Sequence record: NZ_CP084013.1
From: a plasmid
Reading direction: 5' to 3' (one strand)
Length of the DNA: 64,000 bases
A program made the translations under genes and the position numbers. Numbering within the stretch: position 1 is the stretch's first letter; every line of letters starts with the position of its first letter. Below, piece after piece: positions 1-64,000 of this stretch. The notes beneath the pieces were generated by a model. The model was not told the DNA's origin, searched no databases, and was given only the letters and a program-made list of their open reading frames with translations.

Positions 1-268
1 GCCCGTATCCCACATGACTAGGCCGTATATCCACGAAGGTGATGTGCGGCGGCAGACTACCATCCGCGCGTTGCACAAGCATGGAAGCGGCGCCGCCCAA
101 CGAAACAAGCAAGGCTCCCTCGTCGGTGATGACAGCCGGACCCGCGAGTTCGGCTCCGCTGTCATACCGGACCCGCAGCATCAGGTCTCCGTTTTTCTTC
201 GGATTGGTCAACGCTCCTCCTCTTTTTATGTGGACTTCTTCAGTATAACAACCATATTGTATTTTACA

Positions 269-292
269 TGTTATACTGAATATGTCCACATA
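269..292 (+). promoter_or_regulatory. motif-1 copy (extended -10 TGTTATACT + TATGT-CC-ACATA dyad)
   Basis: exact tgttatactgaatatgtccacata 30 bp upstream of ORF 322..807. Confidence 0.55.
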
Positions 293-321
293 AAAAGATT
301 GAAAGAGAAAACCAAAGGAAA

Positions 322-807
322 ATGCAACCCATACAAGACGTCACAGACGCACGAAAGACCTACACCCTATACGAGTGTGAAAAATGCGGAAGCCTGCGAC
401 TCGAAAGATCCGGCAAGCCCATCACCAAGTGCGCCTACTGCGACAACCTCTCCCTAAAACAGAGATTCCTCTCCGCACTGATCTCCATCGTCCACGAAGC
501 CACATATAAAATCCCAAACCCAAACAACACCGGAATCGTCCAAAACAAGGCAGACACAAAACTGCCCGGGAGTGTCGTCCAAGTCTTCGTGGATAACCCG
601 GAAACCTACTGCACAACGAAAATTCAGCTCGGAACCACATCCATCGACTACTCCTATGATTGCACATCAGGGGACATTCGTATCGTTGCGAAAAATTGGG
701 ATCCATTCGACTTGGAAAATGCCGACCTCGGTACGGGATGGCATATCCGACTGCTGGTGCAGACATGGCGCAACGAAATTGCCAAGCGAATGGAACTGAC
801 GGCGTGA
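322..807 (+). CDS. hypothetical protein with CxxC zinc-ribbon motifs
   Basis: ORF follows a motif-1 promoter; CEKCGS...CAYCDN motifs; stop overlaps next start. Confidence 0.45.
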   Translation: MQPIQDVTDARKTYTLYECEKCGSLRLERSGKPITKCAYCDNLSLKQRFLSALISIVHEATYKIPNPNNTGIVQNKADTKLPGSVVQVFVDNPETYCTTKIQLGTTSIDYSYDCTSGDIRIVAKNWDPFDLENADLGTGWHIRLLVQTWRNEIAKRMELTA

Positions 808-1589
808 ACAACATCGACAGCATCGAAAACGCACTGGAGCAATTCCCCCAGCAACGCATCATTTCCGCATGGATAGAAGGAGACTACGCGCATGGTTTAG
901 CGGCGAAGGACAACAAGCCCTCGCTTTGCGTCATCACGATGCCGCAGCCTTGGGAGATACTGCTCGGCGAAGCTCGAACGACTCAGAACATGCGTGATCT
1001 CGATATCAGAATCCTCACACCTCTTTCTTATATCGACGGACTGCTCGACGGCCATCGTAGCCTGTTGGAATCGTTGACATTGCCAACCGAATGCTTTCTG
1101 CTGGACGCCGGCTTCATTCGCGCCATCGAGCCTTTCGCCCATCGGTTGACCACCAGCAATGTCGTCAAGACGGCTTTGGATGACGCTCGCGGGAACCTGT
1201 CCGTTTTGCGGCACTGGCCGGGCATGAAGAGCGCGAAACGCAATAAATCCATGGCCGAGACCGCACGATTGCTGAACGGAGTACGTCATATCCAGTCAGG
1301 AACGGAAGCCTGGCCGTGTCTGCTGGATGCGGATGAAATCACGCTGCTCCGTCGCATCCGATTGCAGGGAATGAATCTTGCCGATCTGGAAAGAGACTAT
1401 GGCCTTCTTGCAGATACCCGCAAAACGCCCCCTCTCCCCCCGTTGGAGCCTTATGTCCGCAGACAGATCGAAGACGTAGTTCTCGGATTGAATCGTCGAA
1501 TCGTCAACCGCGAGGCGGAATCATTTTCCGTCAAGAATCTGATACATGCCCTGCATGGTTTCGGAGACGGGATTACGGCTGATGCCTAA
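804..1589 (+). CDS. hypothetical protein (GTG start overlapping upstream stop)
   Basis: in-frame GTG at 804 overlaps TGA of 322..807, consistent with translational coupling; no recognisable domain. Confidence 0.4.
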   Translation: MNNIDSIENALEQFPQQRIISAWIEGDYAHGLAAKDNKPSLCVITMPQPWEILLGEARTTQNMRDLDIRILTPLSYIDGLLDGHRSLLESLTLPTECFLLDAGFIRAIEPFAHRLTTSNVVKTALDDARGNLSVLRHWPGMKSAKRNKSMAETARLLNGVRHIQSGTEAWPCLLDADEITLLRRIRLQGMNLADLERDYGLLADTRKTPPLPPLEPYVRRQIEDVVLGLNRRIVNREAESFSVKNLIHALHGFGDGITADA

Positions 1590-1752
1590 CCGAAAAGACT
1601 GGCAGCCCGAGGACACGCAAGTGGAGACCGCGGCTATGGCGCTACGTGCCCAGCAAATGCGCCTGTGGAATCTCGTCGAGGACAGTGCGACTGTCGACCG
1701 CTGCTGGCAGCAGAAACGGATTAAGGAATCGTTGAAAGGTCAGGACAATTGA
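1582..1752 (+). CDS. small hypothetical protein
   Basis: ATG overlaps the end of the previous ORF; part of a coupled small-gene operon. Confidence 0.3.
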   Translation: MPNRKDWQPEDTQVETAAMALRAQQMRLWNLVEDSATVDRCWQQKRIKESLKGQDN

Positions 1753-1949
1753 TTGTCGAGCTGAATGATGATGTGTTGACCAAGCCCGCTGGATGCTTTC
1801 TTTGCGGAAGCACGATGGGTTTGGTGCCGAGCATGTATGGTCCGGTTTGCATGGAATGCGTGTTGTCCGACAAACAGGTTGGCCCGAATCGCGCGAGTCT
1901 GCTTTTCACGTTGTTTGGCGACGGTCGCGGTCGGAAGGTTCCTGCCTGA
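1749..1949 (+). CDS. small zinc-finger protein (CxxC...CxxC)
   Basis: CFLCGS...CMEC motifs; start overlaps upstream stop. Confidence 0.35.
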   Translation: MIVELNDDVLTKPAGCFLCGSTMGLVPSMYGPVCMECVLSDKQVGPNRASLLFTLFGDGRGRKVPA

Positions 1950-1962
1950 CATCGATTTGTCT

Positions 1963-1986
1963 GCTATACTGAATATGTCCACATAA
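1963..1986 (+). promoter_or_regulatory. motif-1 copy
   Basis: tgctatactgaatatgtccacata 25 bp upstream of the exonuclease gene. Confidence 0.55.
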
Positions 1987-2010
1987 TCTTAGAGAACACA
2001 GGAACACCCA

Positions 2011-2601
2011 ATGAGCTACTGGGACAAATACCGAAGCGACGATCCACGACGCATCCCGCCGCTGGAGGCGCCATTGCTCGACTACATCGTGCTCGACACC
2101 GAAACCACCGGCCTCAACCCGGAAGATGGCGCGAAACTCATCGAAATCGGCGCCGTGAAAGTCAAGAACGGACGAATCGTCGACACCTACAGCCAACTCA
2201 TCAACCCGCAAATGATCGTCCCGCCACACATCACGCAATTGACGGGAATCACCACTTACGACGTGAGCGGCAAACCGACTGTCAAGCATGCGATGAAAGA
2301 GTTCGAACGGTGGCTGGGATTCGAAACGCCCTTCCTCGCACACAACGCGACGTTCGATTTGAAATTCCTCGACTGGGCCACGGCGGAAACCTGGCCGAAT
2401 CGCCCCCTGTTCGACCACCCATTCCTGGATACCTTGGAAATGAGCCGTGACATCCATCCGGAAATTCGCCATCACAAGGTCGCGGATCTGATCAAACGCT
2501 ATCACGTGGCAGACGTGGAACAGCATCGAGCTCTTTCCGACGCAATGCAAGAGCAAGCCTTGTACCAGATTATGTGCAAGGAGTATTTCCTCGGAGCCTG
2601 A
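2011..2601 (+). CDS. DnaQ-like DEDDh 3'-5' exonuclease (DNA pol III epsilon-like)
   Basis: Exo I LDTETTGL, Exo II HNATFDLKFL and Exo III HRALSDA motifs. Confidence 0.8.
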   Translation: MSYWDKYRSDDPRRIPPLEAPLLDYIVLDTETTGLNPEDGAKLIEIGAVKVKNGRIVDTYSQLINPQMIVPPHITQLTGITTYDVSGKPTVKHAMKEFERWLGFETPFLAHNATFDLKFLDWATAETWPNRPLFDHPFLDTLEMSRDIHPEIRHHKVADLIKRYHVADVEQHRALSDAMQEQALYQIMCKEYFLGA

Positions 2602-2673
2602 TTTGCAGTTGTTGTGTTTGCGGTCGAATGCGGCTATAATTTATTTTACATATTATGATTGGAGGTGTTTGGT

Positions 2674-3297
2674 ATGCGCACGTATCTTCGGAGGGCCGAG
2701 GCGGCGAACCGTCTGCACATATCGACCACCGCGTTCAAAACGCTCGTAGCCGAGGGGAAAATCAAATACGAGCTGTCGCCCGGCGGGCAGAAGGTGTATG
2801 ACCCGAAGGAAATCGACCGTTTCGCCGCCCGCGTTCAGGGTAGGGAGCCGGCGGAAGGCGTTCTCGTGTTCTACGTGCGGGACAGCGAGGGCAACACGAC
2901 GCGAATGAGAAATCAGGAGGAGCGGCTAGAGAAGGCGTATGGCGCTCCGTCAAAAGTGTACCGCGACCGCGCCTCCGGATTGAATGAGAACCGCAAGGGA
3001 CTGGCACGACTGCTCGACGACGCGGAGGAGGGACGTTTCGACCGGGTGGCCGTCACCGCCAAAGACAGGTTGAGCAGGTTCGGCGCATCTTATCTACAAC
3101 GGCATCTCGCGTTCCTCGGCATCGACCTGATTGTGTTGGACGGGGAACGGGAGAAGGGGATGATGGACGAACTCATGGACGACTTCATGGCTTTGCTCGC
3201 CTCGTTCTCCGGACGGTTCTACAAGCTGCGCAGCATCGAACATGAGAAACTGCTGCTCGACCGGGCGCGCGAAAGACTGGAGGAGCGTGGAGCATGA
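2674..3297 (+). CDS. tnpA: IS607-family TnpA serine recombinase with N-terminal MerR-like HTH
   Basis: HTH followed by a resolvase core: YVRDSEG (candidate catalytic Ser), SGLNENRKGLARLL, DRVAVTAKDRLSRFG; TGA overlaps the tnpB ATG. Confidence 0.7.
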   Translation: MRTYLRRAEAANRLHISTTAFKTLVAEGKIKYELSPGGQKVYDPKEIDRFAARVQGREPAEGVLVFYVRDSEGNTTRMRNQEERLEKAYGAPSKVYRDRASGLNENRKGLARLLDDAEEGRFDRVAVTAKDRLSRFGASYLQRHLAFLGIDLIVLDGEREKGMMDELMDDFMALLASFSGRFYKLRSIEHEKLLLDRARERLEERGA

Positions 3298-4952
3298 AAA
3301 CCGGTGAAATCGCCTGCGCTGTTCCAGACCTGCACGACTACCGTCTATACGACCACAGGACAGGCGAACCGTTGGACCCGGTGGAGGCCGAAACGCTGCT
3401 CTGGCTGCACTTGGACCATTGCCGGCAATGCCAGAACCGGATGATTCACGACCCGAGGAACCGGAATCTCAAACGGGGCGGAAATGCTGGGAGAGGCAAC
3501 GAATGGGCGAGGAAGAACGTCGCCTGCACAAGCCTGCCCTCCAAGTTCAGAAACCTCTCCCATCAGAACCGCGTCAATCAGACCGAGGCCGCCCGACTGC
3601 TCCTCGCATGGCGGGAACGCGAGGACATCGCCACCGCAATCGACGCCATCGGCTGGGAGAAGGCCACCTACGGGAACGTGCAGAAACGTTTGAGCCGGGA
3701 CATCGACCGTGAACTGTTCACGAACGTGCTCAACAGCGGCGGTCATCCAAGCCTGCCCACCGTGGAGCGCACGCAGTTCCCCTACGCGTACTCGAACAAC
3801 AACTCCTGCGGCATGTACGTCATCGACCAGCCCGCCGGGGTCATCCGATACGAGCGGATGGCCGTCTACGACAGGTTCGTGGACGTTGAGATATACGCGC
3901 CGCACATCATGCGCCTGCATCCGAACCTGACGAAGGTGTCCCGGCCCACGCTACGGTGGAACGGGGACTGCGTGACATGGGATGTCATCGTCTTCGAACC
4001 AAAACCCCGCAAAGAGGATGTGAACAAGGTGAGCCACGTCGTCGGCTTCGACCTGAACGCCGACTGGCATGGTGGCATCAGCGGGGCGCGACTCTCCTAC
4101 AACGGGACGGTGAGCCGAGAACTCGTAGCCGGCATCGACACACGCCGCCAGCAAACCGTGTTGGAGGAGCTGTATGTCCAATACCAGCGGTGTTTGAAGA
4201 AGCTCGACCGGCTCATGCCATGGCAGCGGCCACACGACCCGGACGACCCGCAGCAAGTGGCAGCCCACCCCGAATGGCGGCGACTCTACGAACAGTCGCT
4301 CAACCTCCGGGATAAGATGTACCGCATCAAAACCCTGTTGGACTGGCGGTACGCGCACGACATCACCGACCATGCCAAACCCGGCGAACTCATCGCCGTG
4401 GAGAAACTTTCCCCGTTCGATGCGGCAGGACGCGTCGAGTTCCGGCACGGCAGCCAACTGGAAAAACTGGAACACGTCGCCTCCAAGACCGGACAGCGCG
4501 TGGTGCAGGTCAACCCGGCGCACACGTCCGCCACCTGCCCGTGGTGCGATACCGTCAACAAGGTCGGCAAAGCCAGACAATACCGGTGCGCAGGATGCAG
4601 ACGTGACATCCCCCGCGACTACGGGTCTGGCGTCAACATCGCCAAACGCGGCGCACGCTATCTCGGACACAAAAACGTCCGACCTACCCCGCCGAAGGGA
4701 CACGCCACACCCAAACGTCCACCGGTCAGACACAAACGACCGGACGAAAAAACACGAGAACTTCTCACACAGATAACGTCAGGAACCGGCAAGGGGCCGG
4801 AATCCTTATGGGCCAAGACCACTCCACTGGAATGGCACATCCCATCGACGGCGACTATCGAGAATACAAGGAACCGACTAGCCCTCGCAAACCAGCGAGA
4901 CCGGGCAGCAACGGGGTTACGGCAGAAACCGCAACCACCCCATTCTCGATAA
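3294..4952 (+). CDS. tnpB: TnpB (OMEGA RNA-guided nuclease family), IS607-associated
   Basis: C-terminal zinc finger CPWCDTVN...CAGCRRD and RuvC-like context; translationally coupled to the serine recombinase gene. Confidence 0.7.
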   Translation: MKTGEIACAVPDLHDYRLYDHRTGEPLDPVEAETLLWLHLDHCRQCQNRMIHDPRNRNLKRGGNAGRGNEWARKNVACTSLPSKFRNLSHQNRVNQTEAARLLLAWREREDIATAIDAIGWEKATYGNVQKRLSRDIDRELFTNVLNSGGHPSLPTVERTQFPYAYSNNNSCGMYVIDQPAGVIRYERMAVYDRFVDVEIYAPHIMRLHPNLTKVSRPTLRWNGDCVTWDVIVFEPKPRKEDVNKVSHVVGFDLNADWHGGISGARLSYNGTVSRELVAGIDTRRQQTVLEELYVQYQRCLKKLDRLMPWQRPHDPDDPQQVAAHPEWRRLYEQSLNLRDKMYRIKTLLDWRYAHDITDHAKPGELIAVEKLSPFDAAGRVEFRHGSQLEKLEHVASKTGQRVVQVNPAHTSATCPWCDTVNKVGKARQYRCAGCRRDIPRDYGSGVNIAKRGARYLGHKNVRPTPPKGHATPKRPPVRHKRPDEKTRELLTQITSGTGKGPESLWAKTTPLEWHIPSTATIENTRNRLALANQRDRAATGLRQKPQPPHSR

Positions 4953-4999
4953 CCCTAATCCCGGGCATACTGGATTCTATTCTTTCCTGATATTTTGCT

Positions 5000-5023
5000 T
5001 GTTAAACTGAATATGTCCACATA
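5000..5023 (+). promoter_or_regulatory. motif-1 copy
   Basis: tgttaaactgaatatgtccacata upstream of 5053..5382. Confidence 0.5.
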
Positions 5024-5052
5024 ACACCAGAGCAGAAAGGCATGACCTTGAA

Positions 5053-5382
5053 GTGTGCGAAAAACTAACAGTACACGTGCGACTCATTCCCTACGGTAAC
5101 CTGCGAGATGCGGCAAAGCTCCACCATTACGAGCTGCGTCGCAGAAACATGGTCAGGGATGCCGGCAAGGAGCCAAATCCATTCGTCTTGGAACGCTGGA
5201 TGGTCAATTATGCCCGGCATGCGTTGACCGATTACGACCAGCAGTGCCATGACTTGGATCAAGATAGGTATGTCGAGCTTCGGACGGCGACATTGGACGC
5301 CATAGCCGACACGTATCCGCCATTGAGACATGAATGCGAACGTCAGAAAAGAATCCAGAATCCAGAAAAGGAGCCCGAGTGA
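5053..5382 (+). CDS. hypothetical protein
   Basis: ORF downstream of a motif-1 copy. Confidence 0.4.
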   Translation: MCEKLTVHVRLIPYGNLRDAAKLHHYELRRRNMVRDAGKEPNPFVLERWMVNYARHALTDYDQQCHDLDQDRYVELRTATLDAIADTYPPLRHECERQKRIQNPEKEPE

Positions 5383-5708
5383 GTAAGGAAAACAGCGCCG
5401 GCGAAACCATCGGGGCGACTACGACGATCATTCTGGAACCGGCTCGAATCAGTGGCAGTACCGTCGAACCGTCGCGGCGCGAAATAGCGAGAAAGCGTCG
5501 GAAGGAACGACGTTTGAACTGGGCTCTCGTGCTGGGAATGCTGGTTTTCGCGGTGTTCTGGCTGTTGGGGATGCAGTTGGTTTCCTGGCTTGCGGTTGGG
5601 GTGCCTTTGATGTGGAGGCTCGTACTGACGGTGTCTTCGCTTGTTTTTGCGGCCGCGTCCATGGTCCCCTCTTTGGTATATGCGTTTCGTCGAGAAAGGA
5701 AAAATTAG
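5380..5708 (+). CDS. small membrane protein (2 predicted TM helices)
   Basis: GTG after an aaaggag RBS; hydrophobic helices LVLGMLVFAVFWLLG and LVLTVSSLVFAAASMV. Confidence 0.4.
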
Positions 5709-5978
5709 TTGGGTGTCGGGTTGGCTGATGTGGCCGCTGAATATGTCCGATTGCACCGGGTCGAGCGGCAGTCTTTGCAGATTCGCAGTGTTAATCGCGT
5801 CGAGTTGACTGTGATACAGAATTTGTGGGCGGATAGGGTCGGGAAAGCTCGATTGGATATCCGTTCCGCTCCGGAGGTGGTGATGCGTGCGATCGAGCGG
5901 TCGAAGCGTGGTCACGAGCTTTTCGGTCGGGTTCGTGAGACTCCCGTATTGGTTGTGTACGAACTGAAGACACTTACC

Positions 5979-6002
5979 TGACATACTGAATATATTCACA
6001 TG
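5979..6002 (+). promoter_or_regulatory. degenerate motif-1 copy
   Basis: tgacatactgaatatattcacatg upstream of 6018..6500. Confidence 0.4.
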
Positions 6003-6017
6003 TGGTAAGATTGTTCC

Positions 6018-6500
6018 ATGACATCGCAAACTGAACCCTTCAAGATAGACGGACTTACCTTGATGCTACGAATAGGCCACGCCCCACGAGGGCGAATCTC
6101 CTATTTTAGCCCGCAAACCACCATCGAAGAATTCCTCCGTCATGCCGCCGAGCACGAGGGAAGACTGCTGTTCGTCGGCAACTTTAAATCATTGCGAAAC
6201 AAAATAGGCTTTAATTATTTGCTGCTCTGGTCACCCCAAAGCGCAATCAAACTCGTTGGAACGGTGACCAATTTCGGAGAGGCATACAATCCAAAAACCT
6301 GGAATCCGAAATCCCACTATCAGGCACCATTCCCATGGGGAAGAACGCCTGCCAACTACTGGTTGGCGTTGGACAATGTGCAGCAATTGGGAGATTTCGA
6401 TCCGGACAAGTTCGAGAGATTGGGCTACAACGCCAAAAAGATATCGCTGGCGGATGAGATGGAAACAAATGCAGCCACGTTCATAATCCGCCCTATTTAA
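6018..6500 (+). CDS. hypothetical protein
   Basis: ORF followed by a strong GC hairpin (cccccgcct...aggcggggg) at 6512-6548. Confidence 0.45.
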   Translation: MTSQTEPFKIDGLTLMLRIGHAPRGRISYFSPQTTIEEFLRHAAEHEGRLLFVGNFKSLRNKIGFNYLLLWSPQSAIKLVGTVTNFGEAYNPKTWNPKSHYQAPFPWGRTPANYWLALDNVQQLGDFDPDKFERLGYNAKKISLADEMETNAATFIIRPI

Positions 6501-6607
6501 CCTTCCTCGCCAAGGATTCCCCCGCCTCTAAGCGAAGCGTAGGCGGGGGATGAATTGGCGTATCTATATATGTTATACTGTAATCAGTCGTATATGTTAT
6601 AAACGAG

Positions 6608-7015
6608 GTGATTGCAGTGGAATTGGAGTCGAATCATCATTCGGTGTTCCTGTTGTATTATCATCTCGTGCTCGTCGTGAAATACCGTCGCAAGGTGTTC
6701 GACGACATCGTTTCGGCGCGTGCGCGTGAGATATTCGAGTACATCGCACCCAAGTATGGGATAACCGTTGAGGAATGGAACCACGACATGGACCACGTGC
6801 ACGTATTGTTCCGTGCCCAGCCGAAGAGCGAGTTGAGCAAGTTCATCAACGCTTACAAGAGCGCGTCGAGTCGTCTGCTCAAGCAGGAGTTTCCGCAGAT
6901 TCGGCAGAAACTGTGGAAGGAGTATTTCTGGAGCCGCAGCTTCTGCCTACTGACCACAGGAGGCGCGCCAATCGAAGTCATCCGCAAATACATCGAGAAC
7001 CAAGGCAGGAAGTAA
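6608..7015 (+). CDS. tnpA: IS200-like HUH Y1 transposase TnpA
   Basis: about 135 aa; HxH-type motif HDMDHVHVLF and conserved YRRKVF-like region typical of IS200 transposases. Confidence 0.85.
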   Translation: MIAVELESNHHSVFLLYYHLVLVVKYRRKVFDDIVSARAREIFEYIAPKYGITVEEWNHDMDHVHVLFRAQPKSELSKFINAYKSASSRLLKQEFPQIRQKLWKEYFWSRSFCLLTTGGAPIEVIRKYIENQGRK

Positions 7016-7029
7016 GGAGGTGAACCATC

Positions 7030-8151
7030 ATGCAGGTGAAACGTCATTGCGCGGTCAAGTACCGCATGTACCCGAACAGGGCTCAGGCGGCATTGATTGA
7101 CCGCACCATCGGTTGTGCGAGGTTCATCTACAATCAGATGCTTGAAACCCGCATCGGCACCTATAAGGCTACGGGTAAGTCGTGCAATCCGACTCCCGCC
7201 CAGTACAAGGACAGGTATCCGTTCCTGCGTGAGGTGGACAGCCTCGCACTGTGCAACGCCCAATTGAACGTGGCGAAGGCGTACAGGAACTTCTTCCGCG
7301 ACCCCAAGCACATCGGCTTCCCGAAGTACAAGGCGAAGCATCGCAATCGTCAGACCTACACGACGAACAACAGCAATAACAACGTCACCCTCGATGAAGG
7401 AGGCAGGCATCTCAAACTACCGAAAGTAGGGATTGTGCGCGTCCGCCAGCATAAACGCATACCCGAAGACTGGAAACTGAAGAGCGTGACCATCGAGCAT
7501 TGCAAAAACGGCGAATACACGGCGACGATACTGTTCGAGTACGAGACCCAAGCACTCGAACCCGTCCGACCCGTGCATATCGTCGGATTGGATTACTCCT
7601 CCCACGGCCTGTACGTGTCCAGCGACGGCGAACGAGCCGACTATTCGCGTTTCTACCGGCGGATGGAGCCACGGCTGATGCGCGAGCAACGTAGACTCAG
7701 CCACATGGTAAAAGGGTCCGGTAATTGGGTGAAACAGAAGCGGCGCATCGCCAAGCTCGCCGCCAAGGTCGGGAACCAGCGAGCCGACTTCCTGCATAAG
7801 ACGGCCAACCGGCTCGCCGCCCGATATGATTGCGTCGGCGTGGAGGACTTGGACATGAAGAACATGAGCCAATCCCTCACACTCGGCAAAAGCACGATGG
7901 ACAACGGGTACGGCATGTTCCGCACCATGCTCGCATACAAGCTCGAACGGCAAGGCAAGCAGCTGGTCACGGTAGACAGGTTCTACCCGTCCAGTCAACT
8001 ATGCTCCGATTGCGGATACCGCAATAAGGATACGAAGGACCTGCATATCCGCGAATGGACATGCCCTGACTGTGGCGTTTGGCATGACAGGGACGTGAAC
8101 GCCGCGACCAACATCATGCACGAAACACGACGACTCATGCAGGAACGATAA
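7030..8151 (+). CDS. tnpB: IS605 OrfB/TnpB RNA-guided nuclease
   Basis: 373 aa; RuvC-like motifs and C-terminal zinc finger CSDCGY...CPDCG; directly downstream of tnpA. Confidence 0.85.
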   Translation: MQVKRHCAVKYRMYPNRAQAALIDRTIGCARFIYNQMLETRIGTYKATGKSCNPTPAQYKDRYPFLREVDSLALCNAQLNVAKAYRNFFRDPKHIGFPKYKAKHRNRQTYTTNNSNNNVTLDEGGRHLKLPKVGIVRVRQHKRIPEDWKLKSVTIEHCKNGEYTATILFEYETQALEPVRPVHIVGLDYSSHGLYVSSDGERADYSRFYRRMEPRLMREQRRLSHMVKGSGNWVKQKRRIAKLAAKVGNQRADFLHKTANRLAARYDCVGVEDLDMKNMSQSLTLGKSTMDNGYGMFRTMLAYKLERQGKQLVTVDRFYPSSQLCSDCGYRNKDTKDLHIREWTCPDCGVWHDRDVNAATNIMHETRRLMQER

Positions 8152-8288
8152 CAAAAAACTTACGAGAACCGTGGGGCGCACGGGAATAGCCTGTAGACAC
8201 TGACTCGGATACGAGCCTTGAGCAGGAAGCCCCCACCTCAGATCGCGAAGCGGTCAGGTGGCGGGAGCACGTCACCCTCTGTCGTGGC

Positions 8289-8312
8289 TGTTATACTGAA
8301 AACATCTGCATA
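8289..8312 (+). promoter_or_regulatory. degenerate motif-1 copy at the IS605 right flank
   Basis: tgttatactgaaaacatctgcata upstream of 8325..8855. Confidence 0.4.
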
Positions 8313-8324
8313 AAAGGAAGACTT

Positions 8325-8855
8325 ATGGCAACACTATACGATCGACGAGCGCTCTTCGTGCGCTACAAGAAACAGTCATCCTATCCAGGACGGCAATCGG
8401 TCAAACTCGCCGACGGAATCACCTGCCGGTATAACTGGGATCTGGATAAAACCATTCTGGATTACATAGAGGAGCATGCCGAGAAATCCGACGGGAAAGT
8501 GCTGTTCCCTCTCAAGTTCAACGTGTCCGATTTGACCGTCAACACATGTAAAAAAGCGTTCTTATGGATGACGGATGACACTTACATTGAGGCCGACATT
8601 CATGATTCAGGCGCATATTACGCTTACGGCATGAATGACTATGACGGGTTCACAGCGCCGCCAAGCCTCACCATCCCCGAAGCGCGGTGCTGGGTGAAAC
8701 TCGAGCACGTATCGAAAATAAAAACCAAGTTCCCCATCGACGATTACAGCATCCAAGCATATAAGGGCGGAGGCGTCGTCAAAGAAACCCCTCTGCGCGA
8801 AATCCTGAAAACCACTCACATGAATTGCATGTACATCACCCGAAACGAGGGTTAA
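8325..8855 (+). CDS. hypothetical protein
   Basis: ORF with good coding potential; no recognisable domain. Confidence 0.45.
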   Translation: MATLYDRRALFVRYKKQSSYPGRQSVKLADGITCRYNWDLDKTILDYIEEHAEKSDGKVLFPLKFNVSDLTVNTCKKAFLWMTDDTYIEADIHDSGAYYAYGMNDYDGFTAPPSLTIPEARCWVKLEHVSKIKTKFPIDDYSIQAYKGGGVVKETPLREILKTTHMNCMYITRNEG

Positions 8856-8857
8856 TC

Positions 8858-9184
8858 ATGTCGAAAATCATATCCAGCATCCCAAGCATCCGATACACGG
8901 CGGACGTGGCATATCAGTTGGAACCAAACATCACCGTCCAAGGGACACTGAAATATGCGGGGGGACGTCGCGAGCTGACCGCAAGGACCCTGTTCGTCCA
9001 CTTGGACCGTGACGACAAGGGCAAGATGACGGTGACCAACGTCGCGGTCAGCGCCAGTCGTAAATCCAACGGCAACTCGGCCTTCTACCGTACCGATGAC
9101 TTCGACATGACACCGGAACTGCAGCGGGCCGTCGATCACGTGCGTGAACTAGTCAACCAGGACTGCGTCGGCGTGGACGACTAA
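8858..9184 (+). CDS. hypothetical protein
   Basis: ATG after a gaggg RBS; followed by the hairpin cccgaccattgcggtcggg + T-run. Confidence 0.45.
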   Translation: MSKIISSIPSIRYTADVAYQLEPNITVQGTLKYAGGRRELTARTLFVHLDRDDKGKMTVTNVAVSASRKSNGNSAFYRTDDFDMTPELQRAVDHVRELVNQDCVGVDD

Positions 9185-9196
9185 CCGGCAACCTTT

Positions 9197-9233
9197 CCTA
9201 ATCTCCCGACCATTGCGGTCGGGATATTTTTTT
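9197..9233 (+). terminator. rho-independent terminator
   Basis: cccgac cattgc ggtcggg hairpin followed by a T8 run. Confidence 0.6.
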
Positions 9234-9276
9234 TGGATATCGCCACCAACCGAAAAACGGGTATTTTCAATAGAAT

Positions 9277-9306
9277 ATCGGTTAATAACAACATCAAAAT
9301 CTATCG
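9277..9306 (+). promoter_or_regulatory. motif-2 copy (GAATATCGGTTAATAACAA)
   Basis: shared with the upstream regions of the FtsK-like, ParA-like, rep and 53539..54207 genes. Confidence 0.5.
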
Positions 9307-9314
9307 TGGAATAT

Positions 9315-12300
9315 ATGCCACGAGGAAACTTCTACCGTCCAGAAAGCTTTATAAGCCCGGCCAGCGAATACGGGCTGCTCCGTTCTGCCACGCCGGATCG
9401 CACCGTATGGCTGTACGCGCGCATCCCCTGGAGCACTGCATTGCTGGATGGAGCCAACGACCGGAAACGCAACGATGCCGCGCAACAGCTGATGGCGTTC
9501 TTCGACGGCCTCGCCAATCAGGTCACGGTTGCCGGTATGCGCTACCGTTACATGCTTCAAAGCGAATATCGCGAATTCCATCTACTCACCGGATCCATGC
9601 CCGTCCGATACAGTCCGCCGGCCAGCATGAGGGACACCGACCTCGGACGATACCAGGCGCAGTACTACCGTAGCCAGAAGGTATGCAAGCAGTTCGCGGT
9701 CATCGGCGTTCCTTTGAAACTGGTCGGGGATCATAGCAACAATCGCAAGCCCGGCATGCTGCAACGCGCCCTGACATGGTACGACCGCATGTGCTATTCG
9801 GTGGCAAACGGATGCCCAATGTTCGAAGAGTATCTGCCAGACGCGCATAATATCGAACGAATCATGCTCAACGCCGGGCTGGAACCATTCACCATCATGG
9901 ATGAGCAGGAACGCGAACAGCTGGTCGCCATGATGGAATCATGGTGGGTGGGGCGCGCCAACTCGTCGGCCCTGCCTATCCTGGCGGAGAACGCACACGT
10001 GCATTTCTTCCCGGATAACGCGACCTGCGCCCACGCCAAAAACCTGTACGACAATGGCGTGGACTGCACCGAGTGGAATATCGACGAAGAATACCCGGCC
10101 AGCATCTGCTTCGCACGCACGGCGGATTTCAACCAAAGCAGCATCACGGATCCAAACAACCTGTGGATTGCTAGACTCATGGAAGTCGGACGAGCCGGCG
10201 GAGCCAATGCGGTCGCCACAAGCATCCGAGGCAAAGTCGAACCGGCGAAAGTCACCGCCGACCAGATTCGACGCAACAGCCGCACCATCGACGAAAGCAT
10301 TAAGGAACGGTACGAGAAAGGCCATGAAGCCCCCGGTGATATGACCGAAATCAAGGAGCGTTTGGATTATAAGAAGGCAATCTACAATACTCCGGACATG
10401 CCGCCCAGCATCATTGATCTGAGCGTCGCCACCTGCGTGGCGGGCAACGAGCAGATGGCCATCGACGCTTTGGGGTGTATCCCCAACATCGAGTTCGTCA
10501 ATCTGACGACGGCTAGCGAACAGTTGATGGCGTTCAAAAGCATGCAGGCCTGTTCGAACGTACGCATGACCCCCTATGAGATCCACTGGGCCGCAACATG
10601 CGTCGCGGGAGGAGGCGTGAGCAGTTTCGCCAAAGCAGGCGACAGGGACGGAGCTCTTGTCGGATTGTCCGAAGCCAACAGGCAACCGGTGTATATCGGG
10701 ACAACAACCGTGCAGGACAAGGACAGGCGTCCAATTTTGGCTATTATCGGAGATACAGGAAGCGGGAAGGCCGTTCACATTTCCTCCACAATTCCGGTTC
10801 CCCCTCAGGCTAGCTTCCCCCATGGAAAAATGGCTAAGATCAGCGATTTGCATGAGGGAGACCTCGTCTACGGGCGGGACGGAAAACCTTATCCACTCCT
10901 CAAGCTTCATCCGATTCACACGGAAGATCTTTACGAAGTCACCCTCAGTGACGGTCAAACGATAAAAGCCAGCGGGAACCACCAGTGGATCGTCTCCGAT
11001 TTCAAAGATCGAAACAAATTCAGAAAACCAAAACATTTGAAATCCCAACAGCGTAAGAACATGCTGTCGGAGACATACGATGAGCTATGTCGGATGTCTG
11101 ATGCGCTACCGGCCCAATCAACCATGAGCGTGAACGAGCTTGCAGAGTTTGTCCATCCAGTAACGAGTCGTTGGTGGAGCGGAGAGAGCAATGCCAAGAC
11201 CATTGCCGCAGCGCTGCGATTTATGGGAGTTGAATCTCATCAAGAACAGCGAGACCGCGCGATAGCGGATACAAAAAAACCTTTTAAGACTCGGCAGAAC
11301 TGTAGGCGCTATAACACGCAGGAAGCTCTTCGGGCTTTGATTGCACATTATGATGGCGTGGCGCAGCATGCGAAAAGATGGAACGATCTCGCCAGGGAGC
11401 GTGCGGATGTCCTAAGAAAGCATTTGGAAGATAACTATCCGAAGGGCATCAGCATCACTGACATACAGAAGATGCTCGAGGATCGTTCACCAAGCCGTTC
11501 CTCTATCGCATCTGTCATAAAAACGCTCAATCCAATCAGTGAGTGGGATACGGAAGAACGAATTCACTCCGACAGAATGCGTCATGATTCGGTATCCGTA
11601 TACAACGTTCGAGAAGCATGCAGAGCCATAGGGCAACGCATGATGCTTCGTTATGAGGGGGCCTTCAACGAGACCAATTCCCTTGGATATTGTGAACAGG
11701 TTGTGACTACGCGAGACATGCTTGCGTCTGGTCTAAAGGATTCAGGCAATCGTGCGCAATGGGCAATCCGAGCCGCGATGCCTGTTGCCAACCCGCAAGC
11801 CGACCTGCCACTTGACCCATGGGTTTTAGGGGCTTGGTTAGCCGACGGTAGTATCGGCACTGGAATCATCGCTTCAGATAACAGGAATGGTGATTTGCAG
11901 CATGTGAAGTCCTGTCTCACCTCTGCGGGATTTTCTCTAGGAAGCATCAATACGCCGATGGTCGTGAATGTGAAGGGGCTTGTCTCCATTCTTCGCGATA
12001 TGGGGATACTCCGCGAAAAACGCATTCCTGAGATCTACTTCTCGGCGAGCATCGAGCAAAGACTCTCCCTCGTGCAGGGGTTGCTGGATCAGGATGGGAC
12101 CATCTCCTCAAATGGGAATATAGAGTTCACCCAGTCCGCCGATCATCTGCCGATTGTCCGAGGAATGGTGCGCCTGCTGAGATCTCTGGGAATCGTCGTT
12201 CACGAACCCCATCTCAACAAAGCAGGATACACGGCTGATGGTGTGCGTCACGAGGCTCAGGATCGTTATCGCATCACCTTCACGACGGATCTGCCGGTAT

Positions 12301-13634
12301 TCTCTTTGCAACGCAAAGCGGCTTTAATCCCTACGACGTTGAGACAAACCCAGCAATGGCTATACGTCAAAGACATCAGGAAGATATCCAACGCGCCTCA
12401 TCGTTGTCTGACCGTTGGAAGCCCTGACCATTCGTTCCTCATCGCTGATTACGTGCCGACCCATAATACGATGGCGGCGTTCAGCCTGTTTCTGCAATGG
12501 TCGAAGATTGACGCGCGTGACGGTAAAGGCAAGACCCCGTGCATTTACATTAATCCGAAGGCCGGTAATGATTTGGAGGATGCGACCCGTTCGCAGGGTG
12601 GTACGGTCATCCGGTTGGATTCCGATGTGGCCAACGGCACGTTCGACCCGTTCAACGTGATTCCGAATGTGGAGGAGGCCAAGGAAATCGCCGTCCTGAT
12701 GATGACGAACATTCTTGGCGGTGACACAAAGATGGAATCCGCCATGACAGCCATGCTGGATTACGGCGTCAAACACGGGGCGCGTTACGTAGGCCGGGCT
12801 CTGCTTGTCGCCGCCCAAGCTGTTGCGAAGACCATCAAAGCGGGGAACACGGCGGAGTCCATTGGGTTGCCTTCCAACACCCTCGAGGTGTTTTCGACAA
12901 TCAGCATGAACCTGAAGGCGAACCAGGGACTACGTCTTATCTTCGGCACCGATAATGACACCAAGCCGTTGACGATCAGCCAAAACCTGACCCTCATCAA
13001 TGCCGGAGACCGTTCACTCATCCCCGAAGGCCAAGATGATTCCATGACCGCTCGCATCCGCCAGTGGACGTTGCGAATGGTCGTCATGGGAGCCGGCACC
13101 GCCGTTCGAGGCCGCGATGGCATGGTAGGTGTCGATGAGGCATGGGTGTTCATGGGCAAGGACAAGGGAGCTTCCCGAACCTTCGAACAATGGGTGCGTA
13201 TGGCCCGTTCGCAACGATTCACGCCTGTCATCATCAGCCAGAAAGTGCAGGAGTTCATCGATGCCGACTTGACCGGAGGTATCAGCCGCGCCCTCCTTCT
13301 GGCGTTGGACAACCCGGAAGAAGCCAATGGCACGGTCAGTCCGGCCAAATCAGCGGAACGACTCCTAGGCATCGAAGACCCCAATGGTCGGATCTTGCAG
13401 CGCATGGGAGCCGATGATACTTTGGACAACGGTCAGCCGAACCCGAACAGTCTGAAGCGCCTGGTAAGCGCATCGACGAGGAAGACCGTTCGCGGAGCCG
13501 TCGCCTATTTCAAAGACGGGTCCAAGCAGCCTATTCCAGTGGAAATCGTGATTCCTCCGGCATTGTTGAAGGAAATCAGCACCACTGCCACGGACAAGAT
13601 CGCACGAGAACAACGAAAGAACAAGGAGCAGTGA
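9315..13634 (+). CDS. VirB4/TraE-like conjugative ATPase interrupted by an intein
   Basis: Walker A GDTGSGK|...|T is split by the insertion; Walker B VDEAWVFMG downstream; the first ATG after the upstream terminator is taken as start (the ORF track opens at a TTG at 9213). Confidence 0.75.
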   Translation: MPRGNFYRPESFISPASEYGLLRSATPDRTVWLYARIPWSTALLDGANDRKRNDAAQQLMAFFDGLANQVTVAGMRYRYMLQSEYREFHLLTGSMPVRYSPPASMRDTDLGRYQAQYYRSQKVCKQFAVIGVPLKLVGDHSNNRKPGMLQRALTWYDRMCYSVANGCPMFEEYLPDAHNIERIMLNAGLEPFTIMDEQEREQLVAMMESWWVGRANSSALPILAENAHVHFFPDNATCAHAKNLYDNGVDCTEWNIDEEYPASICFARTADFNQSSITDPNNLWIARLMEVGRAGGANAVATSIRGKVEPAKVTADQIRRNSRTIDESIKERYEKGHEAPGDMTEIKERLDYKKAIYNTPDMPPSIIDLSVATCVAGNEQMAIDALGCIPNIEFVNLTTASEQLMAFKSMQACSNVRMTPYEIHWAATCVAGGGVSSFAKAGDRDGALVGLSEANRQPVYIGTTTVQDKDRRPILAIIGDTGSGKAVHISSTIPVPPQASFPHGKMAKISDLHEGDLVYGRDGKPYPLLKLHPIHTEDLYEVTLSDGQTIKASGNHQWIVSDFKDRNKFRKPKHLKSQQRKNMLSETYDELCRMSDALPAQSTMSVNELAEFVHPVTSRWWSGESNAKTIAAALRFMGVESHQEQRDRAIADTKKPFKTRQNCRRYNTQEALRALIAHYDGVAQHAKRWNDLARERADVLRKHLEDNYPKGISITDIQKMLEDRSPSRSSIASVIKTLNPISEWDTEERIHSDRMRHDSVSVYNVREACRAIGQRMMLRYEGAFNETNSLGYCEQVVTTRDMLASGLKDSGNRAQWAIRAAMPVANPQADLPLDPWVLGAWLADGSIGTGIIASDNRNGDLQHVKSCLTSAGFSLGSINTPMVVNVKGLVSILRDMGILREKRIPEIYFSASIEQRLSLVQGLLDQDGTISSNGNIEFTQSADHLPIVRGMVRLLRSLGIVVHEPHLNKAGYTADGVRHEAQDRYRITFTTDLPVFSLQRKAALIPTTLRQTQQWLYVKDIRKISNAPHRCLTVGSPDHSFLIADYVPTHNTMAAFSLFLQWSKIDARDGKGKTPCIYINPKAGNDLEDATRSQGGTVIRLDSDVANGTFDPFNVIPNVEEAKEIAVLMMTNILGGDTKMESAMTAMLDYGVKHGARYVGRALLVAAQAVAKTIKAGNTAESIGLPSNTLEVFSTISMNLKANQGLRLIFGTDNDTKPLTISQNLTLINAGDRSLIPEGQDDSMTARIRQWTLRMVVMGAGTAVRGRDGMVGVDEAWVFMGKDKGASRTFEQWVRMARSQRFTPVIISQKVQEFIDADLTGGISRALLLALDNPEEANGTVSPAKSAERLLGIEDPNGRILQRMGADDTLDNGQPNPNSLKRLVSASTRKTVRGAVAYFKDGSKQPIPVEIVIPPALLKEISTTATDKIAREQRKNKEQ
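10770..12467 (+). other. intein (566 aa) with LAGLIDADG homing-endonuclease domain inside the VirB4 P-loop
   Basis: N-extein ends GSGK and the C-extein resumes TMAAFSLF, restoring GxxGxGKT; the insert ends ...ADYVPTHN before +1 Thr; two LAGLIDADG blocks (LGAWLADGSIG, LVQGLLDQDGTIS); Hint-like N-terminal block DLVYGRDG. Confidence 0.75.
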
Positions 13635-13640
13635 CCCCTT

Positions 13641-14402
13641 ATGGGATACAAAGACATATTCGATGACTCATTTTCCACACCGGCTTCCGACAAGTCGGAG
13701 GAATCATCTGCCGTTACCCCTTTGACCCCGGAGCCGGAGGAACAGCAGCAGTCGAAACCATTGCTGTTCCCTGGTTTCGGTAGCGGACGTCCTCTCCTAT
13801 TGGAACGCCCCAGCAGATATATCCAACGTCTCAGCGATACCGCATCCAAAGTGTATGCGGTACCTGACGGAGACCCATACGGAGGAGTGGAAAACCGTAT
13901 CCTGTACTCCCCCGTGATCAGCCTCCCCGTATTTCTGCTTCAGGGGAATGAGCTGTTCGCGAATCATGACGTGCTCAAGTATCCTTTGCTGAATCCTCCA
14001 CTGAATCACGCTTGGGATGGAAGCGACATCAGCGTGTACATGCTCACCATCATCGCCGCATATACTTCAGCGGGCATCCTGCATGAGGATGTAGACGGTG
14101 ATGTGCTTGCGTACGATGTCGAATATCCCCTCTCCGTTGCAGACGAGCTTTGGAATGCGGCATCCGATTGGGCTTCCGAAGCGGCTCCGCTGTTGAAGGA
14201 TCTGAACACCGCACGGCTTTTGGGATTCGCGTTGAAGAGTCCCAACGAGGAAACCGATGCTTTGAGGGCTTTGTTTGAATCATGGGATGAGAATCGTTCT
14301 TCAGGTGAGATCATCGAGGCGGGGAAACATGCCGCGAATCTTCTTCGAGACGATTACAACGTGTTCGTCGACGTGGAATTCCGACCATTCCAAGAACGGT
14401 AA
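13641..14402 (+). CDS. hypothetical acidic protein
   Basis: ORF followed by the hairpin aaagtcggtaaa/tttaccgacttt. Confidence 0.45.
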   Translation: MGYKDIFDDSFSTPASDKSEESSAVTPLTPEPEEQQQSKPLLFPGFGSGRPLLLERPSRYIQRLSDTASKVYAVPDGDPYGGVENRILYSPVISLPVFLLQGNELFANHDVLKYPLLNPPLNHAWDGSDISVYMLTIIAAYTSAGILHEDVDGDVLAYDVEYPLSVADELWNAASDWASEAAPLLKDLNTARLLGFALKSPNEETDALRALFESWDENRSSGEIIEAGKHAANLLRDDYNVFVDVEFRPFQER

Positions 14403-14467
14403 TTCACCGAATCATTCAAAGTCGGTAAATTTTTACCGACTTTTGCCTTCCGTAAGGGGGTCATCCT

Positions 14468-15769
14468 TTGAAAACCAGTACAAAACTCATGGCTGCGGGA
14501 GCCGCATTGCTGGTGGGGTTGAACGGTCTTATCGTCATGAACGTGGTGAGTGCCGTTTCCGGCAGTGTCGCGGCCCTTACCAGCAACGTCGGAAAGTCAT
14601 TATCAGCCGCAGAATATGATTGCGGCACCTCATCAGATGATGATTCGACAACCGGGACCACATCGATAGCCCCCAACAAGGTCGCGGTGGCCATAGCCGA
14701 GGCATTCGCCAAAGCCGGGTATTCGAAAGCCAGCACGGCAGGCGCTCTTGGTGTGATCCAATTCGAATCTGGGATGAATCCGGAACAGGAGCAGATAGGA
14801 GAGACCAATCCCGCATTGCGTGGCTTCGGTCTGAATCAGTGGACACCGCGCAGCAAAATCCAAGCATGGATGGATCAGCATAACGTGTCTGGCAAAGACT
14901 CTGATGCCGACGTGCAGATAAAAATGCTGGTTGACACGTCCGAATCCGATTGGAACAACTTCTATCTGGATAACATCGAGGCCGAAGGGTACAACGTCAC
15001 CGACCATGACCTGCACAAATGGTGGCTGCATGCGGATAATCCGGAGGACGCCTCAATCGCATGGCTTGCCGGGTATGGGCGCGGAGCGTGGAACGATCGG
15101 CATGAAGAGGAACGTAAGAAATATGCGCGCTCCTACTATGATTCACCGGAGATTAGTGCGATCGAGTTCACTGGGAAGGCAAGCGACGATTCCCGTGGTT
15201 CCGACAATGTCGTTCAAGCTTCCTGCTCATCCGACGACGATGGTGATGGAGGCAGTGCCGTCGTAGGTTCTGTGGGCGGGGCTCCTATAGGCAAAACCCG
15301 TAATTTTGGCTGGCTGTGCGATACGGATGCAAAAGTGTGTCACGACGGGGACTACGGACCATTCACTTCCTTCGCCAGCGGCGGACATTACCAGTGCTAC
15401 TGGTATGCACTTGTCAGACTATGGGTGATTCACCATCATGACGTGGCAAACTGGAACACCCCCGTGGGTGGTGACGTCCATGTGCATCTCGCCTCCGACC
15501 CTGCATACACAGTCGATTCCAGTCCACACCCGGGGGATGGCGTCAGTCAGTTCGGCGGTGCTTTGGGAGGTGATATGAGCTCCGGGCATATCGCCGTGGT
15601 CGAAGAAGTCAAGCAGGACGCAAACGGATGGAGAATCCGAATCAGCGAGGGAAACTACGGCACGAACGGAAGCGGCCCATGGGAGGGGTACAACAGTCGC
15701 TGGCTCACGCAAAAGCAGTTCGATGGCGCCGGCAACGTGTTCTTCCGGAAGAAAAGCTGGAAGAACTAG
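14468..15769 (+). CDS. secreted peptidoglycan hydrolase with C-terminal CHAP domain (VirB1-like role)
   Basis: N-terminal signal/TM; CHAP Cys (QCYWYAL) and His (GHIAVVEEV); lysozyme-like central region. Confidence 0.7.
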   Translation: MKTSTKLMAAGAALLVGLNGLIVMNVVSAVSGSVAALTSNVGKSLSAAEYDCGTSSDDDSTTGTTSIAPNKVAVAIAEAFAKAGYSKASTAGALGVIQFESGMNPEQEQIGETNPALRGFGLNQWTPRSKIQAWMDQHNVSGKDSDADVQIKMLVDTSESDWNNFYLDNIEAEGYNVTDHDLHKWWLHADNPEDASIAWLAGYGRGAWNDRHEEERKKYARSYYDSPEISAIEFTGKASDDSRGSDNVVQASCSSDDDGDGGSAVVGSVGGAPIGKTRNFGWLCDTDAKVCHDGDYGPFTSFASGGHYQCYWYALVRLWVIHHHDVANWNTPVGGDVHVHLASDPAYTVDSSPHPGDGVSQFGGALGGDMSSGHIAVVEEVKQDANGWRIRISEGNYGTNGSGPWEGYNSRWLTQKQFDGAGNVFFRKKSWKN

Positions 15770-16743
15770 CCGCAGTATCCCGGATTCTGGCAGCCTCCTC
15801 CAACCGATGCCATGGGAATGCTATCCCAAAGATGCCAGTCAACCTTGCCATCCAAGTCCGACTGCGTGACAGGTCCCTTAAGGATGGGCGTCATGCTGGA
15901 ATGGGCGAGGCCCATCTCGGGATCGCCTTTCACTGGGATGGCTATTCTGGTTCCCTCGCTCAAATCGTCGGCCATGTTATTGTCCCAGCGTGTCAGCCAA
16001 GGATTAATCCACCAAGGGTTGTCGCCGTTGATGTTCATGCCGCTGATTTTCCCGTTTGCGATGGTGAGTTCATCGTTGATGTCGTAGTCTCTCCAAGCTG
16101 GAGTCAATGCCCAGATGCTCCCATTGTTGAAGGAATCACCGTCCTGCAAAAGCATGGATTCGACCTTTCCTGTGACCGTGACCGTTCGGTCTTCGTTGAC
16201 CGTCACGTGAGGTCCGTCCGTCCACCGGCTGCCGGTCGCCAACGCCTCACTGTTCCACCATGCTTTCATTGTCGGATACGCTTTACAAGCGTTTTCATAT
16301 TCCTCTTCGCATGGATAGCTGACGGCATCAGGCCCATCGTTCTTATCCGCTGGGATAGCGCTCAGAGCGGGTAGAGGATTGCTTCCGATGTCCGGTGTCC
16401 GCAACTGGTCGATTACCTGTTGAGCATCATGTTGGCTGAGTGAGTCCAAATTGATCGTGGGGTCACTCCCCCAGTTGCGGGCTGCCTGTTCGAATTGGAT
16501 GGCCAGATCCGTGTACTGTTGTTTCTCCTCATCGGTCAGCTGATTTGCGGCAGCCTCAGCGGCTTTCTTGCGTTCCTCCGACTTATGTTTTTTCAACTGT
16601 TGGGCCTGCACCTGCTGGCGTTCCTCAGCGGTGACTTTTTTACGCCACGTACTCCAAGCCAGGATGCCAGCGACGAGAACCACCACTGTAATAACACTGG
16701 CGAGTATTTTCATAGGCCTGCTGAATGTTCCGTGCATCCTCAA
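15766..16743 (-). CDS. membrane-anchored secreted protein with coiled-coil segment
   Basis: N-terminal TM, Lys/Glu/Gln-rich coiled coil, Cys-rich C-terminus GGGCQNPGYCG. Confidence 0.45.
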   Translation of the reverse strand: MRMHGTFSRPMKILASVITVVVLVAGILAWSTWRKKVTAEERQQVQAQQLKKHKSEERKKAAEAAANQLTDEEKQQYTDLAIQFEQAARNWGSDPTINLDSLSQHDAQQVIDQLRTPDIGSNPLPALSAIPADKNDGPDAVSYPCEEEYENACKAYPTMKAWWNSEALATGSRWTDGPHVTVNEDRTVTVTGKVESMLLQDGDSFNNGSIWALTPAWRDYDINDELTIANGKISGMNINGDNPWWINPWLTRWDNNMADDLSEGTRIAIPVKGDPEMGLAHSSMTPILKGPVTQSDLDGKVDWHLWDSIPMASVGGGCQNPGYCG

Positions 16744-16862
16744 CTCCTAATCCAAAAAAAACGTGTGGTTCCAGCGTATCCTTCCCAGAAAAGCGAATGC
16801 CTCCGATTATCCGAATCGGAGGCATTCTGTCCACTGAGAGATAGTTTTTTTCGGGCGAAGGA

Positions 16863-17330
16863 TCAATCAACCTTCGAATTCTTGTTTTCCTTGATCTCCT
16901 CAAGCTTGACGTACACGTTCAAACCCAGGTTGTACAAGGCCGGCAATGCGAAGATAAGAACACACAGGACACCAGCCCACCGATACTCCAAGCCCCAGGC
17001 CGTGAAGAAGAACGCAGGAATCGGGATGAGAACAATCAGTTCGATGATCATTTGGACGATCAACGGGAGCGCAGATTCCAACATCCTCTCGCTGACGAAG
17101 AACCAGATAACGGCTTGTACTGCGAAAGCCGCAAACAGGATGATGAGCATGACCCCAACGGTCACCAGATCAGCGATCCCAGTGGAAGTCGCATAGTTGA
17201 ACACGTTCACGAACATGCCGCCCATGTCGCTGCTGAAGAACATTCCCATCAACAGGACTATCACCAATCCCAGAACGAGAAGAAAAAGTCCAATCATTGC
17301 CAGCAAGGTAAGCATTGCGACCACCTCCAA
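16863..17330 (-). CDS. polytopic small membrane protein
   Basis: four hydrophobic helices; terminator hairpin downstream at 16797-16830 on the minus strand. Confidence 0.4.
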   Translation of the reverse strand: MEVVAMLTLLAMIGLFLLVLGLVIVLLMGMFFSSDMGGMFVNVFNYATSTGIADLVTVGVMLIILFAAFAVQAVIWFFVSERMLESALPLIVQMIIELIVLIPIPAFFFTAWGLEYRWAGVLCVLIFALPALYNLGLNVYVKLEEIKENKNSKVD

Positions 17331-17440
17331 TCCATGCTCAGCGTTCTGTTATATGCAGTTGCATTGCTTCGTTTGCCTGACCTTATTCTGTGACAGAATT
17401 CATCGACAAGCAAATCAACACCAGCAGTGGCCGCATTGTC

Positions 17441-18751
17441 CTATCTGGATGGTTTGCGCCGCCAATAGTCATGCACCGGATGCCCATCACGATCGTGGGA
17501 GACGACATGCACCATGCCATTGTCGGGAAGGACGAAGCGTTGAGGACTTGGCATGCCACTGTTCGCGACACGAATCTTGTCCAACAGCTTGGCCTGCAGT
17601 TCCGGGGCCAGATCCATATACGCAGTATGCGCATTCAACCGGACCAAGTCGCTGATGCGGATAGCCTCGTCTCGTGCAGTGTCGGAATCGAATCCACAAT
17701 AATCAGCCAACCTCGCATAATGGTCCGGCGTCACTTCACTGGCATGCTCCGCTCCTGAGAATGGCATCGCGAGCTTGTCCGTCAACCCCGGCCATACAGT
17801 CGTGGTCATCACATCGTATGCTGGGCTTAGTTTCCAGGACTCACCATCCAGCGAAGTAGGCATGACTGAATAGTTACGGGCATGCGCATCGCAATTATCG
17901 ACAGCCACGTTGAAGGCCAATCGTCGCAGCCACTCCTCCCCCAGTCTGCCGGACGGATCCATCTTCCGTAGGGTGGTCAGCGTATCGACGGCACTCACCT
18001 TGTACTTCTCGGATGATGGTAGGCCCAATGCCTGCACCATATCCTCCATCGGCAGACGAACCGGCATACCATTTTCGATACGACGATCGAACCGTTCCAC
18101 GATATAGGTCTGCTGGCCGTTGAATTCCTGGATATCCGACTCCGGGGTTTCGATGCCGACCATCTTGGAAAGCATCATGGTCGCATGTTCTACTTCATCA
18201 GCGTCATAAATGCCGGCCGGTTTAAGAATATGAGTCGACGGAACGGCGCCATTGGGCCACACCCATTCATCGCCTACACGGGACAAGGAGAATTTGCCTT
18301 GAGCTCCTGCCAAGGAAAATCTGGCACCTTTGTTCCTGACGAACCATGAATCAGGCGTCCGTTTGACGGCGGCAATACGTGTCGCGATTTCGTCATCGGT
18401 TGCTTCTGCAGGAGGCACACTGGCAATAGTCGGCATCTCATCGTTCCGAGAGAACACCAGCGCACCAGCTGAATCCACGTTTTCCAGCAAGTCGAAGGAT
18501 TCCTGAGATTTCGCGCCGACTGCCTGCATCATGGCATACTTGGCGGCACCTGATTCCGGGAGTAAATTTTCTAGAAAATTCTCCGGTGCATCCTCGCGCC
18601 ACTCTCCATCTTTCGGGAGGCTGAAACTTATCCGTGGAGCATTCCAATCATACTCAAACGCGACTCCTCGTTTGAGAGAGGTGAACACGCCAACGTGGGA
18701 GCCGTTCATCCAGACGTTTAGCCGATCACCTTTTCTCATGCCACCACGCAT
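17441..18751 (-). CDS. hipA: HipA-family Ser/Thr kinase toxin
   Basis: HipA N-terminal region followed by the catalytic motif VDNCDAHARNYS and SPAYDV. Confidence 0.75.
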   Translation of the reverse strand: MRGGMRKGDRLNVWMNGSHVGVFTSLKRGVAFEYDWNAPRISFSLPKDGEWREDAPENFLENLLPESGAAKYAMMQAVGAKSQESFDLLENVDSAGALVFSRNDEMPTIASVPPAEATDDEIATRIAAVKRTPDSWFVRNKGARFSLAGAQGKFSLSRVGDEWVWPNGAVPSTHILKPAGIYDADEVEHATMMLSKMVGIETPESDIQEFNGQQTYIVERFDRRIENGMPVRLPMEDMVQALGLPSSEKYKVSAVDTLTTLRKMDPSGRLGEEWLRRLAFNVAVDNCDAHARNYSVMPTSLDGESWKLSPAYDVMTTTVWPGLTDKLAMPFSGAEHASEVTPDHYARLADYCGFDSDTARDEAIRISDLVRLNAHTAYMDLAPELQAKLLDKIRVANSGMPSPQRFVLPDNGMVHVVSHDRDGHPVHDYWRRKPSR

Positions 18752-19032
18752 TCCGCAGGCAAGGCAGTGGCATCCACTCCAAGAACCTTCATTATCCGTC
18801 GAGTCGGAAGATATGGTGCAACGCCGGTGTCAATCAGCCGTTGCACCACGCTTGAATCGACTCGTGCTTTCTCGGCCACTTCATCGACGGTACGGTGCTG
18901 CATGAACTCGGCCATGACCCTGCGCATACGTTCCGGTGATTCGATGAATCTCACGTTGCTGGCGGTTTTCGGCATGGCCTGCTTGATGCGCTGACGGTAC
19001 TCGTCGCTAACCTGCCATTTCTCGTATATCAT
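18736..19032 (-). CDS. hipB: HipB-like HTH (XRE) antitoxin
   Basis: HTH TVDEVAEKARVDSSVVQRLIDTG; overlaps the hipA start by 16 nt. Confidence 0.55.
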   Translation of the reverse strand: MIYEKWQVSDEYRQRIKQAMPKTASNVRFIESPERMRRVMAEFMQHRTVDEVAEKARVDSSVVQRLIDTGVAPYLPTRRIMKVLGVDATALPAECVVA

Positions 19033-19040
19033 TTTTTTGC

Positions 19041-19322
19041 CTATGCATTAGTAAGGTGTCTGCGAATGTATTCGCTACGACTGATGTGGTACCGCTTCGC
19101 GGCGGCAGTGACCTGTTCGAGCTGGCTTTCGGGCATCTTTATGGTGACGGTGACCATGCGCTCGTCCCGTTTCGGCAGCATGTGGAGACCGTAGTAGATA
19201 GGGCCGGTGATACCGTGGCCGGCGTCCTCGCTTTCCATTCGTTCCACGTCACTGCTGACCTGCTCCTCGGTCATTCCGAATTTCTCCAGCAGTTCCTTGT
19301 CTCGTTCGTTGAAATCGCTCAT
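19041..19322 (-). CDS. BrnA-like ribbon-helix-helix antitoxin
   Basis: C-terminal RHH VTVTIKMPESQLEQVTAAAKRYHISRSEYIRRHL; start overlaps the upstream toxin stop. Confidence 0.5.
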   Translation of the reverse strand: MSDFNERDKELLEKFGMTEEQVSSDVERMESEDAGHGITGPIYYGLHMLPKRDERMVTVTIKMPESQLEQVTAAAKRYHISRSEYIRRHLTNA

Positions 19323-19588
19323 CGTTCACCTCTTTTGCCTTCCAGCTGATTAATTTCCTTTAGTGTTTTCTTCGTCGGAGGTGTCATCACGTGGTAGATC
19401 AGTACGCTGTCGTTCAACTGCTTGTAGACCATCTCCACGTCACGGCCATGTCCGTCAAGACCTATTGCCACCCAAGTGCCATCCGCCCTACGCGCGTCTT
19501 TCATGACACTTCGAAAGGCCGTCAGCACGTCCTCTGATGTCAGCTCCGGATGCCGTTCATGCACGCGCGACAGCACGTAGATTTTCAA
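19319..19588 (-). CDS. BrnT-like (DUF497) ribonuclease toxin; true start probably the internal TTG after a GGAGG RBS
   Basis: WVAIGLDGHGRDVEMVY...IYHVMTPPTKK resembles the BrnT core; the ORF-track N-terminal extension (to 19681) is hydrophobic and implausible. Confidence 0.45.
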   Translation of the reverse strand: MKIYVLSRVHERHPELTSEDVLTAFRSVMKDARRADGTWVAIGLDGHGRDVEMVYKQLNDSVLIYHVMTPPTKKTLKEINQLEGKRGER

Positions 19589-19701
19589 AAAGCAACCTCC
19601 ACTCCTCTTGACGAAACTATTATAACACGCAGGTAATACCAATAGAATACCGCAGAAATGATACATGCCAGCAGAAGCCACAAAAAAACCGAGCCGCCTA
19701 A

Positions 19702-20751
19702 TCAGCCCAACAAAACCCGCGACACCGCCCCCTCATCAGGCAACCCGGAATCCAACAATTCAGCCAAACGCGACGCAACACGATCGGCATCAACACCGGT
19801 GAACATGCCACCCATCCATTCGGACATCAGCGTCCGGACATGCTCGCAGTCGGCGGAATGCACGTGACGTGCGGGACCTTTGCTCTCATCCACTACTTCA
19901 GCCTCAAGGGGAATATCAGCCGACTCGCTCTGCGCAGTCTGTCGCGTTGGAGCATCGGTGCGAGGATAATACTTGATCCCATGCCTGAACGGTTCGGCCC
20001 TCAAATTCGGAGCCGCCTCCAAGACATTCGACAACGCCTGTTTGAACCTGCGCCGGAAGTCCTTCATCGGCAGGCCGGTGCCCTCGAACTGGTCATACAG
20101 TTGACGCCATGAAACGTAGGCGACGTGGTCGAGCCGGTATGTGCGGTACGTCAACCATATATAGACGTCCAACGCCCGCGCCGATTTGCCCAGACGCGAG
20201 ATGACATCCATGCTGAGTGGGACGCTTGGCTTCGACAGCTCGGCCCACATCTCGTCCGTGAACTGGATTGACGCGATGATGTCCTGTTCTGGCCTGAACT
20301 GTGTACGGCCTTTTCTGGCGACGGTGAACGGCGTGCATTCGCCTTTGTTCTCACGACTCTCGTCGGTGTTCATGATGGAGATCGAGGTTCGCGCCAAGTT
20401 CATCAGCGTGTCCTCCGTCTCTTTCTGACAGCCGGAGTGGTTGGATATTCCGGTGTTGTCGCAGAATTCCTGGAAGCTGCCACGAAAGACAACAGTGTGG
20501 GTGTCCTGATCCACGTCGGGATTGTTCTTCATGCGAATCATGGACTGCACGTAGAGGAATATCAGTCGCGGGGTTTTCCCGTAGACCCATTCCTCGGGGC
20601 GACTGGGGGTTATGCGGACTGTTTCCCGACCGTTCGTTCTCTCTATGTAGGATGAGCTTGGTTTCGACACGGGGAAGAGGGCGAGTTTCGCCATGAGCGG
20701 CGGTGCGCCCGTGTTCATTTTCGTTGTGGCGATGGCGTTATTATTGGTCAT
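19702..20751 (-). CDS. RepA-like iteron-type replication initiator (paralog 1)
   Basis: paralogous to 42011..42991 (shared MTNN start and DVYIWLTYRTYRL / DVYVWLTGTFRNL blocks); an iteron array lies immediately 5'; family assignment not verified. Confidence 0.5.
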   Translation of the reverse strand: MTNNNAIATTKMNTGAPPLMAKLALFPVSKPSSSYIERTNGRETVRITPSRPEEWVYGKTPRLIFLYVQSMIRMKNNPDVDQDTHTVVFRGSFQEFCDNTGISNHSGCQKETEDTLMNLARTSISIMNTDESRENKGECTPFTVARKGRTQFRPEQDIIASIQFTDEMWAELSKPSVPLSMDVISRLGKSARALDVYIWLTYRTYRLDHVAYVSWRQLYDQFEGTGLPMKDFRRRFKQALSNVLEAAPNLRAEPFRHGIKYYPRTDAPTRQTAQSESADIPLEAEVVDESKGPARHVHSADCEHVRTLMSEWMGGMFTGVDADRVASRLAELLDSGLPDEGAVSRVLLG

Positions 20752-20845
20752 GTGGTCGCTCCGTTTCAGCGATTGCCAGATACCCGGCCGGTACGAACGG
20801 TGCGGGTATCTTTTTTCTTTTCGTCGTTATTTTATCGCGTTTTTC

Positions 20846-21090
20846 TTAGAATTTTGACACCTTTCTTAGAATTCTGACACCAAATTTAGAATTTGGACAC
20901 CATTTTTAGAATTATGACACCTTTCTTAGAATTTTGACACCATCTCTGCGAATGCCATCGAACCACACCCCGATTGCCTACGATCAGAGCGGTCACAGCC
21001 TTAGAATTTTGACACCCTCGCTTAGAATTTTGACACCGACTCTTAGAATTTTGACACCCGTTCTTAGAATTTTGACACCGACATGGCCTC
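20846..21090. repeat. iteron array: about 9 direct repeats of TTCTTAGAATTTTGACACC (period about 22 bp) in two clusters
   Basis: five copies at 20846-20945 and four at 20999-21085, directly upstream of the rep gene. Confidence 0.75.
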
Positions 21091-21124
21091 TCAGCCCTTA
21101 TGGCAGTAGGGCTAAGCGGCACCC

Positions 21125-21163
21125 CCAAGTGATATTACAAGTGATATTACAAGTGAATATACA
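21125..21163. repeat. 3 tandem 13-bp repeats (AAGTGATATTACA)
   Basis: agtgatattaca agtgatattaca agtgaatataca, followed by the CT-rich ctctctcttaatctctctc. Confidence 0.5.
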
Positions 21164-21365
21164 AACTCTCTCTTAATCTCTCTCCACTTCGACCCGCGAT
21201 CCACCGGGATGCCGCTGACGCGGCAAATGCCACACGCTCTCCTGCACCTGTTTCGACCTCGGAAAAGAAGAATCCAGTCGGTTCGCTTGGCAGCGAACCT
21301 CAGAGCAAACAAAAAAAAAGACTGAATCTCGGACGAACAGGATTGCCGTACTCGTTCTTTCTAGT

Positions 21366-21404
21366 ATCGGTTAATTTCAATAAATCTTCGGTTAATAACA
21401 AAAC
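21366..21404 (+). promoter_or_regulatory. motif-2 copy with two CGGTTAAT half-sites
   Basis: atcggttaatttcaataaatcttcggttaataacaaaac upstream of the FtsK-like gene. Confidence 0.5.
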
Positions 21405-21415
21405 TCGAAGATAGA

Positions 21416-24400
21416 TTGACAATCATGGCAAGCAGAAACAGCAGGAGCAGAACACAGACCCGTCCTATATCGAGTGGCGTCTGGTTTTCGCTGTTTCTTG
21501 TCTTTGGAATTATCCTCTGGTTCTTTTGGCGCCTGCCCTTGGTCCCGTTCCTTTGGCTTGGCATGCTCGCCGGAGGAATCACACAACAGTATCCGGTCAA
21601 CGCTTCCGGAAGCCGCAAGGATCCCCCATCCGACAAGCAGATGATGGTCTACCACCGTTGGAAGGACATGCTTGCCGGTCTTATTCCGAATGCGGATTGG
21701 CTGGAGATTCGTCGTGTTTCCTGGTGGATGGGCTGGATGGGCGGCATGCTGCTGGGATTGAACGGTGCCGTCTGGATTGCCCTGGTGGATGGCCTGTTCG
21801 GTTTCATGCTCGCCCAAGGCTGGTCGCATTACAGGAATCGGCGCGTTGACCGTAGGCATGTCTACAAGGGCGTCAGTATTCCGGCGTTCCTGACCAAATC
21901 GCCCGCCTGGGCGCGGCTTTTGTCCGTCTCCATGGCGTTGCTGGTTTTCGCCGGGGTCCTGGTTTTCGTGTTGGCGGGATACATGAGCTGGCTGAGCGCT
22001 GTGACGCTTCCGGGGTTCGTGTTCCTGCTACTCGTATGGATGTTGGGGCGCAAACCGCAGTCCCGGTACTGGCGTGAGCTGGTCGAAGGGCAACAGCTGC
22101 TTGATGGTTGGCTTGCCGGGGACGATTTGCAGAAGGCATGGTCGGGAGCCTATCTGACGCAGGTCAACAAAATCGGTTCTTCGGATAATCCTCTGATCGT
22201 CTACCGGATTCGTCTGCAGGGGTCGGACGGTAAGCCTCGCTCGAACGAAGGAGTTTTCAAGCTCGGCGTGGAAGCGTTGCGGGCGCCGGCATTGGCGGAC
22301 GGATACCGTTTCGTGTGTCTACTGTCCGCCAAGCAGAAGAAGAAAGGGGCGGAACAGTTCGACCCGTCCAGTGTCCGTCTGGCGCTTGGCATGGACGAAT
22401 CCTGCATCCCCTCCATCGCGGAGAGAAAGGCCGGCGAAGGTCTTGCCTCTCTCGTCGCCGACATCGCCTATGCGCAAACCGCTTTCATCTGGCATAAACG
22501 CGCCCCGTTGACGTTGGCTCATGATGTGAGCGCCGACGAGAGCAAAGCCGCCTGGCTGTTGGAGATCATCACTCCCCCGCAGGGCGGGGATTCCATCGAC
22601 CGCATCAGCTTCGACTGGCTGGAGGGAGAAGGATCTCCTGCCGAGACTCTGCGGATGCCGGTGTTCGCCGACCTGCAGGACAAGTTCCACCTGGTTGCAT
22701 TCGACGATGCGAAACTATCCGACAAGGGCAACAAGTGGCGGCCGGACGGCATGACCCACAAGAAAGCCTTTGACGATTACATCACCATTTCCAAACGGTT
22801 CAAAAGCGACCAGTCCGCTTGGGTCAAATGCCTCCCGTCGAAACTCAATCCACCGGCACCCATCTACGACTATGAGAAAACCCAGGACTGCGACGGCTGG
22901 CAACTGCATTACCTGCCATTGGTACTCACCGCACCAGCCACGCCGTCCGACTACGAGCGTTGCGACCTTGGCCCATTGCAGCCGGAGGCACGGTTCATCG
23001 GACTCGTGGACGAAGGCTCCGACATGGCCGGACTGATCTGGTCCACCGGAAGCGCGCCCGTACGCATCGACCAGCTGACCGGCAACACCCCCCTTCACCG
23101 CAAGTATGCGGAAGCGTTGATATTCAAAACCCTTATCGACGTGCTTCCCGCAAAAGCGTCCGTGAACATCACGGCCTGCACTCCGCAAAGCAAAGACAAG
23201 CCGATTTGGAGCATCCAATTCCAATTAGGCAACGGCGCGACCGTGGAAGACGCCCGCAAACAGTCCGCCAGAATCCAATCGTCGGTCGGGGCGAAACATA
23301 TTTACTGGGAATGGCGGTCAGCCGACAGTGCGACCGTATGGCTGTGCGACGACCCGTGCCTGGATGTCAGGGACATCAGCCACTGGAATCGCAGATCAAA
23401 GCAAAAGCATCTCATCGAACTCGCCTTAAGCGACTCGTGGGGCGTGGCCGGAGTCAGCGATCCCAGCGGACGCACCCCCGATGTGGTCAGTCTCGGCGCG
23501 TTGCCAAGCAACCATGACGTGTTGTTGGCACGATTCCAGATTCCGGCCGGGTTGGATGTGGACAAGCCCTCACGGAACATAGGCAAGTTCCTGACCAGCG
23601 CAGACTACGCCTACGGGCGTATCCTCCCGCGCGGTGAGGAACACGGTTCGAACCTGTACGACATGGTGCTGGCGAAACGCAGCCCGTTCCCCACCATGGT
23701 CAACGCGGACTGGGATTTCGCCCGCCAGTCGAAACCACGCATGTTCCCGTTGGGCGTGGACGATATGGGCAAACCGGTCTACTGGAGCATGAAGGACACG
23801 TTCCACCTGCTCATCAGCGGCAAATCCGGAACCGGTAAATCCTCCATCGCGCAGATCGTGGTCGCCGAAGCGCTGCTCAAAGGCCATGACATCATCCTCA
23901 TCGACCCATCCAAAGGTTGCATCGACTTCACTCAATGGGCGAAACCGTTGGCGTTGGCGTTCGTCGGCTTGGGCCAGATGCGCGAAACCGAAGCCGTCAT
24001 CGCCTGGCTGCGCAACGAGATGGCACAACGGGTGAAACTGTTCAGCCGGTATGGTGTCGGCAGCATCTACGACCTCGACAAAAGCCAGCTCAATGAGGAA
24101 GAGCTTGCCCACACGAAACCCATCGACATCGTGTTCGACGAATTCAACAGCTACCTGCAAGAGGCCGGCAAGACCACGCAGAACCCGAACAGGGACATCC
24201 AGCTGGCCAACGACAATGCGGCCGTCAGCGCGACGAACAATTCGATACGACGCACCATGAGCGCTCTCGGCAAAATCGTCGTGCAGGGGCGTACCGCAGG
24301 CATCAGCGTCATCCTCGGCGCCCAGCGTCTGACCATGGACGACATGAAGCCGTACAACGCGAACGCCTTCTTCCGTTCGCTCGGCCGAATCCTGTTGGGT

Positions 24401-24823
24401 ATGGACTCCACGGCGGGCATCATCAGCGCGCAGAACCTCAGAGAGGCGAACCGGCTCCAACAGTCGTTGAAGGGCGAAGGCGGGAAAATCCCGCAGGGCC
24501 GCGGAATCTTCGAAACCGCGCAAGGCGAACTGCTGGCCGTCCAAACATGGTGGTCGGGAGGCCAAGAAAAGTTGGCGGAACTGTTCGCCGACCGCACTCC
24601 CCCGCAACCCATCGACTATTCGCGGTTCATGCCATCCGAAGCGGAAACCTACGGCGAAGTGTCCGAAGACGAACTTTCCAAGCTGCTCAGCCAAGGAACG
24701 GATCCACAGACAGCCGGCGAGGAAATCAACGACATGGACGAACTCCACGACATGCTCCACCACCCAGACAACAACGATGCCGATTCCGAAGACGGGGACG
24801 ACATCGAAGAAGTCGACTGGTAG
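21416..24823 (+). CDS. FtsK/SpoIIIE-like DNA translocase with N-terminal polytopic membrane domain (TraB/TcpA-like)
   Basis: about 6 TM helices; Walker A GKSGTGKS, Walker B IVFDEF, motor motif VILGAQRL. Confidence 0.7.
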   Translation: MTIMASRNSRSRTQTRPISSGVWFSLFLVFGIILWFFWRLPLVPFLWLGMLAGGITQQYPVNASGSRKDPPSDKQMMVYHRWKDMLAGLIPNADWLEIRRVSWWMGWMGGMLLGLNGAVWIALVDGLFGFMLAQGWSHYRNRRVDRRHVYKGVSIPAFLTKSPAWARLLSVSMALLVFAGVLVFVLAGYMSWLSAVTLPGFVFLLLVWMLGRKPQSRYWRELVEGQQLLDGWLAGDDLQKAWSGAYLTQVNKIGSSDNPLIVYRIRLQGSDGKPRSNEGVFKLGVEALRAPALADGYRFVCLLSAKQKKKGAEQFDPSSVRLALGMDESCIPSIAERKAGEGLASLVADIAYAQTAFIWHKRAPLTLAHDVSADESKAAWLLEIITPPQGGDSIDRISFDWLEGEGSPAETLRMPVFADLQDKFHLVAFDDAKLSDKGNKWRPDGMTHKKAFDDYITISKRFKSDQSAWVKCLPSKLNPPAPIYDYEKTQDCDGWQLHYLPLVLTAPATPSDYERCDLGPLQPEARFIGLVDEGSDMAGLIWSTGSAPVRIDQLTGNTPLHRKYAEALIFKTLIDVLPAKASVNITACTPQSKDKPIWSIQFQLGNGATVEDARKQSARIQSSVGAKHIYWEWRSADSATVWLCDDPCLDVRDISHWNRRSKQKHLIELALSDSWGVAGVSDPSGRTPDVVSLGALPSNHDVLLARFQIPAGLDVDKPSRNIGKFLTSADYAYGRILPRGEEHGSNLYDMVLAKRSPFPTMVNADWDFARQSKPRMFPLGVDDMGKPVYWSMKDTFHLLISGKSGTGKSSIAQIVVAEALLKGHDIILIDPSKGCIDFTQWAKPLALAFVGLGQMRETEAVIAWLRNEMAQRVKLFSRYGVGSIYDLDKSQLNEEELAHTKPIDIVFDEFNSYLQEAGKTTQNPNRDIQLANDNAAVSATNNSIRRTMSALGKIVVQGRTAGISVILGAQRLTMDDMKPYNANAFFRSLGRILLGMDSTAGIISAQNLREANRLQQSLKGEGGKIPQGRGIFETAQGELLAVQTWWSGGQEKLAELFADRTPPQPIDYSRFMPSEAETYGEVSEDELSKLLSQGTDPQTAGEEINDMDELHDMLHHPDNNDADSEDGDDIEEVDW

Positions 24824-24847
24824 CCAAACACAAAAAGGGGAAACAAC

Positions 24848-25567
24848 ATGCTCATCAACCTAGGAACAGACGTTCACGGGAAAAACCTTGGATGGGACAC
24901 GTCCACGGGAACGTCACTCACCATCACCGGGCCCGACGGAAGCGGGAAAACCATACTGCTTGACAGCATCATCCGACAGGCAGATCAGGACGGCACGCTC
25001 GTAACCTTCACCGACCAGCGGGACAGCATCCCACCCTCCCCCACCATCATGTGCGGACGCTACCGGCAACCCTATGAGCTACTGGAAATAGTGCAACGGG
25101 TCAGCATGGAACAGCGACGGCGCATCAAGGGCGAACCCGAGCCGATCAAGCCGATCAAGCCGATACTGCTCGCCTTCGATGACTATGACGTACACAACGG
25201 CTCCCCGGACATGAATCTGCTAAACGTCGGCAGTCAAATCTCCGACGAACTCAGCCGAATCATCGAAATGGCACCCGGAACGAACGTCAACGTGGTCATG
25301 GTCCGCAGCAGCATTCACCCATCCACAGTGGGTCAAAAGCTCTACGACCGGCTTATCGCCGGCAACCATGTGCTATTCCATCCGGCCGGACAGCTCGGCC
25401 CGCACACGCAACCTCTTTTCCACGCCGAAAACACCCGTGAAGCCGAAACCCTCACCTATCTCAACCGGCATTTGGACTTCAAACAGGCCCGCAATTGCCT
25501 GTACGAAACATCAGACAGGCCACTCCGGGCTTTCCATACCCCCATCTACAAGAGAAAGGAAAACTGA
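24848..25567 (+). CDS. small P-loop ATPase (degenerate FtsK-like domain)
   Basis: GPDGSGKT Walker A and LLAFDDYD Walker B. Confidence 0.45.
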   Translation: MLINLGTDVHGKNLGWDTSTGTSLTITGPDGSGKTILLDSIIRQADQDGTLVTFTDQRDSIPPSPTIMCGRYRQPYELLEIVQRVSMEQRRRIKGEPEPIKPIKPILLAFDDYDVHNGSPDMNLLNVGSQISDELSRIIEMAPGTNVNVVMVRSSIHPSTVGQKLYDRLIAGNHVLFHPAGQLGPHTQPLFHAENTREAETLTYLNRHLDFKQARNCLYETSDRPLRAFHTPIYKRKEN

Positions 25568-27414
25568 TGGCCGACCGTCGAAAGAAAATCCCTCTCGAAA
25601 AATTCTTCCCCAATGGTTTTGATAAAACCAATCCGGACGACATGATCAAACTCACCGTCCTCATCCAAGAGAAAGCCGCAAAGAACCCTGAGTTTGAAGG
25701 CTACAGCGTATTCAGCGTCGATTCCGACAACCGGTACGCGATCATCGCGCCGATGGATATGGATTCCGATGATATCAACAACGGAATCAAAGCCGTCAGA
25801 CTCAGCAACAGCGAATGCGCGGACACGGCTTCCCAGAAGAAGACGGTGCAGAACCTGGAAAGCCAACCCCAGTACGAAGGCTATTCCGTCGTCGATTTCG
25901 TTCGAATCAGTTCCAGCGAATTCCTTGTGTTGCTCCAACAGTTGGACGAGAAGGCCGCAGCCACCCGGCGTATATTCGCGAACGTTCTCAAGGTCAAGCC
26001 TTGGGAAATTCGTATCTCACGTACTCCTGAGAACGGTTGGAAAATCCGCATCAAGGAGAACACCGTCACCTATCAGGCCTCCGTATACGACAAGCGAATG
26101 CAGGAAGCCGTCGAAGTGGTCGGCAAAAAAGGCTGGTTCTTCAAGGCCGACCCCGAAAAAGGCGTCATCATGGTGTATCCCGGCACTCCCCCGACTTTTC
26201 CTGCGATGATAACCTGCCCGAAACAGCTGATCGGTAAAAACGACCTACGTCACGCCTATCTGGGCATGAAGCTGCCCGAACGAGGCCGCGAAACCGGCGA
26301 CTGGCTGTCACTCGACTGGAAGTCCGGCCCGGGAATCATGGTCGCCGCCGCAGCCAACAGCGGGAAAAGCGTTGTCATCAACACGCTCATCGCCGCCGCA
26401 CTGGAAGCCGGATTCCAGCTTGCCATCTGCGACGACGAGGACAAGAGCGTCGATTTTCAATGGTGCCGCCCATGGGTCATCACCCACGGCTGGGGTTGTG
26501 ACAGTCCCGAATCGGCTGCCGCGACGTTGATTCATGTGCTTGAGATCTGCTCCTACCGGTCGAAACTCATCAAACAGTACGGTGTCGAAAACTGGTGGGG
26601 GCTTCCCAAGGAAGAACAGGAAAAGAACCCCCTGCTGCTGCTTGTGTGCGATGAGGTGGCCCAATGGGCCGGAAGCGTCACCATTCCAAAGGTCAGCAAG
26701 GACAATCCGATGCGCATCCGAGCCGAGTATGAGGCAAGCATCCATGCGGCGAATATCACGTACGCGATGAAGATCACCCAGAAAGCCCGGTTCTCCGGTG
26801 TCTGCTTCCTGTTCTGCGGACAATCGACCCGCCTGCAGGACGGTTTCGACCCCGGTATGCGAGTCAATCTGACCACGGTCATCTCCCCTACCCTGCAACC
26901 CTCCACCGCTGTCGAAGAGCTGCTGGGAGGAGCGAAGGACTTCCCCGAGATACCGGAAAACATCATGCAACCGGGAATCTCCAGAGGAGCCGGCCTTATC
27001 AGGCTTCCCGGCATGAAACCCGTCATCTACAAGGGCTTCTACGAGGAGAACCAGAAGCAAAGGAAATCATACAGCGATCTGCTGCGTGAACGTCTGACCG
27101 CAATCCGACCGCCGGAAGGCGACATGAACTCGGGACACTGGTCATGGGATGAAATCGTAAATGCCCTGCCAACCGCCGCAGAAAAACCAGATGACGGCAT
27201 GATTGACCCCGGCGGGGATGAGGACGACGGGTTCCCCACAGACGGTTTCGGCGAGGACGGGCGTGATGTCGCAGACCGTGACAAGCCGTTGAAGGGTGCC
27301 GCCGCTGCGGCGCATGCGAGCAAACTGTATGCGGCTGGCGTTGATGTGCCGCACATGAGCGCCATCGATGCCGCTATGAATATCGGGCGCCTATCTGCCG
27401 AAAAAGGTCTATGA
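25566..27414 (+). CDS. FtsK/HerA-superfamily ATPase (soluble)
   Basis: Walker A AAANSGKS and Walker B LLLVCDEV; start taken at MADRRKK after a ggaaa RBS. Confidence 0.65.
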
Positions 27415-27422
27415 CATAGGAT

Positions 27423-29690
27423 GTGTTGATGTTGGCGAAGGATGATGATTGGCTGACGGCGGGGAATCAGTTGGATGATTCCCTGTTGATGGATGATTTG
27501 TGGGATGATGATGCAGCTCCACAGGATGACAAAGGCACAGCGTCACATTCCACTGGTTCCACATTCCCACAGGACAATGCGGAAACGCTTCCACAGAAAG
27601 GCGATGGTGCAGGAAGTAGTTCCAATGTACCCACAGTTCCGCAATCCAACAGGGAATCCATTCCCGGTGAAAATGCGAACACGTTTCCACAGTATTTTGA
27701 TGACTCATTTCCACAGTCTGACGAAAGCACAACCCATCAGTCCGACAGCAACCCATTTCAACAGGAAGACGTAGACCCATTCCAACAGGATGACAGTCAA
27801 TTGTCTACACAGGAGAAAGAGGAATCGTTTTCACGTTCCAATGATTCCACTGTTTCACGTTCCAACAGCGCATCACTTTCACAGGAAGACGCGGAAACGA
27901 TTCCTCATTCCACTGAACACACAGTTCCACAGTCCGACAAAACGACAGATTCGCAGGACAGCAAAGGCACAGCTTCACGTCCCATCAGGACGACAGCCCC
28001 CCAGAACACTGTCGACCCAGTTCAACAGGACACTGCGGATACGACTCCACAGGAGAATGCGAAAAACCCCGATCAGATAGACCTACTCGCCAACGGCTAC
28101 GACCCGTTCAAGGAATTCATCGACTCAGCAGAAGACCATAACGACAAGAAATCAGAAGAACAGTCTGCTGTTTCCGCATTTCCGCAGAACAATGAGGAAA
28201 CACGGGAACAAGGAAAAGGCCCGGAGGAATACGACCCGTTCGAGCAATTCGACCTGCAATCGGACGATTCCAGCGAACCGACAACGGAACAGAACGAACG
28301 TCGAGACGACAACATCATACAAGACAGTTCCGCAGATTCAAAGAAAAACGTTGATATGCAGGAACAGGGAGACATTGAAACTGTTTTCCCATCCAATGTT
28401 CCTATGCAAAATCAATGGAACAGCGAAACAGAAGAACAGTATGACAGTTCGTCCTTCCAACAGGAAGACAGTTCCCCAGTAAGACAGGACACTGGCGAAA
28501 CATACCCGAAGGACACGGACTCTGCGGATCCATTCGACCTTTGGGATGACCCATCCGAACCTCCGGAGGGGGGACCACAAACATCGTCCCCATCCGCCGG
28601 AAGCCTTGGCGCGGATGATTACCCAACGCAAACATTCCAGACGGGAGATGACTTTTGGAGCCAGACGGACGACGAATCGAACGATCAGTGGAATACAGGC
28701 CAGCAAACGAATGGCATGCCCCCGCAACAATTCGACAATCCGCCATTCCCACAGGTAAATGTCTTCCCAGTTGAACACCAGTATGATTCCCCATTCCCAC
28801 AGGAAAACACTGATACAGAAAATAGGGGAAATGGTGGAACGCTGATAAAGATTATCGCAGTCGCGGCCGCCATACTCATAGGCCTCGGAGCACTGATAGG
28901 CGGGGGAGCGTACACCTATCACGCATACACCACTCACGTCGCGGAACAGCAGGCCGAAGCCGACCGCAAACAGCGCCAACAATCCCTGGTGAAGGCACAG
29001 AACAAATGGGACGGGAGGAAACGGAAGGCCGATGACCTGGTCTCCACGATCAAAGCCAGTCCCGTCGCGGAAAACAGCGACGTGCAAAAAGCCATGGAAG
29101 CCCTCCAGAAAACAACCACAGGGAATCCGATGACTGAAAAAGACATCACATCGGCCCTGGAAAAACTGGACGGCGAATATGAGAAAACCAACAGAACCTA
29201 CACGGATGCAATGCAGGCAAAAGCCAAGGAAACCAGAACGACACTCGACGGTCTGGTACAGCAGGCAAATGGTCTTGCTGACGCTCCTGACGGCAACGAC
29301 AAGAAGCAGATGCAAAGCCTCGCATCCCAGTGGAAAAGCACGGAAATAACGTCTGACAACCTGTCCGACGCTATTTCGGCTTCGACCGAGCTGAAGAACC
29401 TCATCTCCAAAGTGGATAAAGCCAAGAAGGATGCGGACGCGAAGAAGAAAGCCGAGGAAGAGGCCAAGGCAAAAGCGGAAGCGGAACGACAGGCCCAAGC
29501 CCAACAGGAGCAGCAGCAGGCGCAGCAGCCTCAGCAGAATCCATACGGGAACATGTACTACTGGGGCGGGGGATATGGTTCGACTGGTGGATCAACCGGC
29601 GGATCAACCGGCAACAGTGGGGGAGGGGTATCCCCGCAACCGCAGCAGGAGATGCCACCCAAGGGCAACAGTGGCGGCAACGTCGGCTGA
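27423..29690 (+). CDS. repetitive acidic low-complexity protein (FPQ/FQQ repeats), single TM, C-terminal coiled-coil and Gly-rich tail
   Basis: about 20 repeats of short (F/V)PQ/Q-containing acidic units; TM LIKIIAVAAAILIGLGALIGG; Lys/Ala/Glu coiled coil; GGSTGGSTG tail. Confidence 0.55.
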   Translation: MLMLAKDDDWLTAGNQLDDSLLMDDLWDDDAAPQDDKGTASHSTGSTFPQDNAETLPQKGDGAGSSSNVPTVPQSNRESIPGENANTFPQYFDDSFPQSDESTTHQSDSNPFQQEDVDPFQQDDSQLSTQEKEESFSRSNDSTVSRSNSASLSQEDAETIPHSTEHTVPQSDKTTDSQDSKGTASRPIRTTAPQNTVDPVQQDTADTTPQENAKNPDQIDLLANGYDPFKEFIDSAEDHNDKKSEEQSAVSAFPQNNEETREQGKGPEEYDPFEQFDLQSDDSSEPTTEQNERRDDNIIQDSSADSKKNVDMQEQGDIETVFPSNVPMQNQWNSETEEQYDSSSFQQEDSSPVRQDTGETYPKDTDSADPFDLWDDPSEPPEGGPQTSSPSAGSLGADDYPTQTFQTGDDFWSQTDDESNDQWNTGQQTNGMPPQQFDNPPFPQVNVFPVEHQYDSPFPQENTDTENRGNGGTLIKIIAVAAAILIGLGALIGGGAYTYHAYTTHVAEQQAEADRKQRQQSLVKAQNKWDGRKRKADDLVSTIKASPVAENSDVQKAMEALQKTTTGNPMTEKDITSALEKLDGEYEKTNRTYTDAMQAKAKETRTTLDGLVQQANGLADAPDGNDKKQMQSLASQWKSTEITSDNLSDAISASTELKNLISKVDKAKKDADAKKKAEEEAKAKAEAERQAQAQQEQQQAQQPQQNPYGNMYYWGGGYGSTGGSTGGSTGNSGGGVSPQPQQEMPPKGNSGGNVG

Positions 29691-29793
29691 AAAAAACGGG
29701 AAAGCCGAGGCAATTGACCTCGGCTTTCCCGTTAATCCCATCGTTTTGCCGTGAGGGTGCCCCCGCCTTTAGGCGTGGGGAGGACGTCAAACA

Positions 29794-30969
29794 TCAGAAC
29801 ATGTCGGGATAATCCTCATCGTCCACGTCATCATCTTCAACCTCGACAGGAGCCGGCTTACGACGGCCCCACGAAGAGGTCTTCTTCGGACGATGGCGCG
29901 GAGCTTCCTCCTCGTCCTCGTCCTCGTCCACGTCATCATCTTCAACCTCGACAGGCTTCGGACGACGACGGGAAACGGCAGCCTTGCGACGTGGCTTGAC
30001 CGCGATTTCACCGGTATCCTCGTCCACCTCATCATCGGAATCAGCCTCATCGAAGTCAGTATCCGCAAGAAGGGCCGCCTCATCATCGGCCTTGGAAGGC
30101 TTTGCGTTCACATGCTTGTCTCGCCAAGCGATAAGAGCCTCGATATCCTCATCGGTGAAGTCCTCATCGTATTCGAAGCTTCCATCTCGCACGCCTCCGC
30201 CAACAATCGTGAGATTATCCAAACGATAGCTGACACCGCTACCGGTCTGAGTCTTCCACGCACGTGCCGTAACCGAAGCCTGCACGTTCTGACCGGGATA
30301 CACCAGCTTATCCCATAAGACCTTGACTTCCTTGGCCTTGGCATCACGCTCCTGAGCCTCCTCAAGATTGCGCGTCGCCTCCAGAACGAGCGTCTTCGCC
30401 TCCTCCCGAGCGTCTTCATCAGCCGTAGCGTAAGCGGCTCGGGCATCATTAAGATTGGCTTGAGCGGCCTGAATGTCCTCCTTTGTCCCGAGAATCGGTT
30501 CGGGGAGCTCACGCAGGATTCCTTCATCGTCGATGTAGCGGATTCCGGGACGACCAGCCTTGGAGCTACGACTGAAGTTCACATAAAAATGGTTGGCTCG
30601 ATTCGGATATTTATCGGTCATGAGGACGGTTTTATCACCGTCAAGGATTTCATCCTCGTCGGCATCCTTGAGACCGTCATTGGAAACGATACGATCCTTC
30701 TTGCCCCATTTCTTCAAGGCGATGGCGTTGGCTTCCGCATTCTTGCTCAGCTTCTGAAGGATTCGGACGGTTCGCATGTGATCGGGGTCATCCTTGTCGA
30801 GAAGCACAGGGAACCCGTATGCAGGCGTGCTTTCGTTTTTCTTCTTATCGTCCTTCTTGGCGGACTTGTCATCGTCCTTGTTTCCCTTGAATGCGACCGC
30901 CTCGTAGAGCTTGGGCCATCCCATCTGGATGACTCCGGTTTTCGCGTGAGTTAGCAGTTCTGTTGCCAT
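29794..30969 (-). CDS. hypothetical protein with SSB-like acidic C-terminal tail (ends DDEDYPDMF)
   Basis: a 30-nt direct repeat within the gene encodes the duplicated PVEVEDDDVD unit; start taken at MATELL. Confidence 0.45.
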   Translation of the reverse strand: MATELLTHAKTGVIQMGWPKLYEAVAFKGNKDDDKSAKKDDKKKNESTPAYGFPVLLDKDDPDHMRTVRILQKLSKNAEANAIALKKWGKKDRIVSNDGLKDADEDEILDGDKTVLMTDKYPNRANHFYVNFSRSSKAGRPGIRYIDDEGILRELPEPILGTKEDIQAAQANLNDARAAYATADEDAREEAKTLVLEATRNLEEAQERDAKAKEVKVLWDKLVYPGQNVQASVTARAWKTQTGSGVSYRLDNLTIVGGGVRDGSFEYDEDFTDEDIEALIAWRDKHVNAKPSKADDEAALLADTDFDEADSDDEVDEDTGEIAVKPRRKAAVSRRRPKPVEVEDDDVDEDEDEEEAPRHRPKKTSSWGRRKPAPVEVEDDDVDDEDYPDMF

Positions 30970-31047
30970 GATGGTTCCTCCTTGACGATTTGACGATCGC
31001 TCCACAGTGCATTGAGGATGGGAGTTTTCGTCTTCTCTTCTTTTTTC

Positions 31048-31073
31048 TATGTGGACATATTCAAATATACGCA
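31048..31073 (-). promoter_or_regulatory. motif-1 copy (minus-strand orientation)
   Basis: reverse complement tgcgtatatttgaatatgtccacata drives 29794..30969; lies in the divergent region shared with the XRE gene. Confidence 0.5.
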
Positions 31074-31241
31074 GTTATCTGAACATGTATATTATTCGGC
31101 GTGTTGCCTTTATTTCCAAGGCGTTTCTCCTTGTTAGAGAATGCTGAAAAACGCAGTTTTCTGCATGTTGTACAATGGGAGCGTGAACACAACCAGAAGA
31201 CTGGACGACACCAGTCCGACCACTGCATCCAGGAGAGGCGA

Positions 31242-31889
31242 ATGAACCAGCTATCAATCAGACGCCTGCGCCAGCTAGCAGGAAAAACCAAAAACGAGAT
31301 AGCCGACCTGCTGGGCATGAGCGTCAACACGTACAGCAAGTACGAGGACAACCCCATGAGCCTGTCCTACGCCGCATACCATCAGCTCATCGAATATCTC
31401 GAAACAGCAATCCAAATCAGGAAAAAACTGGAAAAGGAGCAACCTATGAACACCCCCATCAAAGCGAAAGTCCGATTCGTCGCACCCGACGAAGACGACG
31501 AGGACCGTCTCAGCGACTACACAGTGCCGATCCCCGAAGGACTGACCGAGGAATTCCACCCCTCGCAACCCGTCACACCGAAGCAGCTCCTCGACTGGGA
31601 AACCAAGAACAAGGAACCATACCCGGGTTATTCGGAGGAATTCTTCAACTGGGAGAACGCTTGGGAAGAGGTCAACCGCGCCCAGCAGAAAGCCGATGGC
31701 GGATATCTCCACCTCTCCGACCCGGTGCCCGTCAGCCCGGAGTTCGACGAGACGACCGGAGAACCCATCACCTACGACGAGCCTCACGTCGTCGTGGATC
31801 CGGAAAGCGGCAACACCAGCGTGTACGTCGACGAGGCTGACATGTCAGCCCAGGAAATCGCCGAATCCGATCCAGTGAACAACAAGTAG
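31242..31889 (+). CDS. XRE-family HTH transcriptional regulator
   Basis: HTH LRQLAGKTKNEIADLLGMSVNTYSKYE; aggagaggcg RBS. Confidence 0.6.
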   Translation: MNQLSIRRLRQLAGKTKNEIADLLGMSVNTYSKYEDNPMSLSYAAYHQLIEYLETAIQIRKKLEKEQPMNTPIKAKVRFVAPDEDDEDRLSDYTVPIPEGLTEEFHPSQPVTPKQLLDWETKNKEPYPGYSEEFFNWENAWEEVNRAQQKADGGYLHLSDPVPVSPEFDETTGEPITYDEPHVVVDPESGNTSVYVDEADMSAQEIAESDPVNNK

Positions 31890-31964
31890 CCTCCCCACAT
31901 ACCGTTCCGGCATGCTCCGTCCATAGGCATGCCCGGAACTTGAATCCAAGAAGGAAAGACACCA

Positions 31965-32894
31965 ATGGCCTACGCGAAAATCATCGACATCGACGACCCC
32001 GGCTACTTCCGGTTGAAATCAATCGACCAAAGCCAATTGAAACAATTCCTGAAAAACCCGGCCGACTGGGCATATCACCGTCTCAACGACGACCACAAGC
32101 CCACCGACGCCATGAAGTTCGGTACGGCGTTCCACGCTTACCTGCTCGGCACCAGCGACGTTGTCAGCCTGCCTGAGGGAGAGAGCTTCAGGAGCAAAGA
32201 CAACCAGAAGTGGCGAGCAGACCAGCTGGAAGCAGGAAACATCATCGTCTCCTACAATGACATGCAACTGCTCAAACGCATGAAAGAAGGCATCGAACAG
32301 ACCAGTCTCATGCCCGAATACCCCGATTACATGGAAATCATCGAACAGGGAACCAAGGAACAGTGCATCGAATGGAAGGACCGTCAAACCGGTCTGATGC
32401 TCAAGGCGAAGCCTGATCTGATTCCTGCCGGCACCGATTACCTGGTCGATTTGAAAACCGCCCAGAAGGCCGACGCGGAATCATTCGCCAAGGAAGTCAT
32501 CAACTACGGTTATCACATTCAGACCGTTTTCTACCGTGCCGCGGTAGCCGCATGCAAGCCGGACGCCTTCGACCGTGGATCCAAGGCTCCCAGCACCATG
32601 CAATTCTGGGTGTTCGAGAAATCCGATGCCTGCGACTGGCAGCCTTTCAGCATCAGCGATGACAATCCGATCACGAATCTTGCCGCGACCAGCATCCGCC
32701 AAGCACTCTTGGGCATCGCCTTGATGGTCAAGAAAGCCAAGGAGGAAGGCTACGCAGAGAACACTCCAGACCCCGTGGACGCCGCCGCGAAGTATGCGCT
32801 CCGACATGGTTTCAACAAGAAGGTCAAGGAGGTTTCGTTCCAGAACTGGCAGCTGCTGACTGCGGAAAACATGCTCTGCGATCTCGCCAGCTGA
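31965..32894 (+). CDS. PD-(D/E)XK (RecB/Cas4-like) nuclease
   Basis: motifs GTAFHAYLL, D...DYLVDLKT and QxxxY (YHIQTVFY). Confidence 0.6.
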   Translation: MAYAKIIDIDDPGYFRLKSIDQSQLKQFLKNPADWAYHRLNDDHKPTDAMKFGTAFHAYLLGTSDVVSLPEGESFRSKDNQKWRADQLEAGNIIVSYNDMQLLKRMKEGIEQTSLMPEYPDYMEIIEQGTKEQCIEWKDRQTGLMLKAKPDLIPAGTDYLVDLKTAQKADAESFAKEVINYGYHIQTVFYRAAVAACKPDAFDRGSKAPSTMQFWVFEKSDACDWQPFSISDDNPITNLAATSIRQALLGIALMVKKAKEEGYAENTPDPVDAAAKYALRHGFNKKVKEVSFQNWQLLTAENMLCDLAS

Positions 32895-32962
32895 TTGCCT
32901 GAGGGTTGACGGAGAGGACCATCCAGCACGATGATCCTCTCTTCTTTTTTTTATCGTTTGCT

Positions 32963-32986
32963 CGTTATACTGAATATGTCCACATA
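32963..32986 (+). promoter_or_regulatory. motif-1 copy
   Basis: cgttatactgaatatgtccacata upstream of 33013..34059. Confidence 0.55.
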
Positions 32987-33012
32987 CAGTAAAGACGACA
33001 GAACCAACGCCA

Positions 33013-34059
33013 ATGCCATCAGCACCTCGAACACGCCGGACAACATCCAGCAATCCAAGAAAACCAGCCAACTACAAACGCAGAGGCTACGCCCACGAGT
33101 TCACCATCCCAATCGAATGGTGGAGTACGACCGACACCATACAGACGGAACGCATGCGAGCCAGACGAAGGGCATGGGTGAGGGACTACGCGAAAAACGA
33201 ATGGCGCAACCTCAAGAAAACAGGAAAAGCCTGGAAAGTGGAACGGTTCATCGCCCTTATAGGCGTAGCCTGTCCAAGCCAGAAAAACATTTTCCCGGCG
33301 AGAGCGGCCGAAACCATCAAACCCATCATCGACGGTGGCAGTGATGCCCGACTCTGGGACGACGATGACAGCCAGCACCGGCACAGCACCGTATACATCC
33401 AACTGCCAACACCGGCACCAGTCAACCATTACAGGCTGAGCGTGCTCATCATCCCGGTGCCGGAATCAATGCCGAAATACCAGATCACCTCACGTCTCGC
33501 ATCGAACATCGACCAGCATTGGCGAAATAATCCCAATCCGCCGGCATGGCACGACGGGTACTCGGTGTCATTCACGATTCCCGACAAACAGTGGATAACC
33601 AGCAACTATACGGATAGTGACCTCATCGCCAGACAGAACGGCGAACGGAAATCAGCCACATGGGGGAGGGGAGGCAGCTTCGGCATTCGGGAACGAGTAC
33701 GCGCACAACTCATCGAACTGGCCTTCCAACAGTGGAAAAGACAAGCCTACCGTCCGTATGAAAGATTCGCCATCATCGCCGGAATCGCATACCCGTACGG
33801 GGTGAAAACCGCCGACCCTGACAATGCGGCGGAAACGGTGAACACCATACTGCATTCGGGAACCCGCATCGGAGCCTGGCCGGATGTGAACAGCCAGCAT
33901 TGCAGGGGAGTGGCTTTCGTACGTCTGCCGAATCTCATGACGGGAAACCATATGGTCAGACTTTTTGTTTTCCCGGTGCCCGAGAATTTTCAGATGGCGC
34001 AGAGCATAGCCGAAAGCTCCATCGACGCTTGGGGCGAACATGATCGGAGGATGCGTTGA
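33013..34059 (+). CDS. tandem-duplicated RusA-like Holliday-junction resolvase (single-chain pseudo-dimer)
   Basis: two homologous halves; the second keeps DPDN...WPDVNSQ, matching RusA D-x-D-N...W-L-D-D; the first half is degenerate. Confidence 0.5.
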   Translation: MPSAPRTRRTTSSNPRKPANYKRRGYAHEFTIPIEWWSTTDTIQTERMRARRRAWVRDYAKNEWRNLKKTGKAWKVERFIALIGVACPSQKNIFPARAAETIKPIIDGGSDARLWDDDDSQHRHSTVYIQLPTPAPVNHYRLSVLIIPVPESMPKYQITSRLASNIDQHWRNNPNPPAWHDGYSVSFTIPDKQWITSNYTDSDLIARQNGERKSATWGRGGSFGIRERVRAQLIELAFQQWKRQAYRPYERFAIIAGIAYPYGVKTADPDNAAETVNTILHSGTRIGAWPDVNSQHCRGVAFVRLPNLMTGNHMVRLFVFPVPENFQMAQSIAESSIDAWGEHDRRMR

Positions 34060-34403
34060 ACCTGAGACAAGTGCTAGTCCAGACCGTGATAGGACTCATC
34101 GCTATCCTCATAGCCGTCCTATATGCGATGTTCATCGTCCCGCAGGACTGGTTCATCGACTCCAGGGAATCAGTCGTCACCATATCGGTCATAATCTGCG
34201 CGACCGGATACATCATCACGGTCTGGGCCCGTTATATCCGTCATCTCACACGCCGGAGAATCGATCAACGAATCATCCGCGACGCCGAATCCGAGATGAA
34301 AAAAGGTCTTTGGCAAAAACCGAAAATTCTTCGAAATGAACCGACCGCAACCATACGATTGGACAGGAAGCACATCCGACAATCTCAGAGAAAGAGCCGA
34401 TAA
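34056..34403 (+). CDS. small membrane protein
   Basis: two hydrophobic helices; start overlaps upstream stop. Confidence 0.4.
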   Translation: MNLRQVLVQTVIGLIAILIAVLYAMFIVPQDWFIDSRESVVTISVIICATGYIITVWARYIRHLTRRRIDQRIIRDAESEMKKGLWQKPKILRNEPTATIRLDRKHIRQSQRKSR

Positions 34404-35935
34404 TGGTATGGACTCCAGCAACACAGCCGCGTGACCCCCTTGGCAGATTCCGTAAAACCAATCTCGTCCCCGGCGAATACACGTACACCACGCGCAGCGG
34501 CATCGTCAAGAAATACTATGTCAACGATATGAACCAGCTGGCAGACGGGTCCACCATCCTGCACATGAGCGCCCAAGGCAAGGTGTTCGGCAGTTTCAAG
34601 ACCCAGAACCCCATCGAACGCATCCACATCATCGGCAACAGCGATATGGAACAGATGGCCGTCGCGGCGTCCGGGGAAACCACATTCGGCGTGATCAACC
34701 ACAGCAAGGCCGCCCCACCGGACGTGTTCAGCCTCAACCGCGGACACGATTTCCAACCGGTCGGCTCCAACCTGCCGGACGGGGAAACATCCTTTGGGGG
34801 AAGAGCGGCTCAAATCACCGGCCGTCCGGACGGGAAAACCTATGACACGTTGAACGCCCAGAAAGCCGAACAAGCCAACCTCGCGGCGTTCGCAGACCCA
34901 AGCAACCGCGTCTATTCCGCTGACCCCGGCGACTTCGCCGAAGCTGCGGTCCAGGCACGTCATTACTACGAGAAGGAGTTCGGGCTCAGCGAATCCCAAG
35001 CCCGGGAAATGCCGGTCTACGTGTATGCGGACAAGAACGGCAACGTCACCGTGAAACCCGCATACAAGCCTGAAAGCGTTCCCATGAGCGAACTGGGAAT
35101 GCAGCCAGGCGACCCGGTGCCGGAAGGCTTCCATGTGAACGGGGACAATCTCGTCGCCATGGTGCCCCAGCGGAGCCCCAACACGCATGGAGGCAGCGGC
35201 AGCGTCCGTCTCCGTGGCCGTGACCTCACTCGCATGACCAGGGCCATGCAGAAGGATGGTCTCAAGAGCGTCGACTTCACCGTGAGCGGAGGCACCAAGG
35301 TCTCGGCAAAAAGCGGCAAACCGTTGCAGAACGCCTTGCATTTCCGCACCGACTACATGAACCCCCACAGCGGAGACGACATCACCGTATGGGGTTCCAT
35401 CGAAGCGAAACAGTACGGGACGCAGCCGGTCAAGGCACGCAGGGAGTTCACCACCAACGAGGAATTCCAAGACTATACGCGCAAGGTGCAAGCAGTCCGC
35501 GAACGGGCGGCCGCACCATACGTGGATCCGCAATCCCCACAGGCAGCCGCGAAACTGCTGCGAGCCAAGTATGGAACGAATCGGTTCTACAGCAGCGACA
35601 TCCAGATGCGCGACGGCAAAGAGGGAGTGGCCTTTGCCGTCAATACTCCCGGCGGACACGCCCGCATGCTGTCCAACGGGAACGGTGTCTGCATCGGCAA
35701 GGAGCCGGCCGACGCGGAGGGCTTCGCATCCATGTTCAATAACGGCAAGAGTCCGGCCAATCGTATCACCGCCGACAACGTGAAGGTCTTGTCGGATGGT
35801 AATTTCCGCGTCCGGAAAAACGGTCAGGAAACGTTCTACACGCCATCCCTGTCCACTACCCGCGGGACTCGTAGCCGCAACGGAAAACTTTACGGCTACA
35901 ACGAGGCCGGAGATTTCGTCAACTTACCGCGATGA
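34403..35935 (+). CDS. hypothetical protein (510 aa)
   Basis: long ORF with good coding bias; an IS1341-like element is inserted directly after its stop. Confidence 0.45.
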   Translation: MVWTPATQPRDPLGRFRKTNLVPGEYTYTTRSGIVKKYYVNDMNQLADGSTILHMSAQGKVFGSFKTQNPIERIHIIGNSDMEQMAVAASGETTFGVINHSKAAPPDVFSLNRGHDFQPVGSNLPDGETSFGGRAAQITGRPDGKTYDTLNAQKAEQANLAAFADPSNRVYSADPGDFAEAAVQARHYYEKEFGLSESQAREMPVYVYADKNGNVTVKPAYKPESVPMSELGMQPGDPVPEGFHVNGDNLVAMVPQRSPNTHGGSGSVRLRGRDLTRMTRAMQKDGLKSVDFTVSGGTKVSAKSGKPLQNALHFRTDYMNPHSGDDITVWGSIEAKQYGTQPVKARREFTTNEEFQDYTRKVQAVRERAAAPYVDPQSPQAAAKLLRAKYGTNRFYSSDIQMRDGKEGVAFAVNTPGGHARMLSNGNGVCIGKEPADAEGFASMFNNGKSPANRITADNVKVLSDGNFRVRKNGQETFYTPSLSTTRGTRSRNGKLYGYNEAGDFVNLPR

Positions 35936-36041
35936 CGAGCATCGCGGCTTGTCCCTGTCCAGCGGTAAAAGCGAGACATTCGTGATGATTGTCTCTCCCG
36001 CCTTTGATTCCGTTTCCCCGAGGGGTTGCGGTGACGGAACA

Positions 36042-37268
36042 TCATGGGATGGTTGGCTGCACCCCTGCGACGTCAAGCGTGTTGGCGTCGCACTGCATCA
36101 CGGTAAGGTCGTAGCCTTTGTGACGCAGGTTCATCGCGGCTATCCGGTCGTCGTTCGACCGGTAGCCGCAGTTGCGGCAGCGGAACGTGTGCGTTTCCTT
36201 GTTGCGGTTCTTGCGGGACACGTATCCGCATCGGGGGCATGTCTGGCTCGTGTACGCTGGGTCCACTGCTATCGTGGCCTGCCCGTTGCGGGCGGCCTTG
36301 TATTCGATGAACGAGCGGAGTTGGCTGAACGCCCACGAGACTTGCACGTAACGTTGTTGGACTTTCACGGTTTCCGCCGTATTGCGGATGCCTGTGAGGT
36401 CTTCGAGCGTGAAGAGCGTGTCCTTGCCGTACTGGTTGACGAGTGCCTTAGAGACCTGATGGTTGATGTCGGTCATCCAACGGTTTTCTCGACTGCCTAT
36501 GGCTTTGAGACGTTTTCTCGCGCTGCGCGTGCCCCTGTGTTGCAACTGTTTGCGGAGTTCCTTGTATTTGCCGCGCCGGTGTTTCACCTCCTTCCCATCG
36601 TAGAAAACGGTGCGCTCCCCGTCGTAGGAGGTAGCAAGGAACCGGATACCCAGGTCGATGCCGACGATGGTCTTCGGATGTTCCGTGGCATCCGGCGTTG
36701 GGATGGTGACGGGGATGAGCAGATGCCATTTGTCCCGCTTGCGGATGAGGCGTGCGGTTCCGAACCTCCCATGCCGGTATTGGTCGGGAATGCTGGCCCA
36801 TTCGGCTTTCACTTTGATGCGCCCATCCATGACGGGGAGGCTGAACAGGCCTGTCTTGGTGGAGTACGAGTAGTCCCTGTTCCACAACAGGTCGGCACCG
36901 TCCGGCGCATACTGGGGTTTGATACTGTAATATGCTGGGATTTTCCTCCTCTTGCGCCTCTTCCCGTTCTTCTTACCTTTGCTCTCCTCGCGGAGGTTAG
37001 CGATTCGCGTGTGGATGGCCTTGTAGTTGGCGATGACCCGGCGTATCGCCGATTGGGTCATCTGCGCGAGCAGCCCATGGGTTTCGCGCAACTGGTGGTA
37101 GATGGCCTTGTTGATTTTCTTCTGGCTGAGCGTGTGCGTGGAGTCCACGTAGTCAGCCACGTCGTTGCAGCAGTCGGCGAACGTCGAACACAACGCTGCG
37201 AGAGCGTCCGCTTGCCGCCGTGTGGGCGATAGACGGACGCACATCGTCAACGTCAACTCAGCCATCAA
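36042..37268 (-). CDS. tnpB: solo TnpB (IS1341-like, IS605 OrfB family)
   Basis: 408 aa; zinc finger CPRCGY...CRNCGY; no adjacent tnpA. Confidence 0.8.
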   Translation of the reverse strand: MMAELTLTMCVRLSPTRRQADALAALCSTFADCCNDVADYVDSTHTLSQKKINKAIYHQLRETHGLLAQMTQSAIRRVIANYKAIHTRIANLREESKGKKNGKRRKRRKIPAYYSIKPQYAPDGADLLWNRDYSYSTKTGLFSLPVMDGRIKVKAEWASIPDQYRHGRFGTARLIRKRDKWHLLIPVTIPTPDATEHPKTIVGIDLGIRFLATSYDGERTVFYDGKEVKHRRGKYKELRKQLQHRGTRSARKRLKAIGSRENRWMTDINHQVSKALVNQYGKDTLFTLEDLTGIRNTAETVKVQQRYVQVSWAFSQLRSFIEYKAARNGQATIAVDPAYTSQTCPRCGYVSRKNRNKETHTFRCRNCGYRSNDDRIAAMNLRHKGYDLTVMQCDANTLDVAGVQPTIP

Positions 37269-37383
37269 ACCTCCAATAAGACAAATAATATCATAAACTT
37301 AGTGGAAAGAAAAGTGGCGTTCACCCGCGACGACAAGCATCGCGGTACCCCGCCATAAACACTCATGGAATTGCCGAATCGCT

Positions 37384-37417
37384 GACTCTAGGAAAATGCC
37401 GGGTGGTTTTTACTTCC
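37384..37417. terminator. bidirectional hairpin terminator
   Basis: aaaatgccgggtggtttttacttcccggcatttt. Confidence 0.5.
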
Positions 37418-37429
37418 CGGCATTTTACC

Positions 37430-37453
37430 TGTTATACTGAATCTGTCCACATA
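37430..37453 (+). promoter_or_regulatory. motif-1 copy
   Basis: tgttatactgaatctgtccacata upstream of the DivIVA-like gene. Confidence 0.55.
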
Positions 37454-37486
37454 GAAAAAAGTGAAGTCAGGAGACCCAAATCCACC

Positions 37487-38311
37487 ATGCCCATCATCGA
37501 ATTCGACACGAAGATGCGAGGCTACGATCCCCAACAAGTCAATGACGCCGTAACCAATTTCCAGGACACCATCAACAAGTATGCGCAAGCAAACACTGAT
37601 CTGAAGAGAACCCTGGATACGGTCAACAACCAGTTCACCCAGGCAAACCAAGACATCGATCAGCTGCAAGCCGAAAACAAGAAGCTCTCCGAACGGATCG
37701 AAGAACTCGAAAAGCAGAACGACGATCTGGAAGCAAAACTCAAGAACAAGTACACGAGCGTGGGCGACGATGTGAGGAAACTCCTCGAAGACACCCAGAC
37801 CGTTTATCATGCTGCGGAAAAGAACGCAGCCGACATCAAGAACAAGGCGCTGCAGGAAGCTGAAAACATTCGCAAGCAGAGCCAGTCCGCCGCGGAGAAA
37901 GCGATAGTGGACGCGCGGCAGGTCGCCGAAAAGAACGTGAAGGAATCCCAAGCGAAGTCGAAGCAGATCATCGAATCCGCGCAGCAGTCCGCCGCACAGT
38001 TGCGTAAGGAAGCCGACTCGTATGCCACTGGACGGCAAAACATCGCGGAGCAGGCCGATGCAAGGGTTCGTGCGATTCTCGGCCGTCTTGAGGAGGCAAG
38101 CAAAGTGCTTGACAACGCCTACCAGTCCGGACGCAAGCCTAACGCCACTACAGTCCAGTCAGCTCCGAAGGATGCGCCAACACCGGTCATCGCCGGCCAG
38201 GCCACTAATCCGAACGAGGCGGATCTTGAAGACGATAGGACCATCGCCTTCGCTCAAATCCATGCGAAGAACACCGCATCCGCACCCGCGACCCCTGTTG
38301 ACGCCCAATAA
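37487..38311 (+). CDS. DivIVA-domain coiled-coil protein
   Basis: N-terminal DivIVA signature FDTKMRGYDPQQVNDAV followed by a long coiled coil. Confidence 0.65.
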   Translation: MPIIEFDTKMRGYDPQQVNDAVTNFQDTINKYAQANTDLKRTLDTVNNQFTQANQDIDQLQAENKKLSERIEELEKQNDDLEAKLKNKYTSVGDDVRKLLEDTQTVYHAAEKNAADIKNKALQEAENIRKQSQSAAEKAIVDARQVAEKNVKESQAKSKQIIESAQQSAAQLRKEADSYATGRQNIAEQADARVRAILGRLEEASKVLDNAYQSGRKPNATTVQSAPKDAPTPVIAGQATNPNEADLEDDRTIAFAQIHAKNTASAPATPVDAQ

Positions 38312-38326
38312 GACCATTCCCGGAAC

Positions 38327-38569
38327 GTGAGAATCTTGATCCTCCAATACGTAATGGTTATGACCGGAGGATATGCCAGTTCATGGCTTATCCTCCATGT
38401 CGGCATGCTGTTCGGGCAAGGCGCGAAGAACGCCGCTTCTCTGGACCGAATCAAGGAAGCCCGCTGTTGGAACATCGCATATTATCTGTGCGTCATCCTG
38501 ACGTTCCTGTGCGTCATTGCCGGATCATTGGGTCTCATGCTCCTGTTCAAGAAGCTGATCATTGACTGA
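38327..38569 (+). CDS. small membrane protein
   Basis: two hydrophobic helices. Confidence 0.3.
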   Translation: MRILILQYVMVMTGGYASSWLILHVGMLFGQGAKNAASLDRIKEARCWNIAYYLCVILTFLCVIAGSLGLMLLFKKLIID

Positions 38570-38783
38570 AAAAACATCCCTCAAGCAGTCCCGTAATCCT
38601 TTCCTGACCATCGGACGCTATGTCCGGCAGGTAATCGATGAAACCCGTAAGACGGTGACTCCAACCGCCCGCGAATGGATGGCCTGGAGTATTGCCGCAT
38701 TCGTGTTCGTCATCCTGCTCATGATATTGGTCACGGGCATGGATTTCGGGCTCGGCAAACTCACTCTCATGGTGTTCGGGTGA
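38562..38783 (+). CDS. secE: SecE-like preprotein translocase subunit paralog
   Basis: 73 aa; FLTIGRYVRQVIDETRKTVTPTAREWMAWSIAAFVFVILLMILVTGMDFGLGKLTLMVFG matches the SecE C-terminal TM pattern. Confidence 0.65.
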   Translation: MTEKTSLKQSRNPFLTIGRYVRQVIDETRKTVTPTAREWMAWSIAAFVFVILLMILVTGMDFGLGKLTLMVFG

Positions 38784-38964
38784 CGGTCACACATCCCGTG
38801 ACCCTTGCCATGCTGCTATGGATGGGTATCGCCCTGCTCACGTTTCTTCTCATGAGCGTATGGACGGATAATCCACAGCATCGCAGCACCTATCGCCATT
38901 GGGCTGTCGCATACCTGACAGCCCTGATCATCTTCATCGCCATCTTCTATTCCGAAGGAACCCT

Positions 38965-39207
38965 ATGGCCGTTCTCATCATCGTTTTGAAAACCATCGTC
39001 GCCGTCCTGAGCGTCCTGCTATCCCTGCTGATTCTTCTGCACAAAGGCAAGGGCGGGGGATTGTCCGACATGTTCGGCGGCGGCTTGACCGCAAACGCAG
39101 GCACATCCGGGGTCGCGGAGAAGAACCTCAACCGTTGGACGGTCGGCATCGCGATCCTATGGGTTTTGCTGATCGTCTCGATCAGCCTCATCGCAAAAAC
39201 CATCTGA
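38965..39207 (+). CDS. secG: SecG-like preprotein translocase subunit paralog
   Basis: LLILLHKGKGGGLSDMFGGG...AEKNLNRWTVGIAILWVLLIV is the SecG signature. Confidence 0.65.
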   Translation: MAVLIIVLKTIVAVLSVLLSLLILLHKGKGGGLSDMFGGGLTANAGTSGVAEKNLNRWTVGIAILWVLLIVSISLIAKTI

Positions 39208-39330
39208 CGAAACAGGAGACCTCATGCTAATTGCCATCATCTGCCTATTTACGGGCTTCACCCTTGGCTTCTTCACCGCAGCCCTATGCCAAGCAGCATC
39301 ACACTCAGATTCTGACAGAAAGGACAACCA

Positions 39331-39513
39331 ATGAAAAACAACTGGTTCTGCCCCAACTGCGGGCAGCCGATGGAAGCGCAACGCCACGTGGACAATCCCA
39401 CCGGCCGTATCACATGGACAATCGGCTGCCTCAACCCGAAACACTTCCACACGCGCGGCTACATGAACGCCGCCATCGCCGAAATCCAACTCGAAAAACT
39501 CCTCCACCAGTGA
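39331..39513 (+). CDS. small zinc-ribbon protein
   Basis: CPNCGQ...; stop overlaps the GTG start of the methyltransferase. Confidence 0.35.
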   Translation: MKNNWFCPNCGQPMEAQRHVDNPTGRITWTIGCLNPKHFHTRGYMNAAIAEIQLEKLLHQ

Positions 39514-41210
39514 AATACGTCAGCATCTTCAGCGGCATTGAAGCCGCCACCGTCGCATGGCATCCACTGGGATGGGAGCCGCTGGCCTTCAGCGAAATCG
39601 ACCCATTCCCCTCAACCGTCCTGCAACACCATTACCCGGATATCCCGAATCTTGGAGATATCACGAAAATCGATTGGAGCCCGTATGTGGGAGCAGCAGA
39701 CATTGTTGTCGGAGGTAGCCCCTGTCAAAGCTTCTCTGTCGCAGGCAAGAGGGAAGGACTCGCAGGAGCTTCCGGACTCATGTTCGAATACATTCGAGCG
39801 GTACGTGAACTCCGTCCACGTTGGTTTGTCTGGGAGAACGTCCCAGGAGCGTTCACAAGCGAGCGGGGGGAGGCTTACCGCCAGCTCCTGTCAGAGATGG
39901 ATGCGCTCGGGTATGGTCTGGCATGGCGAGTATTGGATGCGCAGTTTTTCGGTGTGGCCCAAAGACGCGAGCGTGTGTTCCTTGTTGGAAGTCTTGGAAC
40001 CATGCGTTGCGCGGAAGTACTTTTTGAGCGCGAAAGCCTGTCGTGGAATCATCAGTCGAGCCGACAGAAGAGGCAAGCCCTTACCGAAGAGGCTCAGGAA
40101 CGCGTTGGAGAAGCAGATCATGATTCTGGCTGCCTGAATCCCGGCGAAACCCAGAGTCGAAGGGTTTATCCGGCTTCCGGCGTATATCCGACGTTGTCCA
40201 CGAGAGAAAAGTCAGGGCAAAATCAGGAAAGCGTTTTCACCCAGTTCGGTGATGATGTCGCCGGCACTCTCACCTCACGATACGATAGTTCCCCCTGCGT
40301 TGACCGTGGAGCAAACGTCGTCGTTGACGAACGGGATAAAGTATTCCTTTGCCAGACGGCGCAAACCGGCAGCAACGGGAAACTCGTCAAACAGGACGAT
40401 GTAATGAACACGTTGGATCGGACGAACAGCACCGCAGTGGCCGCATTGGACTTCAATCCGACCGATGCCAGACTCCGGTATGCGAATGATGACGTCAGCC
40501 AGACATTGACCGCACGGGCCGGAACCGGAGGCAACCAAGTCCCATTGGTGCAGGTGCAGCCGCTCGCGTTCCTGTATAACCAAGGTGCGAAGGCCCGGAG
40601 TCTAGGGATAAGTGAAATAAGCCCTACGTTAAAAACCGACCATAATCCGGTTGCAGCATTCGCTTCAAATCAGCGTGACGAGGTTCGTGAACTGGAAGTC
40701 GCAGGCGCATTGGCCGCGCAGCCTGGCATCAAACAGCAGACGTACATCTGCCGGGCCGACGGACAGACGAACGCGATGGAAGGCGAAAATCTCGCTCCCA
40801 CGTTGACCTCGCACGCGAAGAAGGATCCACCGCTCATCTATCCTGCTGAAGATTCAACCGGGGAAGATGAGCCTGTCACCTCGCAGATTCACGGCGGGAA
40901 ACCCGGCGGCGGGAAAGGTGCCTTAATCCAACGGGATATGAGCGCCACATTGTCCACTCATAACACCCAGACGCCGATAACAGGCGACCACGAGAAGAGA
41001 GATCTCACCGTCCGTCGGCTGACACCACGAGAATGCGAACGCTTGCAAGGCTTCCCCGACGATTACACCGATATCCCATACCGCAACAAGGAACACGCTC
41101 CGGACGGTCCCCGTTACAAGGCGTTGGGCAACAGCATGGCCGTACCGGTCATGCGATGGATCGGAGAACGCATTCGGACGGTCGAAGAAGCCGCCGAAAC
41201 AACCGATTAG
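39510..41210 (+). CDS. DNA (cytosine-5)-methyltransferase, orphan
   Basis: motif I FSGIEA, motif IV GGSPCQSFS, motif VI ENVPG, C-terminal motifs RECERLQGFPDDY...NSMAVPV; no adjacent restriction endonuclease. Confidence 0.8.
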   Translation: MKYVSIFSGIEAATVAWHPLGWEPLAFSEIDPFPSTVLQHHYPDIPNLGDITKIDWSPYVGAADIVVGGSPCQSFSVAGKREGLAGASGLMFEYIRAVRELRPRWFVWENVPGAFTSERGEAYRQLLSEMDALGYGLAWRVLDAQFFGVAQRRERVFLVGSLGTMRCAEVLFERESLSWNHQSSRQKRQALTEEAQERVGEADHDSGCLNPGETQSRRVYPASGVYPTLSTREKSGQNQESVFTQFGDDVAGTLTSRYDSSPCVDRGANVVVDERDKVFLCQTAQTGSNGKLVKQDDVMNTLDRTNSTAVAALDFNPTDARLRYANDDVSQTLTARAGTGGNQVPLVQVQPLAFLYNQGAKARSLGISEISPTLKTDHNPVAAFASNQRDEVRELEVAGALAAQPGIKQQTYICRADGQTNAMEGENLAPTLTSHAKKDPPLIYPAEDSTGEDEPVTSQIHGGKPGGGKGALIQRDMSATLSTHNTQTPITGDHEKRDLTVRRLTPRECERLQGFPDDYTDIPYRNKEHAPDGPRYKALGNSMAVPVMRWIGERIRTVEEAAETTD

Positions 41211-41269
41211 ACAACAGAAACAGGTGGATCGTCGCAGAAGAGGGGGCGACGTTCCTCAAAAAAACAATA

Positions 41270-42020
41270 CAGCGATAGGCCACGATCTTGTTCAGGATTT
41301 CCTTTTGTTCGGCGAAATCACCAGAAGCAAGAAGAATCATGGCCGTCGCTCGACTCCGCAAGGAAAATCAAGTGGACAACACCCTCCTAGGAGATCAAGA
41401 TCGTGGCCTATCGGTGTAAATGTATTCACCGATAGGCCACTATCGTTCGTTCTCGTTCTTACTGCTATAAAAGAGTATGTCCAGTATGTAGTATGACTAT
41501 AAGCACTGCCCGTCAGCCCTTATAGGAGAAGCGGTTTGAGCAGGTTCGTTACACCGATAGTCCACGGATTCGGCAGTGATATTCCACGGAAACGACACTG
41601 ATAGGTCACTAAAACAGCAGCGATAGTCCACTATCATTGCATGGATACTCCACGTTGCAAGACCATCGTCAAAGGCGATTGCACCGATAGTCCATCATTG
41701 GATGCACCGATAGGCCACTATCCGCGAAAAGTGCCGGATAGTGGCAGTATACAAGGCATGGAACCGTCGGATAAGCAACGCAGTAATACTGCGGAAGAAA
41801 GGTTTTTGCACCGATAGGCCATCAACAGAGACAAGAAAACAGCATCGATAGGCCACTACGTGTGGGATGAAATCCACGAATCAACTTCAAAAAAATTGGG
41901 AAACTGCACCGATAGGCCACGTGTCGATACAGCGATATGCCATCAGCATCAAAAACCGACTGCATTAAGCACTGATCTGCATCAGCGAATAAGGTGGGAC
42001 GATTAGTGGCCTATCGCTGC
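41270..42020. repeat. array of at least 12 copies of CACCGATAGGCCAC-like 14-mers (both orientations)
   Basis: copies near 41276, 41403, 41428, 41551, 41596, 41620, 41685, 41708, 41738, 41810, 41848, 41901, 41926 and 42005; about 750 bp without a credible ORF. Confidence 0.7.
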
Positions 42021-42991
42021 CAATCGCCCCGCCCCTCGTCCAAAGCACGCCGTTCCGCCTTGGGTGGGACGGACGTTGGCGACGGGTGCAGGATGATGCC
42101 GTCCCGGGTGGTTTCCACGTTCGCGGCGGGATACACGTCGTGAATCTTCTTCAATGCTTCACGGAACTTGGCTTTGAACACGCGGCGTTCCTTGATGCTG
42201 TCGCCGAAACGTCCGTGCAGCCAATCCCAATCCAATGTGAGGTCGTGATGCAGGTTGCGGAATGTTCCGGTCAGCCACACGTACACGTCGTAGGGGAGCA
42301 CTGATTTGCCGGACAGCAGGTAGTTGGTGGCACGAGTGTCGAATGGTGCCGACTCCTGGGCGAGCCTGTCCCACACTTCATCGGTGAGGATGAACTTGGC
42401 GCCGCTGAAATCCTGATTATTGTTATCGTTCAGGAAGCTGACGGCCTTCACCATCTGCATGTTCACGGAGTCGAACCGATCCCGGTTGCCCGCAAACCCG
42501 GTTTTCTGCCTGATGCTGATATGACAGTACAGGAGACGGCGCAACTGTTCCTGCAAACGTTTCGATGACTGTCCTCCACGGGGTATGCCGAGCTCTTCGG
42601 ACAACTGGTACATGCTGGGAATCGTGATGGTGTGCTGCGACGGGTCAACGGTCGGGGTTTTCCTTGTTCCCGCAGAGCGAATCTGCTTTGCCATCCACGC
42701 CATCAACAGTCGGGGATATTTCCCGTAGGGGAAGTCCCTTGACCTGGTGAGGCTATCGATACCGGCTTCGAGGATGTATTCGACGGTACTGTTGTCTTTG
42801 CTGACGAAGTCGGTGCCTTCCGCCGGGGGAGTGGCGGGGAAAAGGGTGCTGGTGAGGATGCTGTGCCCGTACCAGATTTCCTTACTGTCCGGCAAACGGT
42901 TTTCGATGTCTGAGATCGTGGCTACCCGGTCGAGCACGAGGTCGGTTGAATGGGTAGCTGGTTTCGTGTTGTCCGGACTGTTGTTGGTCAT
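42011..42991 (-). CDS. RepA-like replication initiator (paralog 2)
   Basis: paralog of 19702..20751; 14-mer array at its 3' side; motif-2 copy about 110 bp upstream. Confidence 0.5.
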   Translation of the reverse strand: MTNNSPDNTKPATHSTDLVLDRVATISDIENRLPDSKEIWYGHSILTSTLFPATPPAEGTDFVSKDNSTVEYILEAGIDSLTRSRDFPYGKYPRLLMAWMAKQIRSAGTRKTPTVDPSQHTITIPSMYQLSEELGIPRGGQSSKRLQEQLRRLLYCHISIRQKTGFAGNRDRFDSVNMQMVKAVSFLNDNNNQDFSGAKFILTDEVWDRLAQESAPFDTRATNYLLSGKSVLPYDVYVWLTGTFRNLHHDLTLDWDWLHGRFGDSIKERRVFKAKFREALKKIHDVYPAANVETTRDGIILHPSPTSVPPKAERRALDEGRGDWQR

Positions 42992-43097
42992 GGTTCTCTA
43001 TGGTAGCGGCAATCAGCGGAATACGAAAAAACGATGTTTGGTGGCGCTTGTCCGGGTTTTCCCCGGTGCGACACGCCGTATATCAAACATATTTTTT

Positions 43098-43124
43098 TGT
43101 TATTAACCGTTGATATTTCAACAT
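43098..43124 (-). promoter_or_regulatory. motif-2 copy (minus-strand orientation)
   Basis: reverse complement gaaatatcaacggttaataacaa upstream of paralog-2 rep. Confidence 0.45.
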
Positions 43125-43171
43125 TATGGCTTGTTTATAGGGTTTCTCTTTTTTGACAGCATCAAAATACT

Positions 43172-43195
43172 TGTTATACTGAATGTGTCCACATA
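43172..43195 (+). promoter_or_regulatory. motif-1 copy heading the RNA-gene region
   Basis: tgttatactgaatgtgtccacata; the next credible features downstream are a structured noncoding stretch, the tmRNA and the tRNA array. Confidence 0.5.
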
Positions 43196-43750
43196 GAAAT
43201 GAAAGAGGTTCAAGGATCCATCAAATCGGATCATTTCTTCGACTTCTCTCAAGACTGCAATCCGACAAAAGCGGATCATCCCGGAGCAAGACCGGGGCAG
43301 TCGCGAAGCATCCTGCGTAGGAAGCCAACCACTACACCACGCACGTGATGCGGACGCTTGAAAACCGAAGAGAGACACCAAAAACATTCGTGTCCAAGGC
43401 AACTCTAGCCCGCATGGGCGTGAGGACAAGACCTTGGACCATACGCCACCCTTGCAAGGTGGCAGCAGTAAAGACATGGGTTGAACGGCTGAAGTTCACG
43501 CCGTTCAACCCATATCACCTGTTCAGTTCGGCCGGTTCTGGTTTCGGATGTACCGCGACTACAATGCGGCCCTGAACATTCTCGACGCGGCAGGGCTTGC
43601 CGAGTCGTTAAACGCGCATGGAGACGGTATAAGACTGCGCTTGGCTTCGGCCAAGCGCAGCAGCCGTCAGGGAAGTGCGAACCCTACAGGCGGAACGCTT
43701 GCGCGTTCCGCGCTGGGAATCCCGGTGCTAAAGCACCGGGAGGAAGTCAA

Positions 43751-44136
43751 TGGGGCTGACAGGCTTTCGATAGCCTGCCGGAAACCATTTGCTACGTGCC
43801 GGAGGCCGGTAAGGACAACCGTCATCAACCTTGCCACAAGAATAGACGCCAACACCGTTTCTTCTTCCCGTTTCACCCTCGTAGCGTGAAACCCGACTTT
43901 GATCCCATTGCCGATTAACGGGTCAAAGCCGGAAAACTTTGAATCGGACTGGTCGGACAGTCGGACGATGGATTCGCCCGACCAGTACATGAACATCGTC
44001 TACAAGCCGTGCGGGTTCGCCGAACGCACCCGTCCACGGATGATCTTCCCCACGCAAGTGGGGATAAACCTACGCACGTGACAGCAAGCAAAGGCTGACA
44101 GCAGGCCAGATCCGAGTTCGATTCTCGGCAGCTCCA
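43751..44136 (+). ncRNA. ssrA: tmRNA (ssrA-like), tag reading frame (A)NTVSSSRFTLVA
   Basis: 5' GGGGCUGACAGGCUUUCGAUAGCC matches the tmRNA P1/P2 consensus; 3' GAGUUCGAUUCUCGG CAGCUCC A forms a T-arm with an acceptor strand complementary to the 5' GGGGCUG; tag ORF GCC AAC ACC ... GTA GCG TGA at about +95. Confidence 0.6.
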
Positions 44137-44244
44137 CGACCCTGATCCATCTCCCATGAGCTTGTGCAGACTCACGGTCTGCGGGTACAGATGAATCGGG
44201 CACGGTACGCATCGCACCGTGACGGACGACAGAAGCGATGCACC

Positions 44245-44326
44245 GGTGGTGTGGCCCAGCGGCGACGGCAGCAGACTGTAAATCTGCGACAAGGAAACAC
44301 CGGAGGTTCGAGTCCTCCCGCCACCA
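44245..44326 (+). tRNA. tRNA-Tyr(GTA), long variable arm
   Basis: acceptor GGUGGUG/CGCCACC, anticodon loop cuGUAaa, T-loop UUCGAGU. Confidence 0.65.
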
Positions 44327-44525
44327 CTATCCGCCTGGTTGCAAACAGGCGGATTAACAGGTAGCGGCGCCTTCAAGGCCGTGCTGTGGTTTTCGTTTGC
44401 ACACAGTATCTAAACAACAAACGGATTTTATCCGCTGTCAGGCCAGTCTCATTAGTCTGACAGCGAACGGTAAAAGCCGGAATGATACGCGCCATGAGAC
44501 GACGCGTTCCGGCCGGCTTCGTAGC

Positions 44526-44585
44526 TCAAACGGCGGAGCATGCATGGTTGGTGGTTCGAATCCACCCGGAGCCACGTTTTTGACA
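44526..44585 (+). pseudogene. tRNA-like element lacking the anticodon arm (60 nt)
   Basis: acceptor, D-arm and T-arm (GGUGG UUCGAAU CCACC) present but only 10 nt between D and T arms. Confidence 0.35.
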
Positions 44586-44821
44586 GGTCTTACAACCGGA
44601 GAGTCGAGGACTGTGAAGAAAAACTGGAAGAGCGTGCAAATCCTAGGTCGCACGCTTGGAAGGGGAGGTTTCGCAGGAGGTTAGGAAAACCGGTGGAGAC
44701 AGTCTAAACACGCGAAAGAATCAAGATGAAAGCATCGTGGTACTGGCTTAAGACGGTGCCAGAATCTGAGGAAATCGCGTTTAATAGGGCACGTACGTAG
44801 CTGGTAAGCCACGGAGTCCTG

Positions 44822-44895
44822 TCAAAAATATCGGATTGTGGCGCAGTTTGGTAGCGCACGTGCTTTGGGAGCATGGGGTCGCAGGTTCGAATCCT
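44822..44895 (+). tRNA. tRNA-Pro(TGG)
   Basis: cloverleaf with anticodon loop uuUGGga. Confidence 0.65.
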
Positions 44896-44975
44896 GTCAA
44901 TCCGACTCGGAGACCAGCCATCCCTCTTTCGGCTGGCGGACTATACGTCACCGCCGTGCGACGTATCCGAAAAAA

Positions 44976-45050
44976 GCACGGCAATGCGGATGTGGTGCAG
45001 TGGCAGCACGCCTGCTTCCCAAGCAGGAAACCGCGGGTTCGAACCCCGTC
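44976..45050 (+). tRNA. tRNA-Gly(CCC), CCA encoded
   Basis: acceptor GCGGAUG/CAUCCGC, loop uuCCCaa. Confidence 0.7.
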
Positions 45051-45185
45051 ATCCGCTCCATCCGGAAAACCAAAACAATGGATCTGATCCAACAATGGGA
45101 CTCGTAACCGTCCTTTCCATGGGACGTTTCCGGAGAAACATGGACGAACAGCCTCGGCATGGGCGCACATCGTCTAGGAAGAAAA

Positions 45186-45257
45186 CATGCCAGTCGCCCC
45201 GGTAGCTCAGAGGAAGAGCAGGTGCCTTTTAAGCACTGGGTCCGGATATCGTAATTC
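45186..45257 (+). tRNA. tRNA-Lys(TTT), atypical T-loop AUCGUAA
   Basis: acceptor GCCCCGG/UCGGGGC, loop cuUUUaa. Confidence 0.55.
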
Positions 45258-45431
45258 CGTCGGGGCACGATGCTTGGTACATCGCCGAGCATAAGCGCAT
45301 CAATCTATTATCGGATAGGCTGCGGCAACTTCTTCTTCCGGCCGCGCGCGAAACAAGGGAAGGAAAACACACAGTGCGACGGACCAGGGAAGGGCCTATA
45401 ACCCAGATCCCATAACAGTCCGTCGTACGGT

Positions 45432-45503
45432 GCCTCTGTAGCTTAAATGGTAGAGCAACGGTCTGAAGCACCGTGGATGCTGGTTCGATTCCAGACGGAG
45501 GCA
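45432..45503 (+). tRNA. tRNA-Phe(GAA)
   Basis: loop cuGAAgc, T-loop UUCGAUU. Confidence 0.6.
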
Positions 45504-45831
45504 CGAAGCAATCCATCCGATCAATGGACTGCTTTCAGGGAGTGATCGAACAATCGCATCGGAAACGAGGCGATAAGATGAGCCGGGCCCGGCAGGGTGG
45601 TTTGCGACCGAACCGGCGGCACGTCCAGAGGGGATCTGACATGATCTCGTTTGTCCTCGACGTTGCTGGTAAAACCCAATCCAGTCTCCCGATTCCCCTC
45701 CATCTGTCATTCAGGACGGATGGGGAGGACGCTCTTTTTGCAGCGATGGTCTCCGGAGCGACATCAATGAGGACCATGCCGAACACGGCCCGGCACAGGC
45801 GTACGTCGTTAAAGGAACGAAATGTGCCATC

Positions 45832-45907
45832 GCCCTCGTAGCTCAATCGGATTCAGAGCGTTGGTCTACGGAACCGGAGGTTGCGGGTTCGAACCCCGCC
45901 GAGGGCA
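45832..45907 (+). tRNA. tRNA-Arg(ACG)
   Basis: acceptor GCCCUCG/CGAGGGC, loop cuACGga. Confidence 0.7.
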
Positions 45908-45958
45908 CTCGGAGCAGGAAGCTATTCCGCTGCCTATCTTCGGCTTCCTGCTCCACAT

Positions 45959-46033
45959 GCGTCGGTAGCTTAACGGCAGAGTACCGGTCTCCAAAACCGG
46001 TGGGTGTGAGGTCGAGACTCACCCGACGTGCCA
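45959..46033 (+). tRNA. tRNA-Trp(CCA), CCA encoded
   Basis: anticodon stem CCGGU/ACCGG, loop cuCCAaa. Confidence 0.6.
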
Positions 46034-46157
46034 GGACGGTATTGTTTGGCTCCTTACTCACTCACGGATTCGTCAAGCCGAATGATACCGTTCCACCCGG
46101 TTCCGATCGTCGTTTGAAGGATTTCCTATTCTCTTCGGCTGTTCGACCGGAACCATC

Positions 46158-46239
46158 GCCCCGTTGGCGGAACTGGTAGACGCATCCGGCTCAAACCCGG
46201 ATTCCTGACGGAGTGAGGGTTCAACTCCCTCATGGGGCA
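46158..46239 (+). tRNA. tRNA-Leu(CAA), long variable arm
   Basis: loop cuCAAac, T-loop UUCAACU. Confidence 0.65.
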
Positions 46240-46493
46240 CTATCCGTTGGAACCTTTTCGCACTCGCTTTGAAAAGATTTCAACGGATATTCTTCCGATT
46301 GGCGTGCCTAGTTTCTTTCTTCTTTCATTGACAGGTACGGCATGTTCCAGCTGCCTTGGAGTCGGACAGTGGAAGAAAAAAACGACTCCAAATAATCTTG
46401 GATGGCCGGTTTGAAAACAGATAACCAATGCGAAATTACTCCTTTGGAAAAGGGTTGTCGCTTTTTCTTGAACCACCCGGCCATCCACCATCC

Positions 46494-46568
46494 GCTTCCG
46501 TAGCTCAGTGGAATCAGAGCAGACGGCTTCTAATCGTCCGGTCGTGGGTTCGAATCCCACCGGGAGCA
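46494..46568 (+). tRNA. tRNA-Arg(TCT)
   Basis: loop cuUCUaa, T-loop UUCGAAU. Confidence 0.7.
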
Positions 46569-46618
46569 CGAGATCCACACGAATACGTCAACCAGTTTGT
46601 TCCTTCGTGCGGATCGGT

Positions 46619-46703
46619 GGAGTAGTGGCAGAGCGGTCGAATGCGACTGTCCCGAAAGCAGCAGGGGCGCAAGCCCCCGGAGGTTCGAATCCTCCCTACT
46701 CCG
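46619..46703 (+). tRNA. tRNA-Ser-type (long variable arm), anticodon tentatively CGA
   Basis: acceptor GGAGUAG/CUACUCC, T-arm GGAGG UUCGAAU CCUCC; anticodon loop parse ambiguous (C33). Confidence 0.45.
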
Positions 46704-46782
46704 CGAACCCCGCATGAAAATCGTTCCCATGAGGGGTTTATCGAGGTTTGGCCGGTGTGCCCCGTACTGAAAACACTGGCAT

Positions 46783-46868
46783 GGATGGTGGGCCGTGCGG
46801 CAAAGGCGCAGTCCTGCTAAGACTGTTGGGGCGGAAGTCCCTGGCGAGTTCGACTCTCGCACCATCCG
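46783..46868 (+). tRNA. tRNA-Ser(GCT), long variable arm
   Basis: anticodon stem CAGUC/GACUG, loop cuGCUaa. Confidence 0.65.
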
Positions 46869-46985
46869 CTAGCCGATCTGCAGTGATAGGCCACGGGATA
46901 GGACCTGGAATCCAGTCAGCAAAACGGGTTGGATCGGCATGGCGGAACGCAGTCGGGCATACGTGTCCGATGCGTTCGCGCACAT

Positions 46986-47056
46986 TCCTCCTTGGTGTAA
47001 CGGCAGCACACGGGTCTTTGGAACCCATAGTCCTGGTTCGAAACCAGGAGGAGGAG
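46986..47056 (+). tRNA. tRNA-Gln(TTG)
   Basis: U1-A72, loop cuUUGga, T-loop UUCGAAA. Confidence 0.6.
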
Positions 47057-47164
47057 CTTAGCGGCAGCACCTCGAATTGATTTTCCCTCTACACTCGATT
47101 CGACGTTTGTTGTACCGGACATACAGGAGGTCAGGCGCCAACCCAAGCCGCGAAACGACGCCAC

Positions 47165-47237
47165 GCCCTTGTAGCTCAGTGGATAGAGCGTCCGTCTCCG
47201 GAACGGAAGGCCACGAGTCCGATTCTCGTTGAGGGCA
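47165..47237 (+). tRNA. tRNA-Arg(CCG)
   Basis: loop cuCCGga. Confidence 0.65.
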
Positions 47238-47332
47238 CGCACGAAAACTCCGCCAACCATAATGCACGGAGCCCTTCTTCTCTTCTCTCTCAAACCGTCG
47301 CGCCTCGTACGGCTCGTGCATCACGAGGCAAC

Positions 47333-47405
47333 GCCCTTGTAGCTCAACGGATAGAGCGCCGGTTTCCTAAACCGGGCGCAGCCGGTCCGACTCCGGCCAT
47401 GGGCA
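47333..47405 (+). tRNA. tRNA-Arg(CCT)
   Basis: anticodon stem CCGGU/ACCGG, loop uuCCUaa. Confidence 0.65.
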
Positions 47406-47409
47406 CGAT

Positions 47410-47483
47410 GCCTTGTTAGCTCAGTCGGTTAGAGCGCGGAGCTCATAACTCCATGGTCGTTGGTTCAAGCCCAACACGAGGCA
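47410..47483 (+). tRNA. tRNA-Met/Ile2 (CAT) copy 1
   Basis: loop cuCAUaa, T-loop UUCAAGC. Confidence 0.6.
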
Positions 47484-47615
47484 CTAGGATACCGTCGTCA
47501 ACGTCACCGCCTGTTCTCTCGATCCATGGGGAATGGGGATGGAGCGATGGATGGCATTGCAGCTTTTAGTCCTTTCAGCTTAGGCTAAGCCGTTCAGCGT
47601 CGGCATCCGATAATC

Positions 47616-47689
47616 GCATTGCTAGCTCAGTCGGTTAGATCACCCTGCTCATAACGGGGAGGTCGTTGGTTCGATTCCAGCGCAATGCA
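47616..47689 (+). tRNA. tRNA-Met/Ile2 (CAT) copy 2
   Basis: acceptor GCAUUGC/GCAAUGC, loop cuCAUaa. Confidence 0.6.
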
Positions 47690-47820
47690 CGAGTGCCGTA
47701 TTTTGACGGTTCCCGCACTCGGTAAAAACGGAACCGTTGGAGTCCCGACCGGCCTCCGTCGTGATAAATCCCCGGTCAGGCAAACGCATGGGTCGTACGA
47801 TCATGACGCGCAACCGTGCG

Positions 47821-47890
47821 GGGCGTTGGTGTAATGGCAGCACGCCACCCCCTGTGGGTGGAGATCCGGGTTCGAATCCCGTGGCGTCCG
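47821..47890 (+). tRNA. tRNA, anticodon uncertain (possibly CTG, Gln)
   Basis: T-arm CCGGG UUCGAAU CCCGU; anticodon stem CCACC/GGUGG; short, G-U-rich acceptor. Confidence 0.4.
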
Positions 47891-47931
47891 CTAAGGAATC
47901 CGCTTCTGATACGGTGTGCGGATTCCTGTTT

Positions 47932-48003
47932 GCGGTGTTAGCACAACGGTTAGTGCCTCAGTCTTCCAAACTGATTACGCGGGTTCGATTCCCGTACACC
48001 GCT
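47932..48003 (+). tRNA. tRNA-Gly(TCC)
   Basis: acceptor GCGGUGU/ACACCGC, loop cuUCCaa. Confidence 0.7.
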
Positions 48004-48421
48004 CGATACGATTCCATGCCCGTTGGGAGTTCCCGGCGGGGAAGCCATGACCATGCGACTCGTGTCCGATGATCCGCGCCTCCGTTTGTTCGACGGACAC
48101 GCGGATATCGCCGGCGCCCATCATTCCAGGATGATGCGAACAGCCCCCGTCGGAGGGGTCGGCGCGAATCCGATCTGCCCATCCGCCAAGTGCGGACAGG
48201 GTTTCCTGAGTCGTAATCGATTACGCCTCTTGTCAGCCGATCCACATGATGTGGAAACGGTCTCGGTGGAGCATGGGCGTCATAGCCCGTGATCCTCGTC
48301 ATGCCTCATGCCGTAGTATGCGCGTCCACCGCAAGCATGAGTGCAAGGATCCGGCACGAGTGGCCGGATCGATTGTGGACTGTGCGGATATTGCGACCTC
48401 GCAAGGGTGGTATCCGCACAT

Positions 48422-48495
48422 GCTTTCGTAGCCCAACCGGTAGAGGCAACAGTCTAAGGAACTGTCCAGTCCGGGTTCGAACCCCGGCGAAAGCA
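48422..48495 (+). tRNA. tRNA with anticodon AAG (class I, atypical)
   Basis: acceptor GCUUUCG/CGAAAGC, anticodon stem ACAGU/ACUGU, loop cuAAGga, short variable arm. Confidence 0.45.
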
Positions 48496-48756
48496 CCAGC
48501 GGAAGCAACGGCGTCAACGCCACCCGATCCGGTTCGAACGTCTGACGGAACGGGAACGATGCTACGGTAGGTTCTCTCCATAACTGGGACCCGTAACCGT
48601 TGCAGCGCCCACTTCCGCTCATATTCTTGCGGAATATGATGTCAACGCCACCACCCGCCCGCTGCCATATTGGGGCGGAGTGGAACGATGGTCAAGGCGC
48701 AGGCCTGCACCTCAGTGGCCTGAACAGAACCGCCTCTCCAGCATCGTATCCGCAAC

Positions 48757-48831
48757 ACCGCTTCGTCCTTTAACGGTAGGATGCTCTGTTTTTTTTTGGA
48801 GTAATGCGGGTTCGAATCCCGTCGAAGCACG
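48757..48831 (+). pseudogene. degenerate tRNA-like sequence with T9 run in anticodon region
   Basis: T-arm GCGGG UUCGAAU CCCGU present but the anticodon arm is disrupted. Confidence 0.3.
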
Positions 48832-48968
48832 ATGGGCCCAGTGGCCACATGCGAAAAAACTGGGTTCCCGAATGGGAGCAGTCTGTGGCCGATGGCATGA
48901 ACCGGCCGCAGGACAAGCATCCCTGCCTCGCATGGCCCATCCGCCGTTCCTCATGCCGGAACGGTTCC

Positions 48969-49041
48969 GCCGTCGTAGCTCAGCTGGCAGAGCAGCGCCC
49001 TCGTAATGCGCAGGTCACCGGTCCGAATCCGGTCGATGGCT
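48969..49041 (+). tRNA. tRNA-Thr(CGT)
   Basis: acceptor GCCGUCG/CGAUGGC, loop cuCGUaa. Confidence 0.65.
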
Positions 49042-49066
49042 CTTTCTCCACTAAAAACCGACCTGT

Positions 49067-50409
49067 TTGGCCTTTCGCTGTTTGGTGTGGGTGGGTCTGT
49101 CAGGTGGTGACGGTGCTGAGGTCGAGTTTGCCGCAGGTCAGGTAGATCATGGTGCTGAAGTAGCCCATGTTCTTGAATCCGCGGGCTCGGGTCTTGACGT
49201 TCTGGATGACGCTGTTGAGTCCTTCGAGGATCGCGTTGGTGTAGGGGTGGTCGAAGTAGGCGAGGATGTCCCGCCAGTGGCGGCGTATCTGGCGGGCGAA
49301 CTCTTTCATGGGTTCGAGTCGGGAGCGCGTCATCCACGAGCACAGACGCTTGAGGGCCGTCTCGGCCTCGGCTCGATCGGCGCTGGTGTCGTAGATGTCC
49401 TGGAGGGTCTCGCGCATCTGACAGGCGCGTCCGGTTTTCAATCGTCGCCGTTGCAGGCTGCGCTTGGTTTCCAATTGCAGGCCGGTCAGGTTCGATTCGT
49501 TCCTCAACCACAGGTACTTGGTCCGCTTGAGCAGCGCGTTGCCGCGGGCCTCCTGTTTGCGGACCTTGTCGACGGCCTCGTTGGCGTGTTTGATCACGTG
49601 GAACTTGTCGATGATTCTCGCCGCGTTGGGCAGCCGCTCGCGGATGCCCTTGGCGAACCCCAGGCTCATGTCGCAGGTAACCAGACGCACCCGGTCGGGA
49701 TCGCCGTTGTGATCCATGAAATCCCGCGCGAACCGTTTGATCGTGGTCGAGTCCTTGCCCGGGACCACGCAGATTACGTTGCGCTCCACCAGGTCGGCGA
49801 CCACGGTGATGTACCGGTGGCCCTTCCGGCTGGTCTCGTCGATGCCTATGGCCTCCACGCCCGTGTAGTCCTCGTAAAGCCTCGCCTCGTCCACGTAATG
49901 GCGGATGAACCGCCACAGGCGGGTGTCATGTTCGCCGACCTGCTCGGCGATGTCCGCGACCGGCTGGCTTTTGGCCAGCTCCACGACCATCGCCTCGAAC
50001 AGGAGCGTGAACCCGCTTCCCGGCCTCGCCCACGGCACCGGGACCGCGTGCACGCCGTGGGCGGGGCACGTCACGCGCGGCACGCCCGCGTGAATGAACG
50101 CCTTGTACTGGAAGAAGTTCAGATGCCGCCACACGCGCTCCCTCGCGTCATGCACCGGACACGCGGCCTCGCCGCACCCCGGTTCCGGGCAGGGGAACCG
50201 CGAACCCGCCGCGAACCCGATCGCGATATGCAGTTCCCGTCTGCCGTCCTCCTCGTCACGGAACTCCACGCCCGACACCCTCCACGGGTCAGGCAGTTGC
50301 AGAGCGGCGGTGAACAACGACGTGGTATCCATACCCCCCAAACTACCCGACCAGCACCACCACCCCCCGACCCACTCACCCACACCAAACAGCGAAAGGC
50401 CAAAAAATA
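49067..50409 (-). mobile_element. ISL3-family insertion sequence
   Basis: about 32-bp terminal inverted repeats TTTGGCCTTTCGCTGTTTGGTGTGGGTG at 49067-49097 and 50361-50397 (inverted), flanking a transposase gene. Confidence 0.65.
49100..50332 (-). CDS. ISL3-family transposase
   Basis: MDTTSLFTAALQLPDPWRV N-terminus and overall ISL3 transposase architecture (410 aa). Confidence 0.8.
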   Translation of the reverse strand: MDTTSLFTAALQLPDPWRVSGVEFRDEEDGRRELHIAIGFAAGSRFPCPEPGCGEAACPVHDARERVWRHLNFFQYKAFIHAGVPRVTCPAHGVHAVPVPWARPGSGFTLLFEAMVVELAKSQPVADIAEQVGEHDTRLWRFIRHYVDEARLYEDYTGVEAIGIDETSRKGHRYITVVADLVERNVICVVPGKDSTTIKRFARDFMDHNGDPDRVRLVTCDMSLGFAKGIRERLPNAARIIDKFHVIKHANEAVDKVRKQEARGNALLKRTKYLWLRNESNLTGLQLETKRSLQRRRLKTGRACQMRETLQDIYDTSADRAEAETALKRLCSWMTRSRLEPMKEFARQIRRHWRDILAYFDHPYTNAILEGLNSVIQNVKTRARGFKNMGYFSTMIYLTCGKLDLSTVTT

Positions 50410-50445
50410 CTCATCGGTTTCCTTGTCGTTCTGAATTACGGTCTC

Positions 50446-50640
50446 TTATCGGCCCGCCATCGGCTGATATCCGTCGAGTTCTCGAAGCAGTTCCTCCTGC
50501 CAGTCCTTGTCATCAAGGGACTGCTTCTTCTCCTTTTCGAACCAGCAGGAAGAGCAGAGTCCGGTCTGTCTCTCATCTGCCGACAGGAGGGTTCCACATC
50601 CTCGGCAGAAGTGGTTCAGGATTTTCGTTCGGAACCGCAT
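50446..50640 (-). CDS. small zinc-ribbon protein
   Basis: CRGCG...CSSC. Confidence 0.35.
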   Translation of the reverse strand: MRFRTKILNHFCRGCGTLLSADERQTGLCSSCWFEKEKKQSLDDKDWQEELLRELDGYQPMAGR

Positions 50641-50897
50641 TTCATTTCCTTTCGCGCATCGTTGAAGGCTTTGAACGCTTCGTTGATGTACCGGTTCTGA
50701 TCTCGTTTCGGGAGTTGCCCGAAGTCGAGAATCTGACGGCCACTACGACCTTCGACGAGCCGGTATAGGGCTTTCGTCGCGGCAAGAACCTCGGCGGTGG
50801 TGCCAAGATCCGCAGCGTCAACCGTTCTCTTGTGCAGTGGTCCAGGAATAGGCGGAGAGAGACGCAGTTGGTCGAAAATGTTGGTGACGGATTGCAT
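50616..50897 (-). CDS. hypothetical protein
   Basis: ORF in a three-gene minus-strand operon. Confidence 0.35.
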   Translation of the reverse strand: MQSVTNIFDQLRLSPPIPGPLHKRTVDAADLGTTAEVLAATKALYRLVEGRSGRQILDFGQLPKRDQNRYINEAFKAFNDARKEMKCGSERKS

Positions 50898-50906
50898 TCT
50901 CTCCCC

Positions 50907-51575
50907 TCACAGTTCTTCATCATGGAATCGGAATGGAGCTTTCGAGGACAGATCCTTTGTCGTTGAATCGTTGACGTTTTCTCCCGTCTTGCCGATTAGC
51001 AGCGCAGGGCCGTTCATCCAACGCCCATCGGACTCGCGTATCTGCATGATCCAAAGCTCCTGACCGTTTTTCCACACGGTGTACAGGCCGTCTGACTTGT
51101 CCTCCCACAGTCCGGGGCGATCCGGAATTCGTGCGGGTGCCGGTCGCAAAGCATGGTCGAATGCGTCGTCATCAATCCGATAGGTGTTGGAGTCAATCAG
51201 GACTAGACAATGGCCGTCATCGGTGATTTCCTGTACTGGATATTTGTTCCCGTTCGTTTGCACGAAGACGTCTCTGGGTTGCACGCCGGTGATGTCTTCG
51301 ATGATTTTGTATTCGGGTTCGTCGGGTAGCAGCTTGATGCTGACGGGTGCTTTCTGCCGGGTGAGTTCCATGAATCCGTCATGGCCTTCGTGGAACAGTT
51401 CGCCGATGTCGAAGCCGTTGACAGTGTATTGCCGGGCTCCGAGCGTGTGTCCGATTCCGGGAGTGAGTCGGAATTCGAGGATCATGTCGCCGCCGTATGC
51501 GGAGACTCGTACCCGTCGGTTTCTGAGCTGGGCGAATGTCATGTTTCGCCAGAAGCGTTTGTCGTGTTCTTCCAT
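50907..51575 (-). CDS. hypothetical protein
   Basis: first gene downstream of the minus-strand motif-1 copy. Confidence 0.45.
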   Translation of the reverse strand: MEEHDKRFWRNMTFAQLRNRRVRVSAYGGDMILEFRLTPGIGHTLGARQYTVNGFDIGELFHEGHDGFMELTRQKAPVSIKLLPDEPEYKIIEDITGVQPRDVFVQTNGNKYPVQEITDDGHCLVLIDSNTYRIDDDAFDHALRPAPARIPDRPGLWEDKSDGLYTVWKNGQELWIMQIRESDGRWMNGPALLIGKTGENVNDSTTKDLSSKAPFRFHDEEL

Positions 51576-51600
51576 TGGTTGTCGTTGTTTTCTTTCGATT

Positions 51601-51624
51601 TATGTGGACGTATTTAGTATAACA
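51601..51624 (-). promoter_or_regulatory. motif-1 copy (minus-strand orientation)
   Basis: reverse complement cttgttatactaaatacgtccacata. Confidence 0.5.
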
Positions 51625-51671
51625 AGTAAAAGAGAATTAAGGGGAGGGGGTGAATCTTCGGAGTGTCGCGA

Positions 51672-51692
51672 TATGCTGAACGCGTCCACATA
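51672..51692 (+). promoter_or_regulatory. degenerate motif-1 copy
   Basis: atatgctgaacgcgtccacata upstream of 51841..52251. Confidence 0.35.
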
Positions 51693-51840
51693 AAAAAACA
51701 AAAGATACACACCGAGAAAACAGCGGAACCCCCAACGCAATTACCTCAGGGCCACCACAAGCGATGCCGAAGACGGCGATTGCGGTTCCCCCAAAACGAC
51801 AAAACGTAATCGGTTGATATCAAAAAAAACAGGAGCCAAC

Positions 51841-52251
51841 ATGACCTTCACGGCAGAACCGAACATCGGATCGCACCTCGTCGAAGCGACACCACCAAAC
51901 CTCTTGGAGCGCTTCGACGAACACATCAAATTTCTCCGGGAATGCAAAATCACCTTCACGAGAAGCATCGGAAGAGGGGACATCCCGTACACGAAAAGCG
52001 CGATGACATTGCTCAACAACATCGACGTGCTGATCGCCGGCGAGGAAGCCGACAAGGAAGTCCTCCGATTCAACAGCGGGGACATGATGGGCATGATACC
52101 GCCAGCCACCAAGCACTATAGGCCCGACCTCGACCTCAGGACCCAGAGTCTCATGGACGGCGGATACACCGAAGCGATGATCAATTCAGACAGGCAGATG
52201 TGGGGCGGCTCGCCCATCTCATTCCCGAACGGCCCGCAGTGGAACAAATAA
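51841..52251 (+). CDS. hypothetical protein
   Basis: ORF downstream of the degenerate motif; exact start uncertain. Confidence 0.4.
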   Translation: MTFTAEPNIGSHLVEATPPNLLERFDEHIKFLRECKITFTRSIGRGDIPYTKSAMTLLNNIDVLIAGEEADKEVLRFNSGDMMGMIPPATKHYRPDLDLRTQSLMDGGYTEAMINSDRQMWGGSPISFPNGPQWNK

Positions 52252-52707
52252 GAACCACGACCGGCGGGCATGCCGAGTGACGACCCCAACGCCTCCAGCA
52301 TGCCCGCCTTTTTTTTGACCAACTTGGACGGCGCGTCGGCCGTCGAATCCGGATGCGAATCGGTGTGAATCGGAGGTTGTTTTTTCTGATGGCGAGGCAT
52401 AAGTCTCACGAGGAGGAACCATTGGGTTGGAGTGTCGGTGATTTCGCTTTGTCGGATCCGGGGTGTCGACTGTATATCGACATGGCCCGGAATGCGTATG
52501 GGAAACTCGACCCGAAACTGGTGTCCTGCAGAATTCATTACCGGCTGCAGTGTCTGAACCTCAGTCCCAGGAAGAAAGGCCAGTAGGTCTTCGGTTCGAC
52601 GGTGTAAAACAAGCATCTGCCTTACTGGGTATGTTGGCATGTCGCGTATGAAAAACCGTAAAATTGTTGGTATCAACCGAAAAAGCAAAAACAGGGGAAG
52701 AGTCGGG

Positions 52708-53472
52708 ATGCTCAACAAAATACACAGGCTGAGAAGCGTCGGGATGGACAACGGCATAGCCACAGGATTCGGAATTCTTTACGTCGCGGAAGAGGCATAC
52801 CCGCTCATCCCATACGTGCGCGGCAACGAACATCCGCTCGCATTCGGCAGGACGCCTCGACTCCTAAGCATCCTGTTCACGACATTCGTGAACACACAAA
52901 ACGCGGATTACAACGGCAAGACCAGGACGCTGACCATCGGCAAGGACGTACGGCAAGTGGCCCGCAGAATGGGCATGCTGACGGGAGGCTGCGGCCGACA
53001 GAATACGGTCACCAGCATCATCGGCTATCAGGACATCACGTTCACTTCAAGGGACGGCAAAGAAATAAAACCGATCGAAGAGACGAACATCGTCCAAGGC
53101 GAAAGCTGGAACGAAAAAACCATTACCTTCACTTGGGAATACGTCCGATTGATGTCGCGCGAACCGAAGGAGATTCCTCTTTCCGCCGTCGTCGGAACCA
53201 GTGGCGGAAGCCTGTCCTTGGATCTGCTGGTGTTCGCGACGCTCTACTGTCCGGAGCAGAAGGAACTGTATATCAGTCGAAATAATCTATACAAGATCGT
53301 CCCCGGTACGAGCACGGAGACGGTGTCCACCAAGCACCTCACCGTCAGCCTCACAAAGCTCAACCAGATTCAGAAAATCTGGGTATTCTCGTTGACGAGG
53401 GCGGGCCTCGTGATCAGACCATACGGGATGCCGCCAAAGGCGGAGAACCGTGTGCAGCTCATCGCGGAATAA
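52708..53472 (+). CDS. hypothetical protein
   Basis: internal ATG after a ggggaagag RBS; ORF extends from 52639. Confidence 0.4.
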   Translation: MLNKIHRLRSVGMDNGIATGFGILYVAEEAYPLIPYVRGNEHPLAFGRTPRLLSILFTTFVNTQNADYNGKTRTLTIGKDVRQVARRMGMLTGGCGRQNTVTSIIGYQDITFTSRDGKEIKPIEETNIVQGESWNEKTITFTWEYVRLMSREPKEIPLSAVVGTSGGSLSLDLLVFATLYCPEQKELYISRNNLYKIVPGTSTETVSTKHLTVSLTKLNQIQKIWVFSLTRAGLVIRPYGMPPKAENRVQLIAE

Positions 53473-53477
53473 TAAAA

Positions 53478-53516
53478 AACGGTTGGATACGGATCCATGT
53501 TCGTATCCAACCGTTC
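53478..53516. terminator. bidirectional terminator
   Basis: aacggttggatacg...cgtatccaaccgtt hairpin between convergent genes. Confidence 0.55.
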
Positions 53517-53538
53517 AAGCATCCCGAGATGCCGGCCG

Positions 53539-54207
53539 TCAGATTTTCAGCTTCTCAACCACACTGAGATCAACGCCGTCACCCCAGTGTTCAGCCACCG
53601 CATTGACATCCTTCATCGGCTCACCGGACGCGCGGCCGAAACCACGATCCGGTTCGGCGGCATTCAAAACAGCGAACAGAGTCTTGGACAGAGTCTTGTC
53701 TTCCATGAACGCGAAAGCAAGCCTCATCTTCAGGTCGGACGGTTGAGCGCCAGCCAGTTCCTTGACGAACTTGGAGAATTCGGCGACCCGCTTCCGCGTC
53801 TTGGTTTCCGTCAACACCTCAAGCAGAACCGGAGCGTCGGTCTTGCTGGTCTCGCACAGAATCTTGGCGATGTTCGCGGTACGGTCATCGGAAAGAACGT
53901 CGAGCATGTCCTTGATCTTCGCGTACGAGGCGGCTTCCAAATGAGGGAAGGACGAGTTTTTCTTCGCGGTCTTGCGCCGCGTGGTCTTGGCACCCTTGAC
54001 GGAGGTTTCTTCCTCACGGTCGGGCGTTGTCTCATCGACGGAATCCGTCTCTTCCGGCTGGACGTCAGGCTGAGAATCCTCGCCCGATGCCGACCAGTTC
54101 TCAGAATCGTCCGCTTGCCCGGCTTCGTTCACCGGCTTGGAATCGTCGACCGGCGCCGGGGCTGGGGTCGGGGTGCCGAAATTGTTGTTCCATGGAAAAT
54201 CTGCCAT
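53539..54207 (-). CDS. hypothetical acidic protein
   Basis: Pro/Asp/Glu-rich N-terminus; motif-2 copy upstream on the minus strand. Confidence 0.45.
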   Translation of the reverse strand: MADFPWNNNFGTPTPAPAPVDDSKPVNEAGQADDSENWSASGEDSQPDVQPEETDSVDETTPDREEETSVKGAKTTRRKTAKKNSSFPHLEAASYAKIKDMLDVLSDDRTANIAKILCETSKTDAPVLLEVLTETKTRKRVAEFSKFVKELAGAQPSDLKMRLAFAFMEDKTLSKTLFAVLNAAEPDRGFGRASGEPMKDVNAVAEHWGDGVDLSVVEKLKI

Positions 54208-54283
54208 CGTTAACTCCCTTCGTCAAGGCAGGACCGTTCGAGTGAACCGTCTTCAACGACTGTATCCGAGCAAACAACGAATA

Positions 54284-54309
54284 ACCGAAAAAATATTGAA
54301 ATTAACCGT
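54284..54309 (-). promoter_or_regulatory. motif-2 copy (minus-strand orientation, two CGGTTA half-sites)
   Basis: reverse complement cggttaatttcaatattttttcggtt. Confidence 0.45.
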
Positions 54310-54647
54310 TTTGACTTCGGCGCGGCGTCGCGCGGCCGCCGTTTCTCATGCAAACTAGCGGACCAGAAAAATCACGGACAAAAACAAAAGAGCAGACAGG
54401 CAACCAAGAAAAGTCAGAAAAAAAGAAGAGAAGAAAAAATAAGAAAAAGACAATCCGAGAACAAGAGAAAGAAGCCAACCCGCAACACATCACACAAACA
54501 CCAAGACACCATTACCACATCACAGCAGGGTAAAACCAGAGCAACGAACCGCAACATTGCCAACAAAGCAACGAACCTACGGAACGAAAACGCAACAAAG
54601 CAACGAACCGCAACAACCCATACATCAGCAAAGTCATCATCCTGAAT

Positions 54648-54680
54648 GGTTAATTTCAACAAATATTCGGCACATAACAA
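54648..54680 (+). promoter_or_regulatory. motif-2 copy
   Basis: ggttaatttcaacaaatattcggcacataacaa, followed by GATTGAC as in the 21366 copy. Confidence 0.45.
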
Positions 54681-54844
54681 GATATGACGTAATATCAAGA
54701 AATGAACAGACAGGACGATTGACGAACAAGCAACAAAAAACAGTCAATAAAACTAAATCAGTGTTGTTTCGTCAAAAATGGTCTCTTTCCGGAGCAAACC
54801 CCCGGAACAAGCAAAAAAACAGTTCAAAGGAACTTGGAGAAAAG

Positions 54845-56002
54845 ATGGCAAGTCTGATAATCGGACATGGAGGCATCCTCGACGTGCTGCGATCCAAGGT
54901 CCCCGAACAGCGTTGGAGGGTGCCCGCAGGAGAGGATTTCGCAGCCCAGGCAGACTTCCTGACAAGGCACCCGGTGCGTCCAGGCCGTCAGGGAATCGTG
55001 TTCACGAACCTCCCGGGAAACTGGATGCCGGTCGCCGATGCAGGCTGGACAATCTACTGGATCGACCGCGGACAGATACCCATCGGAGCGCAGGCCCTCC
55101 CCGAATATTTCATGGACCGAAGCATCACGGATTTCGTCCACGAGTTCTGGCGGATACAGACAATCGACAAGCGTCTGGTAGGCGATATCATCCTGAACAG
55201 GACCCGCCAGACGGCACCCATGATCATTGTCACATCGAACACTGGAGGCGTGGGAAAGACGGTTTCCTCACGCAGATTATGCGAGCGGGCAAAAGAAAAA
55301 GGACTACGCCCCCTCCTTATCGACGGCAACATGAGACAGTCATCGCAACGTTCCTTCTTCGACCCTGGGCAGCGTATGCCGGCGCGCACCATAGCCGACT
55401 GGCGTCCCGGCATGGCGGCACAATACGGCGCCAATTCGGGACGAATGTTCAACATCGGTTACGATGTTTCGTTCGCTCCACCGGCCGGTGCGATGGTGTC
55501 GTGGGACCACTACCGCGCATACATCGAGGAAGCACGCAAGCTCTGGGACTTCGTCGTCTTGGATCTCGACCGTATCAGCGCAGATGATCTGCAGGACAGC
55601 ACCACAGCCGCCGGAGGAATGGTCGTCCCCTACGTTCTCGCCGGCGACCTTTGCCTGGTCATCGTCAAAGCCGGCGTGCAAACGCAAGGAGATGCGTTGA
55701 ATCTGCTCAGCGCGTTTCCCCGTTACGGTTTGCCCCGAGAATGTATCGGAATAAAAGACACGGTCCCGGTCGGAATGACAGACTACCGGCCACTTGATTA
55801 TTCAAGATACGGGATTTTTCTCGGAGTCGAGTACCAGACGGTCGAGGCCGGCAATCTGATCGCATCCGGTAAATCGAATTGGGCTGACTCGAATCTGGAC
55901 TTGGCGAGAGAGCAGACCCTTGAATGGGTTCTGCCCGATAAAGGATTCGAACCGGCCAAGTTCGAAGTGAAAAAGAAAAAAGGGTGGTTCCATCGTGGTT
56001 GA
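54845..56002 (+). CDS. ParA/MinD-family ATPase with about 110-aa N-terminal extension
   Basis: deviant Walker A SNTGGVGKT. Confidence 0.65.
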   Translation: MASLIIGHGGILDVLRSKVPEQRWRVPAGEDFAAQADFLTRHPVRPGRQGIVFTNLPGNWMPVADAGWTIYWIDRGQIPIGAQALPEYFMDRSITDFVHEFWRIQTIDKRLVGDIILNRTRQTAPMIIVTSNTGGVGKTVSSRRLCERAKEKGLRPLLIDGNMRQSSQRSFFDPGQRMPARTIADWRPGMAAQYGANSGRMFNIGYDVSFAPPAGAMVSWDHYRAYIEEARKLWDFVVLDLDRISADDLQDSTTAAGGMVVPYVLAGDLCLVIVKAGVQTQGDALNLLSAFPRYGLPRECIGIKDTVPVGMTDYRPLDYSRYGIFLGVEYQTVEAGNLIASGKSNWADSNLDLAREQTLEWVLPDKGFEPAKFEVKKKKGWFHRG

Positions 56003-57197
56003 TCTCTCACTCACACCGAATCCCGATGACCGTGCTCTATGGCCGATGGGTAGCGACGCCGATTGGATTCGCGGAAGCGACGTGGCGAACAACGAACACC
56101 CCGGAGTGTTGGCGCAACGTCATCAGTGGATCGTCCCGAACCGATTGTTCGCGGAAAGCATGGTCAAGGCAAACAGTGAATTGGTTACGAGCATCATCGG
56201 CGCATTGCTTTCATGGAGGACATGCACCGTCGACCAGCTTCGGGCGGGACTCTCCGTGAAAGGAGCTCCCGAATTCCATCGCGACGAACCGAACCTGTAC
56301 GGCGCGTTGTGTCGGCTGGGAGTCATCGACATCGGCTTCAGTCCTTACGAAAGATTTTCCGGGCAGATAATCCCGCAAACCTGGTTGTCGTTGAGCTCCG
56401 ACAAGAAACTCATCCGAAACACGCTCGGCCTGTTTAATTCAGCAACTTGGCTTCGTAGAATGCTTTCGGACAAGCAGTTGATCGGAATGAGACGCCACGT
56501 GCGCCACAATACGTATGCGGCGCACGTCGGACTGCATCTCGGTGTCAATCCGGACATCAAACTCGTCGGCGGCGACGGTTGGGGAGCGTTCCGGCTCATC
56601 GACCCGCAGGCGGTCAGCGAAGCCGGACTGCCTCACAGCTGTTCGACGGACATCACCGCACTCGCATCGAACAACGTGCTTGCGGGAATCGAAGTGCAGG
56701 TCCACCCAAATAACATGAGCCAGAAAATCTCCAATTGGTCGAAGCTGCTCGCCTACTCGCCGATGCAACGACGTGGACTCATCTGTATCTGGCTGCTCAT
56801 ACGCGACACCAGCCAATGGCAGTACCCGGCATTGGGCAGCATCATCGAAACGGCAAGCCATGCCGACGAGATGTTGGTCGGCGACCCATCCGTGGCGTCG
56901 CGTATGGGATTCGCGTTATGGGACGACTGGTTCGACGAGCAAGGCAACCCGACCGGCGGGATCGGAACATACCGGGACATGCTGAACGTCGAACGCAGCA
57001 TGTTCTCACCGGACTGGAGCCGATGCGCCCCATCAACAAAACCTGTGACGACAATCCGTGACTGGGGATGGACAGTCATGGATGAAACAATCAGACACCA
57101 ATGGGGCTGGGATGTCAGTGGATGGCGGAAGCCGGAAGCATACCGGGGAGGATTCTACGGGTATATCGGAGGTGAAAGCGTTGAACTCTCTTCCTGA
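55995..57197 (+). CDS. hypothetical protein with putative winged-helix region
   Basis: GTG overlaps the ParA stop; wHTH-like TSIIGALLSWRTCTVDQLRAGL. Confidence 0.4.
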   Translation: MVDLSLTPNPDDRALWPMGSDADWIRGSDVANNEHPGVLAQRHQWIVPNRLFAESMVKANSELVTSIIGALLSWRTCTVDQLRAGLSVKGAPEFHRDEPNLYGALCRLGVIDIGFSPYERFSGQIIPQTWLSLSSDKKLIRNTLGLFNSATWLRRMLSDKQLIGMRRHVRHNTYAAHVGLHLGVNPDIKLVGGDGWGAFRLIDPQAVSEAGLPHSCSTDITALASNNVLAGIEVQVHPNNMSQKISNWSKLLAYSPMQRRGLICIWLLIRDTSQWQYPALGSIIETASHADEMLVGDPSVASRMGFALWDDWFDEQGNPTGGIGTYRDMLNVERSMFSPDWSRCAPSTKPVTTIRDWGWTVMDETIRHQWGWDVSGWRKPEAYRGGFYGYIGGESVELSS

Positions 57198-57636
57198 AAA
57201 TTTCGCAACCAACCAGCAGCGTTTGGAGGAAGCCAAGACCGAACGCTACCGTGCATTGCAGAAGATACGGACGCTTTGCGAAACAGGACGCCGTTCGCTG
57301 GTGGTCCCGTTCCTCATGGTCAACCTGCAACGCAATCCGGCTTTGAAAAAAATACGACTCTGGCAATTGGATGCGATCATGTTCGACGTTTCCAAATACA
57401 TTGCGGTGAAGACCATACGACGGATGAGGGAAACCATCGGCGACCAGAGCACCGTCAAGGACGGGTATGCGGATTTGGGATGGGCGTTGGCAGACAAGGA
57501 TGCGACGGTCCGTATGACCACATGGCTATATCAACTGTTGGAAAGAGAGAAGCTGACCAAGTTCGACTTGCCGGAAGGATTCCCCTTGGCCATGCTCTAC
57601 TCCACCGAACCGGCAACCGCAGAACAATCGAATTGA
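57058..57636 (+). CDS. hypothetical protein (start uncertain, possibly GTG near 57174)
   Basis: ORF overlaps the preceding gene in another frame. Confidence 0.3.
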   Translation: MTGDGQSWMKQSDTNGAGMSVDGGSRKHTGEDSTGISEVKALNSLPENFATNQQRLEEAKTERYRALQKIRTLCETGRRSLVVPFLMVNLQRNPALKKIRLWQLDAIMFDVSKYIAVKTIRRMRETIGDQSTVKDGYADLGWALADKDATVRMTTWLYQLLEREKLTKFDLPEGFPLAMLYSTEPATAEQSN

Positions 57637-57651
57637 CAGGAGGGCATCGGA

Positions 57652-60267
57652 ATGAGAGAAAAAGAAAAAGCATGGTACGAGGTGACTCGCAGCATCAGCC
57701 AACTCGATGGCGACCAGTTGAGATCCATCGCGGATGATGTCCCAGGAAATCTGGAGGACTGCACGCTGCTGCTCGTCAGAGTGAGAAACGAGCCGGTCCG
57801 TGAATATGTGCATGGCGATGGCGAAGGCATACGCAAGGCGGGTGATCTCGCCGGCTTTTCCATCAGCCCACTGCCAGGGAACGGCGAACCCGAACTGCCG
57901 GAAGGAATCAGCAGATCAGCTCACTCTCTTGTGCCATGGCGGGCCCGCTTGAATTCAAAGGCGACGATGGAGAAGATGCGCACCGATTCCGCCGGCATTC
58001 GGAAAAGCGTCGAAGCATTGATGCCGGCAGACAGTTATGTCAGCGTAACGCTCCGCAGGCAAGGATATTTCGAACAGGCCCGAATTCGAGATTGGGTTGC
58101 CGACGAGCATTCCACCGTCGAGGACGGCAACGAATTTGTCGCCGCTCACACGCTCTGCGCGCGAGTCACCGCAGCATGCGCCGACAGCCGCCGGAACGCA
58201 GAACTCGCACAACGGGCTGGACAGGCCATGTTCCCGCTGCTCTCCAACATGAGCAGTCATCCCAGCTACCCAAAGTTGGGCGGACTCATCGTGACCTTGG
58301 CTGTCACCCTGTTGACGATGGTATTGTCCGTCATCACTCCGATTCGTCTTGCCACATTCTTCTGGCTGGCGGGAACGGTAGCGGCGATGCTGCTGGTGCC
58401 TTGGGTTTTGAGTGGACTACTCTCCGCAAACGCGAAAGCCATGCTGAACGACGACAACAGCACTCGAATGTACTTCCGAGTACCGCCGCACTACAAATTC
58501 GCATGTCTTGGACTGTTGGCGTACTGCTCTTTGATGCTGTTGCCGATACCGTCATGGTTGTGGATCGTTCCTCTTGCCTTCACTGTTGCAGCTGGAATCA
58601 GATGGTGGAGGAACACTCTATGGGATGATATTCTCCAACGCCCACGCCGATACTGGTGGCTTCGCCGCAAACGCAAGGCGAATCTCAGTGACACCGAAAC
58701 AAAACTCGGCATGAAAGACAAACGAGTGTATGCGACGGGATATGGCCCGCAACGCACCACTTTGATCTTCAGCCCAATGACCACGACCACACTGTTCATG
58801 CCGGTGCAGAAATCCACGGCGGTGAAACAGGACCTTCACCCGGTGCCCGAACCATTGTCCCATGGAGGCGTCCTGATCGGATTGGACGATTCCGGACGTC
58901 CCGGATACTTGGATCCGACACAGCTCTATGGCGGAATCGCAATCAGCGGTGAAGCCGGATCAGGAAAAACCGTTCTGACCCACGGCATCAGCCAATGGGC
59001 CATCAGCCATCGCAATGATACCGGCCGTGACGTGTGGGGGACGGATTCACGACTCATCCACTTCTGGATGAAGGACGACACCGGAGTGGAAGTGCTGGAC
59101 CGGTATCGGCAAACGCAGGGGATTGACTCCCATCCACGTGTCATATACCTCACCGACCCTTCCAGCATCGGTCTCGATTTGCTCGGAATGCAGGAGGGAA
59201 GGAACGCCCAGGAGACGGCGGAAAGCGTCGCCAAAACCATGAGATACGCATTCAATGCCGGCGACATTCAGAACGACTCCCAAAACATCATCACCCAATC
59301 CATGACCATCGGCGTGGCCGCAAGCCGATACGACCAACACAAGCCAGGGGACATCCTAAGAAGATGCAGACAACTCGAGCAACAGTATCCCGGGGCCGGT
59401 CAACTCAGGCAACAGCAGTCACCCATCGGCTGGGCCGTGGTCGCATTGTGTGGGTCGGATGGTCAAACCGGATCAGCCAGAGCGCTTGGACAGGTATGCA
59501 GGGCTCTCGCATTGGAGTTGAAGGACGATCCTCTCGGAATAGACATGACGTTGGCCGCGCGTGCCGCAGAACAACTGTACGGACGACCGGATCAGAAGGG
59601 GCAGGCGGCGCGAAGCGATCGTGAAATACTGCAGCGTACCAACGCCTCGGTGAACAAGGTCAACCAGTTCCTCGCCATCGAACACATGTTCACACCGCGA
59701 CGCAGCACCGTCACATGGAAGTGGATATTGGATCACCCGGGCGACTATCACATCGTGCTCGCCCCGCACAATGGCCACTCGCTTCCCGAACTCATGGACA
59801 AGATTCTGGGCTCGTGGCTCATGTACCGGTTCTGGAACACGGTGTTCGCACACTGCAAGGACTGGTTAACGCTTGGCAAACACACGATGCTCGTCTGCGA
59901 CGAGCTGAGCCTGCTGGCGAACGGGTCGGACGACGTGTTGAAGAATCTGAGGGAGCAGGGGCGTTCGTTCGGATTGATTCTCGTGTTTGCCACCCAATAC
60001 CCGACCCAGTTGTCCGACACGTTGTTGGATTCGTTCCTGGGGTACACGACGTTCATCAGCTACAACACGTCGATTCCGCGCATAGCCACGCTGACCGCGG
60101 CACGTCTGACCGACAATGAGGGATTGGATGGGTGGACTGGAGGAGCGGTGACGAACCTCCCCAAATACCATGCCGCTGTAAGAACCAGAAACATGGAACA
60201 GATCCAGCCGGCGTTCATCGTGAGCGTGAAAGACTTCGACGACGGTTATCGCCCCGGCGACAAGTAG
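57652..60267 (+). CDS. VirD4/TraG-like type IV coupling protein
   Basis: TM helices after a about 190-aa N-domain; Walker A GEAGSGKT, Walker B MLVCDELS, motif ILVFATQYPTQL. Confidence 0.7.
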   Translation: MREKEKAWYEVTRSISQLDGDQLRSIADDVPGNLEDCTLLLVRVRNEPVREYVHGDGEGIRKAGDLAGFSISPLPGNGEPELPEGISRSAHSLVPWRARLNSKATMEKMRTDSAGIRKSVEALMPADSYVSVTLRRQGYFEQARIRDWVADEHSTVEDGNEFVAAHTLCARVTAACADSRRNAELAQRAGQAMFPLLSNMSSHPSYPKLGGLIVTLAVTLLTMVLSVITPIRLATFFWLAGTVAAMLLVPWVLSGLLSANAKAMLNDDNSTRMYFRVPPHYKFACLGLLAYCSLMLLPIPSWLWIVPLAFTVAAGIRWWRNTLWDDILQRPRRYWWLRRKRKANLSDTETKLGMKDKRVYATGYGPQRTTLIFSPMTTTTLFMPVQKSTAVKQDLHPVPEPLSHGGVLIGLDDSGRPGYLDPTQLYGGIAISGEAGSGKTVLTHGISQWAISHRNDTGRDVWGTDSRLIHFWMKDDTGVEVLDRYRQTQGIDSHPRVIYLTDPSSIGLDLLGMQEGRNAQETAESVAKTMRYAFNAGDIQNDSQNIITQSMTIGVAASRYDQHKPGDILRRCRQLEQQYPGAGQLRQQQSPIGWAVVALCGSDGQTGSARALGQVCRALALELKDDPLGIDMTLAARAAEQLYGRPDQKGQAARSDREILQRTNASVNKVNQFLAIEHMFTPRRSTVTWKWILDHPGDYHIVLAPHNGHSLPELMDKILGSWLMYRFWNTVFAHCKDWLTLGKHTMLVCDELSLLANGSDDVLKNLREQGRSFGLILVFATQYPTQLSDTLLDSFLGYTTFISYNTSIPRIATLTAARLTDNEGLDGWTGGAVTNLPKYHAAVRTRNMEQIQPAFIVSVKDFDDGYRPGDK

Positions 60268-60287
60268 GACCGCAAAAAAACATGCCA

Positions 60288-60325
60288 ACCCATCCGGCTT
60301 CCATTGACGCCGGATGGGTTTTTCT
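60288..60325 (+). terminator. rho-independent terminator
   Basis: cccatccggc...gccggatggg hairpin followed by TTTTT. Confidence 0.6.
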
Positions 60326-60465
60326 TAATCTGCGTCCTCCGTGTTGTCTGAGAATGCAAGAAACTTTGTTAAAAACCGAAAACCTATCGTTATCAACCGA
60401 TTCCGTTGATACACTCGGGAAACGCAGGAGGGTTCCTTCAAACCAAATTCGAAGGGAATCCAATA

Positions 60466-60813
60466 ATGGGCAACACCATAGAAATCGCCGCTTCCAGCAA
60501 TCTTGTCGGAAGCTATCACGCCATGTTTGACGGCATCCTCAACTCGACCGCCGGACAGCTCATCACCAAGGTGGGCGCCGCTGCCGCAGTGATCTTGGCC
60601 TTGGGGCTTATCCTGGGAGGAATCAGCAAGGCGATGGGGCGAAGCAACCAGCTGGTCTCCATGTTCTGTCCAAGCGTCACACGAGTCATCGTCGTTCTCG
60701 CCGTCATCTTCATCTTCGCTGGCCCGACCATAACCATCCCGGCATTGCTGACAGCTCTTGACTGGATCGTCAACGCCGTGGGCAGTCAGGGCAAAGACTA
60801 CCTCGGAATCTGA
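60466..60813 (+). CDS. small two-TM membrane protein (pilin/VirB2-like candidate)
   Basis: two hydrophobic helices; start at MGNTIEIA. Confidence 0.45.
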   Translation: MGNTIEIAASSNLVGSYHAMFDGILNSTAGQLITKVGAAAAVILALGLILGGISKAMGRSNQLVSMFCPSVTRVIVVLAVIFIFAGPTITIPALLTALDWIVNAVGSQGKDYLGI

Positions 60814-60828
60814 TCGGGGAACATATTC

Positions 60829-61233
60829 ATGGGCGAGCAAAGACAATTGCATCCAAGGGAAACCATGGATGACATCACCGAGGTCTCATCCACCGCATCA
60901 ATCGAACGTAAGAACACGTTCATGATCACGAAAAGCACGGAAGCCCGATCCAAGACCGTGTTCTCGACAATCATCGGCGGTGTTATAGGACTGTTGATCT
61001 GTCTTATGCTCGCCCCGATCATCGGCATCACATTCGGCGTGGTGTTCATTCTCATCGGCTTGGTCGCCGCACCATTCCTCATGGTCGGCCAAGTCAAAGA
61101 CCGGACCCAGCAGGTCCGATGGAAAAGACTCCTCAGGAGATTGCAGAGCCGGAACATCGCCGGAGAGGTTTTCTACCCCAATTCGAATCAGCCAGAGCAT
61201 CTAAGCAGTCTGAAGGAGATGTGGATACTGTGA
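60829..61233 (+). CDS. small two-TM membrane protein (VirB3/TcpE-like candidate)
   Basis: helices IIGGVIGLLICLMLAPIIGITFGVVFILIGLVAAPFLMV. Confidence 0.45.
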   Translation: MGEQRQLHPRETMDDITEVSSTASIERKNTFMITKSTEARSKTVFSTIIGGVIGLLICLMLAPIIGITFGVVFILIGLVAAPFLMVGQVKDRTQQVRWKRLLRRLQSRNIAGEVFYPNSNQPEHLSSLKEMWIL

Positions 61234-61271
61234 GCGCTTCAACCCAGATGCAGCCCAGCCTCCCGGTCAGG

Positions 61272-64000
61272 ATGAAAGCGCGACGGAACATGCTGTTCAT
61301 TGTTCTGCTCGTCGTTCTGATGACAGTGGCCGTACTGCCCTCCCAAGCATTCGCCATGGTCGAGAACGATGGCGGTGCGAGTGCGCCGGCATGCGCTACG
61401 ACCACAAGCACCCAAGTCGATTACACGACATGTCTTCCGTCCGGCCGATGGGGAAGCAATGTCGGCAGCATAACCAGCCGCATCGAACCATCGAGCGGCA
61501 TCCTTGGTTTCATCGCCAACGTGCCCGCCATGATCAGCCATACGACGAGGGACATCCTGCCGAACATGCTGATGCAGATCACGCAGCTCTGCTGGTCGTG
61601 CGCCTTGTCGCTAAGCCAGTTCGCGGCAAGCTTCACCCCATTGAAGACCGCCGGAGCGTCGGTCGACCACGCCACGGCGAACCTTATCGACAGTGTCATG
61701 GCCGGCGGCATTCCCGCGGCGTTGATGGTGACCGCCATCGTCGTATGGCTTCTCGCGGCGGGATTCGACATCGGGACCACGAAAGAGGCGAGCAAACGAC
61801 TGCTTGCCACGGTATTGTGTCTTGCGGCTCTCATCGTGTTGGGGACAGGAGCCTCGAAAACCGCGGAGAATGCGACCGAACCGGCGACCGGCAGTCCCTG
61901 GTGGGTCGTCAACACCATCAACGGCGCAGTCAACAAGCTCACCGTCGGACTTGATCTGGACGGGTTGAACGACGGCGAATCGAACATGATGGCGTTCAGC
62001 AACAAAGCACTCAACCGTAATACGAACTGCCAGGATTACCTGTATGCCATGCACCAGCAGTACGACACCGCGACCAGCGGCAACGGGGGAGACACATCCT
62101 CTATCACCAAGGCCGTGAACCGCATGTGGGAGGAAACGGCTCTCCGATCGTGGGTGACGATGCAATGGGGTAATCCGTCAGCGGGGCCGAACACGCCGTC
62201 AGGTGTGGCCGACAACGCACAGCAAGCGTACTGCCATGTGCTTGACATGAACACGAACACCGATCCTGCGGTGCAAATGACATTGACGAATGCGGCAACC
62301 GGTTTGAGTATCGATTCCAGCACAGCGGAATGGTTGTTCAGCGAACACGGTTGGATCGACCCTCAGGACAGTTCCGTCAATGACAAGGAAAAGGAGCAGA
62401 ACGACCGGGATAAATATGTTCGACTGACCAGAGCGGGGATCTTTTGGGAGACCTGCGGTATCGACGGCAGTGGGAAGGTGTACGGCCGTGACGGCTGGAA
62501 CATCCTCGTCAAAAACATGGGGGACAAGGATACAGGAGCCATCAAAAACGGGAAGCTCACCGTCAGATTGAAGAAGGATGGATTCAGCGACATCTCAGGC
62601 GGGAACGGGGCCCACTTCTACGGGGACGATGTCAAGGTAGACCAGAACATACTCCAATTGTGCAATGTGGCTTTGGGCACAAAGCAATTCAAAGGCGACC
62701 AGTATCAGGCCTTCCACAACGACAATGACTTCCGTGATTCGAGCGGCAACGTCCAGAACACGGACATCGCCGATGCCGCGAACCTGGGCTGGCGTTTCGA
62801 TATCCCCAACGTCGGCGGAACCTGGCGTGAAGCCAACCTTGGTAACACGCAGGATTCTTCGACCGGAGAAGGAGCGATGCGAATCACCCTGGACAACCTG
62901 TACGGCAATTCAGCGCCTGACAATCTGGGTGCATTCGGTTCCGTGCTCGGTGGCATCTGCAACATGATCGTCTGGGGATTGCTCAGCGTCATCCTCATCA
63001 TGACCAAGCTCATGCTCGTCCTGATGGTGCTGTTCCTCGTCGTAGCGTTCCTCGTGAGAGCTTTCCCCATAGGCGAAGCTCCGAAGAACGTGTTGAAGAA
63101 CTGGGTGAAATACACGTGCAACCTGAGCATGACCGGCGGATTGTATTCGGCTTTGGGAGCCATCGCCACATTCATCTGCCAGCTTATGTTGAAGTTCTGT
63201 TCCGAAATGAGCAGCAGCTTCATGTACAACGTGATCAGCGGTTTCAGTCCGGTGCTTGCAATCGCGGCCATCAGCCTGTTTTGTACCAGCGTGCTCAAAG
63301 TCGGCAACCCGTTCAGTTTCAAAGCGATGATGGGAATCGCCACCGGTGGAGCCATGGCAGGCGGAGTGCTGGCCGGCCTCAGGAGAATCGGCGGAGGAAT
63401 AAGCAGCGGTCTCCTCATGGGACGGCTCCTCACAAGCCGAAACCACGGCGGCATGTCCAGTCGCAACGCCGGACCGCGCCACAGGATGTTCGGTCCCACC
63501 GCCGGCGAAAGCAAACTCGACTCCATGCTCGATTCGGAGAGGAAGAATCTTGACCTCGACGGCGGCGACCGCAACCTGTACGGACGCAACGCGAAAGAAT
63601 ACGATGCGATCGCAGCCCGTGGAGCAGACTCCCTCAGTTATAGATGGGGGCGCATGAACGAAGGCACCGTACGCGGGTCCCTCGCAGGAGTCGCCGCACG
63701 TTTCGCCAACCAAGCCGACAGAGCTCAGGCGTTCATGACGGGCGGCATGTCCTACGATGATCGCGTCAAGAACTATATGGCCCGCCATCCCGGCGCATCG
63801 CTCGGCCGCGCCCGTACCATGGCAAAAGGTGCAAGCCTGCTTAATCAGACCGCACGCGGCCTGGGCGGAGGAGCTATGCTGTTGGGCGCGACAGGCAAGG
63901 CAGCCCTAGGTGTCATGCAATCCCAACCGTTGCGTGACGTGGTCAAGCGTGGCGCCAAAGTCGCGGCGACCGGTATCGCCGCTGCCGCACTCACATCCAA
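61272..64000 (+). CDS. large polytopic membrane protein, partial (VirB6/TcpH-like), open at window end
   Basis: manual translation shows no stop from 61272 to 64000; signal peptide MKARRNMLFIVLLVVLMTVAVLPSQAFA; several TM helices around 62950-63400. Confidence 0.5.
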   Translation, partial: MKARRNMLFIVLLVVLMTVAVLPSQAFAMVENDGGASAPACATTTSTQVDYTTCLPSGRWGSNVGSITSRIEPSSGILGFIANVPAMISHTTRDILPNMLMQITQLCWSCALSLSQFAASFTPLKTAGASVDHATANLIDSVMAGGIPAALMVTAIVVWLLAAGFDIGTTKEASKRLLATVLCLAALIVLGTGASKTAENATEPATGSPWWVVNTINGAVNKLTVGLDLDGLNDGESNMMAFSNKALNRNTNCQDYLYAMHQQYDTATSGNGGDTSSITKAVNRMWEETALRSWVTMQWGNPSAGPNTPSGVADNAQQAYCHVLDMNTNTDPAVQMTLTNAATGLSIDSSTAEWLFSEHGWIDPQDSSVNDKEKEQNDRDKYVRLTRAGIFWETCGIDGSGKVYGRDGWNILVKNMGDKDTGAIKNGKLTVRLKKDGFSDISGGNGAHFYGDDVKVDQNILQLCNVALGTKQFKGDQYQAFHNDNDFRDSSGNVQNTDIADAANLGWRFDIPNVGGTWREANLGNTQDSSTGEGAMRITLDNLYGNSAPDNLGAFGSVLGGICNMIVWGLLSVILIMTKLMLVLMVLFLVVAFLVRAFPIGEAPKNVLKNWVKYTCNLSMTGGLYSALGAIATFICQLMLKFCSEMSSSFMYNVISGFSPVLAIAAISLFCTSVLKVGNPFSFKAMMGIATGGAMAGGVLAGLRRIGGGISSGLLMGRLLTSRNHGGMSSRNAGPRHRMFGPTAGESKLDSMLDSERKNLDLDGGDRNLYGRNAKEYDAIAARGADSLSYRWGRMNEGTVRGSLAGVAARFANQADRAQAFMTGGMSYDDRVKNYMARHPGASLGRARTMAKGASLLNQTARGLGGGAMLLGATGKAALGVMQSQPLRDVVKRGAKVAATGIAAAALTS

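Follow-up and report, generated by a model that had tools for sequence, protein, structure and literature searches.

A tmRNA-linked tRNA array assigned to the pMP7017 family of Bifidobacterium megaplasmids

Gene content and plasmid setting

The window, a 64,000-nucleotide stretch of plasmid record NZ_CP084013.1, carries a tmRNA followed by a run of tRNA genes. ARAGORN places the tmRNA at 43752-44137 and exactly 20 tRNAs at 44245-49042, all on the plus strand. This set is identical to the 20 cloverleafs listed in an earlier sequence-only reading, in which the one of uncertain anticodon corresponds to 'Gln'-CTG. That reading had the array directly following the tmRNA and terminating in an ISL3 insertion, and both descriptions are correct, the array starting 108 nt past the tmRNA and ending 23 nt short of the ISL3 element. 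The genes are listed below, with all tRNAs called by ARAGORN and bit scores taken from Rfam.

42011..42991, minus: plasmid RepA gene, upstream of the tmRNA (Pfam RepA_C; RepA annotated in sister plasmids; synteny as in pMP7017)
43752..44137, plus: tmRNA, tag peptide ANTVSSSRFTLVA (ARAGORN; RF00023, 84.5 bits, gathering score 47)
44245..44327, plus: tRNA-Tyr(GTA), checked positions canonical (55.0 bits)
44832..44906, plus: tRNA-Pro(TGG) (64.6 bits)
44986..45060, plus: tRNA-Gly(CCC), CCA encoded (69.3 bits)
45196..45268, plus: tRNA-Lys(TTT), T-loop AUCGUAA with A54, U58 and U53.U61 (45.9 bits)
45432..45504, plus: tRNA-Phe(GAA) (59.9 bits)
45832..45908, plus: tRNA-Arg(ACG) (61.7 bits)
45959..46033, plus: tRNA-Trp(CCA), CCA encoded, G54 (57.0 bits)
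46158..46240, plus: tRNA-Leu(CAA), class II (54.1 bits)
46494..46569, plus: tRNA-Arg(TCT) (64.7 bits)
46619..46704, plus: tRNA-Ser(CGA), C33, loop CCCGAAA (Rfam alignment in the same register, 48.3 bits)
46783..46869, plus: tRNA-Ser(GCT), G8 (tRNA-Sec model, 43.8 bits, under the gathering score of 47)
46986..47057, plus: tRNA-Gln(TTG) (53.8 bits)
47165..47238, plus: tRNA-Arg(CCG), C55 (62.5 bits)
47333..47406, plus: tRNA-Arg(CCT), C55 (57.0 bits)
47410..47484, plus: CAT tRNA no. 1 (63.6 bits)
47616..47690, plus: CAT tRNA no. 2 (55.8 bits)
47821..47891, plus: atypical 'Gln'(CTG), loop CCCUGUG with C33 and U37, one connector nucleotide (30.4 bits)
47932..48004, plus: tRNA-Gly(TCC) (67.6 bits)
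48422..48498, plus: class-I tRNA with anticodon AAG, 77 nt, A73, CCA encoded, Leu-type D-arm (55.0 bits)
48969..49042, plus: tRNA-Thr(CGT), C55, last array gene in the window (57.2 bits)
49066..50404, minus: ISL3-family insertion sequence at the array 3' end (53-nt terminal inverted repeats; Pfam domains)

The Rfam tRNA model (RF00005, gathering score 29) supports 19 of the 20 ARAGORN tRNAs, 18 at 45.9-69.3 bits and Gln-CTG at 30.4 bits, and most of the array is therefore not a set of low-scoring pseudogenes. Ser-GCT falls under the tRNA-Sec model instead and possibly has an 8-bp acceptor stem. By anticodon the array covers 12 amino acids, or 13 if one CAT tRNA is Ile2, and includes all four standard Arg isoacceptors (ACG, CCG, TCT, CCT), as first described. 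CCA was said to be encoded only sometimes, which is the case in three of the 20 tRNAs (Gly-CCC, Trp, AAG). CAT tRNA no. 1 is ruled out as an initiator by G1:C72 and an anticodon stem lacking GGG/CCC, leaving a Met elongator or Ile2. CAT tRNA no. 2 is not an initiator either and is possibly Ile2; read on the antisense strand it scores 39.5 bits against the Plastid-ycf2 model, which we interpret as antisense trnI-CAU.

The region has 92-98% sequence identity to five Bifidobacterium megaplasmids including pMP7017, which share with the window the gene order RepA-tmRNA-Tyr. ORFs around the array are plasmid and conjugation genes, namely two RepA, a VirB4-like ATPase, FtsK-type ATPases and a lysozyme/CHAP protein. 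By this comparison the plasmid is a conjugative megaplasmid of the pMP7017 family from human-gut Bifidobacterium, most like B. longum plasmids, and the locus is its tmRNA and tRNA array unit, in keeping with the initial assignment to a phage- or megaplasmid-type mobile element. An array on pMP7017-type megaplasmids is already known, with accounts of the tRNA/tmRNA locus from 2015 to 2024 (Bottacini 2015; Dineen 2021, 2024). The array itself is not a new finding, since Dineen et al. (2024) published 20 tRNAs in three transcription units, with a tmRNA and a manA motif, for pMP7017.

The ISL3 transposase (49100-50383, minus strand) carries DDE_Tnp_ISL3 (Pfam, 3.8e-68) with HTH and Zn-ribbon domains. 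There is no target-site duplication, as the 8-mers on either flank differ. Homology to the sister plasmids ends at 49042-49068, and an ISL3-associated rearrangement has removed the distal end of the array, which in the sister plasmids carries Thr-TGT and Ala-CGC.

Structured RNAs and conservation

Two degenerate tRNA-like sequences had been suspected in the array. Both are real, at 44515-44574 and 48759-48830, neither can decode, and they lie among further structured elements.

44515..44574, plus: 60-nt tRNA-like RNA that keeps discriminator A and the acceptor, D and T arms but lacks the anticodon arm (Rfam tRNA, 44.8 bits)
44575..44831, plus: 257-nt block, ultra-conserved, separating the armless element from tRNA-Pro (conservation; fold)
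45522..45695, plus: manA-like RNA (full-length match to RF01745 at 48.2 bits, under the gathering score of 55.2; E = 3e-10)
45694..45741, plus: terminator-like GC-rich hairpin and then CUCUUUUU, immediately 3' of the manA-like RNA (fold -25.6 kcal/mol, z = -3.8)
45911..45955, plus: intergenic hairpin, 13-bp stem (fold -25.6 kcal/mol, z = -4.5)
48759..48830, plus: tRNA-like gene with a poly-U anticodon loop (8-nt all-U loop; T9 run) (Rfam 29.6 bits; ARAGORN relaxed setting)

The armless element, entered as 'tRNA-OTHER' in the pMP7017 paper, has 13 anticodon-arm positions deleted in the Rfam tRNA alignment and is identical in 92 of 93 related loci. The adjacent 257-nt block has a mismatch rate of 0.0030, compared with 0.02-0.18 in other spacers, and folds at -82.1 kcal/mol (z = -3.5). 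It is a candidate structured RNA, modelled as closed by a 12-bp end-to-end helix; it has no Rfam match, no convincing ORF and no relatives found outside the plasmid family. In the poly-U-loop gene the T-run is 5, 7, 8 or 9 across relatives, and a compensatory stem change separates two allele families. No report of the invariance of the armless RNA and its neighbouring block, or of a length-variable poly-U anticodon loop in a tRNA-like gene, was found in the searched literature.

Hairpins had also been flagged between genes, for example at 45907-45958. The 13-bp stem confirms this one, and similar hairpins lie 3' of Tyr, Leu-CAA, Gln-CTG and the manA-like RNA. A manA motif has been reported at the homologous place in pMP7017. 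In principle, the manA-like RNA and its terminator-like hairpin could gate read-through into the downstream tRNAs, which would suit a normally silent reserve operon induced by translational stress, like the trn operon of the Anabaena PCC 7120 megaplasmid. The megaplasmid location, the similar size of the operon and some atypical members also recall Anabaena. However, 17 of the 20 pMP7017 tRNAs and the tmRNA are highly transcribed in standard culture (Dineen et al. 2024), and a silent reserve is very unlikely.

Comparison with about 90 related arrays from gut metagenomes identified ~30 stem pairs with compensatory double changes and very few that are disrupted. Trp has five such pairs, Gln-CTG three, and AAG has four in its anticodon stem. 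As stem changes are almost always compensatory, the genes are functional, and the array is a real, working tRNA cluster under selection for cloverleaf structure. The tRNAs are usually better conserved than the spacers on either side, and the anticodon loop of Gln-CTG is conserved across the population. These data bear on whether the array is the decaying remnant of a tRNA cluster from a phage or chromosome, consisting mostly of pseudogenes without present function. Decay would fit the two non-decoding genes, one with a length-variable homopolymer, the low Rfam scores of two members (30.4 and 29.6 bits), gene gain and loss between related plasmids, and the IS truncation in the window. It is nonetheless close to refuted by the high Rfam scores of 18 of the 20 tRNAs, the overwhelmingly compensatory stem changes, in atypical members too, the conservation of tRNAs over spacers, the strong transcription published for pMP7017, and the non-random match of anticodons to plasmid codon use.

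Codon supply and atypical tRNA positions

The array is probably an expressed, structurally maintained tRNA set that mainly supplies isoacceptors for plasmid-enriched codons. Its main job would be to top up the host tRNA pool for codons that are commoner on the AT-richer plasmid than in the host, namely AGA, AGG, GGA, GGG, CCA, AAA, CAA, CGG, and AGC. Plasmid genes would then be translated efficiently in different Bifidobacterium hosts, and any ribosomes that stalled even so would be rescued by the tmRNA next to the array.

Codon-usage compensation had been suggested at the outset, and both the codon test and the published analysis of the pMP7017-type array favour it. Watson-Crick cognate codons of the array tRNAs are enriched in window ORFs relative to a published B. 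breve codon table, used as host baseline although the probable host is B. longum (median log2 ratio 0.66 vs. 0.03, Mann-Whitney p = 0.0033). On the B. breve baseline pMP7017 shows this enrichment too (0.55 vs. -0.13, p = 0.0002). Against the B. longum column of the same paper, which looks unreliable, enrichment is weak (window p = 0.012, pMP7017 p = 0.31). Of the eight most plasmid-enriched codons, six are matched by a cognate tRNA in the array; the other two are ACA, covered by Thr-TGT in sister plasmids, and ATA, possibly read by a CAT/Ile2 tRNA.

Against codon supply, about a third of the tRNAs decode non-enriched codons (Tyr, Phe, Trp, Arg-ACG, Ser-CGA, Gln-CTG), and the armless and poly-U-loop members are non-decoding. 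Moreover, near-invariant positions are altered in eight of the 20 tRNAs (C33, U37, G8, A54/U58, G54, C55), and such deviations, fixed across the population, might impair ordinary decoding. The odd Lys T-loop AUCGUAA singled out originally is real, is closed by U53.U61, and is fixed in 78/78 copies. G54 is found in 64/64 copies of Trp and C55 in 52/52 of Arg-CCG and 48/51 of Arg-CCT. U33 is almost invariant in tRNAs (Grosjean & Westhof), whereas C33 is fixed in Ser-CGA (50/50), predominant in Gln-CTG (39/45) and polymorphic with U33 in AAG (18/44). In sister arrays C33 occurs in the Leu-like UAA tRNA (43/46) and a second Arg-ACG type (7/7). No report of fixed C33, A54/U58, C55, or G54 deviations was found in the searched literature.

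These unusual conserved features hint that the array may have a further role, for instance in evading tRNA-targeting nucleases. All the tRNAs, or the subset unexplained by codon use, may resist tRNA-targeting nucleases or toxins of recipients, competing elements or phages. Translation would be kept going after conjugative entry, and the tRNA-like RNAs that do not decode could serve as decoys. Such resistance could coexist with codon supply, as a second function. Several members decode common codons. Within the tRNAs it is the anticodon stems that change fastest, and their changes are compensated. C33 replaces U33 in Ser-CGA and Gln-CTG, and in AAG each anticodon-stem haplotype is found with U33 and with C33, indicating recurrent change. 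However, C33 occurs at 4-10% in phage controls and is thus not array-specific (Fisher p = 0.65). T-loop deviations are convergent between tRNA families and affect five of the 20 array tRNAs vs. 0/56 in two tRNA-rich phages (Fisher p = 0.0008), but deviations could instead mean relaxed constraint or another use. Lys-UUU lacks both E. coli AriB determinants (G39 not U39; no U16/U17), yet the array covers so many isoacceptors that its overlap with known nuclease targets carries no compelling statistical weight. Sister plasmids have an RNA ligase and HAD phosphatase beside or inside the array, and three also a TROVE/Ro60-like protein, but the window yielded no tRNA nuclease, and none of PrrC/RloC type among its large ORFs. 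Mycobacterial plasmid arrays are already discussed as anti-defence systems in the literature. On this circumstantial evidence an anti-tRNA-defence role is possible but doubtful, and codon supply remains the preferred explanation.

Comparison with known systems

pMP7017 and related B. longum plasmids share with the window the replicon family, the position adjoining RepA, the manA-like RNA and two 'tRNA-OTHER' elements. The tmRNA is the same, with a tag differing by one residue. Relative to pMP7017, the window array, of B. longum type, adds Trp, Leu-CAA, Arg-CCG, and two CAT tRNAs and lacks the Cys-GCA, Ser-TGA, and class-I Leu-like UAA genes. Also missing are Thr-TGT, Ala-CGC and the RNA-ligase neighbourhood downstream, which have been lost at the ISL3-associated breakpoint.

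The 60-nt element resembles YrlA, the bacterial tRNA-like Y RNAs associated with Ro60/Rsr, in mimicking acceptor, D and T arms without an anticodon arm. The actinobacterial YrlA undergoes RNase P processing and CCA addition. A TROVE/Ro60-like gene lies inside three sister arrays, ~5 kb from the element. Unlike YrlA, however, the element lacks a Ro60-binding helix; it has no Rfam Y RNA match, and the window contains no Ro60 gene.

Array units on Mycobacterium plasmids, phages and chromosomes are likewise associated with actinobacterial mobile elements. They comprise at least 20 clustered tRNA genes whose sequences have diverged from the chromosomal ones, mostly in the D, anticodon and variable arms (Morgado & Vicente 2018; Yano et al. 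2026). They differ in host genus, are unrelated in sequence and cover 19-20 amino acids, whereas the window array covers 12 (or 13), is skewed to rare codons and is linked to a tmRNA and manA-like RNA.

tRNA-rich phages (T5-like, XacN1, cluster C1 mycobacteriophages) share densely packed tRNA genes with odd or undetermined ones among them, a nearby RNA ligase and occasional C33, and both the codon-compensation and nuclease-evasion hypotheses apply to them. The window array differs in its conjugative plasmid location, its long hairpin-bearing spacers (50-400 nt) and its frequent T-loop deviations, which are absent in the two phages checked. Finally, the Anabaena PCC 7120 trn operon is also megaplasmid-borne, with ~26 tRNA genes that supplement the chromosomal set. 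It is TrcR-controlled and silent until translational stress, whereas the pMP7017 array is reportedly highly transcribed in normal culture.

Gene content and published context of the array

The cluster corresponds to the tRNA/tmRNA array already known from pMP7017-family plasmids, present as a B. longum-type allele cut by an ISL3-associated rearrangement. ARAGORN reports 21 RNA genes in the window, all on the plus strand and in one cluster, comprising a tmRNA and 20 tRNAs. The tRNA list is identical to that obtained by hand-folding in the sequence-only reading of this DNA. With 20 genes in 4798 bp (44245–49042), or 4.2 per kb, the cluster is a tRNA array unit in the sense of Tran et al. (2016), who set lower limits of 20 tRNA genes per region and 2 tRNA genes per kb. 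The proximal end of the locus is marked by two features.

42011–42991, minus strand: RepA (Pfam RepA_C), followed by the tmRNA and then the array
43752–44137, plus strand: tmRNA, full-length match to RF00023 at 84.5 bits (gathering score 47), tag ANTVSSSRFTLVA

The first half of the array carries Tyr-GTA, Pro-TGG, Gly-CCC, Lys-TTT, Phe-GAA, Arg-ACG, Trp-CCA, Leu-CAA, Arg-TCT, and Ser-CGA, and the second half Ser-GCT, Gln-TTG, Arg-CCG, Arg-CCT, two CAT tRNAs, a weak 'Gln'-CTG, Gly-TCC, a 77-nt class I tRNA with anticodon AAG, and Thr-CGT. Against the Rfam covariance models, 19 of the 20 ARAGORN genes pass the RF00005 gathering score of 29 (30.4–69.3 bits), as do both tRNA-like genes. Most of the array is therefore not made up of low-scoring pseudogenes, the outcome named in the sequence-only reading as its refutation, since 18 tRNAs score 45.9–69.3 bits and Gln-CTG, at 30.4 bits, is still above the gathering score. 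The two degenerate tRNA-like sequences described there are present at 44515–44574 (44.8 bits) and 48759–48830 (29.6 bits), as is the odd Lys T-loop AUCGUAA, whose closing pair is U.U. CCA is sparsely encoded, as had been noticed, and is found only in Gly-CCC, Trp, and the AAG tRNA. The proposed intergenic hairpin was recovered at 45911–45955 with a 13-bp stem (z = −4.5), and similar hairpins lie just 3′ of Tyr, Leu-CAA, Gln-CTG, and a manA-like RNA. The trailers 3′ of tRNA-Tyr (44329–44354) and tRNA-Leu(CAA) (46241–46288, z = −5.5) both start with UAUCCG and form strong hairpins, which may be processing or termination signals common to the two genes.

Megablast against plasmid records matches the array to five Bifidobacterium megaplasmids of 184–198 kb. 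Four B. longum plasmids are 96.0–98.1% identical over the array and B. breve pMP7017 is 92.2% identical, with RepA, tmRNA, Tyr, the tRNA-like gene, Pro, and so on in the same order. On pMP7017, Dineen et al. 2024 (PMC10832533) described a 'tRNA array unit' whose 20 tRNA genes form three tandem transcription units; by RNA-seq, 17 of the 20 tRNAs were highly transcribed. The same study found its tmRNA (tag ANTVSSSRFTLAA) to be highly transcribed, reported the manA motif, and argued that the tRNAs fit the cellular pool to plasmid codon usage. The armless tRNA-like element, the class I Leu-like gene, and a poly-T element appear in Table S5 of that study as 'tRNA-OTHER', without further analysis. 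As the array is a published plasmid feature, its rediscovery alone adds little; what remains of interest is its set of conserved non-canonical tRNAs, together with two non-decoding tRNA-like RNAs and an invariant 257-nt RNA.

Related arrays were collected with a 23-nt anchor from the unusual D-arm/T-arm junction of the armless element. This search found the same array on 6 IMG/VR contigs and 82 human-gut metagenome contigs, and no relatives among GTDB species-representative genomes. Apart from gut metagenomes and IMG/VR contigs, the family is seen solely in plasmid records. Two array-bearing metagenome contigs, L059 (PVML01016918.1, 1.58 Mb) and L060 (OKVT01000001.1, 549 kb), far exceed the plasmids in length, and therefore represent chromosomal integration, co-integration, or misassembly. 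A phage origin was rejected, because the array gave only short tRNA-Pro matches in a megablast search of 50,697 phage records; a distant search for phage relatives with the conserved 257-nt block found nothing.

Other genes in the window have plasmid and conjugation functions, and encode a VirB4-like AAA_10 ATPase, two FtsK/SpoIIIE-type ATPases, a lysozyme/CHAP hydrolase, a second RepA, a HipA toxin, two TnpB proteins, and a C5 DNA methyltransferase. The VirB4-like conjugation ATPase (9213–13634, 1473 aa) has a homing-endonuclease (Hom_end) segment at residues 938–1031, which suggests a putative intein. The HipA-family kinase toxin and the second RepA lie at 17441–18751 and 19702–20751, both on the minus strand. 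Published pMP7017 also encodes TacT, a toxin that acetylates aminoacyl-tRNAs; the plasmid therefore manipulates tRNAs as well as supplying them.

Selection on the array and probable codon supply

The comparison drew on 1327 tRNA calls, comprising 288 distinct sequences, from ~90 related arrays. Variation in stems is overwhelmingly structure-preserving, with ~30 base pairs showing compensatory double changes and very few disrupted. Compensatory pairs number six in Thr-CGT, five in Trp, four each in the AAG tRNA and a Leu-like UAA tRNA, three in Gln-CTG, and two in Leu-CAA, with single cases elsewhere. Conservation is usually higher in the tRNAs than in the flanking spacers. The array is also modular: slots for Cys-GCA, the Leu-like UAA gene, the second CAT tRNA, and extra Lys copies are gained and lost, two contigs carry an additional six-gene block, and entire alleles have been swapped. 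The compensatory stems, the conservation, this modular gain and loss, and the published transcription show that the RNA genes of the array are functional and still evolving, rather than remnants. The compensatory changes further show selection on even its strangest members.

A 'tRNA-Pyl(CTA)' called by ARAGORN in sister arrays was re-read as an allele of Arg-UCU whose anticodon stem is weakened, since in-register alignment gives a compensatory 29:41 change. It is the commonest allele of the Arg-TCT slot, found at 7439–7513 and 7266–7340 of two related loci (L003 and L004) and at 37 others, and has G27.A43 and A31.C39 mismatches in the anticodon stem. An amber-suppressor register (loop UUCUAAC) could in principle still be read in this allele.

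The identities of several other members required closer reading. tRNA-Ser(GCT) at 46783–46869 scores best under the tRNA-Sec clan model, at 43.8 bits, rather than under the general tRNA model. It has G8 and can form an 8-bp acceptor stem; a tRNA-Sec identity was rejected, with a score under the gathering threshold and the anticodon GCU. The two CAT tRNAs (47410–47484 and 47616–47690) are ruled out as initiators by G1:C72 and by an anticodon stem without the three G:C pairs. On its antisense strand, each matches the Rfam 'Plastid-ycf2 5′UTR' model at 35–40 bits, a model that we take to represent antisense plastid trnI-CAU. This match hints that at least one of the two is a tRNA-Ile2 reading AUA, a codon enriched 2–3 times on the plasmid. 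The AAG tRNA (48422–48498) is class I with a 5-nt variable loop, A73, G37, and an encoded CCA. Its D-arm is Leu-type, with a 3-bp stem and an 11-nt loop xAACyGGUAGA, as in the class II Leu-CAA of the array, and the gene looks like a tRNA-Leu minus its long variable arm. A paralogue with the loop CCUAAAC occurs in sister plasmids.

The sequence-only reading had suggested that the array may compensate for codon usage. Codon tables for host and plasmid were taken from Table S6 of Dineen et al. 2024 (PMC10832533), and the window was sampled through 42 non-overlapping ORFs (15.8 thousand codons, GC3 0.66). The log2 ratio of plasmid to host usage was compared between the Watson-Crick cognate codons of the array anticodons and the uncovered codons. 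Against B. breve, which is the main baseline whereas the probable host is B. longum, the median ratio in the window is 0.66 for covered and 0.03 for uncovered codons (Mann-Whitney p = 0.0033), supporting the suggestion and the published interpretation. For pMP7017, with the anticodon set of the family, the values are 0.55 and −0.13 (p = 0.0002). With the B. longum column of Table S6 as the baseline the enrichment is weak (p = 0.012 for the window and 0.31 for pMP7017). That column, from strain NCIMB8809 (CAA 0.55, CCA 0.25), looks too AT-rich for a genome of 60% G+C, and the inference of Dineen et al. 2024 that plasmid codon usage is like that of B. longum depends on it.

The eight codons most enriched on the plasmid are AGA, ATA, AGG, GGA, ACA, CCA, GGG, and AAA, and six of these have a cognate tRNA in the window. 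ATA could be read by a CAT tRNA, if this is Ile2, and ACA would be read by the Thr-TGT kept in sister plasmids. The supply of tRNAs for plasmid-enriched codons is the best-supported function of the array, and the comparison of ~90 arrays adds independent statistical support for this model. The model leaves unexplained Tyr, Phe, Trp, Arg-ACG, Ser-CGA, Gln-CTG, and, for the most part, Thr-CGT, whose codons show no enrichment on the plasmid.

Deviant tRNAs and non-decoding RNAs

Near-invariant positions are altered in eight of the 20 array tRNAs, scored as absolute departures from the tRNA consensus. All lie on the plus strand.

45196–45268: Lys, with A54, U58, and U53.U61
45959–46033: Trp, with G54
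46619–46704: Ser-CGA, with C33 in a register upheld by the Rfam alignment
46783–46869: Ser-GCT, with G8
47165–47238: Arg-CCG, with C55
47333–47406: Arg-CCT, with C55
47821–47891: Gln-CTG, with C33, U37, and one connector nucleotide
48969–49042: Thr-CGT, with C55

U33 is almost invariant in elongator tRNAs, and the only exceptions listed by Grosjean and Westhof are eukaryotic initiators (C33) and Candida tRNA-Ser (G33). In many families of the related arrays the deviant states are fixed or nearly so.

Table. Frequency of deviant states among copies of each tRNA family in related arrays.
State; tRNA family; copies with the state
C33; Ser-CGA; 50/50
C33; Gln-CTG; 39/45
C33; Leu-like UAA; 43/46
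C33; second Arg-ACG type; 7/7
C33; AAG tRNA; 18/44
A54/U58; Lys; 78/78
A54/U58; Thr-TGT (sister plasmids); 26/29
G54; Trp; 64/64
C55; Arg-CCG; 52/52
C55; Arg-CCT; 48/51
C55; Thr-CGT; 38/41

Two anticodon-stem haplotypes of the AAG tRNA carry both states, one with 23 U33 and 5 C33 copies and the other with 3 U33 and 12 C33, which implies that position 33 has changed recurrently. As a control, 56 tRNAs of two tRNA-rich phages (XacN1 and a T5-like phage) were run through the same pipeline. C33 is found in Ile-GAU of XacN1 and in Ile-GAU and Leu-UAG of the T5-like phage, and its frequency does not set the array apart (2/20 against 4/56, p = 0.65). This control rejects C33 as unique to the plasmid and makes it a recurring trait of mobile-element tRNAs. 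It may be a general, undescribed trait, and position 33 is not mentioned in the eLife nuclease-evasion paper or in a 2025 computational study of phage tRNAs. In 433 kb from other Bifidobacterium species, where ARAGORN at relaxed stringency gave mostly false positives, the five real tRNAs all have U33. T-loop deviations occur in 5/20 array tRNAs against 0/56 phage tRNAs (Fisher p = 0.0008), and identical deviations arise in different tRNA families.

The armless element at 44515–44574 aligns to the full tRNA model with 13 anticodon-arm positions deleted. Its acceptor stem has 7 bp, a D-arm and a T-arm are present, the T-loop (UUCGAAU) is canonical, and the discriminator is A; the anticodon arm is absent. 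The element is identical in 92 of 93 loci, and the search anchor fixed only 23 of its 60 nt. Alanylation needs G3:U70; the armless element has C3:G70 and is thus not an alanine acceptor like tmRNA. A 'permuted tmRNA' called by ARAGORN at relaxed stringency (44350–44906) was rejected, because its T-arm is borrowed from tRNA-Pro, there is no call at default stringency, and the armless element has this C3:G70 pair. YrlA-type Y RNAs imitate the acceptor, D, and T arms of tRNA, and since the armless element shares this tRNA-like module without a decoding anticodon arm, it was assessed as a possible Y RNA. This identity is unsupported, as the element has no Ro60-binding helix, the Y RNA models give no match at E ≤ 1, and tblastn finds no TROVE gene encoding Ro60 in the window. 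A TROVE/Ro60-like protein of 508 aa is encoded between Thr-CGT and Thr-TGT in only three sister arrays (L002 at 9735–11261, L054, and L058), with no Y RNA model match near the gene.

Between the armless element and tRNA-Pro lies a purine-rich block of 257 nt (44575–44831), the most conserved 'spacer' of the locus, with a mismatch rate of 0.0030 against 0.02–0.18 in the other spacers. It is 100% identical to pMP7017, compared with ~85% for the nearby RepA region. Its predicted fold (−82.1 kcal/mol, z = −3.5) has a 12-bp helix joining both ends. Rfam gives no match to the block, it contains no convincing ORF, and beyond the plasmid family no relatives were found. As a candidate new structured RNA, it would be released by the flanking tRNA-type processing sites.

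The poly-U element (48759–48830) has an 8-nt anticodon loop consisting entirely of U. Two allele families exist, both with a 4-bp stem (CUCU/GGAG or CCCC/GGGG, a compensatory difference) and a 6-nt GUUUUU loop. The T-run is 5 nt long, or expanded to 7, 8, or 9 in one family, and is 9 in the window. Further copies lie at 8414–8481 and 9395–9465 of the related loci L001 and L002, respectively.

The manA-like RNA at 45522–45695 matches RF01745 over its full length at 48.2 bits (E = 3e-10), below the gathering score of 55.2, and is thus manA-like and not a certified member of the family. It retains the conserved GGGAGUGA, UAAG.UGA, and GGUA..AAUCC..CUCCC blocks. Directly 3′ are a GC-rich terminator-like hairpin and U-tract (to 45741), followed by tRNA-Arg(ACG) as the next gene, and no ORF lies downstream. 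The known manA motif is a proposed cis-regulator or riboswitch in the 5′ UTRs of protein-coding genes, whereas this copy lies in the unusual context of a tRNA array. Were the RNA to act as a regulator, its targets would be tRNAs, or it would mark where the first transcription unit ends.

The distal breakpoint and possible counter-defence

The array ends in an ISL3 insertion, as the sequence-only reading had stated.

49066–50404: ISL3-family insertion sequence with 53-nt terminal inverted repeats (49066–49118 and 50352–50404)
49100–50383, minus strand: its transposase, with DDE_Tnp_ISL3 (Pfam, 230 bits), HTH_Tnp_ISL3, and Zn_ribbon_ISL3

A simple IS insertion is expected to leave a flanking target-site duplication. 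None is present here, the flanking 8-mers being ccgacctg and aaatactc. Homology with every sister plasmid ends at 49042–49068, and the sequence past the element is unrelated to their post-array sequence. The differing 8-mers and unrelated distal sequence indicate that the site is a rearrangement breakpoint and not a simple insertion. Sister plasmids run on into Thr-TGT and Ala-CGC, and comparison with them indicates that an IS-mediated rearrangement took these two genes from the distal end of the array. Exact matches to the transposase were found in two short contigs.

Beyond the array, some sister plasmids have a gene cluster with a DRB0094-type RNA ligase and a HAD/NT5C-type phosphatase. The ligase scores 112 bits with TIGR02306, below the model cut-off, and has the Pfam PHA02142 OB-fold and RNA_ligase domains. 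The pair lies ~1–2 kb past the array (10025–11713 in L001 and 12331–14146 in L003), with the phosphatase annotated as an IspD-like cytidylyltransferase. The two could form an RNA-repair pair. This neighbourhood is absent from the window and was rejected as part of it.

A further explanation, compatible with codon supply, is that some array members are variants with resistance to nucleases or toxins that target tRNAs; this is considered unlikely, although the deviant states are of the kind it would predict and several other observations are in its favour. Nuclease evasion has been proposed for phage tRNAs in the eLife paper, and mycobacterial plasmid arrays have been discussed as anti-defence. 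Reported targets of mycobacterial VapC toxins include Ser-TGA/CGA, Gln-CTG, Leu, Trp-CCA, and Cys-GCA tRNAs. AriB, the nuclease of PARIS, cuts Lys-UUU and Thr-UGU tRNAs, with weaker activity on those for Thr-CGU and Asn, and has U39 and D-loop U16/U17 as determinants; Lys-UUU of the array has G39 and a D-loop, AGAGGAA, without U16/U17. The anticodon stem is the fastest-evolving part of the tRNAs, and its changes are compensated. The RNA ligase and phosphatase adjoin the array in sister plasmids, and the TROVE/Ro60-like protein is full length within the array of three contigs (PDB 9l5y/9kop, E = 1e-25). However, all of this evidence is circumstantial, and no tRNA nuclease, anticodon nuclease, or defence gene was found among ten large ORFs of the window. 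Because the array covers so many isoacceptors, overlap with known nuclease targets is also expected by chance.

Codon supply remains the preferred function. In a further reading, tentative and rather doubtful, part of the array is not ordinary codon supply, and the selectively maintained deviant tRNAs, the two non-decoding RNAs, and the 257-nt RNA would form a plasmid 'RNA island' with a role beyond supplying codons. The deviant set would consist of Ser-CGA and Gln-CUG with C33, Lys-UUU with A54/U58, Arg-CCG, Arg-CCU, and Thr-CGU with C55, and Trp with G54. These RNAs might maintain translation or act as decoys for effectors under attack by tRNA-targeting nucleases or toxins, during plasmid entry and maintenance. 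The recurrent U33-to-C33 change and T-loop remodelling would then be general escape routes, not yet described, for mobile-element tRNAs. If the deviations are escape mutations against immunity or toxins directed at tRNAs, the array would offer a tractable plasmid analogue of phage tRNA counter-defence, and the spread of such plasmids among bifidobacteria would be affected. A comparison can also be made with the Anabaena trn operon, which is silent in normal growth and induced by stress. The array of pMP7017, in contrast, is highly expressed in standard culture (PMC10832533), which argues against a reserve operon of the Anabaena type.
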